From: Spirochaetia bacterium
GTDB lineage: Bacteria; Spirochaetota; Spirochaetia; Treponematales; UBA12059
Assembly: GCA_034003955.1 (NCBI GenBank)
Contig: JAVEXO010000002.1
Coordinates: 44,060-108,059, forward strand
Direction of reading: 5' to 3'
DNA: 64,000 bases
Below are positions 1 through 64,000 of the stretch, piece by piece. The notes beneath the pieces are model-generated. The model saw only the letters and a program-made list of their open reading frames with translations, made no database searches and was not told where the DNA came from. Numbering within the stretch: the first letter of the stretch is position 1; every line of letters starts with the position of its first letter. The position numbers and the translations under genes are program-made.

Positions 1-1059
1 TACGTATGGCATCCGATGGTAAGGCACCCGGCGTCAGAACCATGTCGTAGATGCTCTTGTTAACGGCAGCCGCGGCGGCAATGTCTGAGGGACTAGCGCC
101 CATTGCCGCTAAGATATCGGCTGACTGATCCAGTAATATCTCGTAACCGGAGACGCCTGGAGCCGCCAGCAGTACCAGTGCGTATACGCCACCAAGTGCA
201 TTCTCGGCGGCTGGCGCGATATATCCGCCTTCGCTGTGACCGCATAGACCGACGCGTTTAGGGTCAATGTGTGGGTCGGCTAGGGCAAAACGGTAGGCCC
301 CCAGGGCATCACGGACAAAATCGGCCGATGTGGCACCGGCAAACACTCCGCCTGACTCTCCGACCCCCCTGTCATCGTAGCGCAGGCTGGCCCAACCTTT
401 TGCGGCTAAAGCCTCCGCTATGTCCCTAAATGGACGTATTCCATATATGCTCTCGTCGCGATCCTGAGGCCCTGAGCCGCTTATCAGTATCAGGCAAGGA
501 AACGGACCCTGTCCTTCGGGCAGCCGTAGCGTGCCGGCCAGCTCGACTCCTATCTGGTCGCTTTTGAATGTCACAGCCAGGCCTTCGTAGCCAGATTTAA
601 GACCTTCAGACTCGTTGGCTCCATTCAGGCTTGCTACATCGACCCGTTCCAGGCTCAGAGGGAACGACCTCCCACCCTGCTTCCATGTGGCGTCTAAGGT
701 ATCAGACTCTCCTAAACGAGCCTCCATGGATGCTCCAAAGGATGCAAACTCGACGACGAGCAGGCCCCGCTCATAGCTCAGTGAGCTTGCCTTGAAATCC
801 TTAAGGTTCTGGGCAGGTACATCGAGGTAGGCATCGAGTGGAGTCACCTTCAGGCTCATATCTAGATCCTGGACTCCGGCTGACAGCCTCCCCTTCCATA
901 TGCCAACAAACTCCTCCTGCAAGGCCATTTTGTTACTCTGTGTTGTTTCTATAGGAATTTTTTGTCTATCTGCATGTGCTGGCTTATTGCCTGCGCATCC
1001 TGCGGATAGTGCTATGAGCAGCACTATAGTCAGGCTCGTGAAGCTACTGTTGTTTTTCA
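1..1059 (-). CDS. alpha/beta hydrolase lipoprotein (partial, C-terminus outside window)
   Basis: It is absent from the ORF track because it runs off the window. Hand translation from the ATG at 1059-1057 gives MKNNSSFTSLTIVLLIALSAGCAGNK (lipobox LSAGC) and stays open to nt 1. It contains a GHSEGG nucleophile elbow (GxSxG). AAGGAG lies 9 nt upstream of the ATG. Confidence 0.8.
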
Positions 1060-1125
1060 TATGATCCATCTCCTTCTATGTTCACTGATGGTACTGTCCA
1101 GGTGATGATTCGTAAATATTTGTTT

Positions 1126-1154
1126 ATTGTATACCAATAATCAGTAACCATACA
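1126..1154. promoter_or_regulatory. inverted repeat TTGTAT-N17-ATACAA, candidate GntR-type operator
   Basis: TTGTAT is at 1126-1131 and ATACAA at 1149-1154, in the divergent intergenic region just upstream of the -35 of the GntR gene. The same half-sites recur at 1909-1927 and 1973-1978. Confidence 0.35.
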
Positions 1155-1160
1155 AATACC

Positions 1161-1189
1161 TTTGACATAACTGATATATCAAATTAACA
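1161..1189 (+). promoter_or_regulatory. sigma70-like promoter (TTGACA-N17-TAACAT) for the GntR regulator
   Basis: The -35 TTGACA is at 1161-1166, followed by a 17-nt spacer and a -10 TAACAT at 1184-1189. The ATG at 1196 is 6 nt after the -10, and there is no SD. Confidence 0.45.
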
Positions 1190-1195
1190 TCAGCT

Positions 1196-1900
1196 ATGCA
1201 TGGTAATAATGATCTGGCGGAAGTTTTGTCTTCTACGCTAAGAGAACGTGTCTATGAATATCTTAAACAGCGATTGAATAACGGTGATCTTAAACCTGGC
1301 GCCTTCCTAGATCTGCATGCCATTGGTAAGGAATTAGGTTATTCACGAACCCCCCTGAGGGATGCCTTGCTGCGGCTTGAGGCAGAGGGCTTTGTAACCA
1401 TTCACGCACGGCGTGGCGTGCTCATCAATACGCTAGAAATACAGACAATACGAAATTCATACCAGATTGTAGGTTCGCTGGAGGCAGCGGCTATTCTGGA
1501 AGCCTCTACTACTTTTACAGAAGACTATGCCAGGCATATGTTGGAACTCAACGACGACATGGCCGACTTTCTTTCAAAAGAAAACTTCGATGCGTATTAT
1601 CGCGCCAATCTAGCATTCCATGCTGTCTATGTTTCGTTGAGCAGAAACATAGAGCTTAAGCGAATCATACGTATCCATAAAGACAGGCTCTATGATTTTC
1701 CAAGGAAAGAAGGATATCTACGCCAGTGGGAAACAGAGAGTCTAAAGGAGCATGATACGCTTGCAAGACTCCTTTTAGCAAAGAATTACATGGAGGCTGC
1801 TGTATATACCAGGGATGTGCATTGGTCGTTTACAGTCCAGGAACGATTCATAATGTCATACTACTTTGCAAGGGAAGCAGCACTCGGGCCCGTCCATTAA
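1196..1900 (+). CDS. GntR family transcriptional regulator (FadR/FCD-type C-terminal domain)
   Basis: It has an N-terminal winged-HTH segment (LGYSRTPLRDALLRLEAEGFV) typical of GntR and an all-helical C-terminal half. Length is 234 aa. Confidence 0.9.
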   Translation: MHGNNDLAEVLSSTLRERVYEYLKQRLNNGDLKPGAFLDLHAIGKELGYSRTPLRDALLRLEAEGFVTIHARRGVLINTLEIQTIRNSYQIVGSLEAAAILEASTTFTEDYARHMLELNDDMADFLSKENFDAYYRANLAFHAVYVSLSRNIELKRIIRIHKDRLYDFPRKEGYLRQWETESLKEHDTLARLLLAKNYMEAAVYTRDVHWSFTVQERFIMSYYFAREAALGPVH

Positions 1901-1908
1901 CATCGCTA

Positions 1909-1927
1909 TGTATACTAGTAGATACAA
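1909..1927. promoter_or_regulatory. palindrome TGTAT-N8-ATACA(A) upstream of the glycyl-radical enzyme gene, candidate GntR operator
   Basis: The sequence is atgtatactagtagatacaa, with an extra ATACAA half-site at 1973-1978. It lies between the regulator stop (1900) and the GRE start (2001). Confidence 0.4.
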
Positions 1928-2000
1928 ATAGTTAGGCGCGGATTTTTAATTTCTAAAATATTTAACTTTTCTATACAAGCAGAGGTTAGGAGGCGGTGTT

Positions 2001-4370
2001 ATGACAGAACGAATTGGCAGACTGAGGGCGCAAAGTGCCGATGCCAGACCACGCGTAGATCCAAGCCGCGCCATCATTGTTACAGAAAGCTACAAGTCTT
2101 TCCCCCCTAGCCTCCCCGCTCCACTCTGCAGGGCACAAACATTTATGGCATTATGCGAACAAAAGCCAATCTACCTTGGCGACGATGACCTCATAGTTGG
2201 GGAACGCGGTAGCGGACCAAAGCTGACATCAACCTTTCCTGAGCTTACCTGTCACAGCGTTGAAGACCTGGAGACGCTGCGCTCACGTCCCATGACAGGC
2301 TACGATGTTGATGACAGCACCATAGAGCTGTACCGGAATACCGTTATTCCCTACTGGAGGGGACGATGCATTCGTGATAGGGCATTCTCCTCGATGCCGC
2401 CACAATGGATGGCTCTGTATGAAGCCGGCGTCTTCACCGAGTTCATGGAACAACGCGCGGCAGGACACACGGCATTGGATGGCCTTTTATATAAAAAAGG
2501 CCTCTTTTCTAGGCGAGAGGACATAGCCGCCTCAATGACTCGACTCAAACCAGACGACCCTCGACTCGACGAAAAAGTAATTGAGCTCGAGGCCATGGAT
2601 ATTTCATGTCTTGCAGCCATACGCTTCTCGGAGCGTCATGCCGAGCTAGCCGAAGATATGGCACGCAACATGAACAAGCCAGAGCGCCGCTCTGAACTAT
2701 TAGACATAGCAGCCGTATGCAGGCGGGTTCCAGCGCAGGCACCACAAACCTTTCACGAGGCTCTGCAAGCCTACTGGTTTGTGCATCTGGGAACGGTAAC
2801 AGAACTCAATGGCTGGGATGCCATGAGCCCGGGTCACCTCGATCAGCACCTGGCGCCATTCTACAAACGTGATGTGGCATCGGGACGACTGACACGGGAG
2901 CGAGCCAAGGAGCTCCTTGCAGCCTTCTGGATAAAGGTCAATAACACACCGGCTCCACCCAAGGTAGGAGTGACGGCGGCTGAGTCTGGAACCTATAATG
3001 ATTTTACAAACATCAATCTTGGCGGCCTCCTGCCCGATGGCCGAGACGGTTCGGGTGAAGTAAGTCTTCTTATACTCGAGGTCATGGATGAACTACGGCT
3101 ACTCCAGCCCCAGGCTAATCTCCAGGTTTCATCATGCACACCCGACCGAATTCTTGAGGCAGCCTGCAAGGTAGTACGCCAGGGCATGGGTTACCCCTCC
3201 CTCTTCAATGCCGACGAGGTAACCCTGTCCCAGGTCTGTTCAGGCAAGAGCCTGCGAGACGCACGGGAAGGTGGTACGAGCGGCTGCATAGAGATAGGTT
3301 GCTTTGGCAAGGAAGCCTATCTCCTGCATGGCTATTTAAACGGCCCCAAGGCACTTGAACTTGCCTTGAACGACGGCATAGACGCAATGACAGGCAAGCG
3401 TGTCGGCCCGGCAAGCGGCAAGGCAGTATCATTTGAAACACTAGAAGATGTGCTCAGTGCCTTGGAGACGCAACTGACATACGCCGTAGACTGGAAGGTT
3501 CGCGTCGACGGAGAACTAGACGAGCTGTATGGCGCAAACACCCCTGCCCCCTTCCTCTCCCTGTATATAGCCGACTGTGTGGATAGAGGACTCGACTACT
3601 ATAGAGGCGGCGCTCGCTACAACACCGACTATATACAATGTGTCGGGCTGGGCACGCTTGCAGACTCCTTGTCCCTCATGCAGACCCATATTTTTGGTTC
3701 TGGCGCGGCCAGCATGCCTCAATTACTGGCAGCTCTGGGCTGCAACTGGAAGGGACACGAGCATTTGCGTGCTCTGGCCATGAACAAGACAGCCTTGTTT
3801 GGTAATGATGACGAAGGTGCGGACGCTCTGGCGAAACGCGTATTCGACACATTCATACGCATAGTAGAAGGAGATTCGACACCAAGGCTAGCGAGGCGAG
3901 GATCTCCGTACAAGGCCAACTTCCTGTCCACTACATGCCATGTCTACTTTGGCGGCAAGACGGGAGCCAGCCCAGACGGAAGACGTGCAGGCGAACCTTT
4001 GTCAGATGGCACGAGCCCCTCTCATGGAGCCGACAAGAACGGGCCTACGGCGGTCATGAACAGTCTTTCAAAACTAGACCAGGCCAGGACCGGTGGCACC
4101 CTCCTCAATCTTCGCTTCTCACCGAGCGCTCTTTCTGGAGAAAATGGGCCTAAGAAGCTAGCTACACTTATTAGAGGCTACTTCAAGCAGGGTGGCCATC
4201 ATGTGCAATTCAATGTCGTGGATGAAAAAACCCTGCGTTCTGCCAAGGAGAGGCCCGATGAATACAGGAACCTGCTTGTACGCGTCGCCGGTTATTCAGA
4301 CTACTTCGTCGATCTTGATGCTCGTCACCAGGACGAGATCATAGCAAGGACGGCTCACGGTAGCGCCTGA
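2001..4370 (+). CDS. glycyl radical enzyme, PFL2/glycerol-dehydratase (1,2-eliminase) class, substrate unknown
   Basis: Length is 789 aa. It has the C-terminal glycyl-radical motif RVAGYSDYF (Gly764, nt 4290-4292) and the Cys loop GTSGCIEIG (Cys429-x-Glu431, nt 3285). A GGAGG SD precedes the ATG. Confidence 0.93.
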   Translation: MTERIGRLRAQSADARPRVDPSRAIIVTESYKSFPPSLPAPLCRAQTFMALCEQKPIYLGDDDLIVGERGSGPKLTSTFPELTCHSVEDLETLRSRPMTGYDVDDSTIELYRNTVIPYWRGRCIRDRAFSSMPPQWMALYEAGVFTEFMEQRAAGHTALDGLLYKKGLFSRREDIAASMTRLKPDDPRLDEKVIELEAMDISCLAAIRFSERHAELAEDMARNMNKPERRSELLDIAAVCRRVPAQAPQTFHEALQAYWFVHLGTVTELNGWDAMSPGHLDQHLAPFYKRDVASGRLTRERAKELLAAFWIKVNNTPAPPKVGVTAAESGTYNDFTNINLGGLLPDGRDGSGEVSLLILEVMDELRLLQPQANLQVSSCTPDRILEAACKVVRQGMGYPSLFNADEVTLSQVCSGKSLRDAREGGTSGCIEIGCFGKEAYLLHGYLNGPKALELALNDGIDAMTGKRVGPASGKAVSFETLEDVLSALETQLTYAVDWKVRVDGELDELYGANTPAPFLSLYIADCVDRGLDYYRGGARYNTDYIQCVGLGTLADSLSLMQTHIFGSGAASMPQLLAALGCNWKGHEHLRALAMNKTALFGNDDEGADALAKRVFDTFIRIVEGDSTPRLARRGSPYKANFLSTTCHVYFGGKTGASPDGRRAGEPLSDGTSPSHGADKNGPTAVMNSLSKLDQARTGGTLLNLRFSPSALSGENGPKKLATLIRGYFKQGGHHVQFNVVDEKTLRSAKERPDEYRNLLVRVAGYSDYFVDLDARHQDEIIARTAHGSA

Positions 4371-4393
4371 GCTGCAGGGCACCATCGAGGGCA

Positions 4394-4762
4394 CTAAAGA
4401 GGCAAGGCGGCTACTATACGAGCCGCCTTATGCCAAGCCTCGGAGGCGGCTCGTAGACGCTCTGCCTTGGCTTCATCCTTTGCATGCTTCGCTAGCCTTG
4501 ATAGCCTTGAGGCTATGCGTTTGGCCACGCGCTGACCCGAGTCTGGGCCGATAGAGATGAGCCCGTCAACGGAGACGAGCGGATATGGATTGGATAGCTG
4601 CATAGTGCTAGCCTTGGTCATCAGCACCGCCAGCAGCGCTCCAGTAGACCTCATTTTCTCTTCATATTCAGCACGGCTTGACTCGGAGTACTTCAGGAAA
4701 GCATGCTCACGAAGGAGGCGCGATAGACCGGCTAGCTCCGAGGCAATTTCCTTCCTTGTCAT
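4394..4762 (-). CDS. hypothetical protein (122 aa, basic/helical)
   Basis: Its start overlaps the tyrS stop in an ATGA arrangement (4759-4762), which suggests translational coupling. No motif was recognised. Confidence 0.5.
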   Translation of the reverse strand: MTRKEIASELAGLSRLLREHAFLKYSESSRAEYEEKMRSTGALLAVLMTKASTMQLSNPYPLVSVDGLISIGPDSGQRVAKRIASRLSRLAKHAKDEAKAERLRAASEAWHKAARIVAALPL

Positions 4763-5997
4763 GTCTTGACGACAGTGGCTATGATCCTGGCGAAGCGCTT
4801 CTTGCCAGCACGCAAGACTATCTCGCCATCAGCATCGAGCCTATCGGCCCCTACACTGGCCTTCTCGTCCTGCCAGTTCGAGTCTCCTACAACGGCCCCG
4901 CCTTGCTGAACCAATCGCCTGGCCTCGCTCTTGCTTGGTGCAAGCCCTGCATCTACAAACAGGTCGAGTACCGGATAGCCCGAGTCGAAACGATCGCGAG
5001 AAAGCCTTATTGTTGGCATGGCTGTCCTGTCACCGCCACCACCGAAGGCTGCCTTTGCGCCTGACAGGGCCTTTTCAGCCTCTGCATTGCCATGGATTAT
5101 GGCCGTCACCTCGAAGGCTAGCCTTTCCTTGGCATCGTTTATGTTGGCCCCGGACTCTACCAAGGCATGACACTCGGCTGCCTGCATGAAGGTAAACATG
5201 AGGAGAAATTTGAGCACGTCGCTGTCAGAGACATTGCGCCAGTACTGGAAGAAATCATAGGGACTGGTCATGGCCGGGTCGAGGAAGAGGGCACCCTTCT
5301 CTGTCTTGCCCATCTTCTTGCCATCAGAAGTCATTACCAAGGGGAATGTAAGACCAAAAGCCTCAACACCTTCTACTCGTCGTATAAGTTCCATCCCGGC
5401 GACTATATTGCCCCACTGGTCGTCTCCGCCTATCTGGAGCCTGCAACCGTGGCGCTTGAAAAGCTGGAGGAAGTCATAGCTCTGCAGGAGCTGGTAGTTG
5501 AATTCTATGAATGACAAGCCCGTCTCCAGACGTGTCTTGTATGCCTCGAAGGTGAGCATTCTGTTTACAGAGAAGTGGCTGCCTATGTCGCGAAGGAATT
5601 CTATGTAGTTTAGGTTTGCAAGCCAGTCTTTGTTGTTGGCAGAGAAACTAGTTGTATCGTCGAAACCTACAAACCTGTCTAGTTGTTTACGGAACAGCTC
5701 TGCGTTTGCGTCTATGGCCTCGTAGGATATCATCTTGCGCATATCACTCCTGCCTGAGGGGTCACCTATCCTGGCCGTGCCACCGCCAAGCAGTGCGATG
5801 CCGATGTTGCCGGCGTCCCGCATGTGTCTAAGGGCGAAGAATGGTACCATGTGGCCTATGTGGAGGGATGGACCGGTAGGATCGCAGCCTACATAGAAGG
5901 TAACGGGGCCAGAATCCATGAGGGCAGACAAGCCTTCTATGTCGGTGCATTGCTGGACGAAGCCGCGTTCCTTAAGGGTTTCCAAAGCTGGATTCAT
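4759..5997 (-). CDS. tyrS: tyrosine--tRNA ligase
   Basis: It has the class I HIGH motif (LHIGHMVPF), a KMSKS-type KMGKT motif and a C-terminal S4-like domain. The start was trimmed to MNPALETLKERGF at 5997, with a GGAGGAAT SD upstream. Confidence 0.95.
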   Translation of the reverse strand: MNPALETLKERGFVQQCTDIEGLSALMDSGPVTFYVGCDPTGPSLHIGHMVPFFALRHMRDAGNIGIALLGGGTARIGDPSGRSDMRKMISYEAIDANAELFRKQLDRFVGFDDTTSFSANNKDWLANLNYIEFLRDIGSHFSVNRMLTFEAYKTRLETGLSFIEFNYQLLQSYDFLQLFKRHGCRLQIGGDDQWGNIVAGMELIRRVEGVEAFGLTFPLVMTSDGKKMGKTEKGALFLDPAMTSPYDFFQYWRNVSDSDVLKFLLMFTFMQAAECHALVESGANINDAKERLAFEVTAIIHGNAEAEKALSGAKAAFGGGGDRTAMPTIRLSRDRFDSGYPVLDLFVDAGLAPSKSEARRLVQQGGAVVGDSNWQDEKASVGADRLDADGEIVLRAGKKRFARIIATVVKT

Positions 5998-6164
5998 GCC
6001 ATTCCTCCGTAGTCGATAGACACATGGTGATCTCTGGATTATATCGACCACAGGGAGGTATGGGCAAGGTACAGAGGACTATCCCCATAAACGAGCCTTG
6101 CCTAAATCCTTCAAGGCCATTAGCATCGATTCGTGGCACCACGGAAAAGCTATGGAGGCTGTAT

Positions 6165-7145
6165 ATGGCTACCAAGATTGAAAACCTGGCTCGTATACTC
6201 AAAGAGGCACGCGGCAAGGTGTTTATCCAGCCACATGATGTGCCTGATCCAGATGCCATAGCCTCCGCCTTCGGCCTTCGCTACCTTCTGTCACGATTTG
6301 GCATAGAAACAAGCGTAATCTACGAGAGGGACTACGAAAAAATAGACGCAAGGCGTATGGTTGAACTCCTTGATATAGAGTTATCACTGGCATCTGAAGT
6401 GGCATCCATAGGCACACAAGACTGGCTCGTCATAGTCGACGGCCAGAAGGGCAATGCCAATATAGTAGATCTTGGATGCACCGAGATAGCGGCCATAGAC
6501 CATCACGCGCTCCGCACCGATGCATCCTATCGCTTCTCAGACATCAGGCCTCAGGTGGGATCATGCTCATCAATAATAGCCGAGTATTTCTTTGAGGCAG
6601 AGGAGGCTCCTCCCCGTCTCGTGGCTACGGCCCTCATGTATGGTCTGTTTGTAGATACCGACAACCTTACGAGGGGCATATCGGAGCTGGATGCCTTCAT
6701 GTTCTACCGTTTGCGGCCATTCTCCGATCCTGATATCGTTCGTCGTCTGCGAGGCAGCCAGCTAACCGTACGAGACCTGGCCATGTACGCAGAAGCATTC
6801 CGCAATGTCGAGGTCTATGGGAGGCTTGGTTTCCTGCGGTTGATGGAAGCAGACGACTCCTTAGTCGGCGCGGCTAACGATATTCTACTGTCCCTGGACG
6901 AGGTGGATGTCGCCATAGCCTTTTCTGTACGGGCGCTTGGAGTCAAGATATCGGTCAGAAGCCTGGTAGGAGATATACGGGCAGACACACTTGCCAAGGC
7001 TCTGGTTCTAGGCTTGGGTTTCGGAGGCGGGCATGCCCACATGGCCGGAGGATTCATCCCCAGCGATGCCATAGATCCAGGCAAATCAATAGATACCCTC
7101 ATAAAACACAGGGCGATTTCTTGTCTTGAGGGTTTGGGGTATTGA
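6165..7145 (+). CDS. DHH family phosphoesterase (NrnA-like, DHH-DHHA1)
   Basis: It has DHH motifs (HDVPDPDAIASA, DGQKGN, AAIDHH) and a DHHA1 GGGHAHMAGG motif. The start was trimmed to the ATG at 6165, preceded by GGAGG. Confidence 0.85.
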   Translation: MATKIENLARILKEARGKVFIQPHDVPDPDAIASAFGLRYLLSRFGIETSVIYERDYEKIDARRMVELLDIELSLASEVASIGTQDWLVIVDGQKGNANIVDLGCTEIAAIDHHALRTDASYRFSDIRPQVGSCSSIIAEYFFEAEEAPPRLVATALMYGLFVDTDNLTRGISELDAFMFYRLRPFSDPDIVRRLRGSQLTVRDLAMYAEAFRNVEVYGRLGFLRLMEADDSLVGAANDILLSLDEVDVAIAFSVRALGVKISVRSLVGDIRADTLAKALVLGLGFGGGHAHMAGGFIPSDAIDPGKSIDTLIKHRAISCLEGLGY

Positions 7146-7212
7146 TGGCTAGTCCTGGAATTATCATGCCGCTTTTACTGGGAATATCCTGGCTGTAGTT
7201 GCGTTGTCTTGC

Positions 7213-8355
7213 CTAATGCATCGATGCTCTCAAGAGCGTGGCACGGCCTAAAAGCCCTGCCCTGAACAGCTTGCAACAGTTGCGGCCACTAGACTTTGCC
7301 GCATAGAGTGCCTTGTCCGCATTATCTATAATCTGTTTGGCGTCTACGCGCGCATCGAGCATGCATGAGCCTATACTGACCGTTATTGACAGCGATTGTC
7401 CGGCGTATTGGATGCTCATGCTTTCGATGCTTTGGCGTATGCGTTCGGCTAGCTCTATGGCAGAAGCCTCGTTGCAATCCACAGCAAGCACACAGAATTC
7501 CTCCCCCCCGAAGCGGGATACCGAATCGCCAATCCTCGTCGCCTGTTTAAGCGCTTCGGCAAGCGTCTCAAGAGCAACGTCTCCCGCCATGTGACCATGG
7601 AGGTCGTTGAACCACTTGAAATGATCGACATCGAGCATAAACACACAGGCCTGTGTCCCCTGGCGACCACTTCTAGCGAGTTCTTCATTAAGCCTACGGA
7701 CGAAATAGTCGTGATTATACAGGCCAGTCTTTGGGTCGGTAATGGAACTCTGATGGTGGAAGCTGTTCTGGATGCCTACCGATAAGAACCGGCTTAATCT
7801 ATCAAGATACATCCTCTCCAGCTCGGAATACTCGTTGCCTACCACCTTGCTGCCAAGGACCACAATGCCATAGAGGCCACTGATTCCTCTCATTGGAAAG
7901 ACAATTTCAGGGGAGAAGCGGTCGAGCTCCTTATACTCCCCTGTTTCATTCTTTATCGTTTCAAACTGTGCGGTAAAAGGCTTTGACAGGAAGTGTTGCT
8001 TGATGCGTCTATAGCATTCTATCGGTATTGTTTCATCGCAAAGCCTCAGGTTCCTGTAGCAGTACTGGTTGAGCCTTGTGCCGCGGGGCGGCTCCATGAC
8101 GAAGGCAAGGAATTCTGGAACGAAGCGTTCCAATATCTTGTCTATTACAAAATCGAGCATCATGCTCACATCTGGTAATGCGACCAAGGCGGCGGCGTCG
8201 CTTATAAGCCTATCAAGTTCCTTGTTCTCTTTTCGAAGATTCTCAAGGTTTTCAAGCGCACCTAACTGGTTGAGTCTATTGTACTGTGAAAGTATGTCGG
8301 AGCCATGTTTGACCGCCAAGGCCGCTTCTTTATTCACGAATACATGATACTCCAT
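7213..8355 (-). CDS. diguanylate cyclase (GGDEF) with uncharacterised N-terminal sensor region
   Basis: It has a GGEEF active site (SRFGGEEFCVL) and an RxxD I-site (RIGD) five residues upstream. GTP-binding segments FMLDVDHFKWFND are present. Confidence 0.9.
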   Translation of the reverse strand: MEYHVFVNKEAALAVKHGSDILSQYNRLNQLGALENLENLRKENKELDRLISDAAALVALPDVSMMLDFVIDKILERFVPEFLAFVMEPPRGTRLNQYCYRNLRLCDETIPIECYRRIKQHFLSKPFTAQFETIKNETGEYKELDRFSPEIVFPMRGISGLYGIVVLGSKVVGNEYSELERMYLDRLSRFLSVGIQNSFHHQSSITDPKTGLYNHDYFVRRLNEELARSGRQGTQACVFMLDVDHFKWFNDLHGHMAGDVALETLAEALKQATRIGDSVSRFGGEEFCVLAVDCNEASAIELAERIRQSIESMSIQYAGQSLSITVSIGSCMLDARVDAKQIIDNADKALYAAKSSGRNCCKLFRAGLLGRATLLRASMH

Positions 8356-8475
8356 TAAGGTTCATTTTGTCTGCCGTAAATTTTTAATTATATCAAGATG
8401 CTCCTATTGAACGAAAAACATTGACGGTATACTTCTAGTATCAATAACCTATAGATAAAACTATAAGGAGATATC

Positions 8476-8961
8476 ATGGTTGAATCACTATACGATCAGA
8501 AGGCTATGCTAAACAATGGAGAAGAGATTGAACTGAGCCAGTACAAGGGAAAGGTTCTACTCATCGTTAATACAGCCAGCAAATGTGGGTTTACCCCCCA
8601 TTATGAGGGTCTCGAGGCTCTGCACAAGAAATATGCAGAACAGGGGCTCGTCGTCTTAGGCTTTCCATGTGACCAGTTTGGACATCAGGAACCTGGTGAT
8701 GATGAAGAAATTGCCACATTCTGCCAGCGTAATTTTGGTGTCACCTTTCCTCTCATGGCAAAGGTCAAGGTTAACGGCAAGGGAGCCGACCCGATATTCG
8801 TCATGCTGCGCAAGAAGGCTCGCGGTGCCATCAGCAATACAATCAAGTGGAATTTTACGAAATTCCTCGTATCGCGTGATGGTGAGCATATAAAACGTTA
8901 TGCATCGACGGTAGAACCAGCCAGCCTCGAGAGCGATATACTAAAGGCTTTAGGATCATAA
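8476..8961 (+). CDS. glutathione peroxidase (Cys-type)
   Basis: GPx signatures are present: NTASKCGFT (the Cys codon is TGT, not TGA), LGFPCDQFGHQEPG and WNFTKFLV. An AAGGAG SD is present. Confidence 0.92.
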   Translation: MVESLYDQKAMLNNGEEIELSQYKGKVLLIVNTASKCGFTPHYEGLEALHKKYAEQGLVVLGFPCDQFGHQEPGDDEEIATFCQRNFGVTFPLMAKVKVNGKGADPIFVMLRKKARGAISNTIKWNFTKFLVSRDGEHIKRYASTVEPASLESDILKALGS

Positions 8962-8967
8962 GAGAAT

Positions 8968-9426
8968 TTAGCCCAAGGCTTGCTGCTCGAGAATAATAGA
9001 CTCGATCAGCTGGGCCGAGCGGGCTATTATCTTGTCACAGACAGATGTACCTAATCCTTTTGCCTTGAGCTCTGAGCGTCCTTCGTCTGTGCTTATGTCT
9101 ACACCGAGAAGGGATCGGCAATCACTGCTTCCGAATTCCTTCTCTATGGTAGCCACGAAGGCGTTGACCAGCTCGTAGCAACGTTCCTTGGCCTTCTGAT
9201 CCGCTCCACATTCGTTGCCAAGGGTAGCGCCAATGGCCATGGCGCCTCCAGTAATGGCGCCGCATACAAGCTGGCGCCGGCCAAAGCCAGCTCCCAGACA
9301 TGTACACAGGCTATGGGCCAGGCAAAAATCAAAACCGTTTGTATCAGCGAACGCACACAATACGCACTGGGCGCAGTTAGAACCGGCAGCGTGCAAGGCC
9401 AAGGCCTTCTCTTGTATGGTACTCAT
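8968..9426 (-). CDS. C_GCAxxG_C_C family redox protein
   Basis: It has NCAQCVLCAF and CGAITGGAMAIG motifs plus C-terminal Cys residues characteristic of the family. Confidence 0.8.
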   Translation of the reverse strand: MSTIQEKALALHAAGSNCAQCVLCAFADTNGFDFCLAHSLCTCLGAGFGRRQLVCGAITGGAMAIGATLGNECGADQKAKERCYELVNAFVATIEKEFGSSDCRSLLGVDISTDEGRSELKAKGLGTSVCDKIIARSAQLIESIILEQQALG

Positions 9427-9447
9427 GAGAACCAGTATACAGGAAGA

Positions 9448-10476
9448 TCACTCCCATTTGAAGAGAAAAGAACTCAAGAGCAGGAATACTACAGTCATAC
9501 CGCCGAGAGCGAGTAGATTGGGCATGATTTGTAGGAGCCCGGCACCATCCACCATTATCTTCCTTGAACCTTCTATGAAATGAGTCAGTGGAAAGACCTT
9601 GGCAATTGACCTGAGTATTGGAGGGCTGCCTTCAAGCGAGAAGAATACGCCTGAAAGCGCGAGCATCGGGAAGGTAATAAGGTTGAGCACACCTCCAGCA
9701 AGTTCTTCGCTACGCATGCGTGAAGCAAAGACGAGCCCCAAGGCTATCATGCATAGAATGGCAAGCGTGGTAAGCAGGAGGAGATCAATGTAGCTACCCC
9801 TCATCATGAAGTGCAGGAACAAATTCGTTCCTATAAAGACGAATATCGATGTAAGGAGCACTATGACCAGGCGGCTGGCGGCCTGGGCTGCTATGAAGTC
9901 GATGGCGCGGACAGGAGTAGCCTTGAATCGTTTGAGTACTCCGTTCTTGCGATATCGTACAATGACGTAACCGACACCAAACAGGCTTGAAAACATCAAG
10001 TTCATCCCTATGACTCCAGGAACAAGCCAATCCACATAGCGTGTTTTTTGACCATTAACAACAAGTTCTCCGAATGGCTGGCTCGCGACTCCTTTGGATG
10101 GAGCCTGAACAGACTCCTGGGCTTGGAATAATTCCTTGACGAGCCGACCCTTGCTTGATTCTCCATTGACGGCGAAACGTCTCGAGTCTGTAAACACCAC
10201 GAAGTCAATCTGATGGCGTTCAAGCCTTTCCAAGGCGGCCTCTTCGTTGTCATACGGTATTACCTGGATCTGTTCCATGTGCAGAATGCGTATTGTCGTA
10301 TCGTCGGAACCTACGAGTCCAATCTTGAACAGCGTATCGTCACCTCCTGAGAAGGCGAAGGCTATACCCAGAACCAGGAATACAGGGAATAAAAGATTCC
10401 AGAAAAAAGTACCCCGGTCACGCACAAATTCCATGGTGCGCGCCTTCCACAGGGCGGCGAATTGCTTGATTCTCAT
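9448..10476 (-). CDS. ABC-2 type transporter permease
   Basis: It has one N-terminal TM, an extracytoplasmic loop and a C-terminal block of 5 TM helices. It lies directly downstream of an ABC ATPase. Confidence 0.8.
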   Translation of the reverse strand: MRIKQFAALWKARTMEFVRDRGTFFWNLLFPVFLVLGIAFAFSGGDDTLFKIGLVGSDDTTIRILHMEQIQVIPYDNEEAALERLERHQIDFVVFTDSRRFAVNGESSKGRLVKELFQAQESVQAPSKGVASQPFGELVVNGQKTRYVDWLVPGVIGMNLMFSSLFGVGYVIVRYRKNGVLKRFKATPVRAIDFIAAQAASRLVIVLLTSIFVFIGTNLFLHFMMRGSYIDLLLLTTLAILCMIALGLVFASRMRSEELAGGVLNLITFPMLALSGVFFSLEGSPPILRSIAKVFPLTHFIEGSRKIMVDGAGLLQIMPNLLALGGMTVVFLLLSSFLFKWE

Positions 10477-10490
10477 AGCGTCATTCCTTC

Positions 10491-11375
10491 TCAGGTTCTA
10501 AGGGAATTGCCGGTAAGCTTGATGAACAAGTCTTCCAGGTTGGGTTTATGTATAGACAGGCCTTCCAAGCCCACCTTGGCGCTCAGTAGATCGCGGAGGC
10601 TCTTGTCAACCTTGTTTGTTTGAAGCTCGATGTAATCTTCATGTATGACCATACCATCGAAACCCTGGAGGGCATCGGAACAGCACCCATCGTATGGCAG
10701 CTTTATAAGGACGCCATCAAAATGCTTTTCAAGCAAGGCCTCGGGAGTGTCTATTGCCAGTATGGTACCCTTGTCCATTATGGCAATCCTGTCACACAGG
10801 AGCTGGGCTTCGTCCATGTAATGAGTCGTCAGTATGATGGTGGTATGTTCGGCCTTGACCTTGTTTATCAGATCCCAGAAGTTTCTCCTGGCTTGTGGAT
10901 CGAGTCCAGTGGTAGGCTCATCCAGAAAAACAAGCTCAGGTTTTGGTATTATTGCGAGGGCTAAGAGCATTCTTTGCCTCTGTCCTCCCGACAACTTGCG
11001 GTTGTCGCGCTCCATGATGTCATGGAGCGAACAAAGGTCCACCACTTCTTCCAGGGTTCGTGGCTTCTCGTAGAATGAGGAGAACAATTCCAGGGTCTCA
11101 CGAACCGTTATGAATTCTGGCAATGCCGTATTCTGAAACTGTATGCCAATCTTTGACTTGAAGTCCTTGCCCAACTCCTTGTCTCTAAACAGAACCCGCC
11201 CGGAACTCGGCGTCAATATGCCCTCGAGTATTTCGATGGTCGTCGTTTTCCCGGCCCCATTGGGACCGAGCAGGCCGAAACAAACGCCTTCTGGAATGGC
11301 AAAGGATACATCGTTGACGGCCAAGACCTGGCCATAGCGTTTTGAAAGCCCTTCAATTCTAAGTATGTCGCTCAT
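10491..11375 (-). CDS. ABC transporter ATP-binding protein
   Basis: It has Walker A GPNGAGKTT, signature LSGGQRQR and Walker B LVFLDEPT. Confidence 0.93.
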   Translation of the reverse strand: MSDILRIEGLSKRYGQVLAVNDVSFAIPEGVCFGLLGPNGAGKTTTIEILEGILTPSSGRVLFRDKELGKDFKSKIGIQFQNTALPEFITVRETLELFSSFYEKPRTLEEVVDLCSLHDIMERDNRKLSGGQRQRMLLALAIIPKPELVFLDEPTTGLDPQARRNFWDLINKVKAEHTTIILTTHYMDEAQLLCDRIAIMDKGTILAIDTPEALLEKHFDGVLIKLPYDGCCSDALQGFDGMVIHEDYIELQTNKVDKSLRDLLSAKVGLEGLSIHKPNLEDLFIKLTGNSLRT

Positions 11376-11434
11376 GTATTGAATAATATCGCTAGATACA
11401 ATAATTGGACAAGGAAATAGAGGCTAGACGACGA

Positions 11435-12250
11435 CTAATCGTCGGCAGGAAGCTCTTCTGATATAGGTGCTCCCCAGCTGCGCAGGCGAGTCTCTATGAA
11501 ATCGAGCACTGCCGTATGTTCAGCCTTGCCTCTGCCGCTTACCCTGATGGCTTGACCGAATTCCATCATCACCGGTCTGTCGCGCCTGACCGGGCCGAAA
11601 CCCCTGAAAACAGGAGAATTGCCCCAATAATCTGTCTTTATGGCTACCGGTATGACAGGAACCCCTGCCCGCGACGCCAGCTTGATTCCAAGGCTATTGA
11701 AACCAGAACGCGAGAAGACATCTGTCCTCGTGCCTTGAGGAAAGATGATTATGGACCGGCCGTTGGCAATTCTCTCGGCACCTCCGAGCATGACAGAATC
11801 AAGATCCTTTCGTGGATCTGTACGGCTCACCGGTATTGGGTCTCGTGAACGCATTATGGGGCCCCAGACAACACCATGAAGTAGTTTTTCTTTGACGACA
11901 TAGGTGCATGGGCGGATAGGGTTGATTAATCCTGGTAACAAGAGCGTCTCAAAGGTGCTCATATGGTTGGATACGAATACCGCGGGGCCTGTCAGGGCTC
12001 TTACATTATTGAGACCGGATATGTGAAATTTTGCACCACATCGTTCCAGGTTTTTCAGAATTTCCATGGAGCTCAGAGACCAGGCATCGTCATCATAAAG
12101 ATTTTTTAAAGCCAGAGCCCTTGAACGGAACATGGTGCCAAAGAATTTTATATAGGGGCTCCACCTCGAGTGCAGGAGCACTGTTTCACTCATGAATGGC
12201 CCTATACCAGGAGCGGTTTCGTAGCTATCACCGTCTATATAGTGGTCCAT
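11435..12250 (-). CDS. lysophospholipid (1-acyl-sn-glycerol-3-phosphate-type) acyltransferase
   Basis: It has a PlsC-family block I NHMSTFE (HX4D/E variant) and an FPQGTR block. Confidence 0.8.
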   Translation of the reverse strand: MDHYIDGDSYETAPGIGPFMSETVLLHSRWSPYIKFFGTMFRSRALALKNLYDDDAWSLSSMEILKNLERCGAKFHISGLNNVRALTGPAVFVSNHMSTFETLLLPGLINPIRPCTYVVKEKLLHGVVWGPIMRSRDPIPVSRTDPRKDLDSVMLGGAERIANGRSIIIFPQGTRTDVFSRSGFNSLGIKLASRAGVPVIPVAIKTDYWGNSPVFRGFGPVRRDRPVMMEFGQAIRVSGRGKAEHTAVLDFIETRLRSWGAPISEELPADD

Positions 12251-12397
12251 GTCATTCCTCCAGGAAGAAAGTAAGCGGCACTACAATATGCCGGCTGCGA
12301 AATACCGTCAACATCGATTTTACTCTCACGGAACAATATAGATATACTAATAAGAGCAAGAAGCCAGTGCGTATAGTACTGAAAAGGAGAGTTTTTA

Positions 12398-12679
12398 ATG
12401 ATACAAGCCACATATAATGGAGAGATAATCGCAAGAAGCGACAAGACAATCCTCGTGGAAGGCAATCACTATTTTCCGGCGGACTCTGTTCACAAAGAAT
12501 TCTTGATAGACAGTGACACGCATTCTACCTGCCCCTGGAAGGGAAAAGCATCTTACAAGAGTGTAAAGGTAGGGGATCAAGTGCTCGTCGATGCCTGCTG
12601 GTACTATCCTGATCCAAAGGAAGCGGCGGCTAACATCAAGGGATATCTTGCCTTCTGGAAGGGTGTTAAAGTTGTTTAA
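12398..12679 (+). CDS. DUF427 domain protein
   Basis: This 93-aa protein has the NHYFP and CPWKG..Y motifs typical of DUF427. An AAAGGAG SD is present. Confidence 0.8.
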   Translation: MIQATYNGEIIARSDKTILVEGNHYFPADSVHKEFLIDSDTHSTCPWKGKASYKSVKVGDQVLVDACWYYPDPKEAAANIKGYLAFWKGVKVV

Positions 12680-12722
12680 GACTATGATTTGTGAGGAACA
12701 CGACAATATGAAGGAGAGAACA

Positions 12723-13661
12723 ATGAAGAAAAGATGCAACATAGTATGTCTTGCAGCTACCGTATTGTTGGCCACCATAGCATTAGGTCTATCATCATGC
12801 ACAAAGGCAGAGTCCAAGGGCCCAATCGTCGTGGCCTCAAAGATTGACACAGAAGGCGCCTTGCTTGGCACCATGATACGACTTGTTCTGGAAGACTCAG
12901 GATTCGCCGTCAACGACAAGGTCCAGCTCGGTGCTACAGGAGTCGTCAGGAAGGCACTCATAGCCGGAGAAATTGACCTGTATCCGGAATATACAGGCAA
13001 CGCAGCATATTTCCATGATGAGGCGGATTCACCGTTGTGGAAGGATGCACAGGCTGGCTGGCAACGAGCCAAGGAGCTTGATGCTAAGAAAGGCCTCGTA
13101 TGGCTGGCCTCGGCTCCGGCCAATAACACCTGGGCCATAGCCATACGTAAGGATCTGTCTGATTCAGCCAGACTCTATACCATGAGTGATCTTGGACGGT
13201 ACATCGGCTCTGGAGGAACGTTTAAGCTGGCAGGCTCTGAGGAGTTTGTGACGAGCGCAGCTGCCCTGCCGGCATTCCAGGATGTCTACGGCTTCACGCT
13301 GCGCCAAGATCAGTTGCTTGTGCTTTCAGGAGGCAATACCGCAGCAACGGAGAAGGCCGCGGCCGACGGCACCGACGGTGTCAACGCAGCCATGGCTTAC
13401 GGTACCGATGGACAATTATCGGCGTTTAAGCTTGTAGTGCTTGAAGATGACAGAGGCGTTCAACCGGTCTATGAACCGGCGCCCGTCATACGCAAGGAGG
13501 TACTGGAGCGCTATCCTGAAATAGAGGCTACGCTAGGAGCGGTATTCGCCCGACTGGATCTCGTAACACTACAAACACTAAACGCGGACATAGCTGTAAA
13601 TGGCATCGGCGCGGAGACAGTAGCACAGAGCTGGCTCTTGTCACAGGGGCTACTTAAATAG
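12723..13661 (+). CDS. glycine betaine/choline-type ABC transporter substrate-binding lipoprotein (OpuBC-like)
   Basis: It has the lipoprotein signal MKKRCNIVCLAATVLLATIALGLSSC and an OpuAC-family body (GEIDLYPEYTGN). The start was trimmed to the ATG at 12723, with AAGGAGA 5 nt upstream. Confidence 0.87.
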   Translation: MKKRCNIVCLAATVLLATIALGLSSCTKAESKGPIVVASKIDTEGALLGTMIRLVLEDSGFAVNDKVQLGATGVVRKALIAGEIDLYPEYTGNAAYFHDEADSPLWKDAQAGWQRAKELDAKKGLVWLASAPANNTWAIAIRKDLSDSARLYTMSDLGRYIGSGGTFKLAGSEEFVTSAAALPAFQDVYGFTLRQDQLLVLSGGNTAATEKAAADGTDGVNAAMAYGTDGQLSAFKLVVLEDDRGVQPVYEPAPVIRKEVLERYPEIEATLGAVFARLDLVTLQTLNADIAVNGIGAETVAQSWLLSQGLLK

Positions 13662-13675
13662 CGGCCCTGAGAGCC

Positions 13676-13709
13676 GAGGGTACGCAGGAATCTGGGTCTG
13701 CGTACCCTC
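13676..13709 (+). promoter_or_regulatory. perfect 12-bp stem / 10-nt loop hairpin between the SBP and permease genes
   Basis: gagggtacgcag (13676-13687) pairs perfectly with ctgcgtaccctc (13698-13709). No T-tract follows. Confidence 0.55.
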
Positions 13710-13723
13710 AGGCAGCCCTTGGC

Positions 13724-14866
13724 TTGCTTGGATTATCACTTTTCATCCCATGGTTCGATATACGGCCTAATCGTATAGCCAGAGGATCTCCCTTTTTTGT
13801 CTGGGATTCACATCTGTTGTTGGTACCGTCAATTGCTCTGTTGGTACTGCTCATGGCTGTTATAGTAATCAATAGATACAAGAGTCCTGCCAGGGTCCTG
13901 TTTAACATGGGTGCGTGGCTTGTCTGGTTTGTCTCAATGGCAGTCATGGCCTCGCTTCTGGCCGGAATACGGTCGGCAGCCGCAATGCTTCCAACCATGG
14001 GCATGTATGTACGGGTTTCACCAGCGGCTGGTTTCTGGCTAACAATCGCGGGTTCGGTTCTTGCCATACGTTGGTCAAAACATAGGATAGTCCCGACAAA
14101 ACCCCTGCTGATGGCCGAATTGACTCTTGTATCCATCGGGCTATACCTGGCCTGGAAATTGGGTGCTTTGGAGCGTTTCTCTCCGTATCTGGAGCTACGA
14201 GTGCAGGGCAAACGATTCATAGCAGAACTCATGCGGCATCTGATACTCAGCATTTCAGCCTTCAGTTGTGCGCTGGTCATTGGTGTGCTTGGGGCAATAC
14301 TCTTGTATAGAGGAAGACGCATAGGGACTGTGCTTGGCAGGGCAGCCGGTGTTGTGCAGAACATACCCAGCCTAGCCCTCTTTGGCTTGCTCCTTCCTGT
14401 CATGGCGCTTGTAGCCAACACATTCCCCTCTCTTCGTTCAATAGGAATTTCTGGCATAGGGTTTGCTCCAGCCTTTCTAGCCCTGGTTGCATACGCGCTC
14501 CTGCCTATAATGTTGGCGGGAGCCGCAGGACTCAGGATGGTGGATGCTGGTGCCAAGGATGCTGCTCGTGGCATGGGAATGAGCCCAGGACAAATTCTAT
14601 TCAGGGTGGAATTACCCTTGGCCTTACCTGCCATAACGGCAGGTGCCAGGACGGCTCTGGTACAGACCATAGGTACGACGACGGTAGCCGCCTTGATTGG
14701 AGCCGGGGGCATGGGATACTTCGTATTCCAGGGTGTGGGCCAGGCGGCCATGGACATGGTCATCTTAGGCGTAGTGCCCATTGTGGCACTCTCTTTGTCG
14801 GCTGACAGACTGATGGGCACCCTTGAGCGACGACTTGCCGGAAAGAGGGGCGAAGAATGGCATTGA
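13724..14866 (+). CDS. ABC transporter permease (OpuBB-like) with extra N-terminal multi-TM extension
   Basis: The C-terminal half carries the BPD-transporter EAA-type loop (DAARGMGMSPGQILFRVELPLALP). The roughly 170-aa N-terminal part is hydrophobic. It has a TTG start. Confidence 0.85.
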   Translation: MLGLSLFIPWFDIRPNRIARGSPFFVWDSHLLLVPSIALLVLLMAVIVINRYKSPARVLFNMGAWLVWFVSMAVMASLLAGIRSAAAMLPTMGMYVRVSPAAGFWLTIAGSVLAIRWSKHRIVPTKPLLMAELTLVSIGLYLAWKLGALERFSPYLELRVQGKRFIAELMRHLILSISAFSCALVIGVLGAILLYRGRRIGTVLGRAAGVVQNIPSLALFGLLLPVMALVANTFPSLRSIGISGIGFAPAFLALVAYALLPIMLAGAAGLRMVDAGAKDAARGMGMSPGQILFRVELPLALPAITAGARTALVQTIGTTTVAALIGAGGMGYFVFQGVGQAAMDMVILGVVPIVALSLSADRLMGTLERRLAGKRGEEWH

Positions 14867-15981
14867 TTGAATTCCGTGGCGTGTCAAAACACTATGGCTC
14901 GGCCCCAGCAGTACATGAACTCGATCTAGACATAGACAAAGGACGACTCGTAGCCTTGATTGGCCCCTCGGGTAGTGGAAAGACTACGACCTTAAGGATG
15001 ATAAATCGCCTCGTAGAACCCGATTCAGGCACCATACGCTATGATGGAAGACTGCTCTCCTCCTACAAAACGGAGGATCTGCGTCGTGGCATGGGCTATG
15101 TCATTCAGAGTGTCGGGCTCTTCCCTCATCTCAATGTCATTGAAAACGTATGCACTGTTCCGCTCCTGCTCAAGACGGCTCGATCGCTTGCCGAGAGGCG
15201 GGCCGACGAACTACTCTCTCTGGTAGGTCTTGATCCAGCACTGTATCGCTACCGCTTTCCACGTGAGTTGTCGGGGGGTGAGGCTCAACGTGTTGGCGTG
15301 GCCAGAGCCCTTGCGGCCGACCCTCCGGTGCTGCTGATGGATGAACCATTTGGTGCCGTAGATCCACTGCAGCGAGGCAGGCTGCAGGATGAATTCCTTA
15401 GAATCCAACGCGAGATACAAAAGACAGTCATTCTTGTAACGCATGACCTAGATGAGGCTGTCAGGTTAGCCGATACAATCGTGCTGATGCGCGACGGCAG
15501 AATAGTGCAGCTTGCGTCACCTGCGAGCCTCTTGGCCGAGCCAGCAAATGAATTTGTAAAGGATTTCATAGGCGATGACCGTTCTCTTAAAAGGTTGGCT
15601 CGTGTGAGCGCAGGCTCTGTGGCTCGGATGGCCAATCGTATCGGCTTGGGAGTCAGGGCTCCAAAAGGAGAGGGTTCATGTGACGATCCATCTACATACT
15701 GGGTCGTAGATGGGCAGGGTATGCCTGTAGGGAAAGTCTCTCCCGGTGAAACAGGCAAACCATGGAGGACAGCGCATCCATTATTGACAGAGAACGCCAG
15801 CTTAAAGGATGCTCTGGCCGCCATGCTTGAATCTGGTATGACGGTGCTGGCTCTTGTTGATACGGGAGGACGCCTCAGCATGGAAATCAGTCTTGGAGAT
15901 ATAGCTGCTTCATCTGGAGAAGCCGTCATCGGCTCCGTTGGCTCCGTTGGCTCCGCAGGCTCCTCAGGAGGCAGCTTTTGA
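14857..15981 (+). CDS. ABC transporter ATP-binding protein with C-terminal CBS-like domain (OpuBA/ProV-like)
   Basis: It has Walker A GPSGSGKTT, signature LSGGEAQR and Walker B LLMDEPF. The C-terminal 130 aa are CBS-like. Confidence 0.93.
   Translation: MALIEFRGVSKHYGSAPAVHELDLDIDKGRLVALIGPSGSGKTTTLRMINRLVEPDSGTIRYDGRLLSSYKTEDLRRGMGYVIQSVGLFPHLNVIENVCTVPLLLKTARSLAERRADELLSLVGLDPALYRYRFPRELSGGEAQRVGVARALAADPPVLLMDEPFGAVDPLQRGRLQDEFLRIQREIQKTVILVTHDLDEAVRLADTIVLMRDGRIVQLASPASLLAEPANEFVKDFIGDDRSLKRLARVSAGSVARMANRIGLGVRAPKGEGSCDDPSTYWVVDGQGMPVGKVSPGETGKPWRTAHPLLTENASLKDALAAMLESGMTVLALVDTGGRLSMEISLGDIAASSGEAVIGSVGSVGSAGSSGGSF
15931..15966 (+). repeat. 4 x 9-bp in-frame tandem repeat (GGCTCCGTT-like) encoding GSVGSVGSAGSS
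   Basis: The units read directly as ggctccgtt ggctccgtt ggctccgca ggctcctca, at the 3' end of the ATPase gene. Confidence 0.85.
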
Positions 15982-16706
15982 AACGCTTGAGCGGTCTAAT
16001 ACTAAGCCTTTTAGCCATGGTTTTCGTGACAAGCGAGCGGGCCATGAGCGGATTCTTGAGTCTTCTTTTCCCTGATGAGGCTCAGGCCCTCTATCCCCTG
16101 GCTACTCCCCTTCGCTTGTTTCTACAGCATGCGGGCCTCTCGGTAGGCGCAAGTCTGGCCTCAGCCTTGCTAGGGTTTTCAGCCGGTGTATATGCGTACT
16201 ATAGAAAAGGAACGATGCGGACGCTGGTGCTGGAGCTTGGAGCACTCGTGCAGACCCTGCCGCCTGTAGCGCTTCTAGCCTTACTGGTTCCTCTTCTTGG
16301 TTTTGGCAACAAGCCAGTCTTCCTGGCACTGGCGCTTTACGGGGTGTTGCCTGTCATAAACGGCACCGTGGCGGGTCTGAGATCAGTGCCTCTTGACGCG
16401 ATGGATGCCGCCAGGGGACTCGGCATGAAGAAGACACAAGCCTTCTTTCGTATAGAACTTCCTTTGGCTCTACCTTCCATTGCGGCAGGACTACGTACAT
16501 CCGTTGTAATCAACGTGGGCACCGCCGCAATTGGGGCCACAATGGGTGCCGGAGGATTTGGGCGAGCCATTATGTCCGGGCTTGTTCAGTTTAAGACGAG
16601 CTATGTGGTACAGGGAGCCTTGGCTGCAGCCACCATGGCTCTGGCTCTCGACTGGATACTAGCTAGTATTGAGAAAAGTCTTTCCAGGGTAAGACCGGAA
16701 AGCTGA
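15978..16706 (+). CDS. ABC transporter permease (OpuBD-like)
   Basis: It has the BPD-transporter loop DAARGLGMKKTQAFFRIELPLALP. Its TTG start overlaps the stop of the ATPase. Confidence 0.88.
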   Translation: MKRLSGLILSLLAMVFVTSERAMSGFLSLLFPDEAQALYPLATPLRLFLQHAGLSVGASLASALLGFSAGVYAYYRKGTMRTLVLELGALVQTLPPVALLALLVPLLGFGNKPVFLALALYGVLPVINGTVAGLRSVPLDAMDAARGLGMKKTQAFFRIELPLALPSIAAGLRTSVVINVGTAAIGATMGAGGFGRAIMSGLVQFKTSYVVQGALAAATMALALDWILASIEKSLSRVRPES

Positions 16707-16812
16707 GCCGCTGTGCCGAATTGATTGCCGAAAAGGCATTCATGATCTATCATCGAATGGTCGCCTCCAATTCCAAGACAACGCGGGGACATGACAGAAG
16801 GGATCATTCACA

Positions 16813-18033
16813 ATGGCTGTTAATCAACAGAAAAAGGTACTTGTGCTCAATAGTGGCAGCTCATCACTCAAGTACGAAGTATTTCTCATGCCAAACAAAC
16901 AGAGCCTTGGCAAGGGATCGGTTGAACGTATCGGTGAACCCAAGGGTATCCTGACTCAGAGCTCTCCAAAGGGTTTGGTCAAGGCAGAGGAGGTCTTCGC
17001 CGACCATAAGCATGCAATGCTTCGAGTTGGCCAAACCCTCGTCGATCCATCAAAAGGAATACTCGACAATCTTTCCGATATCGAGGCCATAGGACATCGT
17101 GTCGTGCATGGAGGCGAACGGTTTGCCAGCTCTGTTGCCATAGATGCCGATGTCATCAAGGCACTGGAAGACAATATAGAACTTGCTCCCCTGCATAACC
17201 CAGCCAACCTGACGGGAATCAGGGAAGCCGAGAGCATGTGGCCAGGTGTGCCTCAGGTCGGCGTCTTTGATACGGCTTTTCATCAGACCATGTCACCTAC
17301 CGCCTACCTCTATGCCCTGCCCCGAGAGTTGTACGAAAAACATCGTATTAGGCGTTATGGTTTTCATGGAACCAGTCATCGCTTTGTAGCAGCGAGGGCC
17401 CTTGAGCTCTTAGGACGAAAGGCCGAAAATACCAACCTCATAACCTGCCACCTCGGCAACGGGGCCTCGATAACAGCTATAGAAGGAGGCAGATCCATAG
17501 ACACCTCCATGGGGTTCACCCCGCTTGAAGGTCTCATGATGGGTACGCGGAGTGGAGACTTCGACCCAGCCATCCTCTGCTATCTAGCCGAACGTGGACA
17601 CACGCACCAAGAACTGAACACCATGATAAACAAGAAGAGCGGCCTTCTTGGCTTGTCAGGCATATCCAATGACCTGCGGGATCTTGAAACAGCCGCCGAT
17701 AAGGGCGTAAAAAATGCCATCGAGGCTCTCGATGTCTACGCTCATCGCGTCCGTAAGTATGTAGGAGCATACATGGCCGAGCTTATGCGGGTGGATGCAA
17801 TCGTTTTTACTGGTGGTGTTGGCCAGCATGGCGCTAGAATGCGTGAACGCATATGCCATCGTCTGGAAAACATAGGCATCATGATGGACTACAACGCCAA
17901 TAAAGAAGGCGGTTCCAAGGAGGGGCTTGTGTCACACCCATTCTCCCCCACATCTATACTGGTTATTCCAACAAACGAAGAGCTCCAGATAGCCATGGAC
18001 GCCTTCGATCTATTGTTCAAACCCAAGGCATAG
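16813..18033 (+). CDS. ackA: acetate kinase
   Basis: It has VLVLNSGSSSLKY at the N-terminus, GHRVVHGG, AFHQTM and RRYGFHGTSH motifs. Confidence 0.95.
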   Translation: MAVNQQKKVLVLNSGSSSLKYEVFLMPNKQSLGKGSVERIGEPKGILTQSSPKGLVKAEEVFADHKHAMLRVGQTLVDPSKGILDNLSDIEAIGHRVVHGGERFASSVAIDADVIKALEDNIELAPLHNPANLTGIREAESMWPGVPQVGVFDTAFHQTMSPTAYLYALPRELYEKHRIRRYGFHGTSHRFVAARALELLGRKAENTNLITCHLGNGASITAIEGGRSIDTSMGFTPLEGLMMGTRSGDFDPAILCYLAERGHTHQELNTMINKKSGLLGLSGISNDLRDLETAADKGVKNAIEALDVYAHRVRKYVGAYMAELMRVDAIVFTGGVGQHGARMRERICHRLENIGIMMDYNANKEGGSKEGLVSHPFSPTSILVIPTNEELQIAMDAFDLLFKPKA

Positions 18034-18060
18034 ACATTCATTGAAATTCAGCCAATTTTC

Positions 18061-19323
18061 ATGTATTATGCCTGCATGAAAATTGGTATTGGTTTCGTAA
18101 CAGGCAGAAAAGGCTTTAAACATCTCTTCAGAACCTACGTAAACAGCTGGAGCGAACATGGCTTCATAGAAGATAGAGACATGGCTATCAAGTTGTTCGT
18201 AGCCTATGATCTGTCATACTTTGGAACAAAGGCCAGTGACTACACGAGGGTCGATAGAGAGCTATCTGGCAAGCTCGACGGCTTGTCGTATTTTGGTACG
18301 ACGCGTATAGCGGCTGAACGTCAGACACTCGTCAGAGAAGGTGTGCTCGACTCAGCAGAAACGATGCTCCTGTTTGGAGAAGGCTACGGCAAGAAGCGCA
18401 ACGCCGTGGTCTGGTTTGCGTTACGAGCCGGCATGGACAGGCTTCTCTTCATAGATGACGATGAGTACCCCATTGCCGTCCAGCGCGGAGACCCGGTGCA
18501 TTGGCGCGGTCAATCTGTCCTCGGTGCCCACCTCTTTGCCTCACAAGACGCAGACATTACCCACGGCCGACATTGCGGATACATTTCTCCAATACCCAAG
18601 GTACACTTTGATTCAAGCCTGACAGAAGACGTTTTTTCAGAACTCATAGGGGCTCTATCAAACGACATAGTCACCTGGGATACCATCAAGAAGGTAGTCA
18701 TAGGTGACGGAGGCGTGACCTATGCCGACCCCAGAATAGTCGACGGCATAGCACCAGAAGAGGTGCAGTCTGTAAAAGGCATGAAATTCATAAGCGGTGC
18801 GAACTTGTGTATGAACCTCAATCGCGGCGGAGCAGATTCGCCATTCTTTAATCCACCCGGAGCTCGTGGAGAGGACACATTCCTGTCCACCTGTCTTGAG
18901 GATAAGCGCGTCATGCGTGTGCCCGCGTACACCTTCCATGATGCCTTCCTCAAGTACAATGCCTTGCTCCACGGAGTGTTGCCGCGGCGTCTCGACCCCG
19001 TGGATGCCCTCGATCCGGCTGTAGTCAAGCGCTTTGCAAAGGCAGCCGTCGGTTGGGTGCGGTACAAGCCTCTCCTCACCTATGTCACCGATCGTTCATC
19101 ATACGAGGCGACGATAGAGTCTATGGAGAGCACCTTTACCAGGCTCGGTCCCGGATTAGCCGGATACTTCAAGGCCGACGAGTTTAACAAGCTACTTTCA
19201 GAGCTTAAGCGCTACGCCAGGAAGGTTCCTGAACACTTCGACCTGTTTGAAAGGACGAAGGAAGCCTGGAGCAAGGCATTGCCCTGGGCTCGGGCTCATC
19301 CCGTCAAGGATGTTGTCAATTGA
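18061..19323 (+). CDS. hypothetical protein with GT-A-glycosyltransferase-like motifs
   Basis: Length is 420 aa (an alternative start MKIGIG lies at 18076). Motifs are GYGKKRN, a DxD-like LLFIDDDEYP and a later ARGEDTFLS. I cannot name a family. Confidence 0.55.
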   Translation: MYYACMKIGIGFVTGRKGFKHLFRTYVNSWSEHGFIEDRDMAIKLFVAYDLSYFGTKASDYTRVDRELSGKLDGLSYFGTTRIAAERQTLVREGVLDSAETMLLFGEGYGKKRNAVVWFALRAGMDRLLFIDDDEYPIAVQRGDPVHWRGQSVLGAHLFASQDADITHGRHCGYISPIPKVHFDSSLTEDVFSELIGALSNDIVTWDTIKKVVIGDGGVTYADPRIVDGIAPEEVQSVKGMKFISGANLCMNLNRGGADSPFFNPPGARGEDTFLSTCLEDKRVMRVPAYTFHDAFLKYNALLHGVLPRRLDPVDALDPAVVKRFAKAAVGWVRYKPLLTYVTDRSSYEATIESMESTFTRLGPGLAGYFKADEFNKLLSELKRYARKVPEHFDLFERTKEAWSKALPWARAHPVKDVVN

Positions 19324-19333
19324 GTCATAGAAC

Positions 19334-19849
19334 CTATTTGGTAAGGCCTGGAGCGTAACGCGCAAGGATTTTTTCTGCTATGAGGTAGGCTGCGGGACAA
19401 AATACCGTGTTAAACGCTAGCCTTCCAAGATCTCTCTGGATACCACGCTGGGTCATGTATGGAAAGTCATCACAATCCTTTGGTCTAAGCGTATAAATCC
19501 CGCATGTATTGTTCTCTTCAAGGAAGGGACATGGCATTGAGGCGCACATCCAGCCAAGCTCATCATGTCTCTCGAGCCTCTGTGACATGAACGCCTTTTG
19601 TTCAAAACCATAGGCCTTGCAGGCACGCTTTATTTCAGGCTCGTTCATCTTGGGTCCTATTGTCCTGCAACAATTGCCACATTTAAGACAGTCTATCTCC
19701 AAGAACGCTTCTTCACTGAAGTCGGCCACCACGTGGTCGAAATTCTTTATATGAAACTTGCCAAGATATTTCATCTGCCGCTTGATGAGCGTATTGCGTT
19801 CGCGGCTCTTCTCAAGCAAGTGCTCGTATGCTTTGTCCATGAGTGGCAT
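19334..19849 (-). CDS. YkgJ family cysteine-cluster protein
   Basis: It has the CLKCGNCC cluster plus later Cys residues (CPFL..NTCGIY), typical of UPF0153/YkgJ. Confidence 0.8.
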   Translation of the reverse strand: MPLMDKAYEHLLEKSRERNTLIKRQMKYLGKFHIKNFDHVVADFSEEAFLEIDCLKCGNCCRTIGPKMNEPEIKRACKAYGFEQKAFMSQRLERHDELGWMCASMPCPFLEENNTCGIYTLRPKDCDDFPYMTQRGIQRDLGRLAFNTVFCPAAYLIAEKILARYAPGLTK

Positions 19850-19873
19850 ACTAAACTGGAATAGCTGTTTTTC

Positions 19874-20611
19874 TCAAGCCTTTGCGGCAGCCTCTGAGCG
19901 AACCTTCTTGCGTGCCGCAATGAACGATTCAAAGCATGCAACGCTGGCGTTGATGACCTTATCGCGTGCTATGCCTGCTTTCTTTATAAGGCTCAATGCA
20001 ATTGAAACGTTACCAACATCGCTCCAGTAGTGGGCGTCGCTGGCGCATACTACAAGAGCGCCTTTTTCTGCGCAGAGTGCCGCCATACGGGAGCACGTTG
20101 CCTCGCTTCCCGTACGTATCCTAAATGAGCTGTTGTTTATTTCCAGGGCCTTGCCATAGGCACATGCAGTGTCGACTAGCTCGATGAAATCTACAGGATA
20201 AGAGGGATTACCAGGGTGAGATATGGCATCTACCATGGGGTTGGCTATTGCGGCGACCATGGCCTTGGTATTCTGTATGAGGCTACCAGGCTCCATGCAA
20301 ATATCGTGCAAGCCTGCCAGTACAAAATCAAGCCTTGCCAGGAGGTAGCCAGCCAGATCAAGCCCGCCTGAGTCATCTATGATATTAGCCTCTATGCCTG
20401 TATAGAAGCGTACACCATGTATGCGTTTAGGTAGGATGCGCAGGTTGCCAAAGTGATAGGGGTGCGTTGTTCCTGGCATGGATGGGCCGTGGTCTGTCAG
20501 TACGAAGCCTGACAAGCCGCGGCGCCTGGCTCCCTTGGCAAATTCGTCGATAGTAGAATATGCGTGGCCGGAGGCCAATGAATGGGTGTGGGTGTCTATT
20601 CGTATGTTCAT
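19874..20611 (-). CDS. PHP-domain phosphatase (YcdX-like)
   Basis: MNIRIDTHTHSLASGHAY matches the PHP N-terminal His cluster, and SDAHY occurs later. The start was trimmed to the ATG at 20611. Confidence 0.85.
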   Translation of the reverse strand: MNIRIDTHTHSLASGHAYSTIDEFAKGARRRGLSGFVLTDHGPSMPGTTHPYHFGNLRILPKRIHGVRFYTGIEANIIDDSGGLDLAGYLLARLDFVLAGLHDICMEPGSLIQNTKAMVAAIANPMVDAISHPGNPSYPVDFIELVDTACAYGKALEINNSSFRIRTGSEATCSRMAALCAEKGALVVCASDAHYWSDVGNVSIALSLIKKAGIARDKVINASVACFESFIAARKKVRSEAAAKA

Positions 20612-20686
20612 AGTGTGCCCACATGATCCACGGATCGACATGCCGTGTCTATGGCTACATTGGGATAAGCGCTGTCTATATCTCTA

Positions 20687-21931
20687 TCAACCGACTCGTA
20701 TCCATTTTATAATCTCTGTTAATGTTGCGCGCTTGCCGCCCATCAGTATGCCTACACGGAATATACGTGCTGCCGCCGAAGCCGCTCCATACACGCAGAC
20801 TATAAGCAAGCCAAGACACAGGGTTATCTGCCAGAAGGGCGGAGGTGCAATTAAGACACGAATGAGCATGACAATGGGGCTTGTCATAGGAAATAAAGAC
20901 AATGCTACAGAAAGTGGCGACGATGGATTTGACACAAAGCTAGATATCAAGACTAGCGGAACTATTAGGAAAACAAGAACTGGCCAGGCAAGCTGCCCAA
21001 GGTGTTGCTCATCCTCTGCCGCCGCTCCTAATGCCGCGTAGAGTGAAGCATATAGGAAGAATGCCAAGATGAAGAATACAACAAGCCAAACAAGATTTGC
21101 CAAGCTTATTGCCGGAGGGGGAGCTATGCCTAGCATAGGTATTACCAGTTTTGATAGCAGTAGAGCGAGGGTTACCCATACGCCATATTGCAGAAGCCCG
21201 GCGAGTCCTAAACCTAGAATTTTCCCAAACATCAACTCTCTGGGAGAAACGCTTGACAACATTATCTCAACGGTTTTGGCGGTTTTTTCGTTTACGACCG
21301 AACGTCCTATCATCTGTCCGTACAGGAGTGTCGTCATATAGACGAGCATTACAAAACTCATCGCAGTAAACAGGGTCTGCACAAAATCGCTCTCCCCGCT
21401 GGCTTTCTCCGTTTCGTTATACCCTATCTTGACTACTGAAAGACTTAGGTGTCGCGTCAGCTCACTAGCTACTGCGGGATCTATACCACTCCTTGCTATC
21501 CTCATAGCCCTCGCATGCTCGTCCAAGGCCCGTTCGACGGCGCCGTAGAGCATGGCGTCGGTGCCTGTCTTTGTGTACAAAACCGCTCCTTCGTCTTCCC
21601 AATCCGGGGGTAGCACCACCAGAGCGGCCAGCACACCGGAGTGCACCTGGCGCTTGGCTTCACTTACTGCAGTGTCACTAACCCCAACATTCTTTATGCT
21701 CCTGCCTTGAAATACCGAGGCATCTTCAATGCTTGCCTCTACCAAGCCATCTCCACCTGAAAGCGCTATGGGTTCTCCACCGGATAGCGCCTTGGGATTC
21801 AAAGCAAGCAAACCAGGCAACACCGCTATGCCCAGGATAAGAAATGGCCCTATGATGGTCAGGATAACAAAAGCCTTATTAGCTGTCATGAGCTTGAACT
21901 CGTGACGGATTATGGCTGAGAGTCTATGCAC
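20687..21931 (-). CDS. ABC-2 type permease (NatB-like)
   Basis: It has one N-terminal TM, a large extracytoplasmic domain and a C-terminal multi-TM block. Its start overlaps the stop of the upstream ATPase. Confidence 0.8.
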   Translation of the reverse strand: MHRLSAIIRHEFKLMTANKAFVILTIIGPFLILGIAVLPGLLALNPKALSGGEPIALSGGDGLVEASIEDASVFQGRSIKNVGVSDTAVSEAKRQVHSGVLAALVVLPPDWEDEGAVLYTKTGTDAMLYGAVERALDEHARAMRIARSGIDPAVASELTRHLSLSVVKIGYNETEKASGESDFVQTLFTAMSFVMLVYMTTLLYGQMIGRSVVNEKTAKTVEIMLSSVSPRELMFGKILGLGLAGLLQYGVWVTLALLLSKLVIPMLGIAPPPAISLANLVWLVVFFILAFFLYASLYAALGAAAEDEQHLGQLAWPVLVFLIVPLVLISSFVSNPSSPLSVALSLFPMTSPIVMLIRVLIAPPPFWQITLCLGLLIVCVYGAASAAARIFRVGILMGGKRATLTEIIKWIRVG

Positions 21932-22856
21932 GGTAGGCCTCCTCCAGGTTGCCAGTGAAGACAGGTTCGTTGGCCTCTACCAGGTGCACAAAAACAGCAT
22001 GCAATGAGGGCTCCATGAGCTGGTAGCGTCTGATGCGTAATCTGCCAGCAACGGCCGTCAGGAGTTCGTCAGAGATATGTCCAGGCTTAAGCTCTGCCTC
22101 TATCCAGTGCGGCAGATTACGTACAGCACCAACGCATGGCAACGACGAGATAAAGGAAGCGTCTCCGTCAAATTCTATCTGTACAGAATTGGTACCAAAA
22201 CCTGCTTTAAGTTGAGACAGTGATCCAGTAACAAGCTCTCTACCCTTTCTGACAAGGAGAATGTGATCACAGAGACGCTCGGCTTGTTCCATTACGTGTG
22301 TTGATAGGATCACCGTCTTACCTTGACGCTTAAGGTCGAGCACTACCTCGAGCAAGGTGTCCTGCGATACAGGATCAAGACCGGAAAATGGTTCATCGAA
22401 CAAAACAAGATCTGGATCATGGACTACGGATCCAATAAACTGAACCTTCTGCGCCATTCCCTTTGACAGCGTCTCAACCTTCTTGGACTTCCACTCTCCC
22501 AGTCCAAAACGATCCAGCCAGGTTTCAGCAGATACTCGGGCATCCTGTGCCTTCATTCCCTTGAGCACGGCTAGGTATACCAGCATATCCATGACCTTGA
22601 CCTTCTTGTTGAGTCCACGTTCCTCCGGTAGGTAGCCTATTCGAGACTTCATTGTCTCGGAGAAGGGCAAATCGTCAAAGCGTATAGAACCTTGGTCTGG
22701 TGCTATGACGTTCATTATCATTCGAATGGTTGTCGTTTTTCCGGAACCGTTCGGGCCTATGAGACCAAATATTTCACCAGCCTTGGCGGTGAATGATAGA
22801 CCATCAACTGCCCTAATCGTATCATATACCTTCACTACTGCGTCTACACTGAGCAC
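21924..22856 (-). CDS. ABC transporter ATP-binding protein (NatA-like)
   Basis: It has Walker A GPNGSGKTT, signature LSKGMAQK and Walker B LVLFDEPF. Confidence 0.92.
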   Translation of the reverse strand: MLSVDAVVKVYDTIRAVDGLSFTAKAGEIFGLIGPNGSGKTTTIRMIMNVIAPDQGSIRFDDLPFSETMKSRIGYLPEERGLNKKVKVMDMLVYLAVLKGMKAQDARVSAETWLDRFGLGEWKSKKVETLSKGMAQKVQFIGSVVHDPDLVLFDEPFSGLDPVSQDTLLEVVLDLKRQGKTVILSTHVMEQAERLCDHILLVRKGRELVTGSLSQLKAGFGTNSVQIEFDGDASFISSLPCVGAVRNLPHWIEAELKPGHISDELLTAVAGRLRIRRYQLMEPSLHAVFVHLVEANEPVFTGNLEEAYRA

Positions 22857-22916
22857 ATGTGTCTCCTTGCAATGCCGATAGTATCCCAGCCAGCACCAGG
22901 CGTCCAGTCAATGATC

Positions 22917-22946
22917 TTGTCGCAAAGACTAAAATAAACCTATACT
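22917..22946 (+). promoter_or_regulatory. sigma70-like promoter (TTGTCG-N18-TATACT) for the thioesterase gene
   Basis: The -35 is at 22917-22922 and the -10 at 22941-22946. The ATG at 22953 is 6 nt after the -10, and there is no SD. Confidence 0.4.
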
Positions 22947-22952
22947 GGCTTC

Positions 22953-23360
22953 ATGAGACACACTTCAGAACTCATCGTTCGCACCTACGAGTGCGATCTC
23001 AACGGACACGTCAACAATGCAAACTACCTGCACTACCTAGAATATGCCAGGCATTTATACCTTAAGGCCATAGGTTTTGATTTTAAAGGCTCAGTAGCCT
23101 TGGGATACGGGCTCTTTGTAACGCGGGTAGAGATAGACTATAAAAGGCCTGCCATGCTTGACGACACCCTTTCTATTGAGTCTCATCCTGTTAAGCGTGG
23201 TGCCGTCTCAGGAGTGATGGAACAGAACATTTGGCGTGGTTCTGAGTTGATAGCGGCAGCCAGGGTCACCTGGGCCTTTGTCGACGCAGAAGGTAAGCCA
23301 TGCCGTATACCGGCCGAGCTTGATGTGCCTGGGCTAAAGCCTGTTGTTGCCGAAGACTAG
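22953..23360 (+). CDS. acyl-CoA thioesterase, 4HBT/YbgC hot-dog family
   Basis: This 135-aa protein has VRTYECDLNGHVNNANYLHYLE, the typical YbgC-type N-terminus with a catalytic Asp. Confidence 0.85.
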   Translation: MRHTSELIVRTYECDLNGHVNNANYLHYLEYARHLYLKAIGFDFKGSVALGYGLFVTRVEIDYKRPAMLDDTLSIESHPVKRGAVSGVMEQNIWRGSELIAAARVTWAFVDAEGKPCRIPAELDVPGLKPVVAED

Positions 23361-23419
23361 AACGTGCACGCAACTATTTAGGTTTAGAAATAGCTTTTGA
23401 GAATAAGGAGCCACTGACT

Positions 23420-24439
23420 ATGACGTATCAGGATGCAAGAACAAAGGCCAAAGAAACAATAGGACCATACTGCAGGGTCTGTCCTGAGTGTAATGGTATA
23501 GCATGCAAGGGTCAGATACCAGGTCCTGGCGGCAAGGGCATGGGTCTTGGTTTCATTAGAAACTACCAGGATTTAAGGAATATCAGCCTTGTCATGGATA
23601 CCATCTATGCACCGGCGCCTGTATCTACCGAGGCCACACTCTTTGGCAAGCGCTTTGCCCTACCCGTCTTCGCCGCCCCTGTAGGCGCTGTTGGCCTCCA
23701 TTACAGCGACGCCTACACCGACACCAGCTATTCAGCCGCCGTCCTGGAGGGCTGCAAAGCCGCGGGTAGCGTCGCGTTTACAGGAGACGGTGTCAAAGAC
23801 GAGGTCTATAAGGGCACCATAGACGCCATACAGGCCATCGGAGGCCACGGCATCCCCACCATAAAGCCATGGAACGTACAGGAAGTCATTGCAAAGGCCA
23901 AGATGGCCCATGATGCTGGAGCCTTTGCGTTTGCCATGGATATAGACGCGGCTGGGCTCGCAGTCCTGGCCATGCAGGGAAAACCAGTCTCCCCCATGCC
24001 AGTCGAGGCGCTTGCCAAGATTGCCTCGGCGATTACGTTACCGTTTATAGTCAAGGGAATAATGACAGCCGCAGGAGCACGCAAGGCTATCGAGGCTGGA
24101 GCCAAGGGTATTGTCGTCTCTAATCACGGGGGGCGGGTGCTGGATGAGACACCATCGACAATATCGGTGCTATCGGACATCGTAGAGGCCGTGGCTGGGC
24201 GTGCGACTATCCTCATAGACGGTGGTTTTCGCAGTGGGCTTGATGTTTTCAAGGCTCTGGCACTGGGAGCCGATGGAGTGCTTATAGGCCGACCCTTTAC
24301 ATGGTCGGTATATGGTGGTGGTGCAGAGGGAGTTCGTCTCTATCTTGAAAAGGTCAAGGCCGAGCTTGCAGAGGCCATGTTGATGTCCGGGGCTACCAGG
24401 CTGGCAGACATAAAAAAAGCAATGGTTTCCTGCTCCTAG
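23420..24439 (+). CDS. FMN-dependent alpha-hydroxy-acid oxidising enzyme family protein
   Basis: It has a TIM-barrel FMN dehydrogenase signature (VSNHGGR, DGGFRSG..D..KALALGA) and an N-terminal CRVCPECNGIAC cluster. Confidence 0.87.
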   Translation: MTYQDARTKAKETIGPYCRVCPECNGIACKGQIPGPGGKGMGLGFIRNYQDLRNISLVMDTIYAPAPVSTEATLFGKRFALPVFAAPVGAVGLHYSDAYTDTSYSAAVLEGCKAAGSVAFTGDGVKDEVYKGTIDAIQAIGGHGIPTIKPWNVQEVIAKAKMAHDAGAFAFAMDIDAAGLAVLAMQGKPVSPMPVEALAKIASAITLPFIVKGIMTAAGARKAIEAGAKGIVVSNHGGRVLDETPSTISVLSDIVEAVAGRATILIDGGFRSGLDVFKALALGADGVLIGRPFTWSVYGGGAEGVRLYLEKVKAELAEAMLMSGATRLADIKKAMVSCS

Positions 24440-24909
24440 TCAGACAGGAAGCCTTCCTTTGTAAAATGTACAACGGCGCCCTCGTGAATAGTCTCGAATC
24501 GAGGGCTTGCACCTAACGCATCTACGGACTTAACAAGATCCTGTTTTGAAGCGAGGGTTCCCGAACGCACTTTCCCATCTTTATAGAAGGAAATAGCAGT
24601 TCCTCCCTTGAATTCCACGAGGTATGGCTCGAATGCCATGCCTTTTGTTGACTTGCTGGATAGCCACGCGGTGGCCAGTTTCTGGTCTGTAACCAGGGTG
24701 CCGGTCTTGGGTCTTCCGTCTTCGCTTGAAATTGGTACTATCCTTTCTATACCGACGCCGGAAACCGAACCAGCACTGATGGCTGAGTTCGAGATCCGAC
24801 GAACAATACGTCTACTTGAAGTCCTTTTCCTGAACAGTCTTCCGGCCATCGGACTTGGCATTCTTGATGGCCTGCTCACACAGTGAACGAACCGTGTCCG
24901 ATAGGACAT
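24436..24909 (-). CDS. hypothetical protein with internal ~45-aa repeat; start uncertain
   Basis: An internal duplication (DGRPKTGTLVTDQKL.. and DGKVRSGTLASKQDL..) supports coding. The only ATG/GTG/TTG starts upstream of the repeat (24909, 24861, 24849) all overlap the histone-fold gene. No SD was seen. Confidence 0.4.
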   Translation of the reverse strand: MSYRTRFVHCVSRPSRMPSPMAGRLFRKRTSSRRIVRRISNSAISAGSVSGVGIERIVPISSEDGRPKTGTLVTDQKLATAWLSSKSTKGMAFEPYLVEFKGGTAISFYKDGKVRSGTLASKQDLVKSVDALGASPRFETIHEGAVVHFTKEGFLSD

Positions 24910-25000
24910 CGATGACTGCAGCTGAGCATTTAAGCTCAGAGCTTTCCTTTATGAAGGCCTTTACCTTGGAAGCAATCACGAGAGTTTCTTTTTCTGCCAT
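24812..25000 (-). CDS. singlet histone-fold protein (bacterial histone-like, HBb/Bd0055-type)
   Basis: The 62-aa product is MAEKETLVIASKVKAFIKESSELKCSAAVIDVLSDTVRSLCEQAIKNAKSDGRKTVQEKDFK. DGRKTV..KDF matches the histone-fold L2/alpha3 signature (archaeal HMfB has AGRKTIKAEDI). An AAGGAG SD lies 5 nt upstream. Confidence 0.75.
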   Translation of the reverse strand: MAEKETLVIASKVKAFIKESSELKCSAAVIDVLSDTVRSLCEQAIKNAKSDGRKTVQEKDFK

Positions 25001-25109
25001 ACGTTCTCCTTACACATGAATGGAAACATGGTATGCGAAGTAAGCGCTCTTGTCGAGAGGAACCGTTATTTCGTTTGCGAATTAGGCAATTTTCAATATA
25101 CTTTGATGC

Positions 25110-26657
25110 ATGATAAGCGTATTAAACGGACAAGTTCATAGCTTGTTTCCACTAAAAATGCCATATAGAGCAATTGTAAGGCCACACATGGGTCTTCTTG
25201 TATTCATCATGGTTCTTGGAAGCGTTTTTGCAGCAGGAGCCCAGAATAGCTACGTCATACCAATCCATGGCGACATTGAGCCGTCGACGGTGGTGTTTGT
25301 ACGTAGCCAGGCTACCGAGGCTCTCCGGGCAGGAGCAGAGATACTCATCTTTGATATCGATACTTTCGGCGGCAGGGTGGATTCTGCCTTGCGCATATCA
25401 TCGTTTATTGGCTCAATAAAGGATGCGCGTACCGTTGCCTATGTGCGCTCCGGTCCTGATGGTATGGGTGTATCCTGGTCAGCAGGAGCCCTCATAGCCA
25501 TGTCCTGCTCCTCTCTATACATGTCTCCAGGCACATCCATTGGTGCGGCCGCACCCGTCATTGCCGGTTCTGAGGGATCTATGGAGTCTGCGGGAGAAAA
25601 GACAGTCAGCGCCGTGAGGGCACAGATGGCCGCACTGGCCGAGAAGAATGGATACCCCTCCTCAATAGCCTTGGGGATGGTAGATGCCGACATAGAACTG
25701 TACGAGATGCAAGAAGATGGTATAAGCCGTCTGATGACATCGGAAGAAGCCGATGTGGCTGTTAAAACAAGGCCAGATACTGTCGTCAAGATCAAGACAG
25801 TATCTGCCAAGGGCAAACTCCTCTCGCTTACGGCGGGGGATGCCATGCGATACGGGCTTTCATCGGGTACAATAGGAGATCTAGACGAGCTCGTTACCGC
25901 TCTTGGAGGAGAGGGGCCGCCAGTAGAGTTAAGACGCACGCTGGCAGATTCTATAGTCATATTGATAAGCTCTGCGGCCGTTCAATCTATACTCATCCTT
26001 CTCGGCCTGGTAGCCATATTCATTGAGATAAACACACCAGGTTTTGGCTTGCCTGGCACCGTTGCCCTGGTCGCGTTCCTGACGCTTTTTGGCACAAACG
26101 CCCTCATGGGAACGGTAGGTTCTCTGGAAATCATTCTTTTCATAGTTGGACTCGTGCTACTGAGCGTAGAGATATTCCTCTTGCCAGGGTTCGGGGTTGC
26201 AGGTATTTCTGGCATAGTCATCATTGCCGCGTCTCTGGTACTTTCAATGCAGGACTTCGTGCTACCCACGCTGGATTGGGAATGGGCCTTGCTCGGCAGG
26301 AATGTGCTAACTGTCACGGCAGGCCTTCTGTCAGCGATCGTAGCCATAGGAGTACTTGCCTTGGCAGGACCTCGTATAAAGCTGTTCGACGCCATAACGC
26401 TCAAGTCAGCAATTACGGCAACGGCATCAAGCCCTCTTGCACCAGCTTCTGACCACAGCAAGGAGGAATCTCATCCCATGATTGGCCTCTGTGGGTCGGC
26501 CCTTACGACCCTGCGTCCTTCTGGGCGCGCCAATATAGCTGGCCGCTCATATAGTGTAGAAACCGAAGGTGTGTTCATAGAGACTGGAGAATCACTCAAG
26601 GTGGTCGCCGTACAGGGCAACCGTATCATCGTAGCCAAGGAGAATTCAGCATGTTAA
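25110..26657 (+). CDS. NfeD-like membrane-bound ClpP-class serine protease
   Basis: It has an N-terminal ClpP-like domain, a central multi-TM block and a C-terminal NfeD OB-fold ([28 protein letters not shown]). An alternative start MGLLVFIMV lies at 25188. Confidence 0.85.
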
Positions 26658-27640
26658 CAATCGCATTGTATGCCGTCATAGGACTTGTTTCTCTAGGGAT
26701 ACTTTTCCTCTTCTTTAAATTTTTCAATCTATGGTTCCGGGCTCTTCTGTCAGGGGCACCCGTTGGCATGGGGCGCCTGGTAGGCATGTGGCTCAGGCAT
26801 GTAAACGGCTCTACCATAGTAGATGCACGCATCATGCTTTCAAAGGCGGGCATACCGGTTGAGTCGGATATGCTGGAGACACACGCCTTGTCTAGAGGCA
26901 ACGTGATGCGTGTAAGCCAGGCACTGGTCGCGGCCAACAAGGCAGACATACCCCTTCCCTTTCAGCGAGCCGCAGCCATAGACCTGGCCGGCCGTGATGT
27001 ACTCGAGGCGGTAAAGACGAGCGTAAATCCCAAGGTGATAGACTGCCCCGATTCATCCAAAGGCAAGTACACCATAGATGCAGTAGCAAAGGATGGCATT
27101 CAATTGCAGGTCAAGGCGCGTGTTACCGTCAGGGCCAATATAGAGAGGCTCGTAGGCGGTGCCACAGAGGAGACTATAATAGCTCGTGTGGGTGAAGGTA
27201 TTGTCACTACCATAGGCTCTTCAGAGTCTTACAAGGCCGTGCTTGAGAATCCAGATCTCATTTCAAAGCGAGTCCTTGGCAAGGGTTTGGATGCGGGCAC
27301 CGCCTTCGAGATTCTATCAATTGACATTGCTGACATAGATGTAGGCGCCAACATAGGTGCAAAGCTCCAGGCCGATCAAGCCGAGGCAGACATGAGACGG
27401 TTCCAGGCAGAAGCAGAGAAGCGACGAGCCGCCGCACAGGCACAGGAGCAGGAGATGCTCGCGCTGGTGCAAGAAAACCGTGCAAAGGTTGTCCTGGCAG
27501 AAGCGGAGATACCGCTGGCCATTGCGAAAGCCTTCCATAATGGCCAGTTTGGTATAATGGATTACTACAAGCTCACCAATCTACAGGCTGATACACAGAT
27601 GCGAAAGAACATCGGAGGAGAAAAGCCAAACGGTGCGTAG
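26651..27640 (+). CDS. floA: flotillin-like protein FloA (UPF0365/YqfA, SPFH)
   Basis: The N-terminal segment [25 protein letters not shown] and the C-terminal Ala/Glu-rich coiled coil are typical of FloA. Its start overlaps the NfeD stop. Confidence 0.9.
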
Positions 27641-28148
27641 TCTTTCAGAGCTTCTTCAAAATGCACTCGTCCTCATACCCATAGCCATACTGATATTCGT
27701 GCGGGTATTTGCAAAGGTGCTGCTTGACAAGAAGAAACGCCAGAAGGCCGAGTCTAAGGCAAAGCCTTCCAGGCAAACACCGGCGAGCAAGATTCTAGAC
27801 AGGCTCAACAGGTTTATGAGCGGGTCCCTTGAGCAGACTCAGGTAATTCATGAGCCGCTCGAATTCGAGCTTTCAGAGAAACGAAGATTAGAACGGCCGG
27901 AACCTACTACGCAGGCTGCCAGCAGCAAGACTCCCTATCAAGCGGCTCCGAGGGTGGCTCAGGCTACCGGCGTCGTATCGGCGGGTGTTGATGCTCAGCT
28001 GGCTGGCGAACCAAAGGTGGAGAGAGCTCCTCCTGAAGACGACGCATATACGAGACCGTTTCCTCAGACCGTGGAACACCTGTCGCCGCTTAAACAAGCC
28101 TTTGTTCACTCTGTAATACTGGGCAAACCGCGGTCATTAGACTCTTGA
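27633..28148 (+). CDS. hypothetical N-terminally anchored, Lys/Pro/Ala-rich protein
   Basis: Its GTG start overlaps the floA stop. It has one TM ([21 protein letters not shown]) followed by low-complexity sequence. Confidence 0.5.
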
Positions 28149-29218
28149 GGCACCACCTTTCATTACAGGCCGTTTCCATCATGCTTGTCTTAGGAGCATC
28201 CACGTGCGTCTCTCCTAAAACCAGTCTGCAAGATTCGGCTGTACAAGGTGGCTCCCTGTACACTCAAAACGAGGTAAGCTCTAGTGTATTGGATGAGCAA
28301 GGATACGAAACCTTCGCCAGTCTTGGCGAAGGTTCGGCCATCATCCCGGGTCTTTCTCAAGGCTTCGTGCCACAGGGTCTTGCGTACTGGCGAGATACAG
28401 ACTGGCTACTCGTTAGCGGGTATTCCGATGACGGCGCTTCTCGCTTGATAGTCATAGACAGGCAGCATGGAGACTTGCTCAAGGTTCTGACACTAGAAAA
28501 CGATGATGGTTCTCTCTTCAATGGGCATTCTGGTGGTGTGGCTCTAGACATGCATAGCGTATACATAGCAAGCGATGGCTTTGTCTATACAGCATCGCTA
28601 GAATCTATAAGACAAGCAGGAAGCGTAGATACGCTTAGATTCCTCTCGTCCTTTAAGACCCCAACGAACGCGTCGTTCTGCACATGGTCCAATGGCATTC
28701 TGTGGGTCGGGGATTTCTATTATGGAAAGGGCTACCCGAGCGCTCCCTACAAACATAGAGTGAACCGGGACGGAGAACCCACCCGAGCATGGATAGCTGG
28801 CTACGACTCGGAGCCTGTTGCCGGATCAGGCGTCCCCGATTACATATTGTCTGTGGGTGACAGGATACAGGGAATGTCAGTCGACGATGCTAGTCATATT
28901 GTGTTAAGCCAATCCTATGGACGAAGGAACGACTCCGCCCTGCTCTTCTTCAATACCCCACTAGGTACCGAGCCTGATGAGCATGTGGAGCTATACGGTT
29001 CAAGGGTTCCGCTTTGGCACCTAGACGGATATAATGCCGTAAAGACGCTCTGTGCGCCACCCATGTCAGAAGGAATTGCCTGGACATCCAGTGGTATATT
29101 TGTGCTGTTCGAGTCGGCCGCCAAAAAATATATGCATGGATCCCCCAAATCCAGGAATCCATTAGACCGCATCTGGCGACTAAAACCGGAGCTACTAGCA
29201 AGCTGGCTAGCGTCATAA
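28145..29218 (+). CDS. hypothetical lipoprotein (probable beta-rich fold)
   Basis: Its TTG start overlaps the previous stop. It has a signal peptide with the lipobox LVLGASTC. No family was recognised. Confidence 0.6.
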   Translation: MRHHLSLQAVSIMLVLGASTCVSPKTSLQDSAVQGGSLYTQNEVSSSVLDEQGYETFASLGEGSAIIPGLSQGFVPQGLAYWRDTDWLLVSGYSDDGASRLIVIDRQHGDLLKVLTLENDDGSLFNGHSGGVALDMHSVYIASDGFVYTASLESIRQAGSVDTLRFLSSFKTPTNASFCTWSNGILWVGDFYYGKGYPSAPYKHRVNRDGEPTRAWIAGYDSEPVAGSGVPDYILSVGDRIQGMSVDDASHIVLSQSYGRRNDSALLFFNTPLGTEPDEHVELYGSRVPLWHLDGYNAVKTLCAPPMSEGIAWTSSGIFVLFESAAKKYMHGSPKSRNPLDRIWRLKPELLASWLAS

Positions 29219-29227
29219 ACGATACGC

Positions 29228-30583
29228 TTACGCCGTTACCGGTTCCAGAACAGTGAGTTGGCCCAGTATTGCTGCCTTGCGCTTACGATCATTGCGTTTG
29301 AAGTCTAGCAGATCACCCCGAGTTACCATGCCGGCTATACGGCCGCCCTCAAGGATAGGTAGATGCCCAATATCTTTTTCAAAAAGAAGTTCATCAATTT
29401 CACGTACCGTAATGTCGGGTTCGGCGCTTATGACGCTGCGACTCATGTAGGTTTTTACCGGAACGTGCATCTGGTTGCCTTTACGGCCCTTCTGTATGTC
29501 GCGTAGTGTCAGAAATCCGACGAGCCTACCTTCTATATTGACGACAGGCGCACCGGTATGTGAAACCGATTCCAGGAACTTAGAGGCATCCAATAGACTC
29601 ATATTGCTCTGAATAGTATCTACTATCTCAGTCATGATGTCCCGAGCCGTTGCGGCCGGTGCAAGCATAACTTCCAGGTAGTCCATGATACGCTCTACTA
29701 TTATTCCGGCATCCTCTGTTTTTATGTTGGCCGACGCCGCCTGCCTATGCCCTCCTCCGCCGAAATCACTGAGTAGTTCATTGAGATTAAGACAGGAATT
29801 GTTATTGCGGCCTATGACAAGCATCTTGCCTTTCTTCCTGAAAAAGAAAAAACCTAGAAGAATTTCGCCATGCTCTACCTCAAACACCTGTTCGATTACG
29901 GCCCCGAGGCCCTGTGCTTCGTCATCGAGTTCTAGATAACACGTCTGAACCATGTGGCCGCGAATGGAATGCTTCTCAAGAAGCGAAAGGATTTCATGGA
30001 AGAGTACTATCTGGTGTTTTTCTCGTAGGGGTACGAGGAAGTCCTTGACGAGTGATAGAGAGGCGCCTTGTGACAAGAGGAATGATGCTACCTCAAAATC
30101 CTCCCGCGTAACATTGGTATGGGTAAAATTACCCGTATCGGCATATATCCCAGTCAGTGCTATGGTAGCATCTTCTGGCTCGATAAATACGCCCTGGGCC
30201 ATAAGCTCAAGACCCAGTTGCGTTGTGTTGGCGCCAAAGAGCCCCTCGTGTATGCGCAGCGCCGGTATATCACGACTCTCTGCCGGATGGTGATCAAACA
30301 CCTCGTACTCTATGCTCTCAGGATCTTCTATACCGTGCAGATACTCTTCTATCCTGGCCATGGAGCATGTGTCTACAACAACAACATGCTCCAGATGCTG
30401 GCCTTTAATATCAGCAGTAGTAAGAAATGCCAACCTTTGATCGTAAAGATTAAGAAGTTTCCTCGCCACAGGATGCACCATATAGCTCTTGATGGCTACA
30501 TGGTCTGGAAAGAGGTATCGTGCAAGCACGATAGATCCTATACAGTCTAGATCCATGTTTCCATGGCCAATGATTATTTTCAT
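29228..30583 (-). CDS. DHH-DHHA1 phosphoesterase with C-terminal CBS pair
   Basis: Motifs are HGNMDLDCIGS, VVVDT, FDHH and GGGGHRQAASA (DHHA1). Two CBS motifs follow in the last ~130 aa. Confidence 0.85.
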   Translation of the reverse strand: MKIIIGHGNMDLDCIGSIVLARYLFPDHVAIKSYMVHPVARKLLNLYDQRLAFLTTADIKGQHLEHVVVVDTCSMARIEEYLHGIEDPESIEYEVFDHHPAESRDIPALRIHEGLFGANTTQLGLELMAQGVFIEPEDATIALTGIYADTGNFTHTNVTREDFEVASFLLSQGASLSLVKDFLVPLREKHQIVLFHEILSLLEKHSIRGHMVQTCYLELDDEAQGLGAVIEQVFEVEHGEILLGFFFFRKKGKMLVIGRNNNSCLNLNELLSDFGGGGHRQAASANIKTEDAGIIVERIMDYLEVMLAPAATARDIMTEIVDTIQSNMSLLDASKFLESVSHTGAPVVNIEGRLVGFLTLRDIQKGRKGNQMHVPVKTYMSRSVISAEPDITVREIDELLFEKDIGHLPILEGGRIAGMVTRGDLLDFKRNDRKRKAAILGQLTVLEPVTA

Positions 30584-30712
30584 GCTTCTGCTAGTAGTGT
30601 ATGCGCTAAAGTCAAAAAAGAAAAGTTTTATATTATAAGACAGCTAGCAGGCAAAATATTGTTTGACAAGCCTACGCTAAATATCTGGATTTTCATGAGT
30701 ACGGAGGAATAT

Positions 30713-31450
30713 ATGAGACGTCTTGCAACGCTCTTAATTATTGCGGGCTTGCCATTGCTGGGGAGCTGTAGCCACATGGCTCTACAAATTGATACTGACA
30801 ACACGACAAGTATTATGGAATACTCGGATTATATTGAGTTGAGGCCATCATCAAGCGATATATCTTCAACGGGCATTATATTCTACCCGGGTGGATTGGT
30901 AGACCCGAAGGCTTACGTGCAATCACTAAGATTGATATCGCGTCTTGGCTACGTTGTAATAATACTACGTTCTCCCGTCAATCTGGCTATACTCAACTCG
31001 TCACAGGCCGTCTCGGTCATAAAGAAATATGGTGATAGAGCGGCGGCATCATCACCGACAGTACCAGATTCTTGGGTGGCTGCAGGCCATTCTTTAGGGG
31101 GCACTGCTGCGGCCATACTGAGCGTAAAGAAACCTGATGTATTTAAAGGTCTCATCTTCATTGCCAGCTACCCGGCATCATCGAGTGATCTGTCTTCCTG
31201 GAGTGCTTCGGTCCTTAGCGTTTCAGCAAGTAACGATGGTCTCGCTACTCCAGAAAAGATAGATGCATCAAGAAATCTTCTACCAGCCAGTACCGTGTAC
31301 CATGTAATAGATGGCGGAAATCACGCGCAGTTTGGTAACTATGGCGTTCAGAAGGACGATGGCATTCCCACCATTTCTCCCGAGGATCAGTGGCAAGAGA
31401 TGAGCGACACGATAGCCGCATTCTTCTTCAGTCGGGGATGGGCGCCGTGA
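30713..31450 (+). CDS. alpha/beta hydrolase lipoprotein
   Basis: The start was trimmed to MRRLATLLIIAGLPLLGSC (lipobox), with GGAGGAAT 4 nt upstream. It has a GHSLGG nucleophile elbow. Confidence 0.8.
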   Translation: MRRLATLLIIAGLPLLGSCSHMALQIDTDNTTSIMEYSDYIELRPSSSDISSTGIIFYPGGLVDPKAYVQSLRLISRLGYVVIILRSPVNLAILNSSQAVSVIKKYGDRAAASSPTVPDSWVAAGHSLGGTAAAILSVKKPDVFKGLIFIASYPASSSDLSSWSASVLSVSASNDGLATPEKIDASRNLLPASTVYHVIDGGNHAQFGNYGVQKDDGIPTISPEDQWQEMSDTIAAFFFSRGWAP

Positions 31451-32822
31451 TGACCGCTGGCATCTTCTTAAGCGAGCGTAACTCAAGAAAGAAAAAGATT
31501 CCTGTGAGTATGGAGCTTAAGAAATCTGCCGTTGGGCTAGCCCCATAGACACCATCAAGCCCAAAAAAGCGTGGCAGTATCAAGAGTAGCGGTATAAGCA
31601 AGAGCACTTGCCGTGAGAGGCTCAGGAACATGGCGTGCTTTGGTTTGCCGACAGCCTGAAAATAACTTGCTCCCACAACCTGAAATCCTACGAATGGAAA
31701 CATAAAGAAGAAAATACGCATCGCGCGCGTGCCAATATCGACAAGTTCGATGTTCCCTCGCGAGAATGCCGAGATGATGAACTGTGGAAAAAGCCTGGTA
31801 GCAAGCCATCCGGTGGCGACTATGAAAGTAGCAACCATCATGGTTAGTTCGACACTACGAATAACCCTCTTATACTGCTTTGCACCATAGTTATACCCGA
31901 TTATAGGCTGAGAGCCTTGGTTCAATCCAAATATAGGCATAAGAATGAGCATCGCTACGCTGTAGATTATACCCATAGCAGAAATTGCCATGTCTCCGCC
32001 GTAGGTCTTTAGTTGGTTATTGAGTATGGTATTAAGAGCACTCGCCGCGATCTGCATGGCAAAGGGGGCAGAACCTATGGCCACGATCCGTAGCACGACA
32101 TCCTTGCGCAGACGCATTCTTTTAAAATCAATTGTAAGATGGCTCTTGCCACTCAAGAAATAAGACAACACCCAGATTGCACTCATGGCCTGGCTGATGA
32201 TTGTTGCCCAGGCCGCTCCGGCAATACCCATATCGAAAATAAATATAAATATTGGGTCTAAGATGGTGTTTAGAATTGCACCAATGAGCATTGTCATCAT
32301 CGCAATCTTTGGATTGCCTTCGGCTCTGATGAAATTGTTCATGCTAAAACCTATGTTGTTGAGCATGACACCTAAAAGAATGATCCTCATGTAGCTTCTA
32401 GCATAGGGCAAGACGGCTTCGCTGGCGCCGGTAAGGCGAAGGAGAGGATCAAGGAAGACGAGGCCGCATACCATAAGGCTAGATGAAATAATGATGATAA
32501 GGACAAAGGCGTTGTTTATGACACTTTCGGCGAAGTCCTTCTTTCCCTCTCCCAGAGAAATTGACAGGAGGGATCCTCCACCTATGCCTATCAACATGCC
32601 AAAGGCCATGATAACGAGCATAAAAGGAAAACTAACAGTAGCGCCGGCCAAGCCAAGAGGGCCAACTCCATTGCCAATGAATATTCTATCAACCACGTTG
32701 TATAACGATTGCACCATCATCCCGACTATTGCCGGCACAGAAAAACGCAGGAGGAGCGAAGCGATACTCTTTGTCCCAAGCTGCGTGGTCCTATCGCTCT
32801 TCGTTGCTTGTGCGTCGCTCAT
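31428..32822 (-). CDS. MATE family efflux transporter
   Basis: It has 12 predicted TM helices and the N-terminal LLRFSVPAIVGMMVQSLYNVVDRIFIG, typical of MATE/NorM-like proteins. Confidence 0.9.
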   Translation of the reverse strand: MSDAQATKSDRTTQLGTKSIASLLLRFSVPAIVGMMVQSLYNVVDRIFIGNGVGPLGLAGATVSFPFMLVIMAFGMLIGIGGGSLLSISLGEGKKDFAESVINNAFVLIIIISSSLMVCGLVFLDPLLRLTGASEAVLPYARSYMRIILLGVMLNNIGFSMNNFIRAEGNPKIAMMTMLIGAILNTILDPIFIFIFDMGIAGAAWATIISQAMSAIWVLSYFLSGKSHLTIDFKRMRLRKDVVLRIVAIGSAPFAMQIAASALNTILNNQLKTYGGDMAISAMGIIYSVAMLILMPIFGLNQGSQPIIGYNYGAKQYKRVIRSVELTMMVATFIVATGWLATRLFPQFIISAFSRGNIELVDIGTRAMRIFFFMFPFVGFQVVGASYFQAVGKPKHAMFLSLSRQVLLLIPLLLILPRFFGLDGVYGASPTADFLSSILTGIFFFLELRSLKKMPAVITAPIPD

Positions 32823-32852
32823 TGATACACTCTTATAATCGTTTGCATAAGA

Positions 32853-34130
32853 CTAGTTACCTAACATGATGTTTAATATTTCTATATCTGTCGATCGCAT
32901 ACCGTCGCGACCAATTCTAGCCACGTTGCGTATCGTTGCCTCAATATCATCCATCACGATACCCTCTCCGGGCTTGAATACGTTATGCTGCATGGCCATG
33001 CAGTGACTCAAGAGGGCTGAATCGACGGCGGAGGCAACCTTGGCAGCGCAGCTTGGCTTGGCACCGTCACATACTATGCCAGGAGTATTGGCGAGCGTAT
33101 TGGTTATAGTCATAGAAATCGCTTCCAGGTCACCATCGTGCAGATACGTTATTCCGGCTCCACAACCACAAGCTGCCGATACGGCACCACAAAACGCGCT
33201 CAACTTTCCTATGCCACGCTTTATATGGATGCTAACAAGATTACTCAAAGCGAGGGCACGGTACTTCTTGTCGTCTGAAACATTCAGGTGTTGTGCGTAG
33301 GCCAGCACTGGCATGCTGGCAGTTATTCCCTGGTTGCCGCTACCGGAGTTTATTATAACAGGCATGGCACAACCGCTCATGCGAGCGTCGCTTCCGGCTG
33401 CGGCAAGAGCCTTGGCCTGGATGTCGATACCTTTACCATAGCACTGCAGCAAGGTAGCCCCGACACGTTCTCCATACGGATTGCTAAGACCTTCTTTTGC
33501 AATATTAGTATTGCAACGTTCCTGTTCAGCGATGACAGGAATAATGCTGGAAATATCAGAAGTATCAATATACTCGAAAATGTTTGCCAAGGACAGGAGA
33601 CCATAATCAGGGTTTTCATCAGGCATACTGTTTGAAGGGTCCTCGCCCTGTACGCTTAGGGCCATGCCGTTCTTCTCAATTCTTACAATGTTCGTGTGCC
33701 CGTCCTTGATCTCGACTACGGCGCTATCCTTACCTAGATTGGCTTCAACGATTATAAGCAGACCTGGCACATCCGGTACAAGTTCTACACGGCAGAAATT
33801 TTTTTTAAGCAATTCCTTTGCACGATGAAGATCCTCCGCAGCTACTCTCGACAAGACCTCTAGTTTTAAGTTGGCAACACCTGCGACGGTGCCTAAAACG
33901 GCGCTACAATCCACACCCTTCATGTCGCCACTCATGGGAACGACGACGCCCTTGACGTTCTTTATGACGTTTCCCGAGCATCGCACGATTATATGTTCAG
34001 GCATCGCCCCAAGCGTGTCACAAGCGGTAGCTGCGGCATAGGCTATGGCAATTGGTTCGGTACAACCGAGGGCGGGTACCAGTTCCCTCCTCAGAATGGC
34101 TTCGTATGTCTCCGTGATGCTACGATCCAT
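32853..34130 (-). CDS. UPF0597 / L-cysteine desulfidase family protein (serine dehydratase alpha-like)
   Basis: It has the LGCTEPIAIAYAAA motif near the N-terminus and a second GSGNQG block. The start was trimmed to MDRSITE at 34130, with GGAGG upstream. Confidence 0.85.
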   Translation of the reverse strand: MDRSITETYEAILRRELVPALGCTEPIAIAYAAATACDTLGAMPEHIIVRCSGNVIKNVKGVVVPMSGDMKGVDCSAVLGTVAGVANLKLEVLSRVAAEDLHRAKELLKKNFCRVELVPDVPGLLIIVEANLGKDSAVVEIKDGHTNIVRIEKNGMALSVQGEDPSNSMPDENPDYGLLSLANIFEYIDTSDISSIIPVIAEQERCNTNIAKEGLSNPYGERVGATLLQCYGKGIDIQAKALAAAGSDARMSGCAMPVIINSGSGNQGITASMPVLAYAQHLNVSDDKKYRALALSNLVSIHIKRGIGKLSAFCGAVSAACGCGAGITYLHDGDLEAISMTITNTLANTPGIVCDGAKPSCAAKVASAVDSALLSHCMAMQHNVFKPGEGIVMDDIEATIRNVARIGRDGMRSTDIEILNIMLGN

Positions 34131-34269
34131 AATAGCCTCCTTTGGCGGAATCGATACGCCGATAGAATATCCATTTTGGACATGAGTCGCAAGACCGGCG
34201 CCTATAGGCATGCTTTTTAGTCATGGCAGAATTCATAAATAGTTCATAGTCGATATTCTTGTCATTTCC

Positions 34270-34297
34270 TTGACTACAGCGAAATTTAGACTATAAT
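34270..34297 (+). promoter_or_regulatory. sigma70 promoter TTGACT-N16-TATAAT of the sugar ABC/GH4 operon
   Basis: The -35 is at 34270-34275 and the -10 at 34292-34297, about 70 nt upstream of the SBP start. Confidence 0.55.
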
Positions 34298-34301
34298 AGC
34301 C

Positions 34302-34323
34302 ATAGGTGTTGCGTAACACCTAT
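34302..34323. promoter_or_regulatory. 22-bp palindrome ATAGGTGTT-gcgt-AACACCTAT, candidate LacI-family operator
   Basis: It has perfect 9-bp arms and begins 5 nt after the -10. A LacI-family regulator is encoded at the end of the operon. Confidence 0.45.
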
Positions 34324-34366
34324 CAGTATCACCTGCTGTTTACAGCAAAAAATTGGAGGTATTATC

Positions 34367-35644
34367 ATGAGAAGAGCCGTTTCAAGGGTCGTGTCTTTGA
34401 GTCTGATGCTCGCCATACTATTTACCGCGGCGTCCTGCTCGGATGCGAAGAAAGAGACAAAAGATGTCGAGTTATCCATGTTCCAGCTCAAGGTGGAGAT
34501 CAAGGATGCCATCGACGGATATGCTGCCAAGTACTCCGAGGCAACACCTGGTGTAACGTTGAAGGTGGAAACGCTTGGTGGTGGCGGAGACTATGGTGGA
34601 GCCCTCAAGGCAAAGTCACAGGCAGATCAGATGCCCGACATCTTCGTCATTGAAGGCCTTGGTGGTTACAACATCTGGAAAGACTATATTGCCGACTTAG
34701 GAGCAGAGCCCTGGGTCAAGGATACCGATCTCGCTTTAAAAGTAGACGGCAAGGTAGTTGGATTCCCTATCGCGATAGAGGGTTATGGGCTTGCCTATAA
34801 CGCCGGGATTCTAGAGAAGGCTGGAATAGATCCCCAGACACTTACGACGAGAGCAGCCTACGAAAAGGCTCTGGCGCTTCTGGATAGCAAGAAGGCCGAA
34901 CTCGGCATAGACGCTCCCGTATCCATGGCTGCTTCTGTAGCGGGTGGAATGTGGTGGGTTGCTGCCCAGCACAACCTGGCTTGTTATTGGGGCGGTGGAC
35001 TGGCTTTCGATGATACAAGCATAATAAACAAGGCCTTGAAGGGTGAGCTCGATGAGGCACGCTTCCTTCAGTATGCCAAGTATCTCCAGCTTCTATTCAA
35101 GTATGCCGACCAAAACATTCTCCTCAATGGTAGCTATGATGACCAGGTGGGATCCTTCGCACAAGGCAAGACTGCCTTCCTGCATCAAGGCAACTGGGTA
35201 GACCCTAACCTCAAGCAGCTTGGCGTTACCTTCAAGATAGGCTACGCCCCTCATGCCTTCCTCGATGTGGAAGAAAAGGGTCTCTATCTGTTCGCACCCA
35301 GCTGGTACTGCGTCAATTCAAAGAGCCCCAACGCCGATGCAGCCAAAGCTTTCCTCACAGCAATGGCCAGCACTCCAGAGGGTCACGACTATATGGTAAA
35401 CAAGGCAGGCATGATCCCCGCATTCAAGTCTGTCACCTTGAAGCCAGCCGGTCAGCTCAGCCAGGCCTTGATGGCTGCCAATGCCAAGGGTGGCAATTAT
35501 GGTGTGTTCTTTGGAATGCTTCCTGATGGTGCCGGCCAGAATGTATTTGGTCCAATCTTCGATCTCTTTGCACAGAACCAGAATAATCTTGATCGTTTCA
35601 TTGATGACATGAAAAAGGCTGTTGCCAGTCTACCTAAGATGTAA
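34367..35644 (+). CDS. sugar ABC transporter substrate-binding lipoprotein
   Basis: It has the lipobox LFTAASC and a family-1 extracellular solute-binding body. A GGAGG SD is present. Confidence 0.9.
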   Translation: MRRAVSRVVSLSLMLAILFTAASCSDAKKETKDVELSMFQLKVEIKDAIDGYAAKYSEATPGVTLKVETLGGGGDYGGALKAKSQADQMPDIFVIEGLGGYNIWKDYIADLGAEPWVKDTDLALKVDGKVVGFPIAIEGYGLAYNAGILEKAGIDPQTLTTRAAYEKALALLDSKKAELGIDAPVSMAASVAGGMWWVAAQHNLACYWGGGLAFDDTSIINKALKGELDEARFLQYAKYLQLLFKYADQNILLNGSYDDQVGSFAQGKTAFLHQGNWVDPNLKQLGVTFKIGYAPHAFLDVEEKGLYLFAPSWYCVNSKSPNADAAKAFLTAMASTPEGHDYMVNKAGMIPAFKSVTLKPAGQLSQALMAANAKGGNYGVFFGMLPDGAGQNVFGPIFDLFAQNQNNLDRFIDDMKKAVASLPKM

Positions 35645-35657
35645 TAACCATTGTAAC

Positions 35658-35688
35658 GGGGCCGCCTTAAAATGGCGGTCCCGGTTTT
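35658..35688 (+). terminator. GC-rich hairpin + GGTTTT after the SBP gene (partial terminator/attenuator)
   Basis: ggggccgcc (35658-35666) pairs with ggcggtccc (35674-35682) with one G-T pair. It is followed by ggtttt and then the SD of the next gene. Confidence 0.4.
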
Positions 35689-35699
35689 AGGAGCGTGAC

Positions 35700-36587
35700 A
35701 TGAAACGAGATCGTGGCGTAAACTTCCTTTTTACATTTCCATGCCTATTTGCCTTTACGATGATAATATTGATCCCCTTTTTCTTCGGCCTGTATTACTC
35801 TATGACAGACTGGAACGGAGTCAATAACGACATCAACTTTGTAGGTTTTGAAAATTTCAAAAATCTATTCTCGTCACCAGATTTTCTATACTCGTTCCTT
35901 ATAACCATCGCCTATACAGCAATAAACATCGTGCTTGTCAATGTCGTGAGTTTCATCCTTTCACTGATTGTGACGAGCAACATACGGTTCAAGAATTTTT
36001 TTCGTGCCGGCTTCTTCATTCCTTATCTAATTGGCGGCATAGTCCTTGGCTATATATGGCAGTTCCTATTCAACAATGCCATAGTCGCCATAGGTAACAC
36101 GCTTTCTATAAAGGCGCTGCAGGTTTCTTTCCTCAGTCGCCCAAATACGGTAATCTGGATGATGGCCGTCGTCAACACATGGCAATATGCAGGATACATC
36201 ATGCTCATATACGTAGCATCAATCCAAAGCATTCCCAAATCCCTTATGGAAGCCGCAGAGGTAGACGGTGCTAATTATGTAACCCGAGTATTACACATTC
36301 TCATTCCTATGATGGCCAATGCCTTTACCATCTCCTTGTTCCTAACACTGACGACATCATTCAAGCAATTTGATATGAACCTTACCTTGACTAATGGCGG
36401 CCCAGCCACAAGATTTCTCGATACGCCTGTCAAGGCTAGCCAGTTGCTTGCCATGAATATTTTCAGTACCGCCACGGCTAATCGTATGGCGGAGGCGCAG
36501 GCTAAGGCTGTCATACTCTTCATAGCTCTTGTTATTGTTGCTCTTGTACAGGTTACCATCAATAAAAAGAGAGAGGTGGAGATGTGA
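35700..36587 (+). CDS. carbohydrate ABC transporter permease
   Basis: It has 6 TM helices and the EAA loop SLMEAAEVDGANYVTRVLHILIPM. Confidence 0.9.
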   Translation: MKRDRGVNFLFTFPCLFAFTMIILIPFFFGLYYSMTDWNGVNNDINFVGFENFKNLFSSPDFLYSFLITIAYTAINIVLVNVVSFILSLIVTSNIRFKNFFRAGFFIPYLIGGIVLGYIWQFLFNNAIVAIGNTLSIKALQVSFLSRPNTVIWMMAVVNTWQYAGYIMLIYVASIQSIPKSLMEAAEVDGANYVTRVLHILIPMMANAFTISLFLTLTTSFKQFDMNLTLTNGGPATRFLDTPVKASQLLAMNIFSTATANRMAEAQAKAVILFIALVIVALVQVTINKKREVEM

Positions 36588-37474
36588 TTAAGCATACAAG
36601 TTCTGCAATAAAGAACCACGCATCGCTTCATCCGGGACGCATACTGCTGGGAACATTTGTAATAATAGTTTTTATACTCTTCATGGTACCTTTTGCCATG
36701 GTAATTCTTAATTCAGCCAAAACTTCTAAAGAAATTATTTACAATGCTATTTCTCTCCCGTCGAGCTGGGGACAAATATTTACAAATGTTAAACTTATAT
36801 TCAGTAATCCCACGATAGACTACCTTGGAGCATTCTGGGACAGTACTGTCATCACCGTCATCTCTCTAGCCGTCATTGTCCTATTCTCGTCAATGTGCGC
36901 CTGGATTTTAGTCAGGAACAAGACACTACTGTCTGCAATACTATTTATGGTATTTGTTGCTGCCATGGTCATTCCTTTCCAAGTGCTTATGTATCCTCTC
37001 GTTCGCTGGATGCGCATAGTAGGTCAGTTTTTTCATCTAAGGCTATTGGGCACAGTCCCAGGCATTGTCTTTGCCTACCTGGGTTTTGGCTGTCCTTTGT
37101 CAATTTTTATCTTTCACGGTTTTATCAAAAACATACCGTATGAACTTGAAGAATCTGCTACTATAGATGGTTGTTCACGCCCTAAGACATTTTTTCTTAT
37201 TGTATTCCCGCTTTTACAACCCATAATCGTAACGATTCTAATACTCAACGGCATATGGATATGGAATGACTACCTCCTTCCGCTACTCGTTCTAGGGTCA
37301 AATGGAATTGTGCAAACCATACCCATTGCCGTAACGGCCTTCGCCGGAGCTTACCTTAAGCAGTGGGATCTTATACTTACTTCTACGTTGATTGCCATGT
37401 TGCCAATAATAGTGCTGTACCTGTTCGCACAGCGCTATATCATTAAGGGCATGGTTGAAGGTTCTATTAAATAG
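36584..37474 (+). CDS. carbohydrate ABC transporter permease
   Basis: It has the EAA loop ELEESATIDGCSRPKTFFLIVFPLL. Its start overlaps the preceding stop. Confidence 0.9.
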   Translation: MIKHTSSAIKNHASLHPGRILLGTFVIIVFILFMVPFAMVILNSAKTSKEIIYNAISLPSSWGQIFTNVKLIFSNPTIDYLGAFWDSTVITVISLAVIVLFSSMCAWILVRNKTLLSAILFMVFVAAMVIPFQVLMYPLVRWMRIVGQFFHLRLLGTVPGIVFAYLGFGCPLSIFIFHGFIKNIPYELEESATIDGCSRPKTFFLIVFPLLQPIIVTILILNGIWIWNDYLLPLLVLGSNGIVQTIPIAVTAFAGAYLKQWDLILTSTLIAMLPIIVLYLFAQRYIIKGMVEGSIK

Positions 37475-37485
37475 ATGGAGGACTT

Positions 37486-38841
37486 ATGAAGATTGTTCTG
37501 GTCGGAGCCGGAAGCATTCAATTTGGGTGCGGAACGCTTGGAGATATTTTTTGTAGCAAGAACCTTGTTGGTTCTGAGATTATGCTGCATGACATAAATG
37601 CTAGAGCCCTTGATGATGTATTGCAAACGGCATTGCATAGCATTGAAAATAATTCTCTGCCCTTTACCGTACATGCGACTACTGATAGAAAGGCTGCCTT
37701 CAAGGGAGCCGATTTCATAATATCCTCTATAGAAGTTGGCAACCGTTTCGAGCTATGGGATCAGGACTGGAAAATACCCTTACAGTATGGCGTCCACCAG
37801 GTGTACGGAGAAAACGGCGGACCCGGCGGCCTCTTTCATGCACTCAGGATCATTCCACCAATCCTGGATATAGTAAAAGACGCTATGGAACTTTGTCCCA
37901 ATGCCTATATATTCAACTATTCCAATCCTATGACTGCCATCTGTACTGCCGTTAAACGCGCGTATCCAGATGCTCGCTTCATAGGCATGTGCCATGAGAT
38001 AGGTTGGTTAAGCAAGTGGTTGCCGCGCATGCTTGGCATGAAAAAGGAAGACATCTATTTCAAGGCGGCTGGGCTCAACCATTTTAGTTGCATGCTTGAG
38101 GTAAAAAACAAGCTTACAGGTAAAGACCTTTATCCCGATGTGATGAGCAAGGCTCCAGCCTTCTTTGAACGCGAAAGTGGTTACAGCGATGTTTTCGATA
38201 GTTATCGCAAGACTGGTGTAATAGAGGAGTCAGAGCAATTCGAAAAGAATATAATTAATAGTAGGAGCCGTTACGAATGGGCAGATCGCAGACTTATAAA
38301 GTTTATGCTGGATCATTATGGCCTTTTACCCATAACGACAGACAGCCATTTTGGTGAATACCTCGGCTGGGCTTGGGATGTCGTTGACCACAGAGGCATT
38401 CTAGATTTCTATGATGTGTATAAGGTCATGCTATCCCAGACTAAGAGACATGAAATAAAACTGCAGACTACGGAGCGAGTCATACCAATAATCGATTCCA
38501 TGATTGAAAACTCAGGAATTGAGGAGTCTGCGGTAAACATCCAGAACAATGGTCTTCTGGCCGATCTACCATCATGGATAGCCGTTGAGGTTCCGGCTAT
38601 AGTCGACAAGACTGGAATCAAGGGTATTCCTATTACTAATGCGCCTAAGGGTTATGTTTCGCTATTAAGGGCATATTGTGGTGTATATGATCTTACCGCA
38701 GAGGCAGCAATACACAAGAAGAAGTCTTTTGCCATCCAGGCTCTTCTTGCCAACCCTGTCGTACACCAAGCAACGCAGATAGAAGCGATGGTAGACAGAA
38801 TGATTGATACGCAAGGAAAATGGCTGGGATACTTGCAATAG
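37486..38841 (+). CDS. glycoside hydrolase family 4 (NAD/Mn-dependent alpha-glucosidase/galactosidase type)
   Basis: It has an N-terminal Rossmann MKIVLVGAGSIQFG and the GH4 signature GMCHE. Confidence 0.9.
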   Translation: MKIVLVGAGSIQFGCGTLGDIFCSKNLVGSEIMLHDINARALDDVLQTALHSIENNSLPFTVHATTDRKAAFKGADFIISSIEVGNRFELWDQDWKIPLQYGVHQVYGENGGPGGLFHALRIIPPILDIVKDAMELCPNAYIFNYSNPMTAICTAVKRAYPDARFIGMCHEIGWLSKWLPRMLGMKKEDIYFKAAGLNHFSCMLEVKNKLTGKDLYPDVMSKAPAFFERESGYSDVFDSYRKTGVIEESEQFEKNIINSRSRYEWADRRLIKFMLDHYGLLPITTDSHFGEYLGWAWDVVDHRGILDFYDVYKVMLSQTKRHEIKLQTTERVIPIIDSMIENSGIEESAVNIQNNGLLADLPSWIAVEVPAIVDKTGIKGIPITNAPKGYVSLLRAYCGVYDLTAEAAIHKKKSFAIQALLANPVVHQATQIEAMVDRMIDTQGKWLGYLQ

Positions 38842-38899
38842 CGATGCATGCTGTGCAGAATACGCGTCGATTCTGCACAACACCCCAAAAAGGTATGCC

Positions 38900-39916
38900 A
38901 TGACAACTATAAAGCACATTGCACAGAAGGCTGGTGTCAGTCCAACTACGGTATCGAACGTCATACACGGCAACACTGCCCGTGTCTCCCCTCTTATTCT
39001 TGAGAAGGTCAGGAAGATCCTGCTGGAGGAAAATTATGTGCCTAATATGGGGGCCGTGATTCTTGCCAGGAATAATTCGCGGTTAATAGGCGTCATCCTC
39101 TTCATGGAGCCAAGGAGCGATCAAACCGTACTCGAAGACCCTTTTGCCTCATCTATACTTGGTACTCTTGAACGAGAAATACGCAATCAAGGTTATTTCA
39201 TGTTGCTCTATACGACGGTAGACAAGAATGAGGTATTGAGGCTTGTGGCTACCTGGAAACTAGACGGTCTCATCATGTTGTGGGTGCCCGGTGAAGTGGC
39301 TACAGGCATAAAGACGAGCATCAGTACACCCGTTGTTTTCGTAGATTGCTATTATGATGACGGCAATGATTACCACAACATAGGTCTCGACGATGAGGTT
39401 GGTGGCTATGAAATGGCTTCCTACCTCATATCAAAGGGGCATACAAAGATTGCCTTTCTAGCAAATTCAACGGAGTCTCCAAGCGTTGATACGGCTCGTT
39501 TCTCTGGTTGCCAACGGGCAGTATCTGAGCAGGGGTTTGCCCTTACGAAAGACAGTTTTATATCCGTCCCTAAATCTAGAACAGAACGGCATGCACTGTA
39601 TCATAGCCTCATCAAAGACCCACGTCCCTATAGTGCACTGTTCTTTTCTTCCGACTACTACGCGGCCGATGCCATTACCTATTTTAATGAGCATGACATA
39701 TCGGTACCAGAGGACATATCCGTGGCAGGCTTTGACGACAACTCTTTTTCCAGGCTCATAAGGCCACGCCTTACAACCGTGCATCAGGATGTCTTTAAAA
39801 AAGGCCAGAGAGCCGTATCAATGCTCATGAGCCTCATGCGAAAGAAGGCGGTAGAGACAAAAGATGATAAACTACCGGTACGACTGGTTATTAGGGATTC
39901 AGTCATGCAACTATAG
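38900..39916 (+). CDS. LacI family transcriptional regulator
   Basis: It has the MTTIKHIAQKAGVSPTTVSNVIHG HTH and a periplasmic-binding-protein-like body. The start was trimmed from the track ORF at 38804. Confidence 0.92.
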   Translation: MTTIKHIAQKAGVSPTTVSNVIHGNTARVSPLILEKVRKILLEENYVPNMGAVILARNNSRLIGVILFMEPRSDQTVLEDPFASSILGTLEREIRNQGYFMLLYTTVDKNEVLRLVATWKLDGLIMLWVPGEVATGIKTSISTPVVFVDCYYDDGNDYHNIGLDDEVGGYEMASYLISKGHTKIAFLANSTESPSVDTARFSGCQRAVSEQGFALTKDSFISVPKSRTERHALYHSLIKDPRPYSALFFSSDYYAADAITYFNEHDISVPEDISVAGFDDNSFSRLIRPRLTTVHQDVFKKGQRAVSMLMSLMRKKAVETKDDKLPVRLVIRDSVMQL

Positions 39917-39935
39917 GTAATAGTCAGCTATAAGC

Positions 39936-40514
39936 CTACTCTTCTCTTACGCTTGTATCCAAACGTTCGTTTGACAGAGCCAACAAGCCTCTGAGCAAAC
40001 CATGAATAATGGCTATCGGAAGGCATATGAAACCAGCTATTTCCAACCCCAGCTCATAAAAGAGAGAGCTGCACTTGTACGGTTTGCCCTTTAACCTGGA
40101 ATGCAATGCACTGAGTGGAATGCCATACATGTTGCCTGCTATCATCGTCTGTGCGGCCGCTAATATAACGCGGGCTTTTTGTTCTCCATATTCTGTTATG
40201 ATTGCATCGTAGGCAAACTTCATAGGAAAGCCTCGTGCATCTGCAAAATGCTGGACGAACATAATGGCCTTAGCCTCCTCCGGTTTTATAAATTCACCAG
40301 AACCGTTTAAAAAGCTGCCTTTTTCTTTGTTACTCATATTCTGCTGCAAGGCTATTTTTATGTGATAGTATGAGCAGGCAGCACAACCATTCACCTCTGT
40401 TACCGCCAGCTGCAATCTCTCTATGAAATGACTGCCAAGCCATTTGTTCTTCCTGTTTTTTAGTATCACGCCTACAGCCCTGGGTGCATAAACCAAGGCT
40501 CTATAGAGTTCCAA
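39936..40514 (-). CDS. carboxymuconolactone decarboxylase (AhpD-like) family protein with C-terminal TM segment
   Basis: It has the VTEVNGCAACSYYH CxxC motif. It has a TTG start without an SD, so the start is uncertain. Confidence 0.7.
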   Translation of the reverse strand: MELYRALVYAPRAVGVILKNRKNKWLGSHFIERLQLAVTEVNGCAACSYYHIKIALQQNMSNKEKGSFLNGSGEFIKPEEAKAIMFVQHFADARGFPMKFAYDAIITEYGEQKARVILAAAQTMIAGNMYGIPLSALHSRLKGKPYKCSSLFYELGLEIAGFICLPIAIIHGLLRGLLALSNERLDTSVREE

Positions 40515-40619
40515 AAAACCAAACTTACGCTTGTACCCTTCTGTCAGCTTAGGCTTTCCGGCACGTTCCTGATCGTTCTTGTCATTTTTATTCGAGTGTT
40601 TTTCCCCCAGTACTTTACT

Positions 40620-41624
40620 CTAGCCTACAGCCACACCAGATGGAATAGTTTCCTCTATAGAAATGTTTGCGACAGCACACGTTGTTGTAATCAACGCTTC
40701 AATGCCATGTATGAGTTCATCAAAGTCTATATTTTTTTTAAATGACAGCATTTTTATATCCTGTAATACCCTATTGAAGTACTCCATGGCATAGCCCATG
40801 GCAATTTCCGCACCATCCAATTCTACGACCATCTGGTTGATATCAAATAAGATATCGTCGTTTAGGCTTGTGCTCAATACTCTCTGTAGATTAGCACTGG
40901 CATCGTTTTCAAGTGCACACAATAATGGAAGCGTATAGCTACCCTGACGGATATCCTTATGGGTATCCTTGAGAGCCTGGGAGCCAGGGGCGGTATAATC
41001 TAGACAATCGTCATATATCTGGTAGGCAACACCAAGCTTTCTACCAATATCCTGCAGTGCGGCGCAGACTTCAGCATCCATTCCACCCAAGTATCCGCCG
41101 GCTTCTAGACTCAAGGCAAATAGTTCACCAGTTTTTTGTGATACGATCTCTATATACTCTTCATTGGACAAGTAGTGGTAACGACACATGTGTTGCTTAA
41201 TCTCACCTCGACACAGCGTTGTCATAGCCTTATTGAACATCGTTATAAGCCGCATGTCATGCAAGGCAGTCAGAATGCTTATACTCTTAGCTAAGGTATA
41301 ATCGCCGGCGTATACGGCGACGTCTTTACCAAATTCAGACTGAACTGAAACGGTTCCTCGTCTTAATGCTCCCTCGTCAACGATATCATCATGGATGAGC
41401 GATGCAATATGCATGAGTTCAAGAGCGGAGGCCGCGCGAATCGTTGTCTGCATGTTGTGTTTGCCGCAGCTTGCAGTAAGAACCAACAACAAAGGTCTGA
41501 GTAGTTTTCCTTTCTTTTCAGCAGTACGACGCACAGGAATCCTGACCATGCTATCGCTTTCTTCCAAGAACTGGTCTATCACCATACATACTGAATTCAT
41601 CTCAATATTTAGTTGGCCCATCAT
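40620..41624 (-). CDS. polyprenyl diphosphate synthase (trans-IPPS, long-chain type)
   Basis: The first DDxxD is LIHDDIVDE and the second is IYDDCLDY. An AAGGAG SD is present. Confidence 0.9.
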   Translation of the reverse strand: MMGQLNIEMNSVCMVIDQFLEESDSMVRIPVRRTAEKKGKLLRPLLLVLTASCGKHNMQTTIRAASALELMHIASLIHDDIVDEGALRRGTVSVQSEFGKDVAVYAGDYTLAKSISILTALHDMRLITMFNKAMTTLCRGEIKQHMCRYHYLSNEEYIEIVSQKTGELFALSLEAGGYLGGMDAEVCAALQDIGRKLGVAYQIYDDCLDYTAPGSQALKDTHKDIRQGSYTLPLLCALENDASANLQRVLSTSLNDDILFDINQMVVELDGAEIAMGYAMEYFNRVLQDIKMLSFKKNIDFDELIHGIEALITTTCAVANISIEETIPSGVAVG

Positions 41625-41708
41625 ATTTCACTACTCCTTAAAAAACACTCCGTCTAGCCGCGTTAAACCCGGGAGAGACGGAGCGAGTCATGTCTAGTCG
41701 TAAAAACC

Positions 41709-43133
41709 CTAGTTGTTGGCAGCAGCCCCAACTAACACCTTTTTATCCTCTGTCTCTACGGTTGTGCCGTTTAGTTTAGCCAATACGCGCGGAGCAAACC
41801 ACTTCGCCAGGGTTACGAGCGTCAATACAGGGGGCCTTGATGGCGCACCGGGTATGACACTAATATCACAGGCGTAACAATTAGGAATCGGTGACTCAAG
41901 GTTCTTGTCCATGACCATACCAACCGAGCACGTTCCACCCGGGTGGCCGAAGGTCAAGCCGCCCTTCCAGTGGCTTAAAGAGCCATGGTGTATAGTGTCT
42001 TCCACACAGCCCATTTTTAGAAGAATCTTTTCATTTACATAACGACAATAGTTCATTCTCTGTTCATCTTTGGATGTCAGTGTCTTTGAAACCATACCGT
42101 CCCAAGCTACTCGACCTTCGCCGTCATCATGAATTTTATTGAACAGAGCCACTCTGCGCGGATGCTTTTTCCAGGTGTCTAAGAAGCCCTTTATGCCTTT
42201 GTTCTGGAGTTGGAATGTTGACCAGAACAATCTACCCCAGGTTACATCTGAGGCAAAAAGACAACCATGCTTGTCATCCATGAAGTTAACTGATGTTCCG
42301 TGCTCATACATGTTTCCTTTTTCACCTTCCGGCATGAGGCCTAATGATGAGAAGCTGGGATCACCGAACATTCGTGTTCCCGCTGTGGTTACGCCTGAAT
42401 GTATCATTATACTGGCAGTTCCAATGCCACCGGCTGCACAAATAAGCATTTTACCACGGATCTCGTACAGCTGATTGTCTTGAGTGCCCCATGCCTTGAA
42501 ACCTACAGCCTTGCCATTTTCTACAATAACACTGTCTACCTTGATACGCGTCATCATTTTCGCACCGTATTCCATGGCTTCATGGGCAGAATAGTAACCC
42601 ATCCACTTGGCTCCATGCTTGCAGCCCATGGGAGATGTAGTGCAGGCATATTTACATTTTTCCCAATTGATATGCCGTAAGGAAGGAACAAATGGGTATC
42701 CAAGCTCATTGGCAGCCTGCATCATACGTTTGTTTATTGGACCAAGAAACTCTTCGGGAGTTTCAGACACCCAGCTTTCAACCTTGGCTGCCTCTAGATA
42801 CGGCCTGAGATTTATACCTACATCGTCCCAGCCTGTGAATTCAGGAAGCGCGGCAATACCTGCATAGAGGTATGATCCACCTCCGACACCAGTACCGATC
42901 ACGATACCATTTCCTTCTATGCTCGATGACCAGTTTTGGCCTGGATTTCTGTCCATGTGTTCGCCGTTGAGCATGCCCAAGGCTGTTCCGATGCCCTTCA
43001 GGGTGTCTCCACCCTTCTCAAGGAGAAGTACCTTTTTGCCTGCCTTTGACAGGTCCTTTGCGAGTACACATCCACAGGGTCCTGCGCCGGCTATGACCAC
43101 ATCATAGCCATCAATAAACACCTTCTTCTTCAT
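41709..43133 (-). CDS. GMC-family FAD-dependent oxidoreductase
   Basis: It has the dinucleotide fold DVVIAGAGPCGCVLAKDLSKAGKKVLLLEKGG and a GMC C-terminal-like HPGGTCSVG..ACDISVIPG. The start was trimmed to MKKKVFIDGYD at 43133, with GGAGG upstream. Confidence 0.8.
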   Translation of the reverse strand: MKKKVFIDGYDVVIAGAGPCGCVLAKDLSKAGKKVLLLEKGGDTLKGIGTALGMLNGEHMDRNPGQNWSSSIEGNGIVIGTGVGGGSYLYAGIAALPEFTGWDDVGINLRPYLEAAKVESWVSETPEEFLGPINKRMMQAANELGYPFVPSLRHINWEKCKYACTTSPMGCKHGAKWMGYYSAHEAMEYGAKMMTRIKVDSVIVENGKAVGFKAWGTQDNQLYEIRGKMLICAAGGIGTASIMIHSGVTTAGTRMFGDPSFSSLGLMPEGEKGNMYEHGTSVNFMDDKHGCLFASDVTWGRLFWSTFQLQNKGIKGFLDTWKKHPRRVALFNKIHDDGEGRVAWDGMVSKTLTSKDEQRMNYCRYVNEKILLKMGCVEDTIHHGSLSHWKGGLTFGHPGGTCSVGMVMDKNLESPIPNCYACDISVIPGAPSRPPVLTLVTLAKWFAPRVLAKLNGTTVETEDKKVLVGAAANN

Positions 43134-43584
43134 CGAAAGACCTCCAAAGTAGCTCGTATTTTTTCTCACGTTTCCATGAGATTTTTCCTTACGAAGCCAT
43201 GGCCGTGTCTTTTTTGTTCGAGCTCCCGAAAGCGCATGCTGCATATTTTTTTTAGCAACATTTTCCATGAATGAGTCTCAATGGAGATGTATCCGCTGAG
43301 ACATCGTTAGCAGAGTTTTATAAACGAAAATGCTGATAACTACAACGATCCCTCAGGATGAAGTGTTGCGAAAACACATTCGTAGAATTGAGCTGATTAG
43401 GATCGATTGTGAGGGCAGGAACCTGATAGTAGACTGGGAGGATGCATAATGGAGTACGGAAAGTTCATTTTGCATGGGAGGGAACGCCAGATCCGTTCAA
43501 CTCATCATGGAATTTCCGTCTTCTTGACCCGCCAATCAATTTTTACACACGGCAATGTCAATAGGTACATTGTGTTCGTTAAGC

Positions 43585-43613
43585 ATGCTTTTGTCAAGTA
43601 TAATGCTTTATCT
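43585..43613. repeat. 29-nt direct repeat, copy A (spans the stop codon of the 1476-aa ORF)
   Basis: atgcttttgtcaagtataatgctttatct matches 48022-48050 at 25 of 29 positions in the same orientation. Confidence 0.75.
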
Positions 43614-46600
43614 CTCTACTGGATCTAATGCCGTCAAGCCAGGTAGAGATAAGCGCTCTAGATATTCCAAGAAGGCTCGTGGGCCAGAAGAAAGATGAAA
43701 ACCAGGAGCATGTATATCTGCCAAGTGTTTTTCATCCTCACTACAGACCACCGTCAAGTTTGCTCGACCTATGGCATGATGCAGTGCCCACTCCTGTGCA
43801 TTGAGAGAACCACGCGATGAACTACTGCGATCCTCTGTAAAATGCTCGAGTGCCGCTGGCCCAGACCACATAATTGTCTGGGCAGTATCGAGGCTCAGGA
43901 CAAGGCGCTGCTCAGCTCGAGTCAGTTTCTTTAATTCCTGATTATTTCCAGACACGTCCATTGCAACAATGATGACTTTTTCCGGATGTTTCTTAAAGAG
44001 GGATTGTATCATAGACTCTACGGCTTTCTGGTCAGGCTGCATAGCAGGTTCATCGGAGTCTAGCCTGCTTGAAACACGAGTATAGCATACGGCAAGCTGA
44101 TCTACTCGGGGAAGCAAGGCCGCCATGACGCCAAATTGAGCCTCAAGCTCAGCTCCACCAAAGACGGCTATGAAAGGATGTACCGGTGCATTAAGAATTG
44201 AAGACAGAATAGATAGTTCCCGTGCCACCAATGGCCCGGCCAATTTTCTTGATACAAATTTAGGTACTCCCGTTATACTCGCATGTCGTCTTTGACAAAC
44301 ATTGAAGGCGTCATTCACGAACCAACCATCACAAAGACCAGCTAGCGATCGAGCAAAGGCTTCATCGTTGTCTTTCTCTCCGGCGGCGAAACGTAAATTC
44401 TCTATCAGGTTTACTGAGCCCGAGACAATATCTTCTTTTCCAATCAATACACCAGAGGCACCAACACTCGTTTCATGAAATATAAAATCAGAACCCAAGT
44501 GTTTCTGCAACATTTCAGCAACCGGTTTAAGTGAGTAGCGATGATAGAGATCTTCTCGTGATACATTAGAATCTTCGGCGGCTCCTGGATCTCCTAGATG
44601 AGAGCATACGATTGGTGTAGCACCCTTCTCAAGCAAGACTCTCAATGCTGGTATAATTTGGAGTATTCGTCTGTCATCCTCTATATAATAATCTTCAACA
44701 CCTATGTTGGCATCGACTCTAACGAGAACCTTTATTCCATCCAAGCGATCTATGTCGTCTAGACTCGCTCGTTGCGTGTTTGTCTTGCTCATCATGTCTG
44801 CTTGCTCTAAACGTATCAGCTTATGTACCGCTTCTGCAGCCTCGGCAGCCGTTTTACAACGAGAGGCTGCCAAACTAACGGCAGAAAGTGGCAGGAAAAA
44901 TTCAGATATAGGCGCCACGCCCCGGTAGACAGCACCTGTATTGCCGTCGGCTGTAACCCTCTCGCCTTCTCGTAACAGAGTCGGAGTGGATCCATGGAAT
45001 AAGACCGTTTTATGCTCTATATCTATTTCTACATCACTGCAGCCGACTATGCATGGCTTGTTCATTGCCATGGCGGTAATTGCCGCGTGAGATGTTCTTC
45101 CTGGATAGATAGTAACGATAGCATGGGCACCGTTCATTACGGCGAAGTCTGTGGGTTTTGTGGTGTGAGCCAGGTAAACTACGCTTTCTCTTCGAGCCTC
45201 TGCTTCCTGTAGACGCTTCTGCGTAAGCACCAGTGTTCCAGAAACAACGCCTCCATTGATTGGTACACCTACGGTCAATGGTGGATTCCATAGACGTGAC
45301 TGGAAGTCAGCCCTGGGCAGCGCCACAGATGCATAGGCCATCTCAAGACGATCCAAACGTTCACGGTATTCTGTAAGGCCAATCACTCCTCGGCGCAAGA
45401 AATCTGTATCAGCCGAAAGATTGGCAAAGGGTCCTAACTTAGCCGCACGTGCCTGCAGCAGGTATAGCTTTCCGTCTTCCACGGTAAACTCAAGATCAAG
45501 ATCCTGCCTATAATGCCCAACCAGCAGGCTCTTACAGGTTTCCAGCTCATCATGCAAGACCTTATCTAGATTTGCAACAGGCTCGGTATCGGAACTACCC
45601 ATCACCACTTCTTCACCCTGCGCCTGCTTTTTAAACTCGCCAAAGAGTTCGTCCTCTCCGGTTATAGGATTGCGCGTAATGACTACACCGCTCAGGGAAC
45701 GATCATTCAGGTTGCCAAAGGCCAATTGCTGAACGGTAACAGCAGTTTCTACATGGATATCGGTTACCAGTGTCTTAGAATATGCACGGACGGCTTGGTT
45801 GCCTCTAGATGCGTAGACAAGCTGGATACAACGGAGTATCTGTTCTCTTGGATCCAGGAAGAATCGCTGCCCAAAAAGAGTAGCCAAGCGAGACTCCATC
45901 TCATCCACGCTTCTTACTACGATGCGTTTGGCAGTTCTCGGTTCCATGTCTCTTCCACCCAGGATATCTCGGCCATCCAAGAGAGCGCGGGCATCCAAGG
46001 CTGTACCGCTATTTTTTGCATCAGACTCATCGTTCAAGTCTTCTTGAGCTATCGAATCTTTAGTGGCAGCATCTCCCTTTTTGTTTTGTAGGTTTTGAGT
46101 GCCTATAGAGGCATCCCCATCCGTGTGAATAGTCACTTCAGACAGATCGGCAAGTATTGTAAGATCTTGACCATCAAACAAGTCCCAGTTGTCAAGAAGA
46201 TCCAAGGCATCTAAACAATTACTTAGAAATCTTTTGTACAAGGAATCTGCCAAGACTTTTCCTCTTCGCTTTACGATTCCATCCATCACAGTTGGAGTAA
46301 TACCTACGTTCAGTATCGTAGCCATGACACCAGGCATAGACATCGGCGCCCCAGAGCGTATTGATACCAAAAGCGGGCGATCTGCATTGCCGAGTTCTCT
46401 ACCGCTCTGTCTTTCAAGCTCACGCAGGTTTGCATCCACCAAGGCTATTATGATTGGATTGTCAAGCTTCCCACTCTGCGAACTGTATTTAAAGAGAGGG
46501 AAACCAAGAATAAAGGCTGGAGGAACCATAAGACCTATCTTGGCCATGTCTAGAATGCTGTTACCTTTTCCGCCAAACATATGGCGAGCGCCGTCATCTA

Positions 46601-48038
46601 CTTCTCGCCAGGTGGCTGCGATACATGATTCAGGAGATCTGTGTTCAAAATTAGGTTGGGGATTAAAGTCAGCATAGAGACGACGAGTCTCACTTTGTCG
46701 CTTTAATTCCAGGTCTACAGCGCTCGCCACCTTCTCTGTGAATTCACTTAAGACATGCAGGAGTGTTCTGCGTATGAAGTTGTTAAAGAATCTAGTCTTG
46801 ATTGAAGAAAGCCTTGAGGTTGGGAAGTCATACGCCTCCAGGGCCTTGTTCAGGTTCCCACTCATCATATCGATGATGCCTGTCTGAAGATACGTTTGTA
46901 GTTCCCTGCAGATAGAAACCAGACAACGCTTTGTCCTGAAAAAATCGTAGACAGAAGACGCACGCAGCTCTTCTAACTCCTGTTGGTTTGACTTTACATC
47001 ACCTATATCAAGACCCTTGATGACAGAAATAGCAAGAATTTCCAGGATGATGCCTAATGCTTCACGAATGTTATGTGGTGTAACATCCGTATAATGATTG
47101 TTTGTAAGATCGCTGGCTAAAAGGAATACTAGACGGCCAATGGATAGATCGAGCAATAAAAAATCATAGAGTTCGATACGACCCTCGCTATACGACTTCT
47201 TAAGAAGCTGTTTAAACATTGCCAGGCGTTTTATGTAATCTAGCAGCAAGTGGGGCTTGGAAAGGTTGTCAGAAGTGAGCATTTCAAGAAAGCTCTGCAC
47301 TTCTGCCCTCATAAAACATCGATCGAACATGTCCATGCCATCAGCAAGCTCTCGCTTGACGGCGGCTAGGTTACCTGCCCCGTAATCCCATAAATATTGT
47401 AATCGCTCCAGGAGATCCTGTGCTAGATCAATAAACTCCTGGCTTTCATCCTCTATAGAAAACATGCTTGGCAGAGCCACGTAGCCGACCTTGCGCATGG
47501 GTTCTGGATTATCATGCAGGACAAGCTGCAGGTAAGGCTCCAAAAAGAGCCCAATTATACGAGGAGACAGGCGTCTATGAACCTCTTTCCTAAGATCACC
47601 TGCAAACCCTCGAACAGGATCATCCTCTGTCCTTGCCTCCTCGAATTCTTCGGCGCTTGCTCTTATTTGCTCAATCATGTCTTCCGCATTCTGTCGGGTG
47701 GGAAGCTTCTTTATGACTTCGCGGGTGTAGTATATAAAGGTTGCAGATGGCTTGGAAACCGAATTCAGGGTAAGACGCATCTCACTCTCTATCCGTGCAT
47801 ATATTTTCTCTATATCGTCTTTCTGAGATCGTTGATCCGGAACGCCTTCATCCTGACCTAAGAGCCTGAGGTGTACCAGAATTTCAATGAGCAGATCGAT
47901 GCGTCCCTGCTCATCAGCGCACTCCCTAACCTGTTGGAGTTGACCTAGAATACTGTCCCATGTGTTGAGGCGCACAGTTATCCTCCAGAAAGAGTGATAA
48001 ATCCCATCTTTGCCCCTAGAGATGCGCTTGTCAAGCAT
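43608..48038 (-). CDS. multidomain fusion protein: unknown helical N-domain + PPDK-type ATP-grasp + PEP-utilizer phosphohistidine swivel domain + phosphoglycerate-kinase-like module
   Basis: This is a 1476-aa single ORF. PPDK_N-like motifs are FGGKGNSILDMAKIGLMVPPAFIL, PLLVSIRSGAPMSMPGVMATILNVG, GVVITRNPITGEDELFGEFKKQAQGEEVVMG and DLEFTVEDGKLYLLQAR. The swivel motif is PGRTSHAAITAMAMNKPCIVGC (His984, nt 45087-45089). PGK-like motifs are KVLVRVDANIG..DDRRI..LLEKGATPIVCSHLGDPG, NLIENLRFAAGEKDNDEAF, VNDAFNVCQRRHAS, FIAVFGGAELEAQF and MWSGPAALEHF. Confidence 0.85.
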   Translation of the reverse strand: MLDKRISRGKDGIYHSFWRITVRLNTWDSILGQLQQVRECADEQGRIDLLIEILVHLRLLGQDEGVPDQRSQKDDIEKIYARIESEMRLTLNSVSKPSATFIYYTREVIKKLPTRQNAEDMIEQIRASAEEFEEARTEDDPVRGFAGDLRKEVHRRLSPRIIGLFLEPYLQLVLHDNPEPMRKVGYVALPSMFSIEDESQEFIDLAQDLLERLQYLWDYGAGNLAAVKRELADGMDMFDRCFMRAEVQSFLEMLTSDNLSKPHLLLDYIKRLAMFKQLLKKSYSEGRIELYDFLLLDLSIGRLVFLLASDLTNNHYTDVTPHNIREALGIILEILAISVIKGLDIGDVKSNQQELEELRASSVYDFFRTKRCLVSICRELQTYLQTGIIDMMSGNLNKALEAYDFPTSRLSSIKTRFFNNFIRRTLLHVLSEFTEKVASAVDLELKRQSETRRLYADFNPQPNFEHRSPESCIAATWREVDDGARHMFGGKGNSILDMAKIGLMVPPAFILGFPLFKYSSQSGKLDNPIIIALVDANLRELERQSGRELGNADRPLLVSIRSGAPMSMPGVMATILNVGITPTVMDGIVKRRGKVLADSLYKRFLSNCLDALDLLDNWDLFDGQDLTILADLSEVTIHTDGDASIGTQNLQNKKGDAATKDSIAQEDLNDESDAKNSGTALDARALLDGRDILGGRDMEPRTAKRIVVRSVDEMESRLATLFGQRFFLDPREQILRCIQLVYASRGNQAVRAYSKTLVTDIHVETAVTVQQLAFGNLNDRSLSGVVITRNPITGEDELFGEFKKQAQGEEVVMGSSDTEPVANLDKVLHDELETCKSLLVGHYRQDLDLEFTVEDGKLYLLQARAAKLGPFANLSADTDFLRRGVIGLTEYRERLDRLEMAYASVALPRADFQSRLWNPPLTVGVPINGGVVSGTLVLTQKRLQEAEARRESVVYLAHTTKPTDFAVMNGAHAIVTIYPGRTSHAAITAMAMNKPCIVGCSDVEIDIEHKTVLFHGSTPTLLREGERVTADGNTGAVYRGVAPISEFFLPLSAVSLAASRCKTAAEAAEAVHKLIRLEQADMMSKTNTQRASLDDIDRLDGIKVLVRVDANIGVEDYYIEDDRRILQIIPALRVLLEKGATPIVCSHLGDPGAAEDSNVSREDLYHRYSLKPVAEMLQKHLGSDFIFHETSVGASGVLIGKEDIVSGSVNLIENLRFAAGEKDNDEAFARSLAGLCDGWFVNDAFNVCQRRHASITGVPKFVSRKLAGPLVARELSILSSILNAPVHPFIAVFGGAELEAQFGVMAALLPRVDQLAVCYTRVSSRLDSDEPAMQPDQKAVESMIQSLFKKHPEKVIIVAMDVSGNNQELKKLTRAEQRLVLSLDTAQTIMWSGPAALEHFTEDRSSSSRGSLNAQEWALHHAIGRANLTVVCSEDEKHLADIHAPGFHLSSGPRAFLEYLERLSLPGLTALDPVER

Positions 48039-48050
48039 AATGCTCTATCT
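48022..48050. repeat. 29-nt direct repeat, copy B (spans the start codon of the 1476-aa ORF)
   Basis: The sequence is atgcgcttgtcaagcataatgctctatct. On the minus strand it reads AGATAGAGCATT ATG CTT GAC AAG CGC AT. Confidence 0.75.
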
Positions 48051-48160
48051 TAGAGTGCTTGACCTCGGTGGACAGCCTAATACATAGAAATTGCAACTAG
48101 AATACTTGCGTCTTGTATGCGTAGCACTAATACTCTAGGCAGAAAAGAGGAAATCTTTAT

Positions 48161-49081
48161 ATGATGAGCAGATTCTTAAACTATATAGAAATAAAGACAA
48201 AAATTACGAGTGTTTTTGCTTTTTTGTATTCCCTGGCTTTGCTTTTTGCATCGCATATTACTATTAACTGGAGACTAACAACTTCCTTTTTTATCTCTAT
48301 GCTTGTCTTCGATCTGACAACAACTGCAATTAACAACTATATAGATACCAAGACTAACGATCAAACTCTTCAATTTAAGCGTTCAATAGCTTTAGTAATA
48401 ATCTTTGTTTTATTTATCATTGCTGCGGCTTTTGGCCTGTATCTTGCGTACCAAACGGATGGAGTTGTTCTTGCTGTAGGTGGGGTTTGTTTCCTGTTTG
48501 GTGTTTTTTATACCTACGGTCCTATACCCATATCCCGACAACCCTTAGGCGAACTGTTTTCCGGCTTGTTTTATGGTTTGCTCATCCCGTTCCTGTTGCT
48601 GTATATCAATCTGCCTAAAGGAGCGCTCGTGCAGTACAGTGTGTACTCAGGGACTTTCACAATGAGTATTCGTATCATCCCCGTTGTCAAGATGCTCCTC
48701 TTTACAATCCCTCCTGTATGCCTAACTGCAAATATAATGCTTGCCAATAATATATGTGATGTAGAGAAAGATGTTGCAGTCAAACGTTATACCTTGCCCT
48801 ATTACCTTGGTTCTAAGTCACTTTTACTCTTTGTGGCATTAAACTATTTGCCATATTTAGCGCTTATTATAATGGTGGCCATACGAATGCTACCCCCGCT
48901 CTGCCTTATATCTTTTGCAACGATTCTCATAGTTAAGAAGAATATCAAGGCATTTCTTGATACACAGGAAAAAGCCACAACCTTTATTAACTCCATAAAG
49001 AATTATGTCATTATCATGGGTTCATTTACGTTACTAATCATTATAAGTGGTTTTCTAGCTCAAACAGTCAATAGTCTATGA
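48161..49081 (+). CDS. UbiA family prenyltransferase (MenA-like)
   Basis: It has about 8-9 TM helices, a first Asp-rich motif NNYIDTKTND and a second NNICDVEKD. Confidence 0.87.
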   Translation: MMSRFLNYIEIKTKITSVFAFLYSLALLFASHITINWRLTTSFFISMLVFDLTTTAINNYIDTKTNDQTLQFKRSIALVIIFVLFIIAAAFGLYLAYQTDGVVLAVGGVCFLFGVFYTYGPIPISRQPLGELFSGLFYGLLIPFLLLYINLPKGALVQYSVYSGTFTMSIRIIPVVKMLLFTIPPVCLTANIMLANNICDVEKDVAVKRYTLPYYLGSKSLLLFVALNYLPYLALIIMVAIRMLPPLCLISFATILIVKKNIKAFLDTQEKATTFINSIKNYVIIMGSFTLLIIISGFLAQTVNSL

Positions 49082-49084
49082 TGC

Positions 49085-51292
49085 TTAATCTACCTTAAAA
49101 CGTTTGACCGTTTGTTCTACGGTCTGAATACTGACCATGTTCTGTTTGCTCATCTCGTTGACCAGCACGACAGATGTGTTTATATCTGCAGCGCCTACGT
49201 TTATTTCGGCTATTGCCTGCTTGACCTCGGCCGTTACATCGGTAAGGGTGTGTACGGCTTCAAGTATAGATTGACTTCCTACAGCCATCTCCCGAGAGCC
49301 TGATTCTACCTCTGTGCTTATACGGCGCAGGTTTTGAACGCTGTCAAGCACCTGTTTGTTGCCGGCGCTCTGTTCTTCAACAGCATTCCTAATTTCACTC
49401 TGTCTGTGGCTTACTTCCTGGATAGATACGCGTATTGATTCGAACGAATGGCCTGCCTCTCCCGCAAGCTGTACACCTGAATCTACAATATCATGCAAGG
49501 ATTGTAATACATCTGAAATATCTCGAGACCGTGATGCGGTATCCTCGGCTAACTTGCGTATTTCGTCTGCTACGACGGCAAAGCCTTTTCCTGCATCCCC
49601 AGCATGTGCCGCTTCGATTGCTGCATTCATTGCCAGCAGGTTTGTTTGTGATGCTATGGATGTGATGATGCTGTTAGTCTCTTCAAGGCCATCCGAACGG
49701 TTAGCTATGGAATGTATGCTCTCTGTAACAGCCGTCAGGCGGTCAAATCCTTGATCAGAAACTTCCTCAAGTTTTTTGAAGGCTGCTACGCTGTGATCGA
49801 CATTGTTGTTTATGGAATCCATGTTTGAAACCATCTGTTCAACAGCAACCGCACTGTTGCCCAGATATACAGCCTGCTCCTGCACCAGCCTGGTAAGGCT
49901 GTTAATATTTCCTACAATCTGTTCAATGGTAGCGCTGACTTCTTCAACAGCATTACCTTGCCTGTCAAAAGAATGGCTTACGCTATTAATGTTGCTATGT
50001 ATCTCTATGATGGCCGAAGATGTCTGTTCCATGTTTTTGGCCAAGTCTCCACCTAACATCTGCAATGTAGCAACCTCGTTACGGATAGTACCTATGATCA
50101 AAGCAAGATTACCCGTAAAGGTGTTAAAGCTTTGTGCAAGGCTACCCATTTCATCCCTACTCTTTACCACTAATTGCTGAGTAAGGTCCGCCTCGCCTTT
50201 GGCTATCTCCTCTAAAGCCTTGCGCGTGAACTGTAATGGTTTGAGAAATTGTATAGACAGGAGTGAAACAAGGATTACAATGATTAATAAGCCAATGGCT
50301 AGAATAACAATATTTGTTCTAAGGAGATTAAGCACTCCAGAATAAGTTTCTTCTTCCGGAACGACGGTGCCATACATCCATGGTTCAGGATATTCACTAA
50401 TAAAAATAGGCACGAAACTTTTAAGAGCATAACTGTCTAGCGCAACTGAATAGGTCAACTGAGTAAATGAATCACCGGATTTTAGCGATTCCATGATCCC
50501 TTCACGCAGTTCAGAGTCCCATTCCGGTGCTATTTTACCGATTCTATCGGCGCTAGGATGTGTCATCACAATTCCGTGATTAGAAATCAAACGCCCAAAA
50601 CCTGTTTCATAGAGCCTAAGACTACCAAGCTTATTACTAATCTCATCGTTACGTAGGTCTACACCAACGGCTCCTATGAATTGTCCATCTACGATGATAG
50701 GCGCAACAGCAGATACCATCACGTCATCTTTTCCTTGCAGCGATACTGTATACGGTTCACTTAGGTACTGGTTACGAGTCTGTTTTGGGATCGTATAGTA
50801 GTCCGCTGCATACGCTTCTTTTGCACTTGCCACCTCGAGCATTATAGAGCCAGATCCGCGCATGAAATGAGGATAAAACCGTCCGTCATTATCGCTACCG
50901 GAAGCAGTGTCAGTCGCAAATAGAGCGTCATTACCTTCTAATACCTCTGGTTCCAAGAGTATCCATGCCCCAAAGATGTCATTATTGCCTATGAGAATGG
51001 CTTTGAGTAAAGATAGATACGTTGATCGGCGTGCTTCTGCTTCAAGCTCAGGAAAGCTGGCCATAATTGAAGCCAAGACCTGTGCGTGTTCCATAGGCGT
51101 TTCAAGGATTCGAGCCACCTTGTTGGCATACTCCCTGGATAGGCTCTCCATGTAACGATAAGAATCCTGTTTATTCTGAGTAAAAACACCATTGATTACC
51201 AAAAAACCGCTCAATCCAAAGACAAGGGTAAGCGAGACGGTTATTGCAAGAATAAGTTTAAGTCTAATTGACATGAATCGCTTTCTTGACAT
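49085..51292 (-). CDS. methyl-accepting chemotaxis protein (double-Cache-like sensor, HAMP)
   Basis: It has two TMs flanking a ~290-aa periplasmic domain, then a HAMP domain. The conserved signalling hairpin is [35 protein letters not shown]. Confidence 0.92.
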
Positions 51293-51418
51293 GCGGATAC
51301 TCCCGACAAAACCTAATAGGAACTAGCCAGGTTATATCCTAAAACCGGCTTGTATAACTATATACTTGCCATAGCCTTGCTTATTGTCAAGCTGGAGGCT
51401 CGATTGTCTTGCTATCTT

Positions 51419-52120
51419 TTATGGCTTTCCTGTAAAAGGGTTGGTAGACAAGTATATGGAGGAGCCTTCATCTTCCAAAACAAGGCTGCTGATAGTAGGA
51501 AGAATAAACCCAGGCTCCTCACTAAGACTATGCGTTGTATCATCGGTAAACGTTAGCTGGGCCCAAACGGCACAACCATCACTGCCATGCGAAGGAATGG
51601 ATAAGTCAGGTATAAACTCAAGCTTGGATTTCGGCTCGGGACTGCCACGTATTCTACAGTCCAGGACATCAAAAGAGGTATAATTTCTGCCATCGAATGC
51701 TGTTATTGCAAGGGGAAGCTTAGGATGCACTGGAAGTTTGCACGGTACATAGAATGAGAGTACAACTTCTCCATGTATAATAGCGGCGCTGAAATTTTCT
51801 ATTACGGTACTGGCGTATTGTTTATCAGCGATACGCATATGAAAATAGTACGTAGGAAGGGCGATAGAGAGAAATGCACTTTCATACAGTTCTATTTGCT
51901 CTTCAGGGCTAAAAACCCCGTCGTGATCATGATCGTAGCGACACTGCATGTCTAATGAAAAATTGCGTAAAAGATACCAATCAACCTGGATGCCGTCTAA
52001 AAGCTCATCCTGAATAAGCAGAGTGAACACAGCATCTACCCACTGATGAGGATGAGCGAAGGCCTGTATAACATTACCGTACATCAGTATACAGGCAATG
52101 AGCATCGGTAGTAGTCGCAT
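51419..52120 (-). CDS. DUF1007 family periplasmic protein
   Basis: It has a signal peptide followed by AHPHQWVDAVF, then WYLLRNFS and a DHDHDGVFSPEE loop. The start was trimmed to MRLLPMLIAC at 52120. Confidence 0.72.
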   Translation of the reverse strand: MRLLPMLIACILMYGNVIQAFAHPHQWVDAVFTLLIQDELLDGIQVDWYLLRNFSLDMQCRYDHDHDGVFSPEEQIELYESAFLSIALPTYYFHMRIADKQYASTVIENFSAAIIHGEVVLSFYVPCKLPVHPKLPLAITAFDGRNYTSFDVLDCRIRGSPEPKSKLEFIPDLSIPSHGSDGCAVWAQLTFTDDTTHSLSEEPGFILPTISSLVLEDEGSSIYLSTNPFTGKP

Positions 52121-52190
52121 GTGTCTAAGGTTGCAGCGCCACTTCATTAGGGTCAAGAGCTAACAGAATCCCTGTTGGCATTCAATTCGA

Positions 52191-54062
52191 CTAATCAACT
52201 TTAAATTTACGCACTTCTAGTTCCAGCGCATCTATGCTTGCCCTATTATCCTGGCTCAGATCATTGACTGTGCTTACGGCTACACTAATTTCTTGAACAC
52301 CTGCGGCTATCTCTGTCATGCTTCCCGTTACTTCCTGTGTAATCATCTCAAGATTCTTGCTTTCTTGTATGACTTCCTTGCTTCCTATGAGCATCTCCGA
52401 TGAACCAGAACGCACCTGAGAAGTTATTTCGGTTAACTGACTTATAGCCGAAAGTATTTCCTTGCTGCCAGCCGCCTGTTCGTCCATTGAATTTCGTATC
52501 ATGGTTTCATATTCAGAAACGATCTTGACCTTCTCGTCTATGTCGATAAACTGCTTTAACACCAGCGATGTGGAGTTAGACACCTGATCTACGGAGGATT
52601 TTACCTTCTTTAAAATCAAAGATATTGTCTTGGCCTGCTCTGCCGATGATTCGGCGAGGTTTCGTATCTCATTGGCAACAACAGCGAAGCCTTTCCCGGA
52701 TTCACCTGCATGTGCCGCTTCAATAGCAGCATTCATAGATAGCAAATTGGTCTGACTGGCGATATTGCTTATGACAGCATTGATCTCTATGAGGCCCTCA
52801 GAGTCTTTCGCTATTTCTTGTATTTTTGTTGAGACATCGATAAGGTCGGCATGCCCCTTCTCTGATGCCTTTGTTAGAGCTGTAACATTAACCTCGTTCT
52901 TTACGAGGCTCTGTAGAACCGATGCAATGTTAGCAAGCATCTCCTCTATGGCCGCAGAAGACTGGGTGACACTAGCCGATTGCTGATCGATGTGGTCATT
53001 GAGCTTTCCAATATTGTTGGTTATCTGCTGCATCGTTGAATTAGTCTCTATGACACTAGCCGATTGATTAATAGTCTGGTTCTTAACACTAGAAAGGTTT
53101 GTGCTTATTTGATGAACCGAGGCTGCGGTCTCATTCATATTAGCAGAAAGATCCAGTCCAAGTTCAGATAGCTTAATGGATTTTTCCCTTATAAGGGTAA
53201 CCAACCCCTTTATTTTATCCATAGACTGATTGAAGTAGCCTGCTAGCTCACCTATCTCATCATTCTTCTTGATTTCAAGCCGTTTAGTCAGGTCTCCTTC
53301 ACCATCAGATATATCCTTTAGCATGGCCGAGGTATGCTTGATAGCCTTAATCATCTGGGCGTACATCACCAGGACGACACAAACAATGAGTGCCGTCAAA
53401 ATTTGCATTATAAGGGTAAATTGAATGGAGATGTAAAGCCTTCTGGTCTGATGAGCAATTTCTAGCGCACCTCTAGTATCAAGTTCTTTCAAGAATTTAT
53501 TGACAGGAACCATTATCTTGTCTACTTCAGCAGAATATGCATCATCAAAGACAATACGGAAAGCGAACTGGCGTGCCGCTTCCCCCTGCATTGGTTTAAA
53601 GGGACCATGTACTATATAGTTATTCATGACACTGTCCATGGCTTGAGTCTCTGTGGCTACCAGGGTAGAAGACTTTTTAGACGCATCTTCCAAAAGAAGC
53701 ATTTCTGTGTCGGAGAAACCTAACTCAAGCATAATGTCTGATTGTTTTTTAATCTCGCCCCGATACAGATTCTGGTGTACAAATTCTGGTCGTGCGATTT
53801 CACCAGCTCGCCATTTTACTATGTCCCAATAGGCGTTGTAATACTTTATGTCTGCGGTGGCTATATATGATCTGCACAGAGACGTCAGATCTGCCGAAGT
53901 TTGCCTAAACTCATCAGCCAAGTTATAGGAAAGGTATTTTTTTTCATGTACAGACTGAAGATCTGTACTTTTCTTGATTGTGAAAAATTGAGCTCCTATG
54001 GTCATGGTAATGGCTACGCCCGCTATGACGGAAAAGAGTATTGCCCGTTGTTTAAGATTCAC
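52191..54062 (-). CDS. methyl-accepting chemotaxis protein (helical-bundle sensor, HAMP)
   Basis: The signalling hairpin is [35 protein letters not shown]. The start was trimmed to the GTG at 54062, with AAGGAG 5 nt upstream (the track ORF starts at a TTG at 54089). Confidence 0.9.
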
Positions 54063-54203
54063 GAAGTCTCCTTGGTACAAACCTATCAAATTTCTATTAA
54101 AACATGCAAAGTGCAGATAATAACAAATTTATTAGTATATCTATATGCTTTATTCTTATCAAGTCGTAATGCACAAGGGATTTAAACGAAGCTTGACTAG
54201 GTT

Positions 54204-54598
54204 TTACATTGTTTTCACAGGGCTTTTCCTCCTAGCTCTGCCCTCATAGTCATCGAGCTTTTCAAGCACGAATTCATAGAGCCTTGGCTTGAGGCTTTGG
54301 GCTGCCGCGGTAAAAAGCGGCAGCACGCCAAAAGAGTCAAAGCTACCATCCTGCACGAGTATGGGCGTCATCTTTGGGTCTCCAGGGCGTTCTCCCTCAT
54401 CAACCCTGTTGTGGCTGAATCCTTCAAGTAACGTCCAGGTAAGCGAGCGCTGGTAAGCAAATTTATCGTAGACTAACTGAAAGCCAGTAGCGGCCCGTTT
54501 TCACTCGCGTACCAAAGATAAAGATCAAAATAGTTGTCATAGAACAGTCGTCGGTAACCGTCGTCGTGTTGGCGAAGATCAGGAAATTCCTTTAGCAT
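54204..54598 (-). pseudogene. frameshifted conserved hypothetical gene (~131 codons)
   Basis: It is not in the ORF track. Hand translation gives MLKEFPDLRQHDDGYRRLFYDNYFDLYLWYASENGPLLAFS, ending at a TAG at 54473-54475. The adjacent frame continues GFQLVYDKFAYQRSLTWTLLEGFSHNRVDEGERPGDPKMTPILVQDGSFDSFGVLPLFTAAAQSLKPRLYEFVLEKLDDYEGRARRKSPVKTM* (TAA at 54204-54206). The 395-nt span is not a multiple of 3. AAAGGAG lies upstream of the ATG. Confidence 0.7.
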
Positions 54599-54630
54599 TC
54601 TTTGCTCCTTTCTATTCTAGGCGTACTTCC

Positions 54631-55662
54631 TTAACCAGCCCTGCTTGATGTAGCCCACAGGTTTATATCCCCCTCCACGGCATAGCGGTCTATAGAAGCC
54701 AATTCTTCCGTAGAAAATACCAGGTTTTTCAAAGCGCCTACGTTTTCCTCTATCTGAGCCACGCTACTGGCGCCTATCAGCACCGAGCTTACTTCCGTTC
54801 GCCTTAGATTCCAGGCTAGAGCCATCTGTGCCAGGCTCTGACCACGCTGCTTGGCTATCCCATTGAGGGCTTCTATATTAGCTAAATTCTTCTCTGTCAG
54901 GAGCTTCGTGCTCAAGGCAGTGCCACTCTTGGACGCCCGCGAGCCTTCTGGTACACTCTGCAGATACTTATCACTAAGCATGCCCTGGGCGAGTGGAGAA
55001 AAGGTTATGCAGCCTACACCTTCCTTTTCCAGACATGCAAACAAGGCCTTCTCAGGCCAGCGGTTGAGCATGGAGTACGATGGCTGATGGATCAAAAGCG
55101 GTGTGCCCATAGCCTTGAGGATAGCGACAGCTTCGGCTGTCTTTGTGTCGGAATACGATGAAATACCGACGTAGAGAGCCTTGCCCTGTCGAACCACCGC
55201 GTCTAAGGCACCCATCGTTTCTTCTAAGGGCGTATCGGGGTCAAAGCGATGGCTGTAAAAGATGTCTACATAGTCCAAGCCCATTCGTTTGAGACTTTGA
55301 TCGAGGCTTGCTATGAGATACTTGCGCGATCCCCAGCTACCATAGGGCCCAGGCCACATGTCGTAGCCTGCCTTGCTTGAAATGACCAGTTCATCACGGT
55401 AGGGTGAAAAATCCTGTCGTAGTATCTTGCCAAAATTCTCTTCTGCCGATCCAGGAGGCGGGCCATAATTATTTGCAAGGTCAAAATGGGTAATGCCTAA
55501 GTCAAATGAACGACGCACCATAGCCCGCGCGTTTTCATACCTGTCTATGCCGCCAAAATTATGCCAAAGCCCTAGAGAGATGGCGGGCAACATGAGGCCA
55601 CTACGGCCAGTGCGTCTATAGACCATGGCCTCGTAACGTTTATTGTCAGGCTTATAATCCAT
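54631..55662 (-). CDS. aldo/keto reductase (YghZ / Kv-beta-like subfamily)
   Basis: Motifs are GLWHNFG, THFDLANNYG and YVDIFYSHRFD. An AAGGAG SD is present. Confidence 0.92.
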   Translation of the reverse strand: MDYKPDNKRYEAMVYRRTGRSGLMLPAISLGLWHNFGGIDRYENARAMVRRSFDLGITHFDLANNYGPPPGSAEENFGKILRQDFSPYRDELVISSKAGYDMWPGPYGSWGSRKYLIASLDQSLKRMGLDYVDIFYSHRFDPDTPLEETMGALDAVVRQGKALYVGISSYSDTKTAEAVAILKAMGTPLLIHQPSYSMLNRWPEKALFACLEKEGVGCITFSPLAQGMLSDKYLQSVPEGSRASKSGTALSTKLLTEKNLANIEALNGIAKQRGQSLAQMALAWNLRRTEVSSVLIGASSVAQIEENVGALKNLVFSTEELASIDRYAVEGDINLWATSSRAG

Positions 55663-55841
55663 ACCGCACTCCTTGCACGCGCGACAAACGCGCGCCTGCG
55701 ACTTTAGTATAATCGACTTTCCTCGTCAGCACCATGTACCATGCGCTCTAGCCACTCCCAAGATATGTAATTCCTGGTTTTTTCTTGACCGTAGCGTCCA
55801 TTAATCCTAAAATCAATATTCTATACGACTTGGGGGCAGGC

Positions 55842-57020
55842 ATGGCGATTATACCCTACGCACTCTTGGCTCTTCTCTTCCCGGCGATGGTTCAGATCCT
55901 GCGGGAAAAAGTAAAGTCACTATCGTTTTTGAATCCATTGATTACCTCCTATGCGATGGGCATTGTGCTCGGTAACACCGTCCTGCGTGGGCAAGCAGCC
56001 TTCAGCGCATTCGATTTGATGGCCACCTTGAGTGTTGCTCTATCAATACCGCTGATGCTCTTTACCCTGGACGTTCGCTCCTGGGGCAAGACAACAGGCA
56101 AGGTCATGCTTGGCATGGTGCTTGCGTCTGTCTCGGTTGTAATCGCCGTAGGCCTTGGGATGCCCCTCTTTGCTGCATCCTTGCCCTCATATCCCGAACT
56201 GGCGGGGCTGATGGTAGGCGTATATACGGGTGGCACGCCAAATTTAGCCGCATTGAGGATAGCACTAGACGTTGACAATGACCTATATCTTGCCGTGCAC
56301 GCGGCAGATGTGGCTCTAGGAGCCTTGTATATACTATTCTTCATAAGCGTTGCCAAACGCCTATTTGGACGGTTCCTTAAGACCCCAGAGCTAGCCTTAA
56401 CAGAATCGACCGCCGAAGAGCATCCAGGGCGCGAACTATACGACTCGACACTACATAGCCGCTTTCCTTTTATTGGAGACATTATAAAAAAATCGCCTAA
56501 GCTGGGATTGTCAAGAAACGCGGGTTTAACTCTACTTGTCATAGCCGCGGCCTTCGGTTTAAGCCTTTTGTTACCCAATGAACTGCAGACGATGGTCGTC
56601 ATACTGGGCATAACCACCTTTGCCATAGCCTTGAGCTTCATAAAACCCATACGGGATACCCCAGGCAGTTTTGCTATTGGTGAATACTTCATACTGGTGT
56701 TTAGCTTCTCAGCCGGAGCCATGGGCGATGTTCGGCGTATTCTAGGAGCAAGCCCTCTGGTATTTTTACTCGTCGCATATGTGCTTATAGCCTCGATGAT
56801 CATACATATCATGTTATCCAAGCTGTTCAAGCTTGACAGGAATACCGTGATGATTTCATCTACGGCGGCAATATGCTCGCCTCCTTTTGTGGGTCTGGTA
56901 GCAGGTGTTGTAGGCGATAGCAGACTCATAGCCCCCGGCATTACCGCAGGCATAGTCGGTTACGCTGTAGGCAATTACCTCGGCGTCATTGTAGCCAAGC
57001 TTCTAAGCTTGGTAGGCTAA
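55842..57020 (+). CDS. DUF819 family integral membrane protein
   Basis: It is a multi-TM protein with a YTGGTPNLAAL motif. The ATG at 55842 is preferred over the track TTG at 55785 (uncertain). Confidence 0.7.
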   Translation: MAIIPYALLALLFPAMVQILREKVKSLSFLNPLITSYAMGIVLGNTVLRGQAAFSAFDLMATLSVALSIPLMLFTLDVRSWGKTTGKVMLGMVLASVSVVIAVGLGMPLFAASLPSYPELAGLMVGVYTGGTPNLAALRIALDVDNDLYLAVHAADVALGALYILFFISVAKRLFGRFLKTPELALTESTAEEHPGRELYDSTLHSRFPFIGDIIKKSPKLGLSRNAGLTLLVIAAAFGLSLLLPNELQTMVVILGITTFAIALSFIKPIRDTPGSFAIGEYFILVFSFSAGAMGDVRRILGASPLVFLLVAYVLIASMIIHIMLSKLFKLDRNTVMISSTAAICSPPFVGLVAGVVGDSRLIAPGITAGIVGYAVGNYLGVIVAKLLSLVG

Positions 57021-57029
57021 AACACACAC

Positions 57030-58178
57030 ATGGCTAAAAGCTTTGCCGACCATAGTTCAGACCTGGCCTTTTTCATACTGCGTCCAGGAATAGAACTATG
57101 GATGCGGGTGGTAGCAAAGCGCAGTGTAGAATGCGGGACTGGGGTAGATTTCAAGCGTCGCAAACCCTTCGTGTTACTCGCCAACCATAGTTTTGCCATG
57201 GACGTAGTACATGTACCCCTGCCATTTAAGATAACCCCGCAGATAGTCGCCAGCCGTGATCTCTTTGTTAATCCATTCGAGCGCTTTATCCTCAGCTATG
57301 TAGCCCGCTGCATCATGGCACCAAAGGGTGGAGGCGACGTGCGCACCATCAAGGAAATATTGCGGGCCGTAGACGCAGGGTATCCTGTGCTCTTGTTTCC
57401 AGAAGGTGACATATCTTTCTTCGGTCACTCGGGAGAATTATCAAAGGCCGTGGCCATGCTGGTGCGCAAGTTAAGCCTGGACGTCATAACCTGCAGAGTC
57501 AGCGGAGGCTACCTGTCGGCGCCACGATGGGCAAAGTCGGCTCGAGGTAAACGAGCAATACGGTTACGTTATGAATTGGCCCTGAGCGCCGGGCAATCGT
57601 CCAGCTTGTCCCTTGGAGAAATCCATGAAGCCATATCGAGCCGCCTTGCATACGACGAGTATGCTTCCCAGCGTGAACGCATGGAGGCCCACCCCACGAG
57701 CCAGGGAGCATCTGGCCTGGAGGACATCCTCTATGTCTGCCCCGCCTGCCATGACATAGCAAGCATGAACTCATCGGGTAACGAACTTGCCTGCAAGGCA
57801 TGCGGTACAACAGGAAGCATTGACGAGTACGGCTTCCTCCACGGCTGGGCTTACGATAATCCTTTTGATTGGGATATCTTTCAAAAAGGTTTATCTTCAC
57901 AGCTACGTGGGGCCTCTTTTAATTCTAGCGGTATACTCTACATAAACGACTACAACGCATTAAAACAAACCAGGCTCGGCGAGGTGTTTGTAGAGTACCA
58001 TGATGGCAGCATCCACTTCTCGGGGGCGATGAGCCGTGACTTTGCCAGAGAAGAACTCCACGACGTAGCCCTGACCATGCGCAACAACCTGAACTTCAGC
58101 TATGAAGGAATCGACTACCTCCTCAAGCTTGACAGGCTTGCCCTCGCCTTCTTGCGCGTCTGTCAGGACAAATACTAA
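57030..58178 (+). CDS. PlsC-family acyltransferase with C-terminal zinc-ribbon-containing extension
   Basis: It has HX4D block ANHSFAMD, an FPEGD block and a C-terminal CPACHD..N12..CKACG. Confidence 0.82.
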   Translation: MAKSFADHSSDLAFFILRPGIELWMRVVAKRSVECGTGVDFKRRKPFVLLANHSFAMDVVHVPLPFKITPQIVASRDLFVNPFERFILSYVARCIMAPKGGGDVRTIKEILRAVDAGYPVLLFPEGDISFFGHSGELSKAVAMLVRKLSLDVITCRVSGGYLSAPRWAKSARGKRAIRLRYELALSAGQSSSLSLGEIHEAISSRLAYDEYASQRERMEAHPTSQGASGLEDILYVCPACHDIASMNSSGNELACKACGTTGSIDEYGFLHGWAYDNPFDWDIFQKGLSSQLRGASFNSSGILYINDYNALKQTRLGEVFVEYHDGSIHFSGAMSRDFAREELHDVALTMRNNLNFSYEGIDYLLKLDRLALAFLRVCQDKY

Positions 58179-58191
58179 GGGGGGAGCTTCC

Positions 58192-58845
58192 ATGGTCTAC
58201 TACAGCGATGGGCGAAAGGAGGCAAGGCTGGATCGTGCAAGCCTCCGTGCGCTTGCCAATCTTATAAGCGATGCCTTCATAGAGCACGACAATTGGAAGC
58301 GTGTCATAGCGGATACAGCCCGTAGAAAACGAGGGCTCTACGCACTTTTCTACTTCATATCGTCCATCATTAACCGGTATGGCCACATAGTCGTCAGCGT
58401 GTACGAAGGACGTGTTGTTGCCTATACCACTTTCATGGAAAATTCCGACCATGCGCAGGTTAATTTTTGCCGCGTACTACGCTGCGGGGCCTTACCTTGG
58501 GCCTTGTCTTTTATTCTGACGCTGAGACCACGAGAACTGGCGGCAATGCAAGAATTCAACACAAGCATAGAAGCGTACTATGCCAGGCAGAACATAGACC
58601 CTGGTGGCCTCCACCTCTATACCACCGCAATAGAGCCATCGCTCAAGGGTCGAGGCATCATGAAATCCAGCTTTGCCTATGCTGAAGAGTGTTTCAGGGC
58701 CGCCAAATTCTCATCCTATATGCTTGAAACAACAGACCCCACCAATATTCCTGTATACGAACACTTTGGCCTCGAGTTGACAGGCCAAGAAACTATGGCT
58801 CGCACTGATCGAAGTGTGTGGTTCTTTAAAAAAGCCCTCGTTTGA
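58192..58845 (+). CDS. GNAT family N-acetyltransferase
   Basis: It has the acetyl-CoA loop PSLKGRGIMKSSF and a terminal NIPVYEHFGLEL. The start was trimmed to the ATG at 58192, after a GGGGGAG SD-like run. Confidence 0.72.
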   Translation: MVYYSDGRKEARLDRASLRALANLISDAFIEHDNWKRVIADTARRKRGLYALFYFISSIINRYGHIVVSVYEGRVVAYTTFMENSDHAQVNFCRVLRCGALPWALSFILTLRPRELAAMQEFNTSIEAYYARQNIDPGGLHLYTTAIEPSLKGRGIMKSSFAYAEECFRAAKFSSYMLETTDPTNIPVYEHFGLELTGQETMARTDRSVWFFKKALV

Positions 58846-58888
58846 TTTCAGAAATCACAGGAGGTTTTAGCAGGCAGCTATCGCTATT

Positions 58889-59260
58889 CTATTGAGTTCC
58901 GGTATTTTCGACAAACTGGATTTTTACTCCGTTTGGATCTTCAATGTACATGAAACTAACAGTAGGATTAGGTTTGAATGGTCCACTTATACTTATTCCA
59001 TCCATGGCCTTTAATTCAGCCATCTTTTCCTCGAGTGACTCCACCTCAAAACCCAATGATAGTTCCTTGCTATGCTGTGGATTTAAGTTCTTTTCATTAT
59101 GGATCAACTCGATAACGGTATCGCCATCCTTGAGGAAAACAATGACCATGCCCGGCATAGTGCTAAGTCTCCTGTCCTCAATGAGACCTACGACGTCGGT
59201 GTAGAATCTCACGGATGACTCAATGTCTCGTACATGTATGGTGACCCAACAAAGTTTCAT
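58889..59260 (-). CDS. VOC (glyoxalase/bleomycin-resistance/dioxygenase) family protein
   Basis: MKLCWVTIHVRDIESSVRFYTDVVGL is a typical VOC N-terminus. The start was trimmed to 59260, with an AGGAG SD. Confidence 0.85.
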   Translation of the reverse strand: MKLCWVTIHVRDIESSVRFYTDVVGLIEDRRLSTMPGMVIVFLKDGDTVIELIHNEKNLNPQHSKELSLGFEVESLEEKMAELKAMDGISISGPFKPNPTVSFMYIEDPNGVKIQFVENTGTQ

Positions 59261-59379
59261 ATTTGCCACTCCTTTATTTCTATGCATAGTTTACACGTAT
59301 GATTGTCGAGGAGATAAGGCCTGCTGTCCAGACAATCTTTCCATTTGCGTGAATGGCCTCTATGGCATATGCTTGACAC

Positions 59380-61713
59380 ATGACGAATATAAGCCATCTA
59401 GGTAGTTCGCCAGAACGAAGTGATGCTCCGGCCAAGACAGGGGGAACACTCCGCTTTACCGACGATCACGTGCGTCCTGGTACGCTTCACACTGCAGTCC
59501 TGTACAGCCCTCACGCACATGCAGAAATCAAAAGCATAGACAGTAGCCAGTCCTTAGCCTTTCCTGGCGTACGCGGCGTGTTCACCGGAGACGATTGGCC
59601 CGCGGTACTCATAGGCCTGTACATGGGCGACAAGCCCCCCTTGGCTCGGGGAAGGGTTAGATACTATGGCGAGCCAGTCGTGGTGGTGCTTGCAGACGAA
59701 GAAGCCTCCGCGCTGGAAGCGCTGCGTCTCGTTCGTGTTGATTTCTTGCCTTTACCCACCCTGGGTAGCCCACGGTCGGCCTTGACCGATGGAGCGCCAA
59801 TACTTCATCCAGATTTGGGTTCGTACCGCCGTATTCAAGCCATACTACCAGAACCAGGCAGTAATGTAGCAAACAGAACCCGCATACGAAAAGGAGACGC
59901 AGAGGCCGCACTTGCTCTTTCTGACGTTGTCGTTGAAGGCGAGTTTTGCTTTCCCCCTGGTGATCATGCCGCGATGGAACCGCGGGTGGTTATAGCCGAG
60001 TTTGGACTCGACGGGCGGCTTAAGGTTTCAAGCTCAACCCAGTCACCATTCGGTGTCAGAACCCTTCTGGCTCAGAGCCTGGGTCTTCCAGAGCGCAATA
60101 TTGAGGTGCTGGCCGCAGCTGTAGGCGGCGGTTTCGGTGGCAAGGCCGGTATTCAGCTTGAACCTCTCGCGTGTCTCCTTGCCATGCGCTTTCCAGGAAG
60201 ACCTGTTCGCTTGATAAATACCCGCGAAGCGGACATCGTATCCAGCCCAGGCAGGCCAGGGCTGGACTCCCGGGTGCGCATAGGAGCCAAGCGTGACGGC
60301 ACCCTTCTAGCCATGGATATGGAACTTTGCTTTGACTCTGGAGCATATGCTGACTATGCGGTCAATGTGTCACGTGCTGCGGCCGTCGCCTGTACGGGTC
60401 CGTACAATGTTCCCAATGTCAAGGCGGATACGCTCTGCGTATATACCAACCATCCGTTTGCGACTGCCTTCAGAGGCTTTGGACACATAGAACTTTCATA
60501 CGCGACAGAACGTGCACTTGACCTGCTTGCAGAAAAGCTATCTATGGATCCGCTTGAATTACGTCTCAAAAATGCTGCCAGGCCAGGACACACAACACCT
60601 ACCGGAGCCATGCTCGACCCTAACACAGGTGACTTGCCTGCGTGCATTGCCCATGTACGGCGACGCCTGGATTGGGATGCAGGACAACGTGTAGTCATGC
60701 CTGACGGCATGATACGAGCAAAGGGCATATCATGTTTCTGGAAGGCTCCGGCAATACCAACGTTCACCGATGCAGGAGCCATACTTACCTTTGCCGAGGA
60801 TGCTAGCGCCACGTTGTCCACCGGGGTCATGGAACTTGGACAGGGAACTCTGGACGGCCTGAGGATCATCGTTGCAGAGGCTTTGGGGCTGGAGCTTTCA
60901 ATGGTCAGGGTGCTCTATGAAGTTGACACAGACCGCTCACCCCATGACTGGACGACGGCAGCCAGCCGCTCGCTGTTCATGGCTGGACGAGCCGCCCTGG
61001 AGGCTGTATCGGATGCCATGGCTCAGATACGGTATACGGCTGCATCCGTGCTGCGTTGCCCGGAAGAAGACCTTGATGTGCATGGTGGGCGTGTATTCGT
61101 ACGCGATGATCCGGAACAGGGCCTGCCACTGTCTTCAATCGTTATGGGTTACGTCTATCCAAACGGCAACGCCATTGGCGGCCCCGTCATAGGACGCGGT
61201 CGGTATATTGCAAGACATCTGTCTGAGATGGATCCTGATACGGGTGCAGGAAGACCGGGCCTGGAATGGACCATGGGGGCAGAGGGTGTCGAGCTGGAAT
61301 TAGACCCACGCGACGGTCACCTGCGTATCATCAAGGCTGCAAGCTCGATGGACGTAGGCAGAATCATCCATCCAGCATTGGCAAGATGCCAGGTCGTTGG
61401 TGCCATGGCCATGGGCATAGGATATGCAAGCCGGGAAGCCTTTGTATTTGATGCACGCGAAGGCGTACAGAACGGAAGCCTCAGAGACTATAAACTACTG
61501 CGCTACGGAGAAGAGCCCGAGTATTTCGTCGATTTTGTGGAGACGCCCCAGGGAGATGGCCCCTTTGGCGCACGTGGACTCGGGGAACAGGGCATCATAG
61601 GCATGCCGGGAGCCGTTGCTCAGGCTGCTTCCCTTGCCACAGGAACCCAACTCAAGGAGCTACCACTGACACCCGAGTATCTATGGCGTGCCTTGAAGGA
61701 GGGACAGCGATGA
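59380..61713 (+). CDS. xanthine dehydrogenase family molybdopterin-binding large subunit
   Basis: Length is 777 aa. It has GGGFGGK and ATAFRGFGH motifs and the C-terminal GARGLGEQG. The substrate cannot be determined. Confidence 0.92.
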   Translation: MTNISHLGSSPERSDAPAKTGGTLRFTDDHVRPGTLHTAVLYSPHAHAEIKSIDSSQSLAFPGVRGVFTGDDWPAVLIGLYMGDKPPLARGRVRYYGEPVVVVLADEEASALEALRLVRVDFLPLPTLGSPRSALTDGAPILHPDLGSYRRIQAILPEPGSNVANRTRIRKGDAEAALALSDVVVEGEFCFPPGDHAAMEPRVVIAEFGLDGRLKVSSSTQSPFGVRTLLAQSLGLPERNIEVLAAAVGGGFGGKAGIQLEPLACLLAMRFPGRPVRLINTREADIVSSPGRPGLDSRVRIGAKRDGTLLAMDMELCFDSGAYADYAVNVSRAAAVACTGPYNVPNVKADTLCVYTNHPFATAFRGFGHIELSYATERALDLLAEKLSMDPLELRLKNAARPGHTTPTGAMLDPNTGDLPACIAHVRRRLDWDAGQRVVMPDGMIRAKGISCFWKAPAIPTFTDAGAILTFAEDASATLSTGVMELGQGTLDGLRIIVAEALGLELSMVRVLYEVDTDRSPHDWTTAASRSLFMAGRAALEAVSDAMAQIRYTAASVLRCPEEDLDVHGGRVFVRDDPEQGLPLSSIVMGYVYPNGNAIGGPVIGRGRYIARHLSEMDPDTGAGRPGLEWTMGAEGVELELDPRDGHLRIIKAASSMDVGRIIHPALARCQVVGAMAMGIGYASREAFVFDAREGVQNGSLRDYKLLRYGEEPEYFVDFVETPQGDGPFGARGLGEQGIIGMPGAVAQAASLATGTQLKELPLTPEYLWRALKEGQR

Positions 61714-62528
61714 TTCCAAGCCGCATTAGATACCTGCGTCCTCTCAATGCCGAGGAAGCTGTCAGTGCCTGGAGAGTCAATCCTGGATCACGCTATCTCT
61801 CTGGCGGCACGGAGATTAGCACCACATCACGGCGCTCCGCCTCCTACCCTGTGAGTACCCTCATAGACATTAAACATATAGCTGAAGCAAGAACACTGCA
61901 AATAGATGGAGACATGCTGCTTCTTGGCTCCGCCCTGCCACTCTCTGCAATAGCCGACAGCGGACACTTTCCTCTTCTTACGGCTACAATCAAGGGCATA
62001 GCCGACAGAACCACTAGAAACCGCCTGAGCCTCGGAGGAAACATTGCGGGCATGCTCCCCTATCGAGAATCTGTTCTGCCCCTATTACTTGCCGATGCTC
62101 ACTGCACCTCAATGCTACAGTCACCAGGCTTGGAAACTCCACAGCTCAGAGCATGGCGATTGCGTGATCGATTCAACAAGCGCCTCCTTCTGGAACCGGG
62201 AGAACTAATCCTATCGTTTTCTGTTCCATTGTCATTCACCACACTGCCCTGGAGCCACGGGCGGAAGACAAGAACAGGACCGATTGACTACCCCCTGGTG
62301 ACACTATGTCTCGTCAAGGATTCCAGCAACTTTTTGCTCGGCCTGAGCGGTGCCCATCCCTATCCCCTCCGTTCCGATGAAGCCGACGATCTATTGTCTA
62401 GGACTGAGCCTGTAGATGTCGCCATCCAGGCTCTAGAGCTTGCGAAGACAGATCATAGAGCATCGGATTCGTATCGAACGGCTCTACTCAAGACCATGCT
62501 TGAAACTGCCATAAAGGAATTATCATGA
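61710..62528 (+). CDS. molybdenum hydroxylase FAD-binding subunit (CoxM/XdhB-like)
   Basis: Its ATGA overlaps the large-subunit stop. It has an FAD_binding_5-like N-terminus (YLRPLNAEEAV..GGTEI). Confidence 0.87.
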   Translation: MIPSRIRYLRPLNAEEAVSAWRVNPGSRYLSGGTEISTTSRRSASYPVSTLIDIKHIAEARTLQIDGDMLLLGSALPLSAIADSGHFPLLTATIKGIADRTTRNRLSLGGNIAGMLPYRESVLPLLLADAHCTSMLQSPGLETPQLRAWRLRDRFNKRLLLEPGELILSFSVPLSFTTLPWSHGRKTRTGPIDYPLVTLCLVKDSSNFLLGLSGAHPYPLRSDEADDLLSRTEPVDVAIQALELAKTDHRASDSYRTALLKTMLETAIKELS

Positions 62529-63007
62529 AGGATTATACAGGCTCGGTTGAAATCACCTTACGCGTTAATGATGAAAATCGCAGGGTACAGATTCATCCAG
62601 AAGACAGCCTTCTTAGGGTGCTTCGTGAACGCCTGGGACTCACTGGTACCAAGTGTGGCTGTGAGAATGGTGACTGCGGATGTTGTACCGTGCTCATAGA
62701 TGGGCTGCCTGTTAAGTCATGCATGAGCCTCGCCGTAGAATGTGAAGATACAGCCATCACGACCATAGAAGGCCTCCATGAACATCCAGTACAGAAGGCA
62801 TTTGCAGCCGAGAATGGATTTCAGTGTGGTTTCTGCACACCGGGCATGATACTAAACGCGGTGGCCTTGATAGAGGCTCATCCTGAGCCTGATGAAGAAA
62901 CAGATAAAGAGTGGATGCAATCCAACCTATGCCGCTGCACAGGCTACGAAGGCATACGAAAGGCGTTGTCGACAGCCAGAAAATCAAGGGACTTATTTCC
63001 TACATGA
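62525..63007 (+). CDS. molybdenum hydroxylase (2Fe-2S)-binding small subunit
   Basis: It has the two cluster motifs CGCENGDCGCCTV and CGFCTPG..CRCTGY. Confidence 0.93.
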   Translation: MKDYTGSVEITLRVNDENRRVQIHPEDSLLRVLRERLGLTGTKCGCENGDCGCCTVLIDGLPVKSCMSLAVECEDTAITTIEGLHEHPVQKAFAAENGFQCGFCTPGMILNAVALIEAHPEPDEETDKEWMQSNLCRCTGYEGIRKALSTARKSRDLFPT

Positions 63008-63221
63008 AGTAGAGGTAGGTTTTATCCATGCACATAGTCGCTCGAGTCTATAGAAGCCGAATAAAAGCTACATTGTTTTTACCTGTACGTTTTATTGAAT
63101 ACATTGTCTCATCGACATGTTTCTGAAGAGTCTTGGGTTCAAGGCCATGATCCGGGTACAAACTAATACCTATTTAATTTGTTTATAATACTACGTTATA
63201 TAAACTGCAGGGAGCTATACA

Positions 63222-64000
63222 ATGGACATATTAGACTTAATAGAGCAAAAACGATACGTTGATATAAAGAATATTCTTTCTGAGATGAACGAGGTTGATA
63301 TTGCTGAAATACTTAATCCTTTGGATCCTAGCGTAAATCTACTCATATTCAGGATGTTACCAAAGGATATAGCGGTAGAGGTATTCGCTTATTTCTCAGC
63401 GGATCAGCAGGCTGATATTATAAGAACCGTTACCGACAAGGAACTTAAAAATATATTAGACGACTTATTCTTTGATGACATGATAGACCTCATAGAAGAG
63501 ATGCCGGCAAATATAGTTAACAAAATTCTTACAAACTCTACACAAAGCCAAAGGAATCTGATCAACCAATTTTTAAAATACCCGGTAGACTCTGCCGGAA
63601 GCCTCATGACCATTGAGTATGTTGAACTAAGAAAAGATATGACGGTCAGAGAGGCCCTAAATCATATAAAAGAGATCGGGCTTACAAAAGAAACGGTATA
63701 TACCTGCTATGTGAGTGACAAGAACAGAAAACTTCAAGGAATCGTTTCTCTTAAAAATCTCGTAATTTCTGATGAAGACAAGTTGATTAGTGAAATTATT
63801 CATGACGACGTCATCTTTGTTAACACGCATGATGATCAAGAAACGGTAGCTAACATCTTTAAAAAATACGGGTTTATTGCATTGCCCGTGGTAGACAAGG
63901 AACAAAGGCTTATTGGAATAATAACGGTTGATGACATAATGGAAGTGATGGAGAAGGAAGCAACAGAAGACTTTCAAAGAATGGCCGCATTGGCACCATC
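63222..64000 (+). CDS. mgtE: magnesium transporter MgtE (partial, N-terminal + CBS region only)
   Basis: It is not in the ORF track because it runs off the window. Hand translation gives MDILDLIEQKRYVDIKNILSEMNEVDIAEILN...FFDDMIDLIEEMP...AGSLMT...ALPVVDKEQRLIGIITVDDIMEV, the typical MgtE N-domain plus CBS pair. Confidence 0.9.
   Translation, partial: MDILDLIEQKRYVDIKNILSEMNEVDIAEILNPLDPSVNLLIFRMLPKDIAVEVFAYFSADQQADIIRTVTDKELKNILDDLFFDDMIDLIEEMPANIVNKILTNSTQSQRNLINQFLKYPVDSAGSLMTIEYVELRKDMTVREALNHIKEIGLTKETVYTCYVSDKNRKLQGIVSLKNLVISDEDKLISEIIHDDVIFVNTHDDQETVANIFKKYGFIALPVVDKEQRLIGIITVDDIMEVMEKEATEDFQRMAALAP

Follow-up and report, generated by a model that had tools for sequence, protein, structure and literature searches.

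A candidate HBb-type singlet histone gene in a Spirochaetia genome

A short gene on the minus strand of the window, the 64,000-nucleotide stretch of Spirochaetia DNA analysed here, encodes a 62-residue protein, MAEKETLVIASKVKAFIKESSELKCSAAVIDVLSDTVRSLCEQAIKNAKSDGRKTVQEKDFK, that almost certainly belongs to the family of HBb (Bd0055), the histone of Bdellovibrio bacteriovorus. Taken as a whole, the reading considered likely is that of an alpha3-truncated, HBb-type singlet histone that would be dimeric, bend or coat DNA nonspecifically, be expressed from its own promoter and serve as a nucleoid protein. The histone call made in the first-pass annotation of this DNA is correct, but the clade is already contained in published surveys and does not represent a new kind of histone. 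To our knowledge, HBb and HLp are the only bacterial histones characterised so far, and their behaviour differs. The features of the locus are listed below.

24812..25000, minus strand: histone gene (ATG start, 62 aa, 6.8 kDa, pI 8.6)
25006..25011, minus strand: Shine-Dalgarno (SD) sequence AAGGAG with a 5-nt spacer to the ATG
25028..25033, minus strand: predicted -10-like hexamer TACCAT, 17 nt after the -35-like hexamer
25049..25057, minus strand: 9-mer CTCGACAAG from the promoter scan, including the -35-like TCGACA (25056..25051)
24749..24809, minus strand: predicted long RNA hairpin without a U tract (-29.2 kcal/mol, z=-4.8)
24747..24741, minus strand: SD-like GAAAGGA of the downstream gene, proposed from the sequence
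24436..24732, minus strand: downstream gene, encoding a 98-aa protein of predicted all-beta fold, candidate ATT start at 24732..24730
25110..27640, plus strand: operon for NfeD (PF25145/PF24961/PF01957) and the flotillin FloA, divergent and upstream of the histone gene

Coding evidence and distribution

The first-pass annotation had described a 62-codon ORF with a strong SD sequence and a DGRKTV-x3-DF motif, and each of these elements was recovered. The ORF fills positions 24812..25000 of the minus strand exactly and begins with ATG, AAGGAG (25011..25006) lies 5 nt (AACGT) ahead of this start, and DGRKTV-QEK-DF makes up residues 51-61 of the product. The N-terminal pattern MAE..LV is also present but its spacer had been misjudged, as three residues (KET) and not two separate MAE from LV. 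Comparison with 77 ungapped orthologous copies yielded per-site differences of 0.19 at first, 0.14 at second and 0.57 at third codon positions, and the closest relatives carry 30-38 changes at third positions versus 2-7 at positions 1 and 2. This third-position bias of the substitutions indicates that the histone frame is under purifying selection.

Several observations could nevertheless be taken to suggest that the ORF arose by chance, or that the true gene uses the opposite strand or a different frame. The ORF is short, it is overlapped by two plus-strand ORFs (24608..24886 and 24855..25019), and gene callers run an ORF of 137-141 aa into its 3' end. The probability of such an artefact is negligible, given that the substitution bias fits the histone frame, that the protein recurs at the same length in 118 protein clusters and relatives were confirmed at 199 genomic places, that the SD sequence and the promoter are conserved and that the fold is confidently predicted. 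Judged by these comparisons, the histone ORF is real, with matches far beyond chance, and the overlapping plus-strand ORFs, which are without support, are by-products.

The 118 clusters show 53-90% identity and consist mostly of proteins of 61-62 aa. Where a cluster is named, its source is nearly always a Spirochaetales, Treponemataceae or Spirochaetia MAG, and the label 'histone-like protein' or 'histone H3/H4' is already attached to some. Oceanispirochaeta, Sediminispirochaeta, Entomospira and an Olavius spirochaete symbiont are among the named hosts, while the nearest relatives are found in Treponematales/Treponemataceae MAGs. The species-representative genomes contain at least 199 places with confirmed relatives, a lower bound that depends on the pattern seeds used in a collection of one genome each for 185,579 species; 80 of these loci were kept. 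The exact window protein is encoded by contig BAAFUR010000022.1 of NCBI assembly GCA_054684755.1 and by several Logan assemblies, which derive from public sequencing runs. Two of these loci (L083 and L085) match the window exactly along their entire length.

Members of this clade have been catalogued before. Supplementary Table 1 of Hocher et al. 2023 lists Spirochaetaceae singlets, including OHE74767.1 of Treponema sp. RIFOXYC1_FULL_61_9, which is approximately 74% identical to the window histone by hand count. These singlets belong to the same 61-62-aa clade and share its LKCSA and DxRKTVQxKDF signatures; they are catalogue entries only, and the window protein is a different species-level variant. 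According to Schwab 2024, the taxa that carry 'bacterial dimer' histones include the class Spirochaetia of the Spirochaetota (PMC11390915). Experimental work on spirochaete histones outside Leptospira was not found in the literature searched. The window gene confirms HBb-type histones as a stable and strongly conserved feature of many Spirochaetia, and its value is confirmatory. Research on bacterial histones is young and still limited in size, and its current picture is unchanged by this gene.

Fold and family of the encoded protein

A phmmer search of PDB sequences was used to place the protein among histones of known structure. The best match was HBb/Bd0055 (8CMP, 8FVX) with E=9.2e-13 over residues 5-61 without gaps, followed by Leptospira HLp (9QT0; E=1.9e-8), the archaeal face-to-face (FtF) histone HTkC (9F2C; E=6e-7) and the nucleosomal archaeal histones (E 0.008-0.3). 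A profile built from 49 homologues gave E-values of 4.6e-21 for HBb, 1.1e-15 for HLp, 5e-11 for HTkC and approximately 3e-4 for Asgard nucleosomal histones. Membership in a bacterial histone family together with Bd0055 and the Leptospira protein had been proposed from the sequence, and alignment to both proteins is indeed significant (9e-13 and 2e-8). This proposal needs refining, as the two proteins are now assigned to separate subfamilies, of which that of HBb applies here. The alpha3-truncated histones split into FtF tetramers such as HLp, which wrap approximately 60 bp, and 'bacterial dimers' such as HBb (PMC11390915, PMC12701072, PMC11317129, PMC10627809).

Histone-fold profiles were also matched, both below their curated cut-offs when the window histone was used alone: Pfam PF00808 (CBFD_NFYB_HMF) with 19.8 bits and E=1e-3 (gathering threshold 21.4 bits), and NCBIfam archaea_histone with E=2.7e-5. 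PF00808 is matched at E<=0.01 by 47 of the 49 family members (best 8.7e-6). The match to DUF1931 (PF09123) was weaker (E=0.045) and covered one half of the model only. A DUF1931 pseudodimeric histone of the Aq_328 type, which carries two folds on a chain of about 138 residues, was rejected, as the window protein is a 62-aa singlet.

The anticipated three-helix histone fold was borne out by structure prediction. AlphaFold2, run on a single chain with the homologue alignment as input, returned a model (pLDDT 84) with alpha1 at residues 10-21, alpha2 at 27-50 and alpha3 at 58-61, connected by loops L1 (22-26) and L2 (51-57). The predicted alpha3 is a single turn of four residues, in line with the 3-4 residues of this helix in the 'bacterial dimer' category, and residue 62 is the last of the chain. 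In a Foldseek search against the PDB, the top five matches were all HBb crystal structures (TM 0.85-0.89, rmsd 0.8-0.9 A), followed by HLp (TM 0.78-0.81) and HTkC (0.79), with HMfB far behind (TM 0.72, 2.1 A). The superposition on HBb extends over 58 columns at 0.8-0.9 A rmsd and includes the 24-residue alpha2; in HBb, this helix has one turn less than it does in HMfB according to the cited HBb structural work. An archaeal or eukaryotic nucleosomal histone was rejected. The position of the archaeal His49 (A48 in HBb) is S50 in the window histone, and because the second residue behind the clamp aspartate is the last one, a three-turn alpha3 is impossible. Archaeal nucleosomal histones such as HMfB (1A7W; E 0.3 singly) have the RKT...D loop and the overall fold in common with the window histone, and the family profile reaches the Asgard histone HHoB at approximately 3e-4, a weak but detectable similarity. 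The three-turn alpha3, the longer alpha2, His49, the four-helix-bundle interface and the hypernucleosomes of the archaeal proteins are features that the window histone does not share.

The signature residues of the HBb type are strongly conserved. S11, K12, K14, R53, K54, T55 and D60 are invariant in all 49 homologues, and residue 18 is K or R in each of them. These positions include the RKTxxxD motif (R53 K54 T55 ... D60), which contributes the RD clamp R53...D60 and the KT pair of L2, and the Ser-Lys motif S11-K12 at the start of alpha1, where the alpha1 lysines of HMM positions 11, 13 and 17 are also present. In HLp, the tetramer interface is formed by R49, S52 and N53, while R49, N53 and R55 are the residues conserved among FtF histones (PMC12701072); R48 and N52 are the dimer-dimer residues in the numbering of the FtF HMM. 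The phmmer alignment pairs R49/S52/N53 with N47/S50/D51 of the window histone. The sole FtF-conserved residue that is kept is the R55 equivalent R53, which doubles as the RD-clamp arginine.

A Leptospira-type FtF histone, which would form a stable tetramer and wrap about 60 bp, has some points in its favour. The host belongs to the same phylum as Leptospira, homology to HLp (Leptospira perolatii, 9QT0-2) and HTkC (9F2C) is clear in both E-values and TM scores, and these proteins share the truncated alpha3, the short alpha2, the RD clamp and the A-S-K-V-K start of alpha1 with the window histone. HLp even ends right after the D-F of alpha3, as the window protein does. This assignment is nevertheless very unlikely. 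The tetramer residues R49 and N53 are replaced by N47 and D51, and the replacement holds for the clade, in which position 47 is R in only four of the 49 homologues and position 51 is D or A, never N. HBb is clearly ahead of HLp by sequence and profile scores, and similarity to HLp and HTkC is lower (38-43%). In addition, AlphaFold gives no confident oligomer above the dimer for the 'bacterial dimer' group, a category defined by sequence clustering (Schwab 2024, PMC11390915). With the HBb-type signatures present and the tetramer residues absent, the window histone falls into the subfamily of HBb rather than that of the Leptospira protein.

The likeness to HBb (8CMP, 8FVX, 8FW7, 9EZZ, 9F0E) extends over 57 ungapped residues at approximately 48-49% identity. 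It includes equal helix lengths, the D-G-R-K-T-V loop, the S-K motif, the lysines K12/K14/K18 and a mid-alpha2 cysteine (Cys41, encoded at about 24878..24880, corresponding to HBb Cys39), as well as a similar mass and pI and the lack of tetramer residues. An extra aspartate on the RD clamp is also shared (HBb D49, window D51), which braces the clamp in HBb according to the cited structural work. Simulations of HBb identified N22, R57, S9, T53, T8, S24, K10, K12, K52 and K16 as its ten main DNA-contact residues (PMC11317129). Seven of these are identical in the window histone, two are basic swaps (N22 to K24 and R57 to K59) and a single contact is lost by the change of Thr8 to Ala10.

Other differences from HBb concern the C-terminus, L1 and the middle of alpha2. 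The window histone does not have the last five residues VIDHL, which in HBb pack on the alpha2 of the partner chain. The DNA-contacting Thr23 in L1 is replaced by Cys25 (about 24926..24928), a residue found in 39 of 49 clade members, whereas HBb and the non-spirochaete relatives carry Thr. Arg38 in the middle of alpha2 (about 24887..24889) occurs only in the spirochaete clade, where it does not vary, and HBb has Glu instead. The host is a spirochaete, while that of HBb is a predatory member of the Bdellovibrionota. With the loss of the tail, Cys25 and Arg38, the behaviour of the window histone could differ from that of HBb.

Proposed mode of action and cellular role

Published work on HBb provides the model for a possible mechanism. 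HBb dimers bend DNA and another crystal form coats straight DNA (PMC11390915, PMC12701072, PMC11317129, PMC10627809), and two published studies disagree on whether the binding mode is a straight nucleohistone filament or bending. By analogy, two chains of the window histone would pair head-to-tail through alpha2 to form a dimer of approximately 13.6 kDa, which would contact DNA phosphates across the minor groove via L1, L2 and the first turn of alpha1. Binding would be independent of sequence, and the dimer would bend DNA or, at high density, coat it, with no nucleosome-like wrapping. Such a dimeric bend-or-coat mechanism is regarded as reasonably probable. The window gene, delimited by a putative promoter, SD sequence, coding sequence and 3' hairpin, is a well-defined candidate for the dimer-and-bend mode outside Bdellovibrio.

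Expression might proceed from a sigma-70-type promoter of the gene's own with a strong SD sequence, and most transcripts might either stop at the 3' hairpin or gain stability from it. The protein could then accumulate as an abundant nucleoid-associated protein, at which the strong SD sequence and the conserved putative promoter hint indirectly. Bd0055 and LA_2458 of L. interrogans are major nucleoid constituents, and both characterised relatives are abundant. A tblastn search with approximate queries detected no HU, Hbb or Dps within the 64 kb of the window, which is a small part of a multi-megabase genome. For a major chromatin role of the window histone, the odds are judged to be about even.

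It has been pointed out that prokaryotic histone-fold proteins need not all be global organisers (Schwab 2024, PMC11390915), and the net charge of the window histone is only +2. Both would suit a protein with a specialised role, either in local regulation or as a protein-protein adaptor, that is present at modest levels beside other nucleoid proteins. This is thought to be unlikely, since the DNA-contact set of HBb is largely kept, the protein has no additional domain, no partner gene is conserved across the family, and the orthologues throughout have strong SD sequences and good -10 boxes. The tight conservation (62 aa, 65-90% identity, many Spirochaetia) is as expected of a core protein, and the abundance of both characterised relatives points in the same direction. 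A more far-reaching proposal starts from Arg38, from Cys25 at the site of the HBb Thr23 contact and from the missing tail, from which thiol- or redox-sensitive or otherwise altered binding could follow. That the Spirochaetia HBb-type clade would be functionally distinct, with redox-sensitive or geometrically different DNA binding, and constitute the principal chromatin protein of free-living Treponematales is improbable. The HBb-type dimeric nucleoid protein remains the preferred reading.

Transcription signals and gene neighbourhood

The signals upstream of the histone gene were compared between loci. All 12 of the nearest orthologous loci carry A(A/G)GGAG at the corresponding position, and a strong SD sequence is present in nearly all of the 79 loci examined. 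The 9-mer CTCGACAAG is invariant in the same number of nearest loci (12/12) and lies 48-60 nt ahead of the ATG in 16 of 79 loci, with L001-L013, L017 and L079 among the carriers; a second copy in the window is located at 33847 (+). It is more conserved than a -35 hexamer needs to be, and this part of the putative promoter could also be the site of a regulator. At the -10-like position, the nearest loci keep TACCAT, TACGAT, TACTAT or TAACAT in register, followed by the conserved AAGGAGAACGTATG, and good -10 boxes of other sequence are found in the more distant orthologues.

The predicted hairpin is located directly 3' of the histone stop codon and ahead of the next ORF. Long hairpins were found in 10 of 10 orthologous intergenic regions despite diverged sequence, none of them with a U tract, and their z-scores range from -1.05 to -4.62, two being weak (about -1.1 versus shuffled sequences). 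The structure is probably a 3'-end element of the terminator-like or stabiliser type and could act as a terminator of atypical form, as a site of processing or in stabilising the mRNA. Rfam RNA families were detected nowhere in the 64-kb window.

In the 11 nearest loci, the histone gene is directly followed by the gene for the 98-aa protein, whose start codon is unusual. No ATG, GTG or TTG occurs within the conserved N-terminus, either in the window or in the majority of orthologues. Instead, most loci have ATT, ATC or ATA in the start-codon column, where L011 and three database orthologues carry ATG. The ATT/ATC lies 7-9 nt behind an SD-like GAAAGG(A) and at a fixed distance from a DQKLAT motif. 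L003 has a stop codon ten codons upstream of the ATT, and no canonical start occurs there before residue 84 of 108. The ATT/ATC column, the SD-like site and the ATG in L011 and three orthologues make an AUU/AUC start the best reading, and translation of the downstream gene probably begins there. Gene calls in L081-L086 yield proteins of 137-141 aa that start at ATGs inside the histone gene (window 24436..24861). Their extension covers the hairpin and is approximately 44% identical to that of the closest orthologue, versus 87% for the body of the protein, and these calls are probably the result of a mis-called start. A fusion of the histone with the downstream ORF by frameshifting, readthrough or bypass was rejected, as the relative frame is 0, 1 or 2 across loci and stop codons intervene between the two ORFs. 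A TTCAAG repeat considered as take-off and landing pair for bypass is absent in orthologues and its landing frame is wrong. The 98-aa protein is predicted to form eight strands (AlphaFold2, pLDDT 83) and returned no match in Pfam and no fold match in the PDB; its 17 clusters are all unnamed or from Spirochaetales MAGs.

Across the 80 loci, no operon partner is conserved beyond the nearest clade, and the largest real neighbour cluster is present in only 21 loci, where it is divergently placed. The SMC/MAP/DUF350 neighbourhood reported for the Leptospira histone is absent at the window locus. From its surroundings, the histone gene looks like a stand-alone unit. The divergent NfeD-FloA pair is an ordinary one and is not conserved beside the histone gene in other genomes. 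FloA is followed by two ORFs of 171 and 357 aa (27633..29218, plus strand), which have no Pfam match and are also called on the matching public contigs.

Follow-up and report, generated by a model that had tools for sequence, protein, structure and literature searches.

What might a single protein do with the ATP-using head of a pyruvate phosphate dikinase (PPDK) and a phosphoglycerate kinase (PGK) on the same chain? The locus that raises this question lies in the window, the whole 64,000-nucleotide stretch of DNA analysed here, where a single unbroken minus-strand open reading frame of 1476 codons plus a stop (43608-48038) encodes, in order, a helical N-domain, a PPDK-type ATP-grasp, a phosphohistidine swivel, and a PGK module. 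An initial annotation had proposed both the uninterrupted frame and the fusion, and Pfam profiles confirm the latter: PPDK_N (PF01326) matches in three separate stretches (E 2.9e-21), PEP-utilizers (PF00391) at residues 951-1035 (E 2.1e-17), and PGK (PF00162) at residues 1094-1402 (E 1.3e-53), the last over profile positions 2-300 of 379 only. The PEP/pyruvate barrel (PEP-utilizers_C) is, as had been claimed, not found in the frame by the profile search, and the PGK module occupies the exact position of the acceptor barrel in PPDK. The same architecture recurs in 83 protein clusters and 69 species-level MAGs from anaerobic lineages. We found it in no cultured isolate, and, as had been suspected, our literature search returned no paper describing it and no characterised protein that has it. 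With dikinase parts joined to a PGK-like module and a helical domain, the protein may represent a new phosphate-moving route, that is, a new way to put phosphate on, or take it off, 3-phosphoglycerate (3-PG).

The fusion is a genuine, conserved, and uncharacterised bacterial enzyme of about 1,400 residues. An assembly chimera, or two genes fused by a sequencing error, is refuted by an identical 1455-aa gene call on the independent Logan assembly SRR15311596 and by the continuous architecture, which 83 clusters and 69 species-level loci share. The few short versions within the family are either cut off at a contig end or result from a single split call; having found no point in support of a chimera, we regard it as practically excluded. 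The 1455-aa gene call (P0001/L079) begins at the GTG at 47975, where the family alignment also begins, and a GGAGG lies 6 nt upstream of it, making this the likely true start. Given a 1455-aa product, residue numbers based on the frame, including those used in the initial annotation, are probably 21 too high. Residues are counted here from the 1476-codon frame throughout, including in His984 (Table 1).

Table 1. Features of the fusion gene, with residues counted from the 1476-codon frame and positions given in the window.
Feature	Residues	Position	Strand	Remarks
Probable gene		43608-47975	-	1455 aa, GTG start
Probable RBS and start		47973-47986	-	GGAGG 47982-47986; GTG 47973-47975
N-domain	22-485	46584-47975	-	All-alpha, ~22 helices, 57 invariant residues
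N-domain signature DDPVRGFAGDLRKEVHRRLS	139-158	47565-47624	-	
PPDK-type ATP-grasp nucleotide-binding domain	486-905	45324-46583	-	Catalytic motifs invariant
Acidic low-complexity insert	615-707	45918-46196	-	Within ATP-grasp helical subdomain
Phosphohistidine swivel (PEP-utilizers)	920-1045	44904-45281	-	Among the best-conserved parts
Catalytic His984 codon CAC	984	45087-45089	-	Inside GRTSHAAIT
Helical linker, swivel to PGK	1046-1093	44760-44903	-	Weakly conserved
PGK N-lobe (3-PG side)	1094-1285	44184-44759	-	Substrate-side residues kept
Remodelled 3-phosphate pocket		44553-44591	-	D1150 and 9-aa insertion
Eroded PGK C-lobe	1286-1445	43704-44183	-	Adenosine pocket deleted/variable; phosphate loops re-specified
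C-terminal PGK helix	1446-1476 and stop	43608-43703	-	Returns to N-lobe

Like PPDK (EC 2.7.9.1; TIGR01828; PDB 1KBL), the protein has an ATP-grasp and a swivelling phosphohistidine with all catalytic motifs, including T-S-H, and follows the same order of nucleotide domain, swivel, and acceptor position. The invariant ATP-grasp motifs are GGKGN (489-493), VSxRSG, SMPG, TAVxVQ, TRNPxTG, AQGE, D-x-EFT, and LQxR; the domain had been placed at about 486-905, which holds for these hallmarks, whereas the best Pfam stretch covers residues 534-816. The catalytic histidine is intact, as had been stated, and its motif GRTSHAAIT is unchanged in all 83 relatives. ATP-grasp and swivel together score 310 bits against PPDK, below the TIGR01828 cutoff of 843, versus 54-74 bits against PEP synthase. 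Foldseek comparison of the predicted fold gives PPDK (E 5e-40) and PGK (E 1e-21, TM 0.64-0.72) as best matches, and the top TM-score belongs to a C. symbiosum PPDK conformer with its His domain turned towards the ATP-grasp. Unlike PPDK, the window protein has a PGK-derived module where the PEP/pyruvate TIM barrel would be and adds a 460-aa N-terminal helical domain. Because the ATP-grasp motifs and the swivel T-S-H are all kept, His984 should autophosphorylate from ATP, as in PPDK and in VadK (Rv1127c of Mycobacterium tuberculosis; NF004531), a barrel-less protein with a PPDK-derived ATP-grasp and swivel that autophosphorylates on the equivalent His (PMC13400623). The gene product appears to be a four-module phosphotransfer enzyme derived from PPDK.

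The family divides into two clades, A (49 clusters, Spirochaetota, including the window protein) and B (34 clusters). The module has the two-lobe fold of PGK (EC 2.7.2.3; PF00162), and every PGK motif quoted earlier is present (RVDAN, DDRRI, SHLGDP, ENLRF, RRHAS, GGAELEAQ, CSED, and SSGPRA). The substrate side does persist in the window protein, with D1109, N1111, R1124, H1147, R1216, and R1250 corresponding to PGK D23, N25, R38, H62, R122, and R170. Across the family, D23, N25, H62, and R170 never vary, with R122 found in 82/83 clusters; R38 is replaced by Ser in 7 of the 49 clade A clusters. The change from SHLGRP to SHLGDP, initially listed as a lone exception, is not incidental. It places D1150 (codon 44589-44591) at PGK R65, a position that is D or E in 83/83 clusters, always with a family-specific 9-aa insertion that in the window protein follows D1150 and ends in an invariant S-R-E (residues 1160-1162); R65 is kept in 105 of the 106 nearest ordinary PGKs. 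The 3-phosphate pocket is therefore remodelled, and something other than 3-PG may be the substrate. A further departure from PGK in the window protein is A171 to R.

The C-lobe differs more widely from PGK. In the window protein K215, K219, the GGG loop, N336, E343, GGGD, and STGGGA have disappeared or been substituted, the lobe is about 43 aa shorter, and the module lies C-terminal to a dikinase head. GGAELEAQ (1294-1301) puts E at position 215 and Q at 219, CSED (1432-1435) stands in place of GGGDT, and the C-terminal helix, which is conserved along with the hinge and keeps its LPG motif, has SSGPRA instead of STGGGA. Throughout clade A the adenosine pocket is lost (deleted or variable), with a pairwise identity of 0.38 in the C-lobe versus 0.59-0.76 in other parts. 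The new phosphate-loop residues of this clade (E/D215, C-S-E, and G-P-R) are largely fixed (E/D215 46/49, C371 46/49, E/D376 45/49, P395 48/49, R396 36/49), and fixation in a new state points to re-specification rather than decay. Clade B retains an intact canonical nucleotide site (K215, K219, GGG, N336, E343, and GGGD), which is under purifying selection, and matches Pfam PGK at full length with 412 bits. The proposed loss of the PGK ATP site thus holds for the window protein and clade A but not family-wide; with an intact site in the sister clade, the loss is secondary and not family-defining.

The complete PGK of clade B would also suit a bifunctional fusion, in which a PPDK-like partial reaction and a PGK proceed independently, neither passing phosphate to the other, a case similar to the Thermotoga PGK-TIM fusion. 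PGK fusions without evident mechanistic coupling exist (PMC7729029). We consider this very unlikely here, since the PGK of the window clade cannot bind nucleotide and is yet kept with conserved cleft residues, D/E65 and the insertion are present in all members and absent from 106 free PGKs, and a dikinase head without an acceptor would have no activity alone.

The best single hypothesis, as a candidate chemistry, is transfer from phosphohistidine to a carboxylate: His984 may carry phosphate back and forth, with the ATP-grasp site at one end and a 3-PG-like carboxylate, bound on the N-lobe of the PGK module, at the other, a tentative reading to which we give somewhat less than even weight. The ATP-grasp would load His984 with a phosphoryl group from ATP, and the swivelling His984~P would exchange it with an alpha-hydroxy-carboxylate of the 3-PG type, for a net ATP + Pi (or water) + 3-PG-like acid <-> AMP + PPi (or Pi) + acyl phosphate. 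Run in the direction of glycolysis, the reaction would yield ATP from AMP + PPi, paid for by 1,3-bisphosphoglycerate; if true, this would be the PGK-step counterpart of PPDK replacing pyruvate kinase. The clade A module would act without nucleotide binding, its former phosphate loops carrying conserved acidic residues and an Arg that could hold Mg2+ and the His-delivered phosphoryl group. Succinyl-CoA synthetase and ATP-citrate lyase provide a chemical precedent, in that a mobile phosphohistidine loaded by an ATP-grasp phosphorylates a carboxylate to an acyl phosphate, although their His-carrying fold and subunit organisation are unrelated and they lack pyrophosphoryl (dikinase) chemistry. To our knowledge, there is no PGK-fold acceptor among enzymes of the rifampin phosphotransferase, HpeHI, and glucan water dikinase type. 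These likewise combine an ATP-grasp with a swivelling His~P and bind the acceptor at a separate site (PMC4844700; PMC12167813) but belong to another ATP-grasp lineage (RPH type), have another domain order, and use as acceptors the hydroxyl groups of antibiotics, phenolics, and glucans. Acceptor-module swaps are known in the dikinase superfamily, as in RPH (PMC4844700) and HpeHI (PMC12167813).

Consistent with the shuttle are the PGK N-lobe ligand residues kept beside an eroded C-lobe, along with the barrel-less domain order, the invariant His984, the ATP-grasp motifs, and the re-specified clade A cleft. We would also count the PPDK and PGK matches of the predicted fold, the top-scoring conformer with His facing the ATP-grasp, PPDK bits far above those of PEP synthase, and recurrence in 83 clusters and 69 MAGs. 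Several features seem to argue against it: the complete nucleotide site of clade B, which a shuttle would not need; Ser in 7/49 clade A clusters at R38, the carboxylate/transition-state Arg of PGK; replacement of the transition-state Lys K215 in the window protein; and a conserved N-domain left without a role, whose relatives are PGK-less. No gene neighbour or operon partner is conserved either. The change of R65 to D/E and the adjacent insertion also count against the shuttle and would alter the pocket at its distal end, where the phosphate binds, making the exact substrate uncertain.

Alternatively, the protein may be a VadK-type autophosphorylating His kinase whose PGK-like module, dead in clade A, is a 3-PG or metabolite sensor, the bound ligand gating either autophosphorylation or an output through the N-domain or partner proteins. 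VadK regulates metabolism by protein contacts (PMC13400623), acting via partners of the methylcitrate cycle, and fused dead PGK domains are known in kinetoplastids (PMC7729029). Clade A keeps best the ligand-binding residues D23, N25, H62, R122, and R170 and loses the chemistry residues R38 (in part), K215, K219, and D374. We nevertheless think a sensor somewhat unlikely. Clade B retains every catalytic PGK residue, needless for a mere sensor; the re-specified cleft residues of clade A show conservation, not drift; and the module sits exactly at the PPDK acceptor position. NF004531 ranks second among NCBIfam matches, but its 284 bits fall below the cutoff of 456, and VadK itself has two domains in about 490 aa, with neither N-domain nor PGK module.

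The N-domain, about 460 aa from the GTG start, bears on both the shuttle and its alternatives. The N-terminal 485 aa had been described as helical without a recognised motif, and this is borne out: the predicted fold has about 22 helices (pLDDT 86.8), Pfam and PDB sequence searches gave no match, Foldseek against the PDB gave none either (best E 0.05, TM <0.2), and no ligand-binding relative of the fold is known. It is conserved like the catalytic domains (identity 0.62-0.66 within clades), with Arg, Lys, His, Asp, and Glu common among its invariant residues. Exhaustive HMMER searches returned as remote relatives, at a weak 23-26% identity, only proteins with a helical N-domain, PPDK_N, and PEP-utilizers but no PGK, namely P0100 (E 2e-8) and P0107, with the common motif DDPxxxxAGDxRxxxHRRLS. 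This conservation, together with PGK-less dikinase-like relatives, suggests that it could be an acceptor or output domain; it may serve in regulation or oligomerisation, or provide a second site for substrate. Were it the true acceptor or catalytic domain, it would form a self-contained dikinase with the ATP-grasp and swivel, for which the PGK module would be only accessory, working as an active partner enzyme in clade B and degenerate in clade A. RPH and HpeHI, too, carry their acceptor domain somewhere other than C-terminal to the swivel (PMC4844700, PMC12167813). This reading seems unlikely to us given the weak homology and a fold with no known ligand-binding relative; it also leaves the invariant 3-PG-side residues and the conserved, re-specified PGK cleft unexplained, and gene context suggests no candidate substrate.

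An acidic insert in the ATP-grasp, reported earlier at about 625-705 and confirmed with slightly wider limits, is peculiar to the window protein; 94% of relatives have a gap in its place, and it is predicted to be disordered (pLDDT <50).

The fusion gene occupies window positions 43608-48038 on the minus strand as one ORF of 1476 codons without interruption, as the initial annotation had it. The length and numbering given there probably do not stand, since a perfect GGAGG 6 nt upstream of the GTG at 47975 points to a product that is probably 1455 aa long, 21 residues behind the ORF numbering kept here. An independent Logan assembly (contig L079) gives an identical 1455-aa gene call with a GMC-oxidoreductase neighbour there too, and the same three Pfam domains recur in 83 protein clusters (clustered at 90% identity; 1175-1441 aa, 38-67% identity). 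With one genome per GTDB species scanned, the fusion turned up at 69 loci in Treponemataceae, Rectinemataceae, other Spirochaetota, Riflebacteria/Ozemobacteraceae, Elusimicrobiales and Wallbacteria; all 69 are from MAGs, and no cultured isolate in that scan has it. An assembly chimera is refuted by the identical gene on a second assembly and by the recurrence of the architecture across 83 clusters and 69 loci. On these sequences the family is real and widespread in uncultured anaerobes, under automatic source names such as 'phosphoglycerate kinase', 'PPDK' and 'swiveling domain-containing protein'.

None of the candidate unfused family PGKs or two-gene forms that we checked proved genuine. P0109 is the C-terminal part of a complete gene in locus L060, P0114 is cut by a contig end, and P0118 comes from one MAG in which the gene is split and represents its second half. 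In that MAG (L080:3830-7788) a 705-aa ORF is followed after 53 nt by a 595-aa ORF with the swivel plus PGK, which may reflect a frameshift, pseudogene formation or a real two-gene version. Another locus, L006 (CAYUYI010000129.1), has 66% identity to the window gene and is labelled 'uncultured Propionivibrio sp.'; other close relatives are all from Spirochaetota, and the label is probably a binning error, not a betaproteobacterial occurrence.

The head of the protein is a PPDK-type ATP-grasp without the TIM barrel, as first read. PF01326 (PPDK_N) matches the window protein with an E-value of 2.9e-21, and the PEP/pyruvate barrel profile PF02896 (PEP-utilizers_C) finds nothing in it at E<=1, the positive control, a true PPDK (P0084), scoring 7.6e-80. 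The PEP-utilizers domain (PF00391, residues 951-1035, E 2.1e-17) retains the TSH histidine claimed for it, His984, whose codon CAC lies at 45087-45089; the surrounding GRTSHAAIT (residues 980-988) is invariant in 83/83 clusters of the family alignment. Also invariant there are the PPDK ATP-site motifs GGKGN, RSG, SMPG, TAVxVQ, TRNPxTG, AQGE, D-x-EFT and LQxR. The acidic insert noticed in the ATP-grasp is real and spans residues ~615-707; 94% of relatives have a gap there, and the stretch is predicted to be disordered. Among NCBIfam models, the PPDK model TIGR01828 scores 310 bits vs a cutoff of 843 (profile 180-509 of 865 matched) and the short barrel-less 'PPDK' model NF004531 scores 284 bits vs 456, with PEP synthase matches far weaker than either. 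A model of residues 480-1476 (pLDDT 79.5, pTM 0.69) matches PPDK structures in Foldseek (E 5e-40), with the highest TM-scores to a C. symbiosum PPDK conformer; judged from TM-scores alone, the swivel domain in this model seems to lie at the ATP-grasp. By homology, autophosphorylation of His984 is expected of such a head. Mg-ATP-dependent autophosphorylation of the catalytic histidine is known from VadK, a PPDK derivative that likewise lacks the barrel (PMC13400623).

The C-terminal region is PGK-like, in agreement with the initial annotation, all of whose quoted motif strings are found in the ORF. PF00162 (PGK) matches residues 1094-1402 with an E-value of 1.3e-53 over profile positions 2-300 of 379 only, and Foldseek aligns the module with 30+ PGK structures (E ~1e-21, TM 0.64-0.72, open forms best). 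It is the sole PGK-like match in the 64-kb window, in which we found no second or canonical PGK. PGK columns were numbered on human PGK1, a ruler validated by the invariance of all expected catalytic columns in the 106 nearest free PGKs; these are mostly 391-aa proteins, and the few with source names are from Chloroflexota/Anaerolineae. Across the family D23, N25, H62 and R170 never vary; R122 is present in 82/83 clusters and R38 in 76/83. The window protein has six of the seven 3-PG site residues (D23, N25, R38, H62, R65, R122 and R170), with R65 replaced by Asp1150, so that most substrate-side residues do persist with one change. A subclade of clade A (P0016, P0020, P0037-P0040 and P0045, e.g., loci L001 and L003) has the carboxylate-binding R38 replaced by Ser within the sequence ESV(R/L)R, with Arg residues 1-3 positions off; either a shifted Arg compensates or the carboxylate site is lost.

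The replacement of R65 belongs to a wider signature. In 83/83 clusters this residue is Asp or Glu, a 9-residue insertion with an invariant S-R-E at its end (window residues 1160-1162) comes after it, and A171 is Arg in all of clade A. Of the 106 free PGKs, 105 have R65 and 103 have A171, and their spacing is 8 residues vs 17 in the family. The R65 change and the insertion, set against the free PGKs, argue that the pocket for the distal phosphate of 3-PG is remodelled in both clades, with the 2-hydroxy-carboxylate end kept. R65 also helps to lock the closed state of PGK through an R65-D218 salt bridge (PMC7729029), and we considered a broken closure latch that locks the module open. Only half of this idea survives, R65 to Asp/Glu alone being family-specific; D218 is absent in 14 of the 106 free PGKs and in the aligned C. 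jejuni and Pseudomonas PGKs, and because this partner is not universal we do not build upon the latch.

On the nucleotide side the family divides. The 106 free PGKs and most of the clusters in clade B (P0050-P0083, n = 34) have intact nucleotide and phosphoryl-transfer motifs, namely K215, K219, GGG, N336, E343, GGGD and STGGGA; P0052, from clade B, matches the Pfam PGK profile over its full length with 412 bits. The window protein instead has K215E, K219Q, N336S and E343H, with GGG and GGGD deleted and STGGGA changed to SSGPRA. The 49 clusters of clade A (the window protein and P0002-P0049, from Spirochaetota) likewise have K215 replaced by Glu or Asp, K219 by Gln, Arg or Leu and N336 by Ser or Ala, deleted GGG and GGD loops, and S(S/T)GPRA. 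The suggestion that the PGK module lacks its own ATP site thus holds for the window protein and clade A, and most of clade B retains that site. Clade A C-lobes are ~43 aa shorter and share a pairwise identity of 0.38 vs 0.59-0.76 in the other domains, and their sequences indicate that the erosion is selective. Adenosine-pocket positions are variable or deleted, and the former phosphate loops have new fixed states: an acidic residue at 215 (46/49), C371 (46/49), an acidic residue at 376 (45/49), P395 (48/49) and R396 (36/49).

The helical N-domain (residues 22-485) equals the catalytic domains in conservation: pairwise identity within clades is 0.62-0.66, and 57 positions are invariant, with Arg, Lys, His, Asp or Glu at many of these. 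The initial description of an all-helical domain with no recognised motif proved apt. An AlphaFold2 model has ~22 helices (pLDDT 86.8, pTM 0.81), no Pfam match was found at E<=10, phmmer returned no PDB match, and a Foldseek search of the PDB gave none (best E 0.05, TM <0.2). A HMMER search of all 1.84 billion representative proteins returned only 25 matches, which besides family fragments are remote (23-26% identity, 866-1150 aa). P0100 and P0107 combine the helical domain with PPDK_N and PEP-utilizers but lack PGK, and share DDPxxxxAGDxRxxxHRRLS with window residues 139-158; P0103 has PPDK_N only, and a word-indexed search with the P0107 N-domain found no matches. The presence of the domain in these PGK-less proteins suggests that N-domain, ATP-grasp and swivel may have formed a unit before PGK joined them. 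The window protein offers two candidate acceptor modules, the PGK N-lobe and the N-domain. That the true acceptor is the N-domain seems distinctly unlikely to us.

Our preferred model, which we hold tentatively and with less than even confidence, is that phosphorylated His984 and a 3-PG-like alpha-hydroxy-carboxylate held by the PGK N-lobe exchange phosphate. We favor it because the PGK module stands at the PPDK acceptor position, because the PGK ligand-side residues are invariant, and because clade A drops the nucleotide pocket and re-specifies the cleft loops. These loops, with conserved acidic residues and Arg, are what would be expected of a Mg2+-dependent site with a protein phosphate donor and not a nucleotide. 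The model also has precedent in succinyl-CoA synthetase and ATP-citrate lyase, in which transfer from phosphohistidine to a carboxylate occurs. It further fits a known dikinase theme, the swapping of acceptor modules, as in RPH (PMC4844700) and HpeHI (PMC12167813). Counting against it are the retained nucleotide site of clade B, the loss of R38 in 7 clade A clusters, the replacement of K215, the altered 3-phosphate pocket and an N-domain left without explanation. A possible path would be the joining of a working PGK to a dikinase head, as in clade B, possibly with dual donors, followed by loss of a redundant nucleotide pocket in clade A. Two uncoupled activities simply joined in one chain would accommodate the intact motifs of clade B; given the selective changes in clade A, we regard this as very improbable.

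A more specific version, somewhat unlikely in our estimate, is a PPi/AMP-linked 'phosphoglycerate dikinase', whose swivelling phosphohistidine would convert 3-PG into 1,3-bisphosphoglycerate and back in a reaction coupled to ATP + Pi <-> AMP + PPi. The free energies of acyl phosphate hydrolysis (~-49 kJ/mol) and of ATP to AMP + PPi (~-46 kJ/mol) are close. By our estimate from these textbook values, 1,3-BPG + AMP + PPi <-> 3-PG + ATP + Pi would be near equilibrium and so reversible. If true, this would be a hitherto unrecognised form of the PGK step in glycolysis/gluconeogenesis of anaerobic Spirochaetota, Riflebacteria and Elusimicrobia, and the first use of the PGK fold as acceptor of a protein-bound phosphoryl group. 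Lower glycolysis is regarded as almost invariant, and a review lists only two departures near the GAPDH and PGK steps, both of them archaeal (PMC8100219). Phosphohistidine coupling of 3-PG/1,3-BPG to AMP + PPi would be a new energy-conserving or energy-investing option, paralleling PPDK vs pyruvate kinase, in uncultured anaerobes that dominate digesters and sediments.

Full-text literature searches found no description of this architecture, as the initial annotation had supposed, and only comparators (VadK, HpeHI, RPH). The protein resembles PPDK (TIGR01828/EC 2.7.9.1) in its ATP-grasp motifs and swivel TSH but has no barrel and falls below the cutoff; it shares the two-lobe fold of PGK (PF00162/EC 2.7.2.3), but the window protein lacks R65 and all nucleotide motifs. 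Unlike RPH/HpeHI-type dikinases, it best matches the PPDK-type ATP-grasp, and no rifampin-binding domain was found by Pfam or PDB matching. The VadK type (NF004531; two domains, ~500 aa) is alike in having ATP-grasp and swivel His without a barrel, but the window protein scores below its cutoff and has two more large modules. A PGK module serving as metabolite sensor on a VadK-like regulatory kinase would suit this likeness; we consider it unlikely, with the re-specified cleft loops of clade A favoring phosphate exchange. In its working the fusion protein would come closest to dikinases whose acceptor module has been swapped, a class to which the PGK acceptor fold and the N-domain are new. Whatever the chemistry, the two clades offer a natural experiment in enzyme evolution, the stepwise repurposing of a two-lobe kinase, with the nucleotide lobe intact in clade B and the adenosine pocket deleted and phosphate loops rewritten in clade A. 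Besides the dikinase reading, the protein carries a 460-aa domain of new fold, large, highly conserved, without structural relative and common to other dikinase-like proteins of unassigned function.

Gene context gave no functional lead. Five individual contexts and ORF clustering over 75 loci revealed no conserved neighbour, the commonest being a generic ABC ATPase (13 loci) and an MFS transporter (7 loci). The genes flanking the window gene may form a small prenyl-lipid or quinone cluster, and a prenyl-lipid link through the polyprenyl synthetase, GMC oxidoreductase and UbiA was rejected; the GMC gene recurs in L079, from the same organism, and not in loci of other species, and with no conserved neighbour across loci we take the prenyl-metabolism genes to be coincidental. 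At L076:91-6374, PGK-less P0085 (1147 aa: large N-region, PPDK_N, swivel) precedes a GAPDH of unusual length (417 aa) and a 2-hydroxyacid dehydrogenase (396 aa). This pairing, if recurrent, would tie the wider protein class to 1,3-BPG/3-PG metabolism; we treat it as anecdotal, as it is seen at one locus only and is absent at two other PGK-less relatives, and as the P0085 N-terminus has no detectable homology to the window protein's N-domain.

Features surrounding the fusion gene in the window
Feature	Coordinates	Strand	Remark
Overlapping long ORFs, first pair	12395-13144	-	
	12591-13661	+	
Overlapping long ORFs, second pair	13708-14820	-	
	13724-14866	+	
Sugar-uptake unit	34367-39916		ABC solute-binding protein, two permeases, family-4 glycosyl hydrolase, LacI-type regulator
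192-aa ORF	39936-40514	-	flank of fusion gene; no Pfam match
Polyprenyl synthetase	40620-41624	-	flank of fusion gene
GMC/FAD oxidoreductase	41709-43268	-	flank of fusion gene
UbiA prenyltransferase	48161-49081	+	divergent from fusion gene
Two methyl-accepting chemotaxis genes	49085-54089	-	735 aa with dCache/PDC sensor and HAMP; 632 aa with HAMP
DUF1007 gene	51419-52156		between the chemotaxis genes

The sugar-uptake unit is unremarkable for a chromosome and fits a saccharolytic spirochaete. From ~36000 to 54000 the G+C content is 0.42-0.485 vs 0.49-0.56 in most of the flanks; this block, which contains the fusion gene and the two chemoreceptor genes, may be an island or local composition. 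In each pair of long ORFs overlapping on opposite strands, one is presumably spurious.
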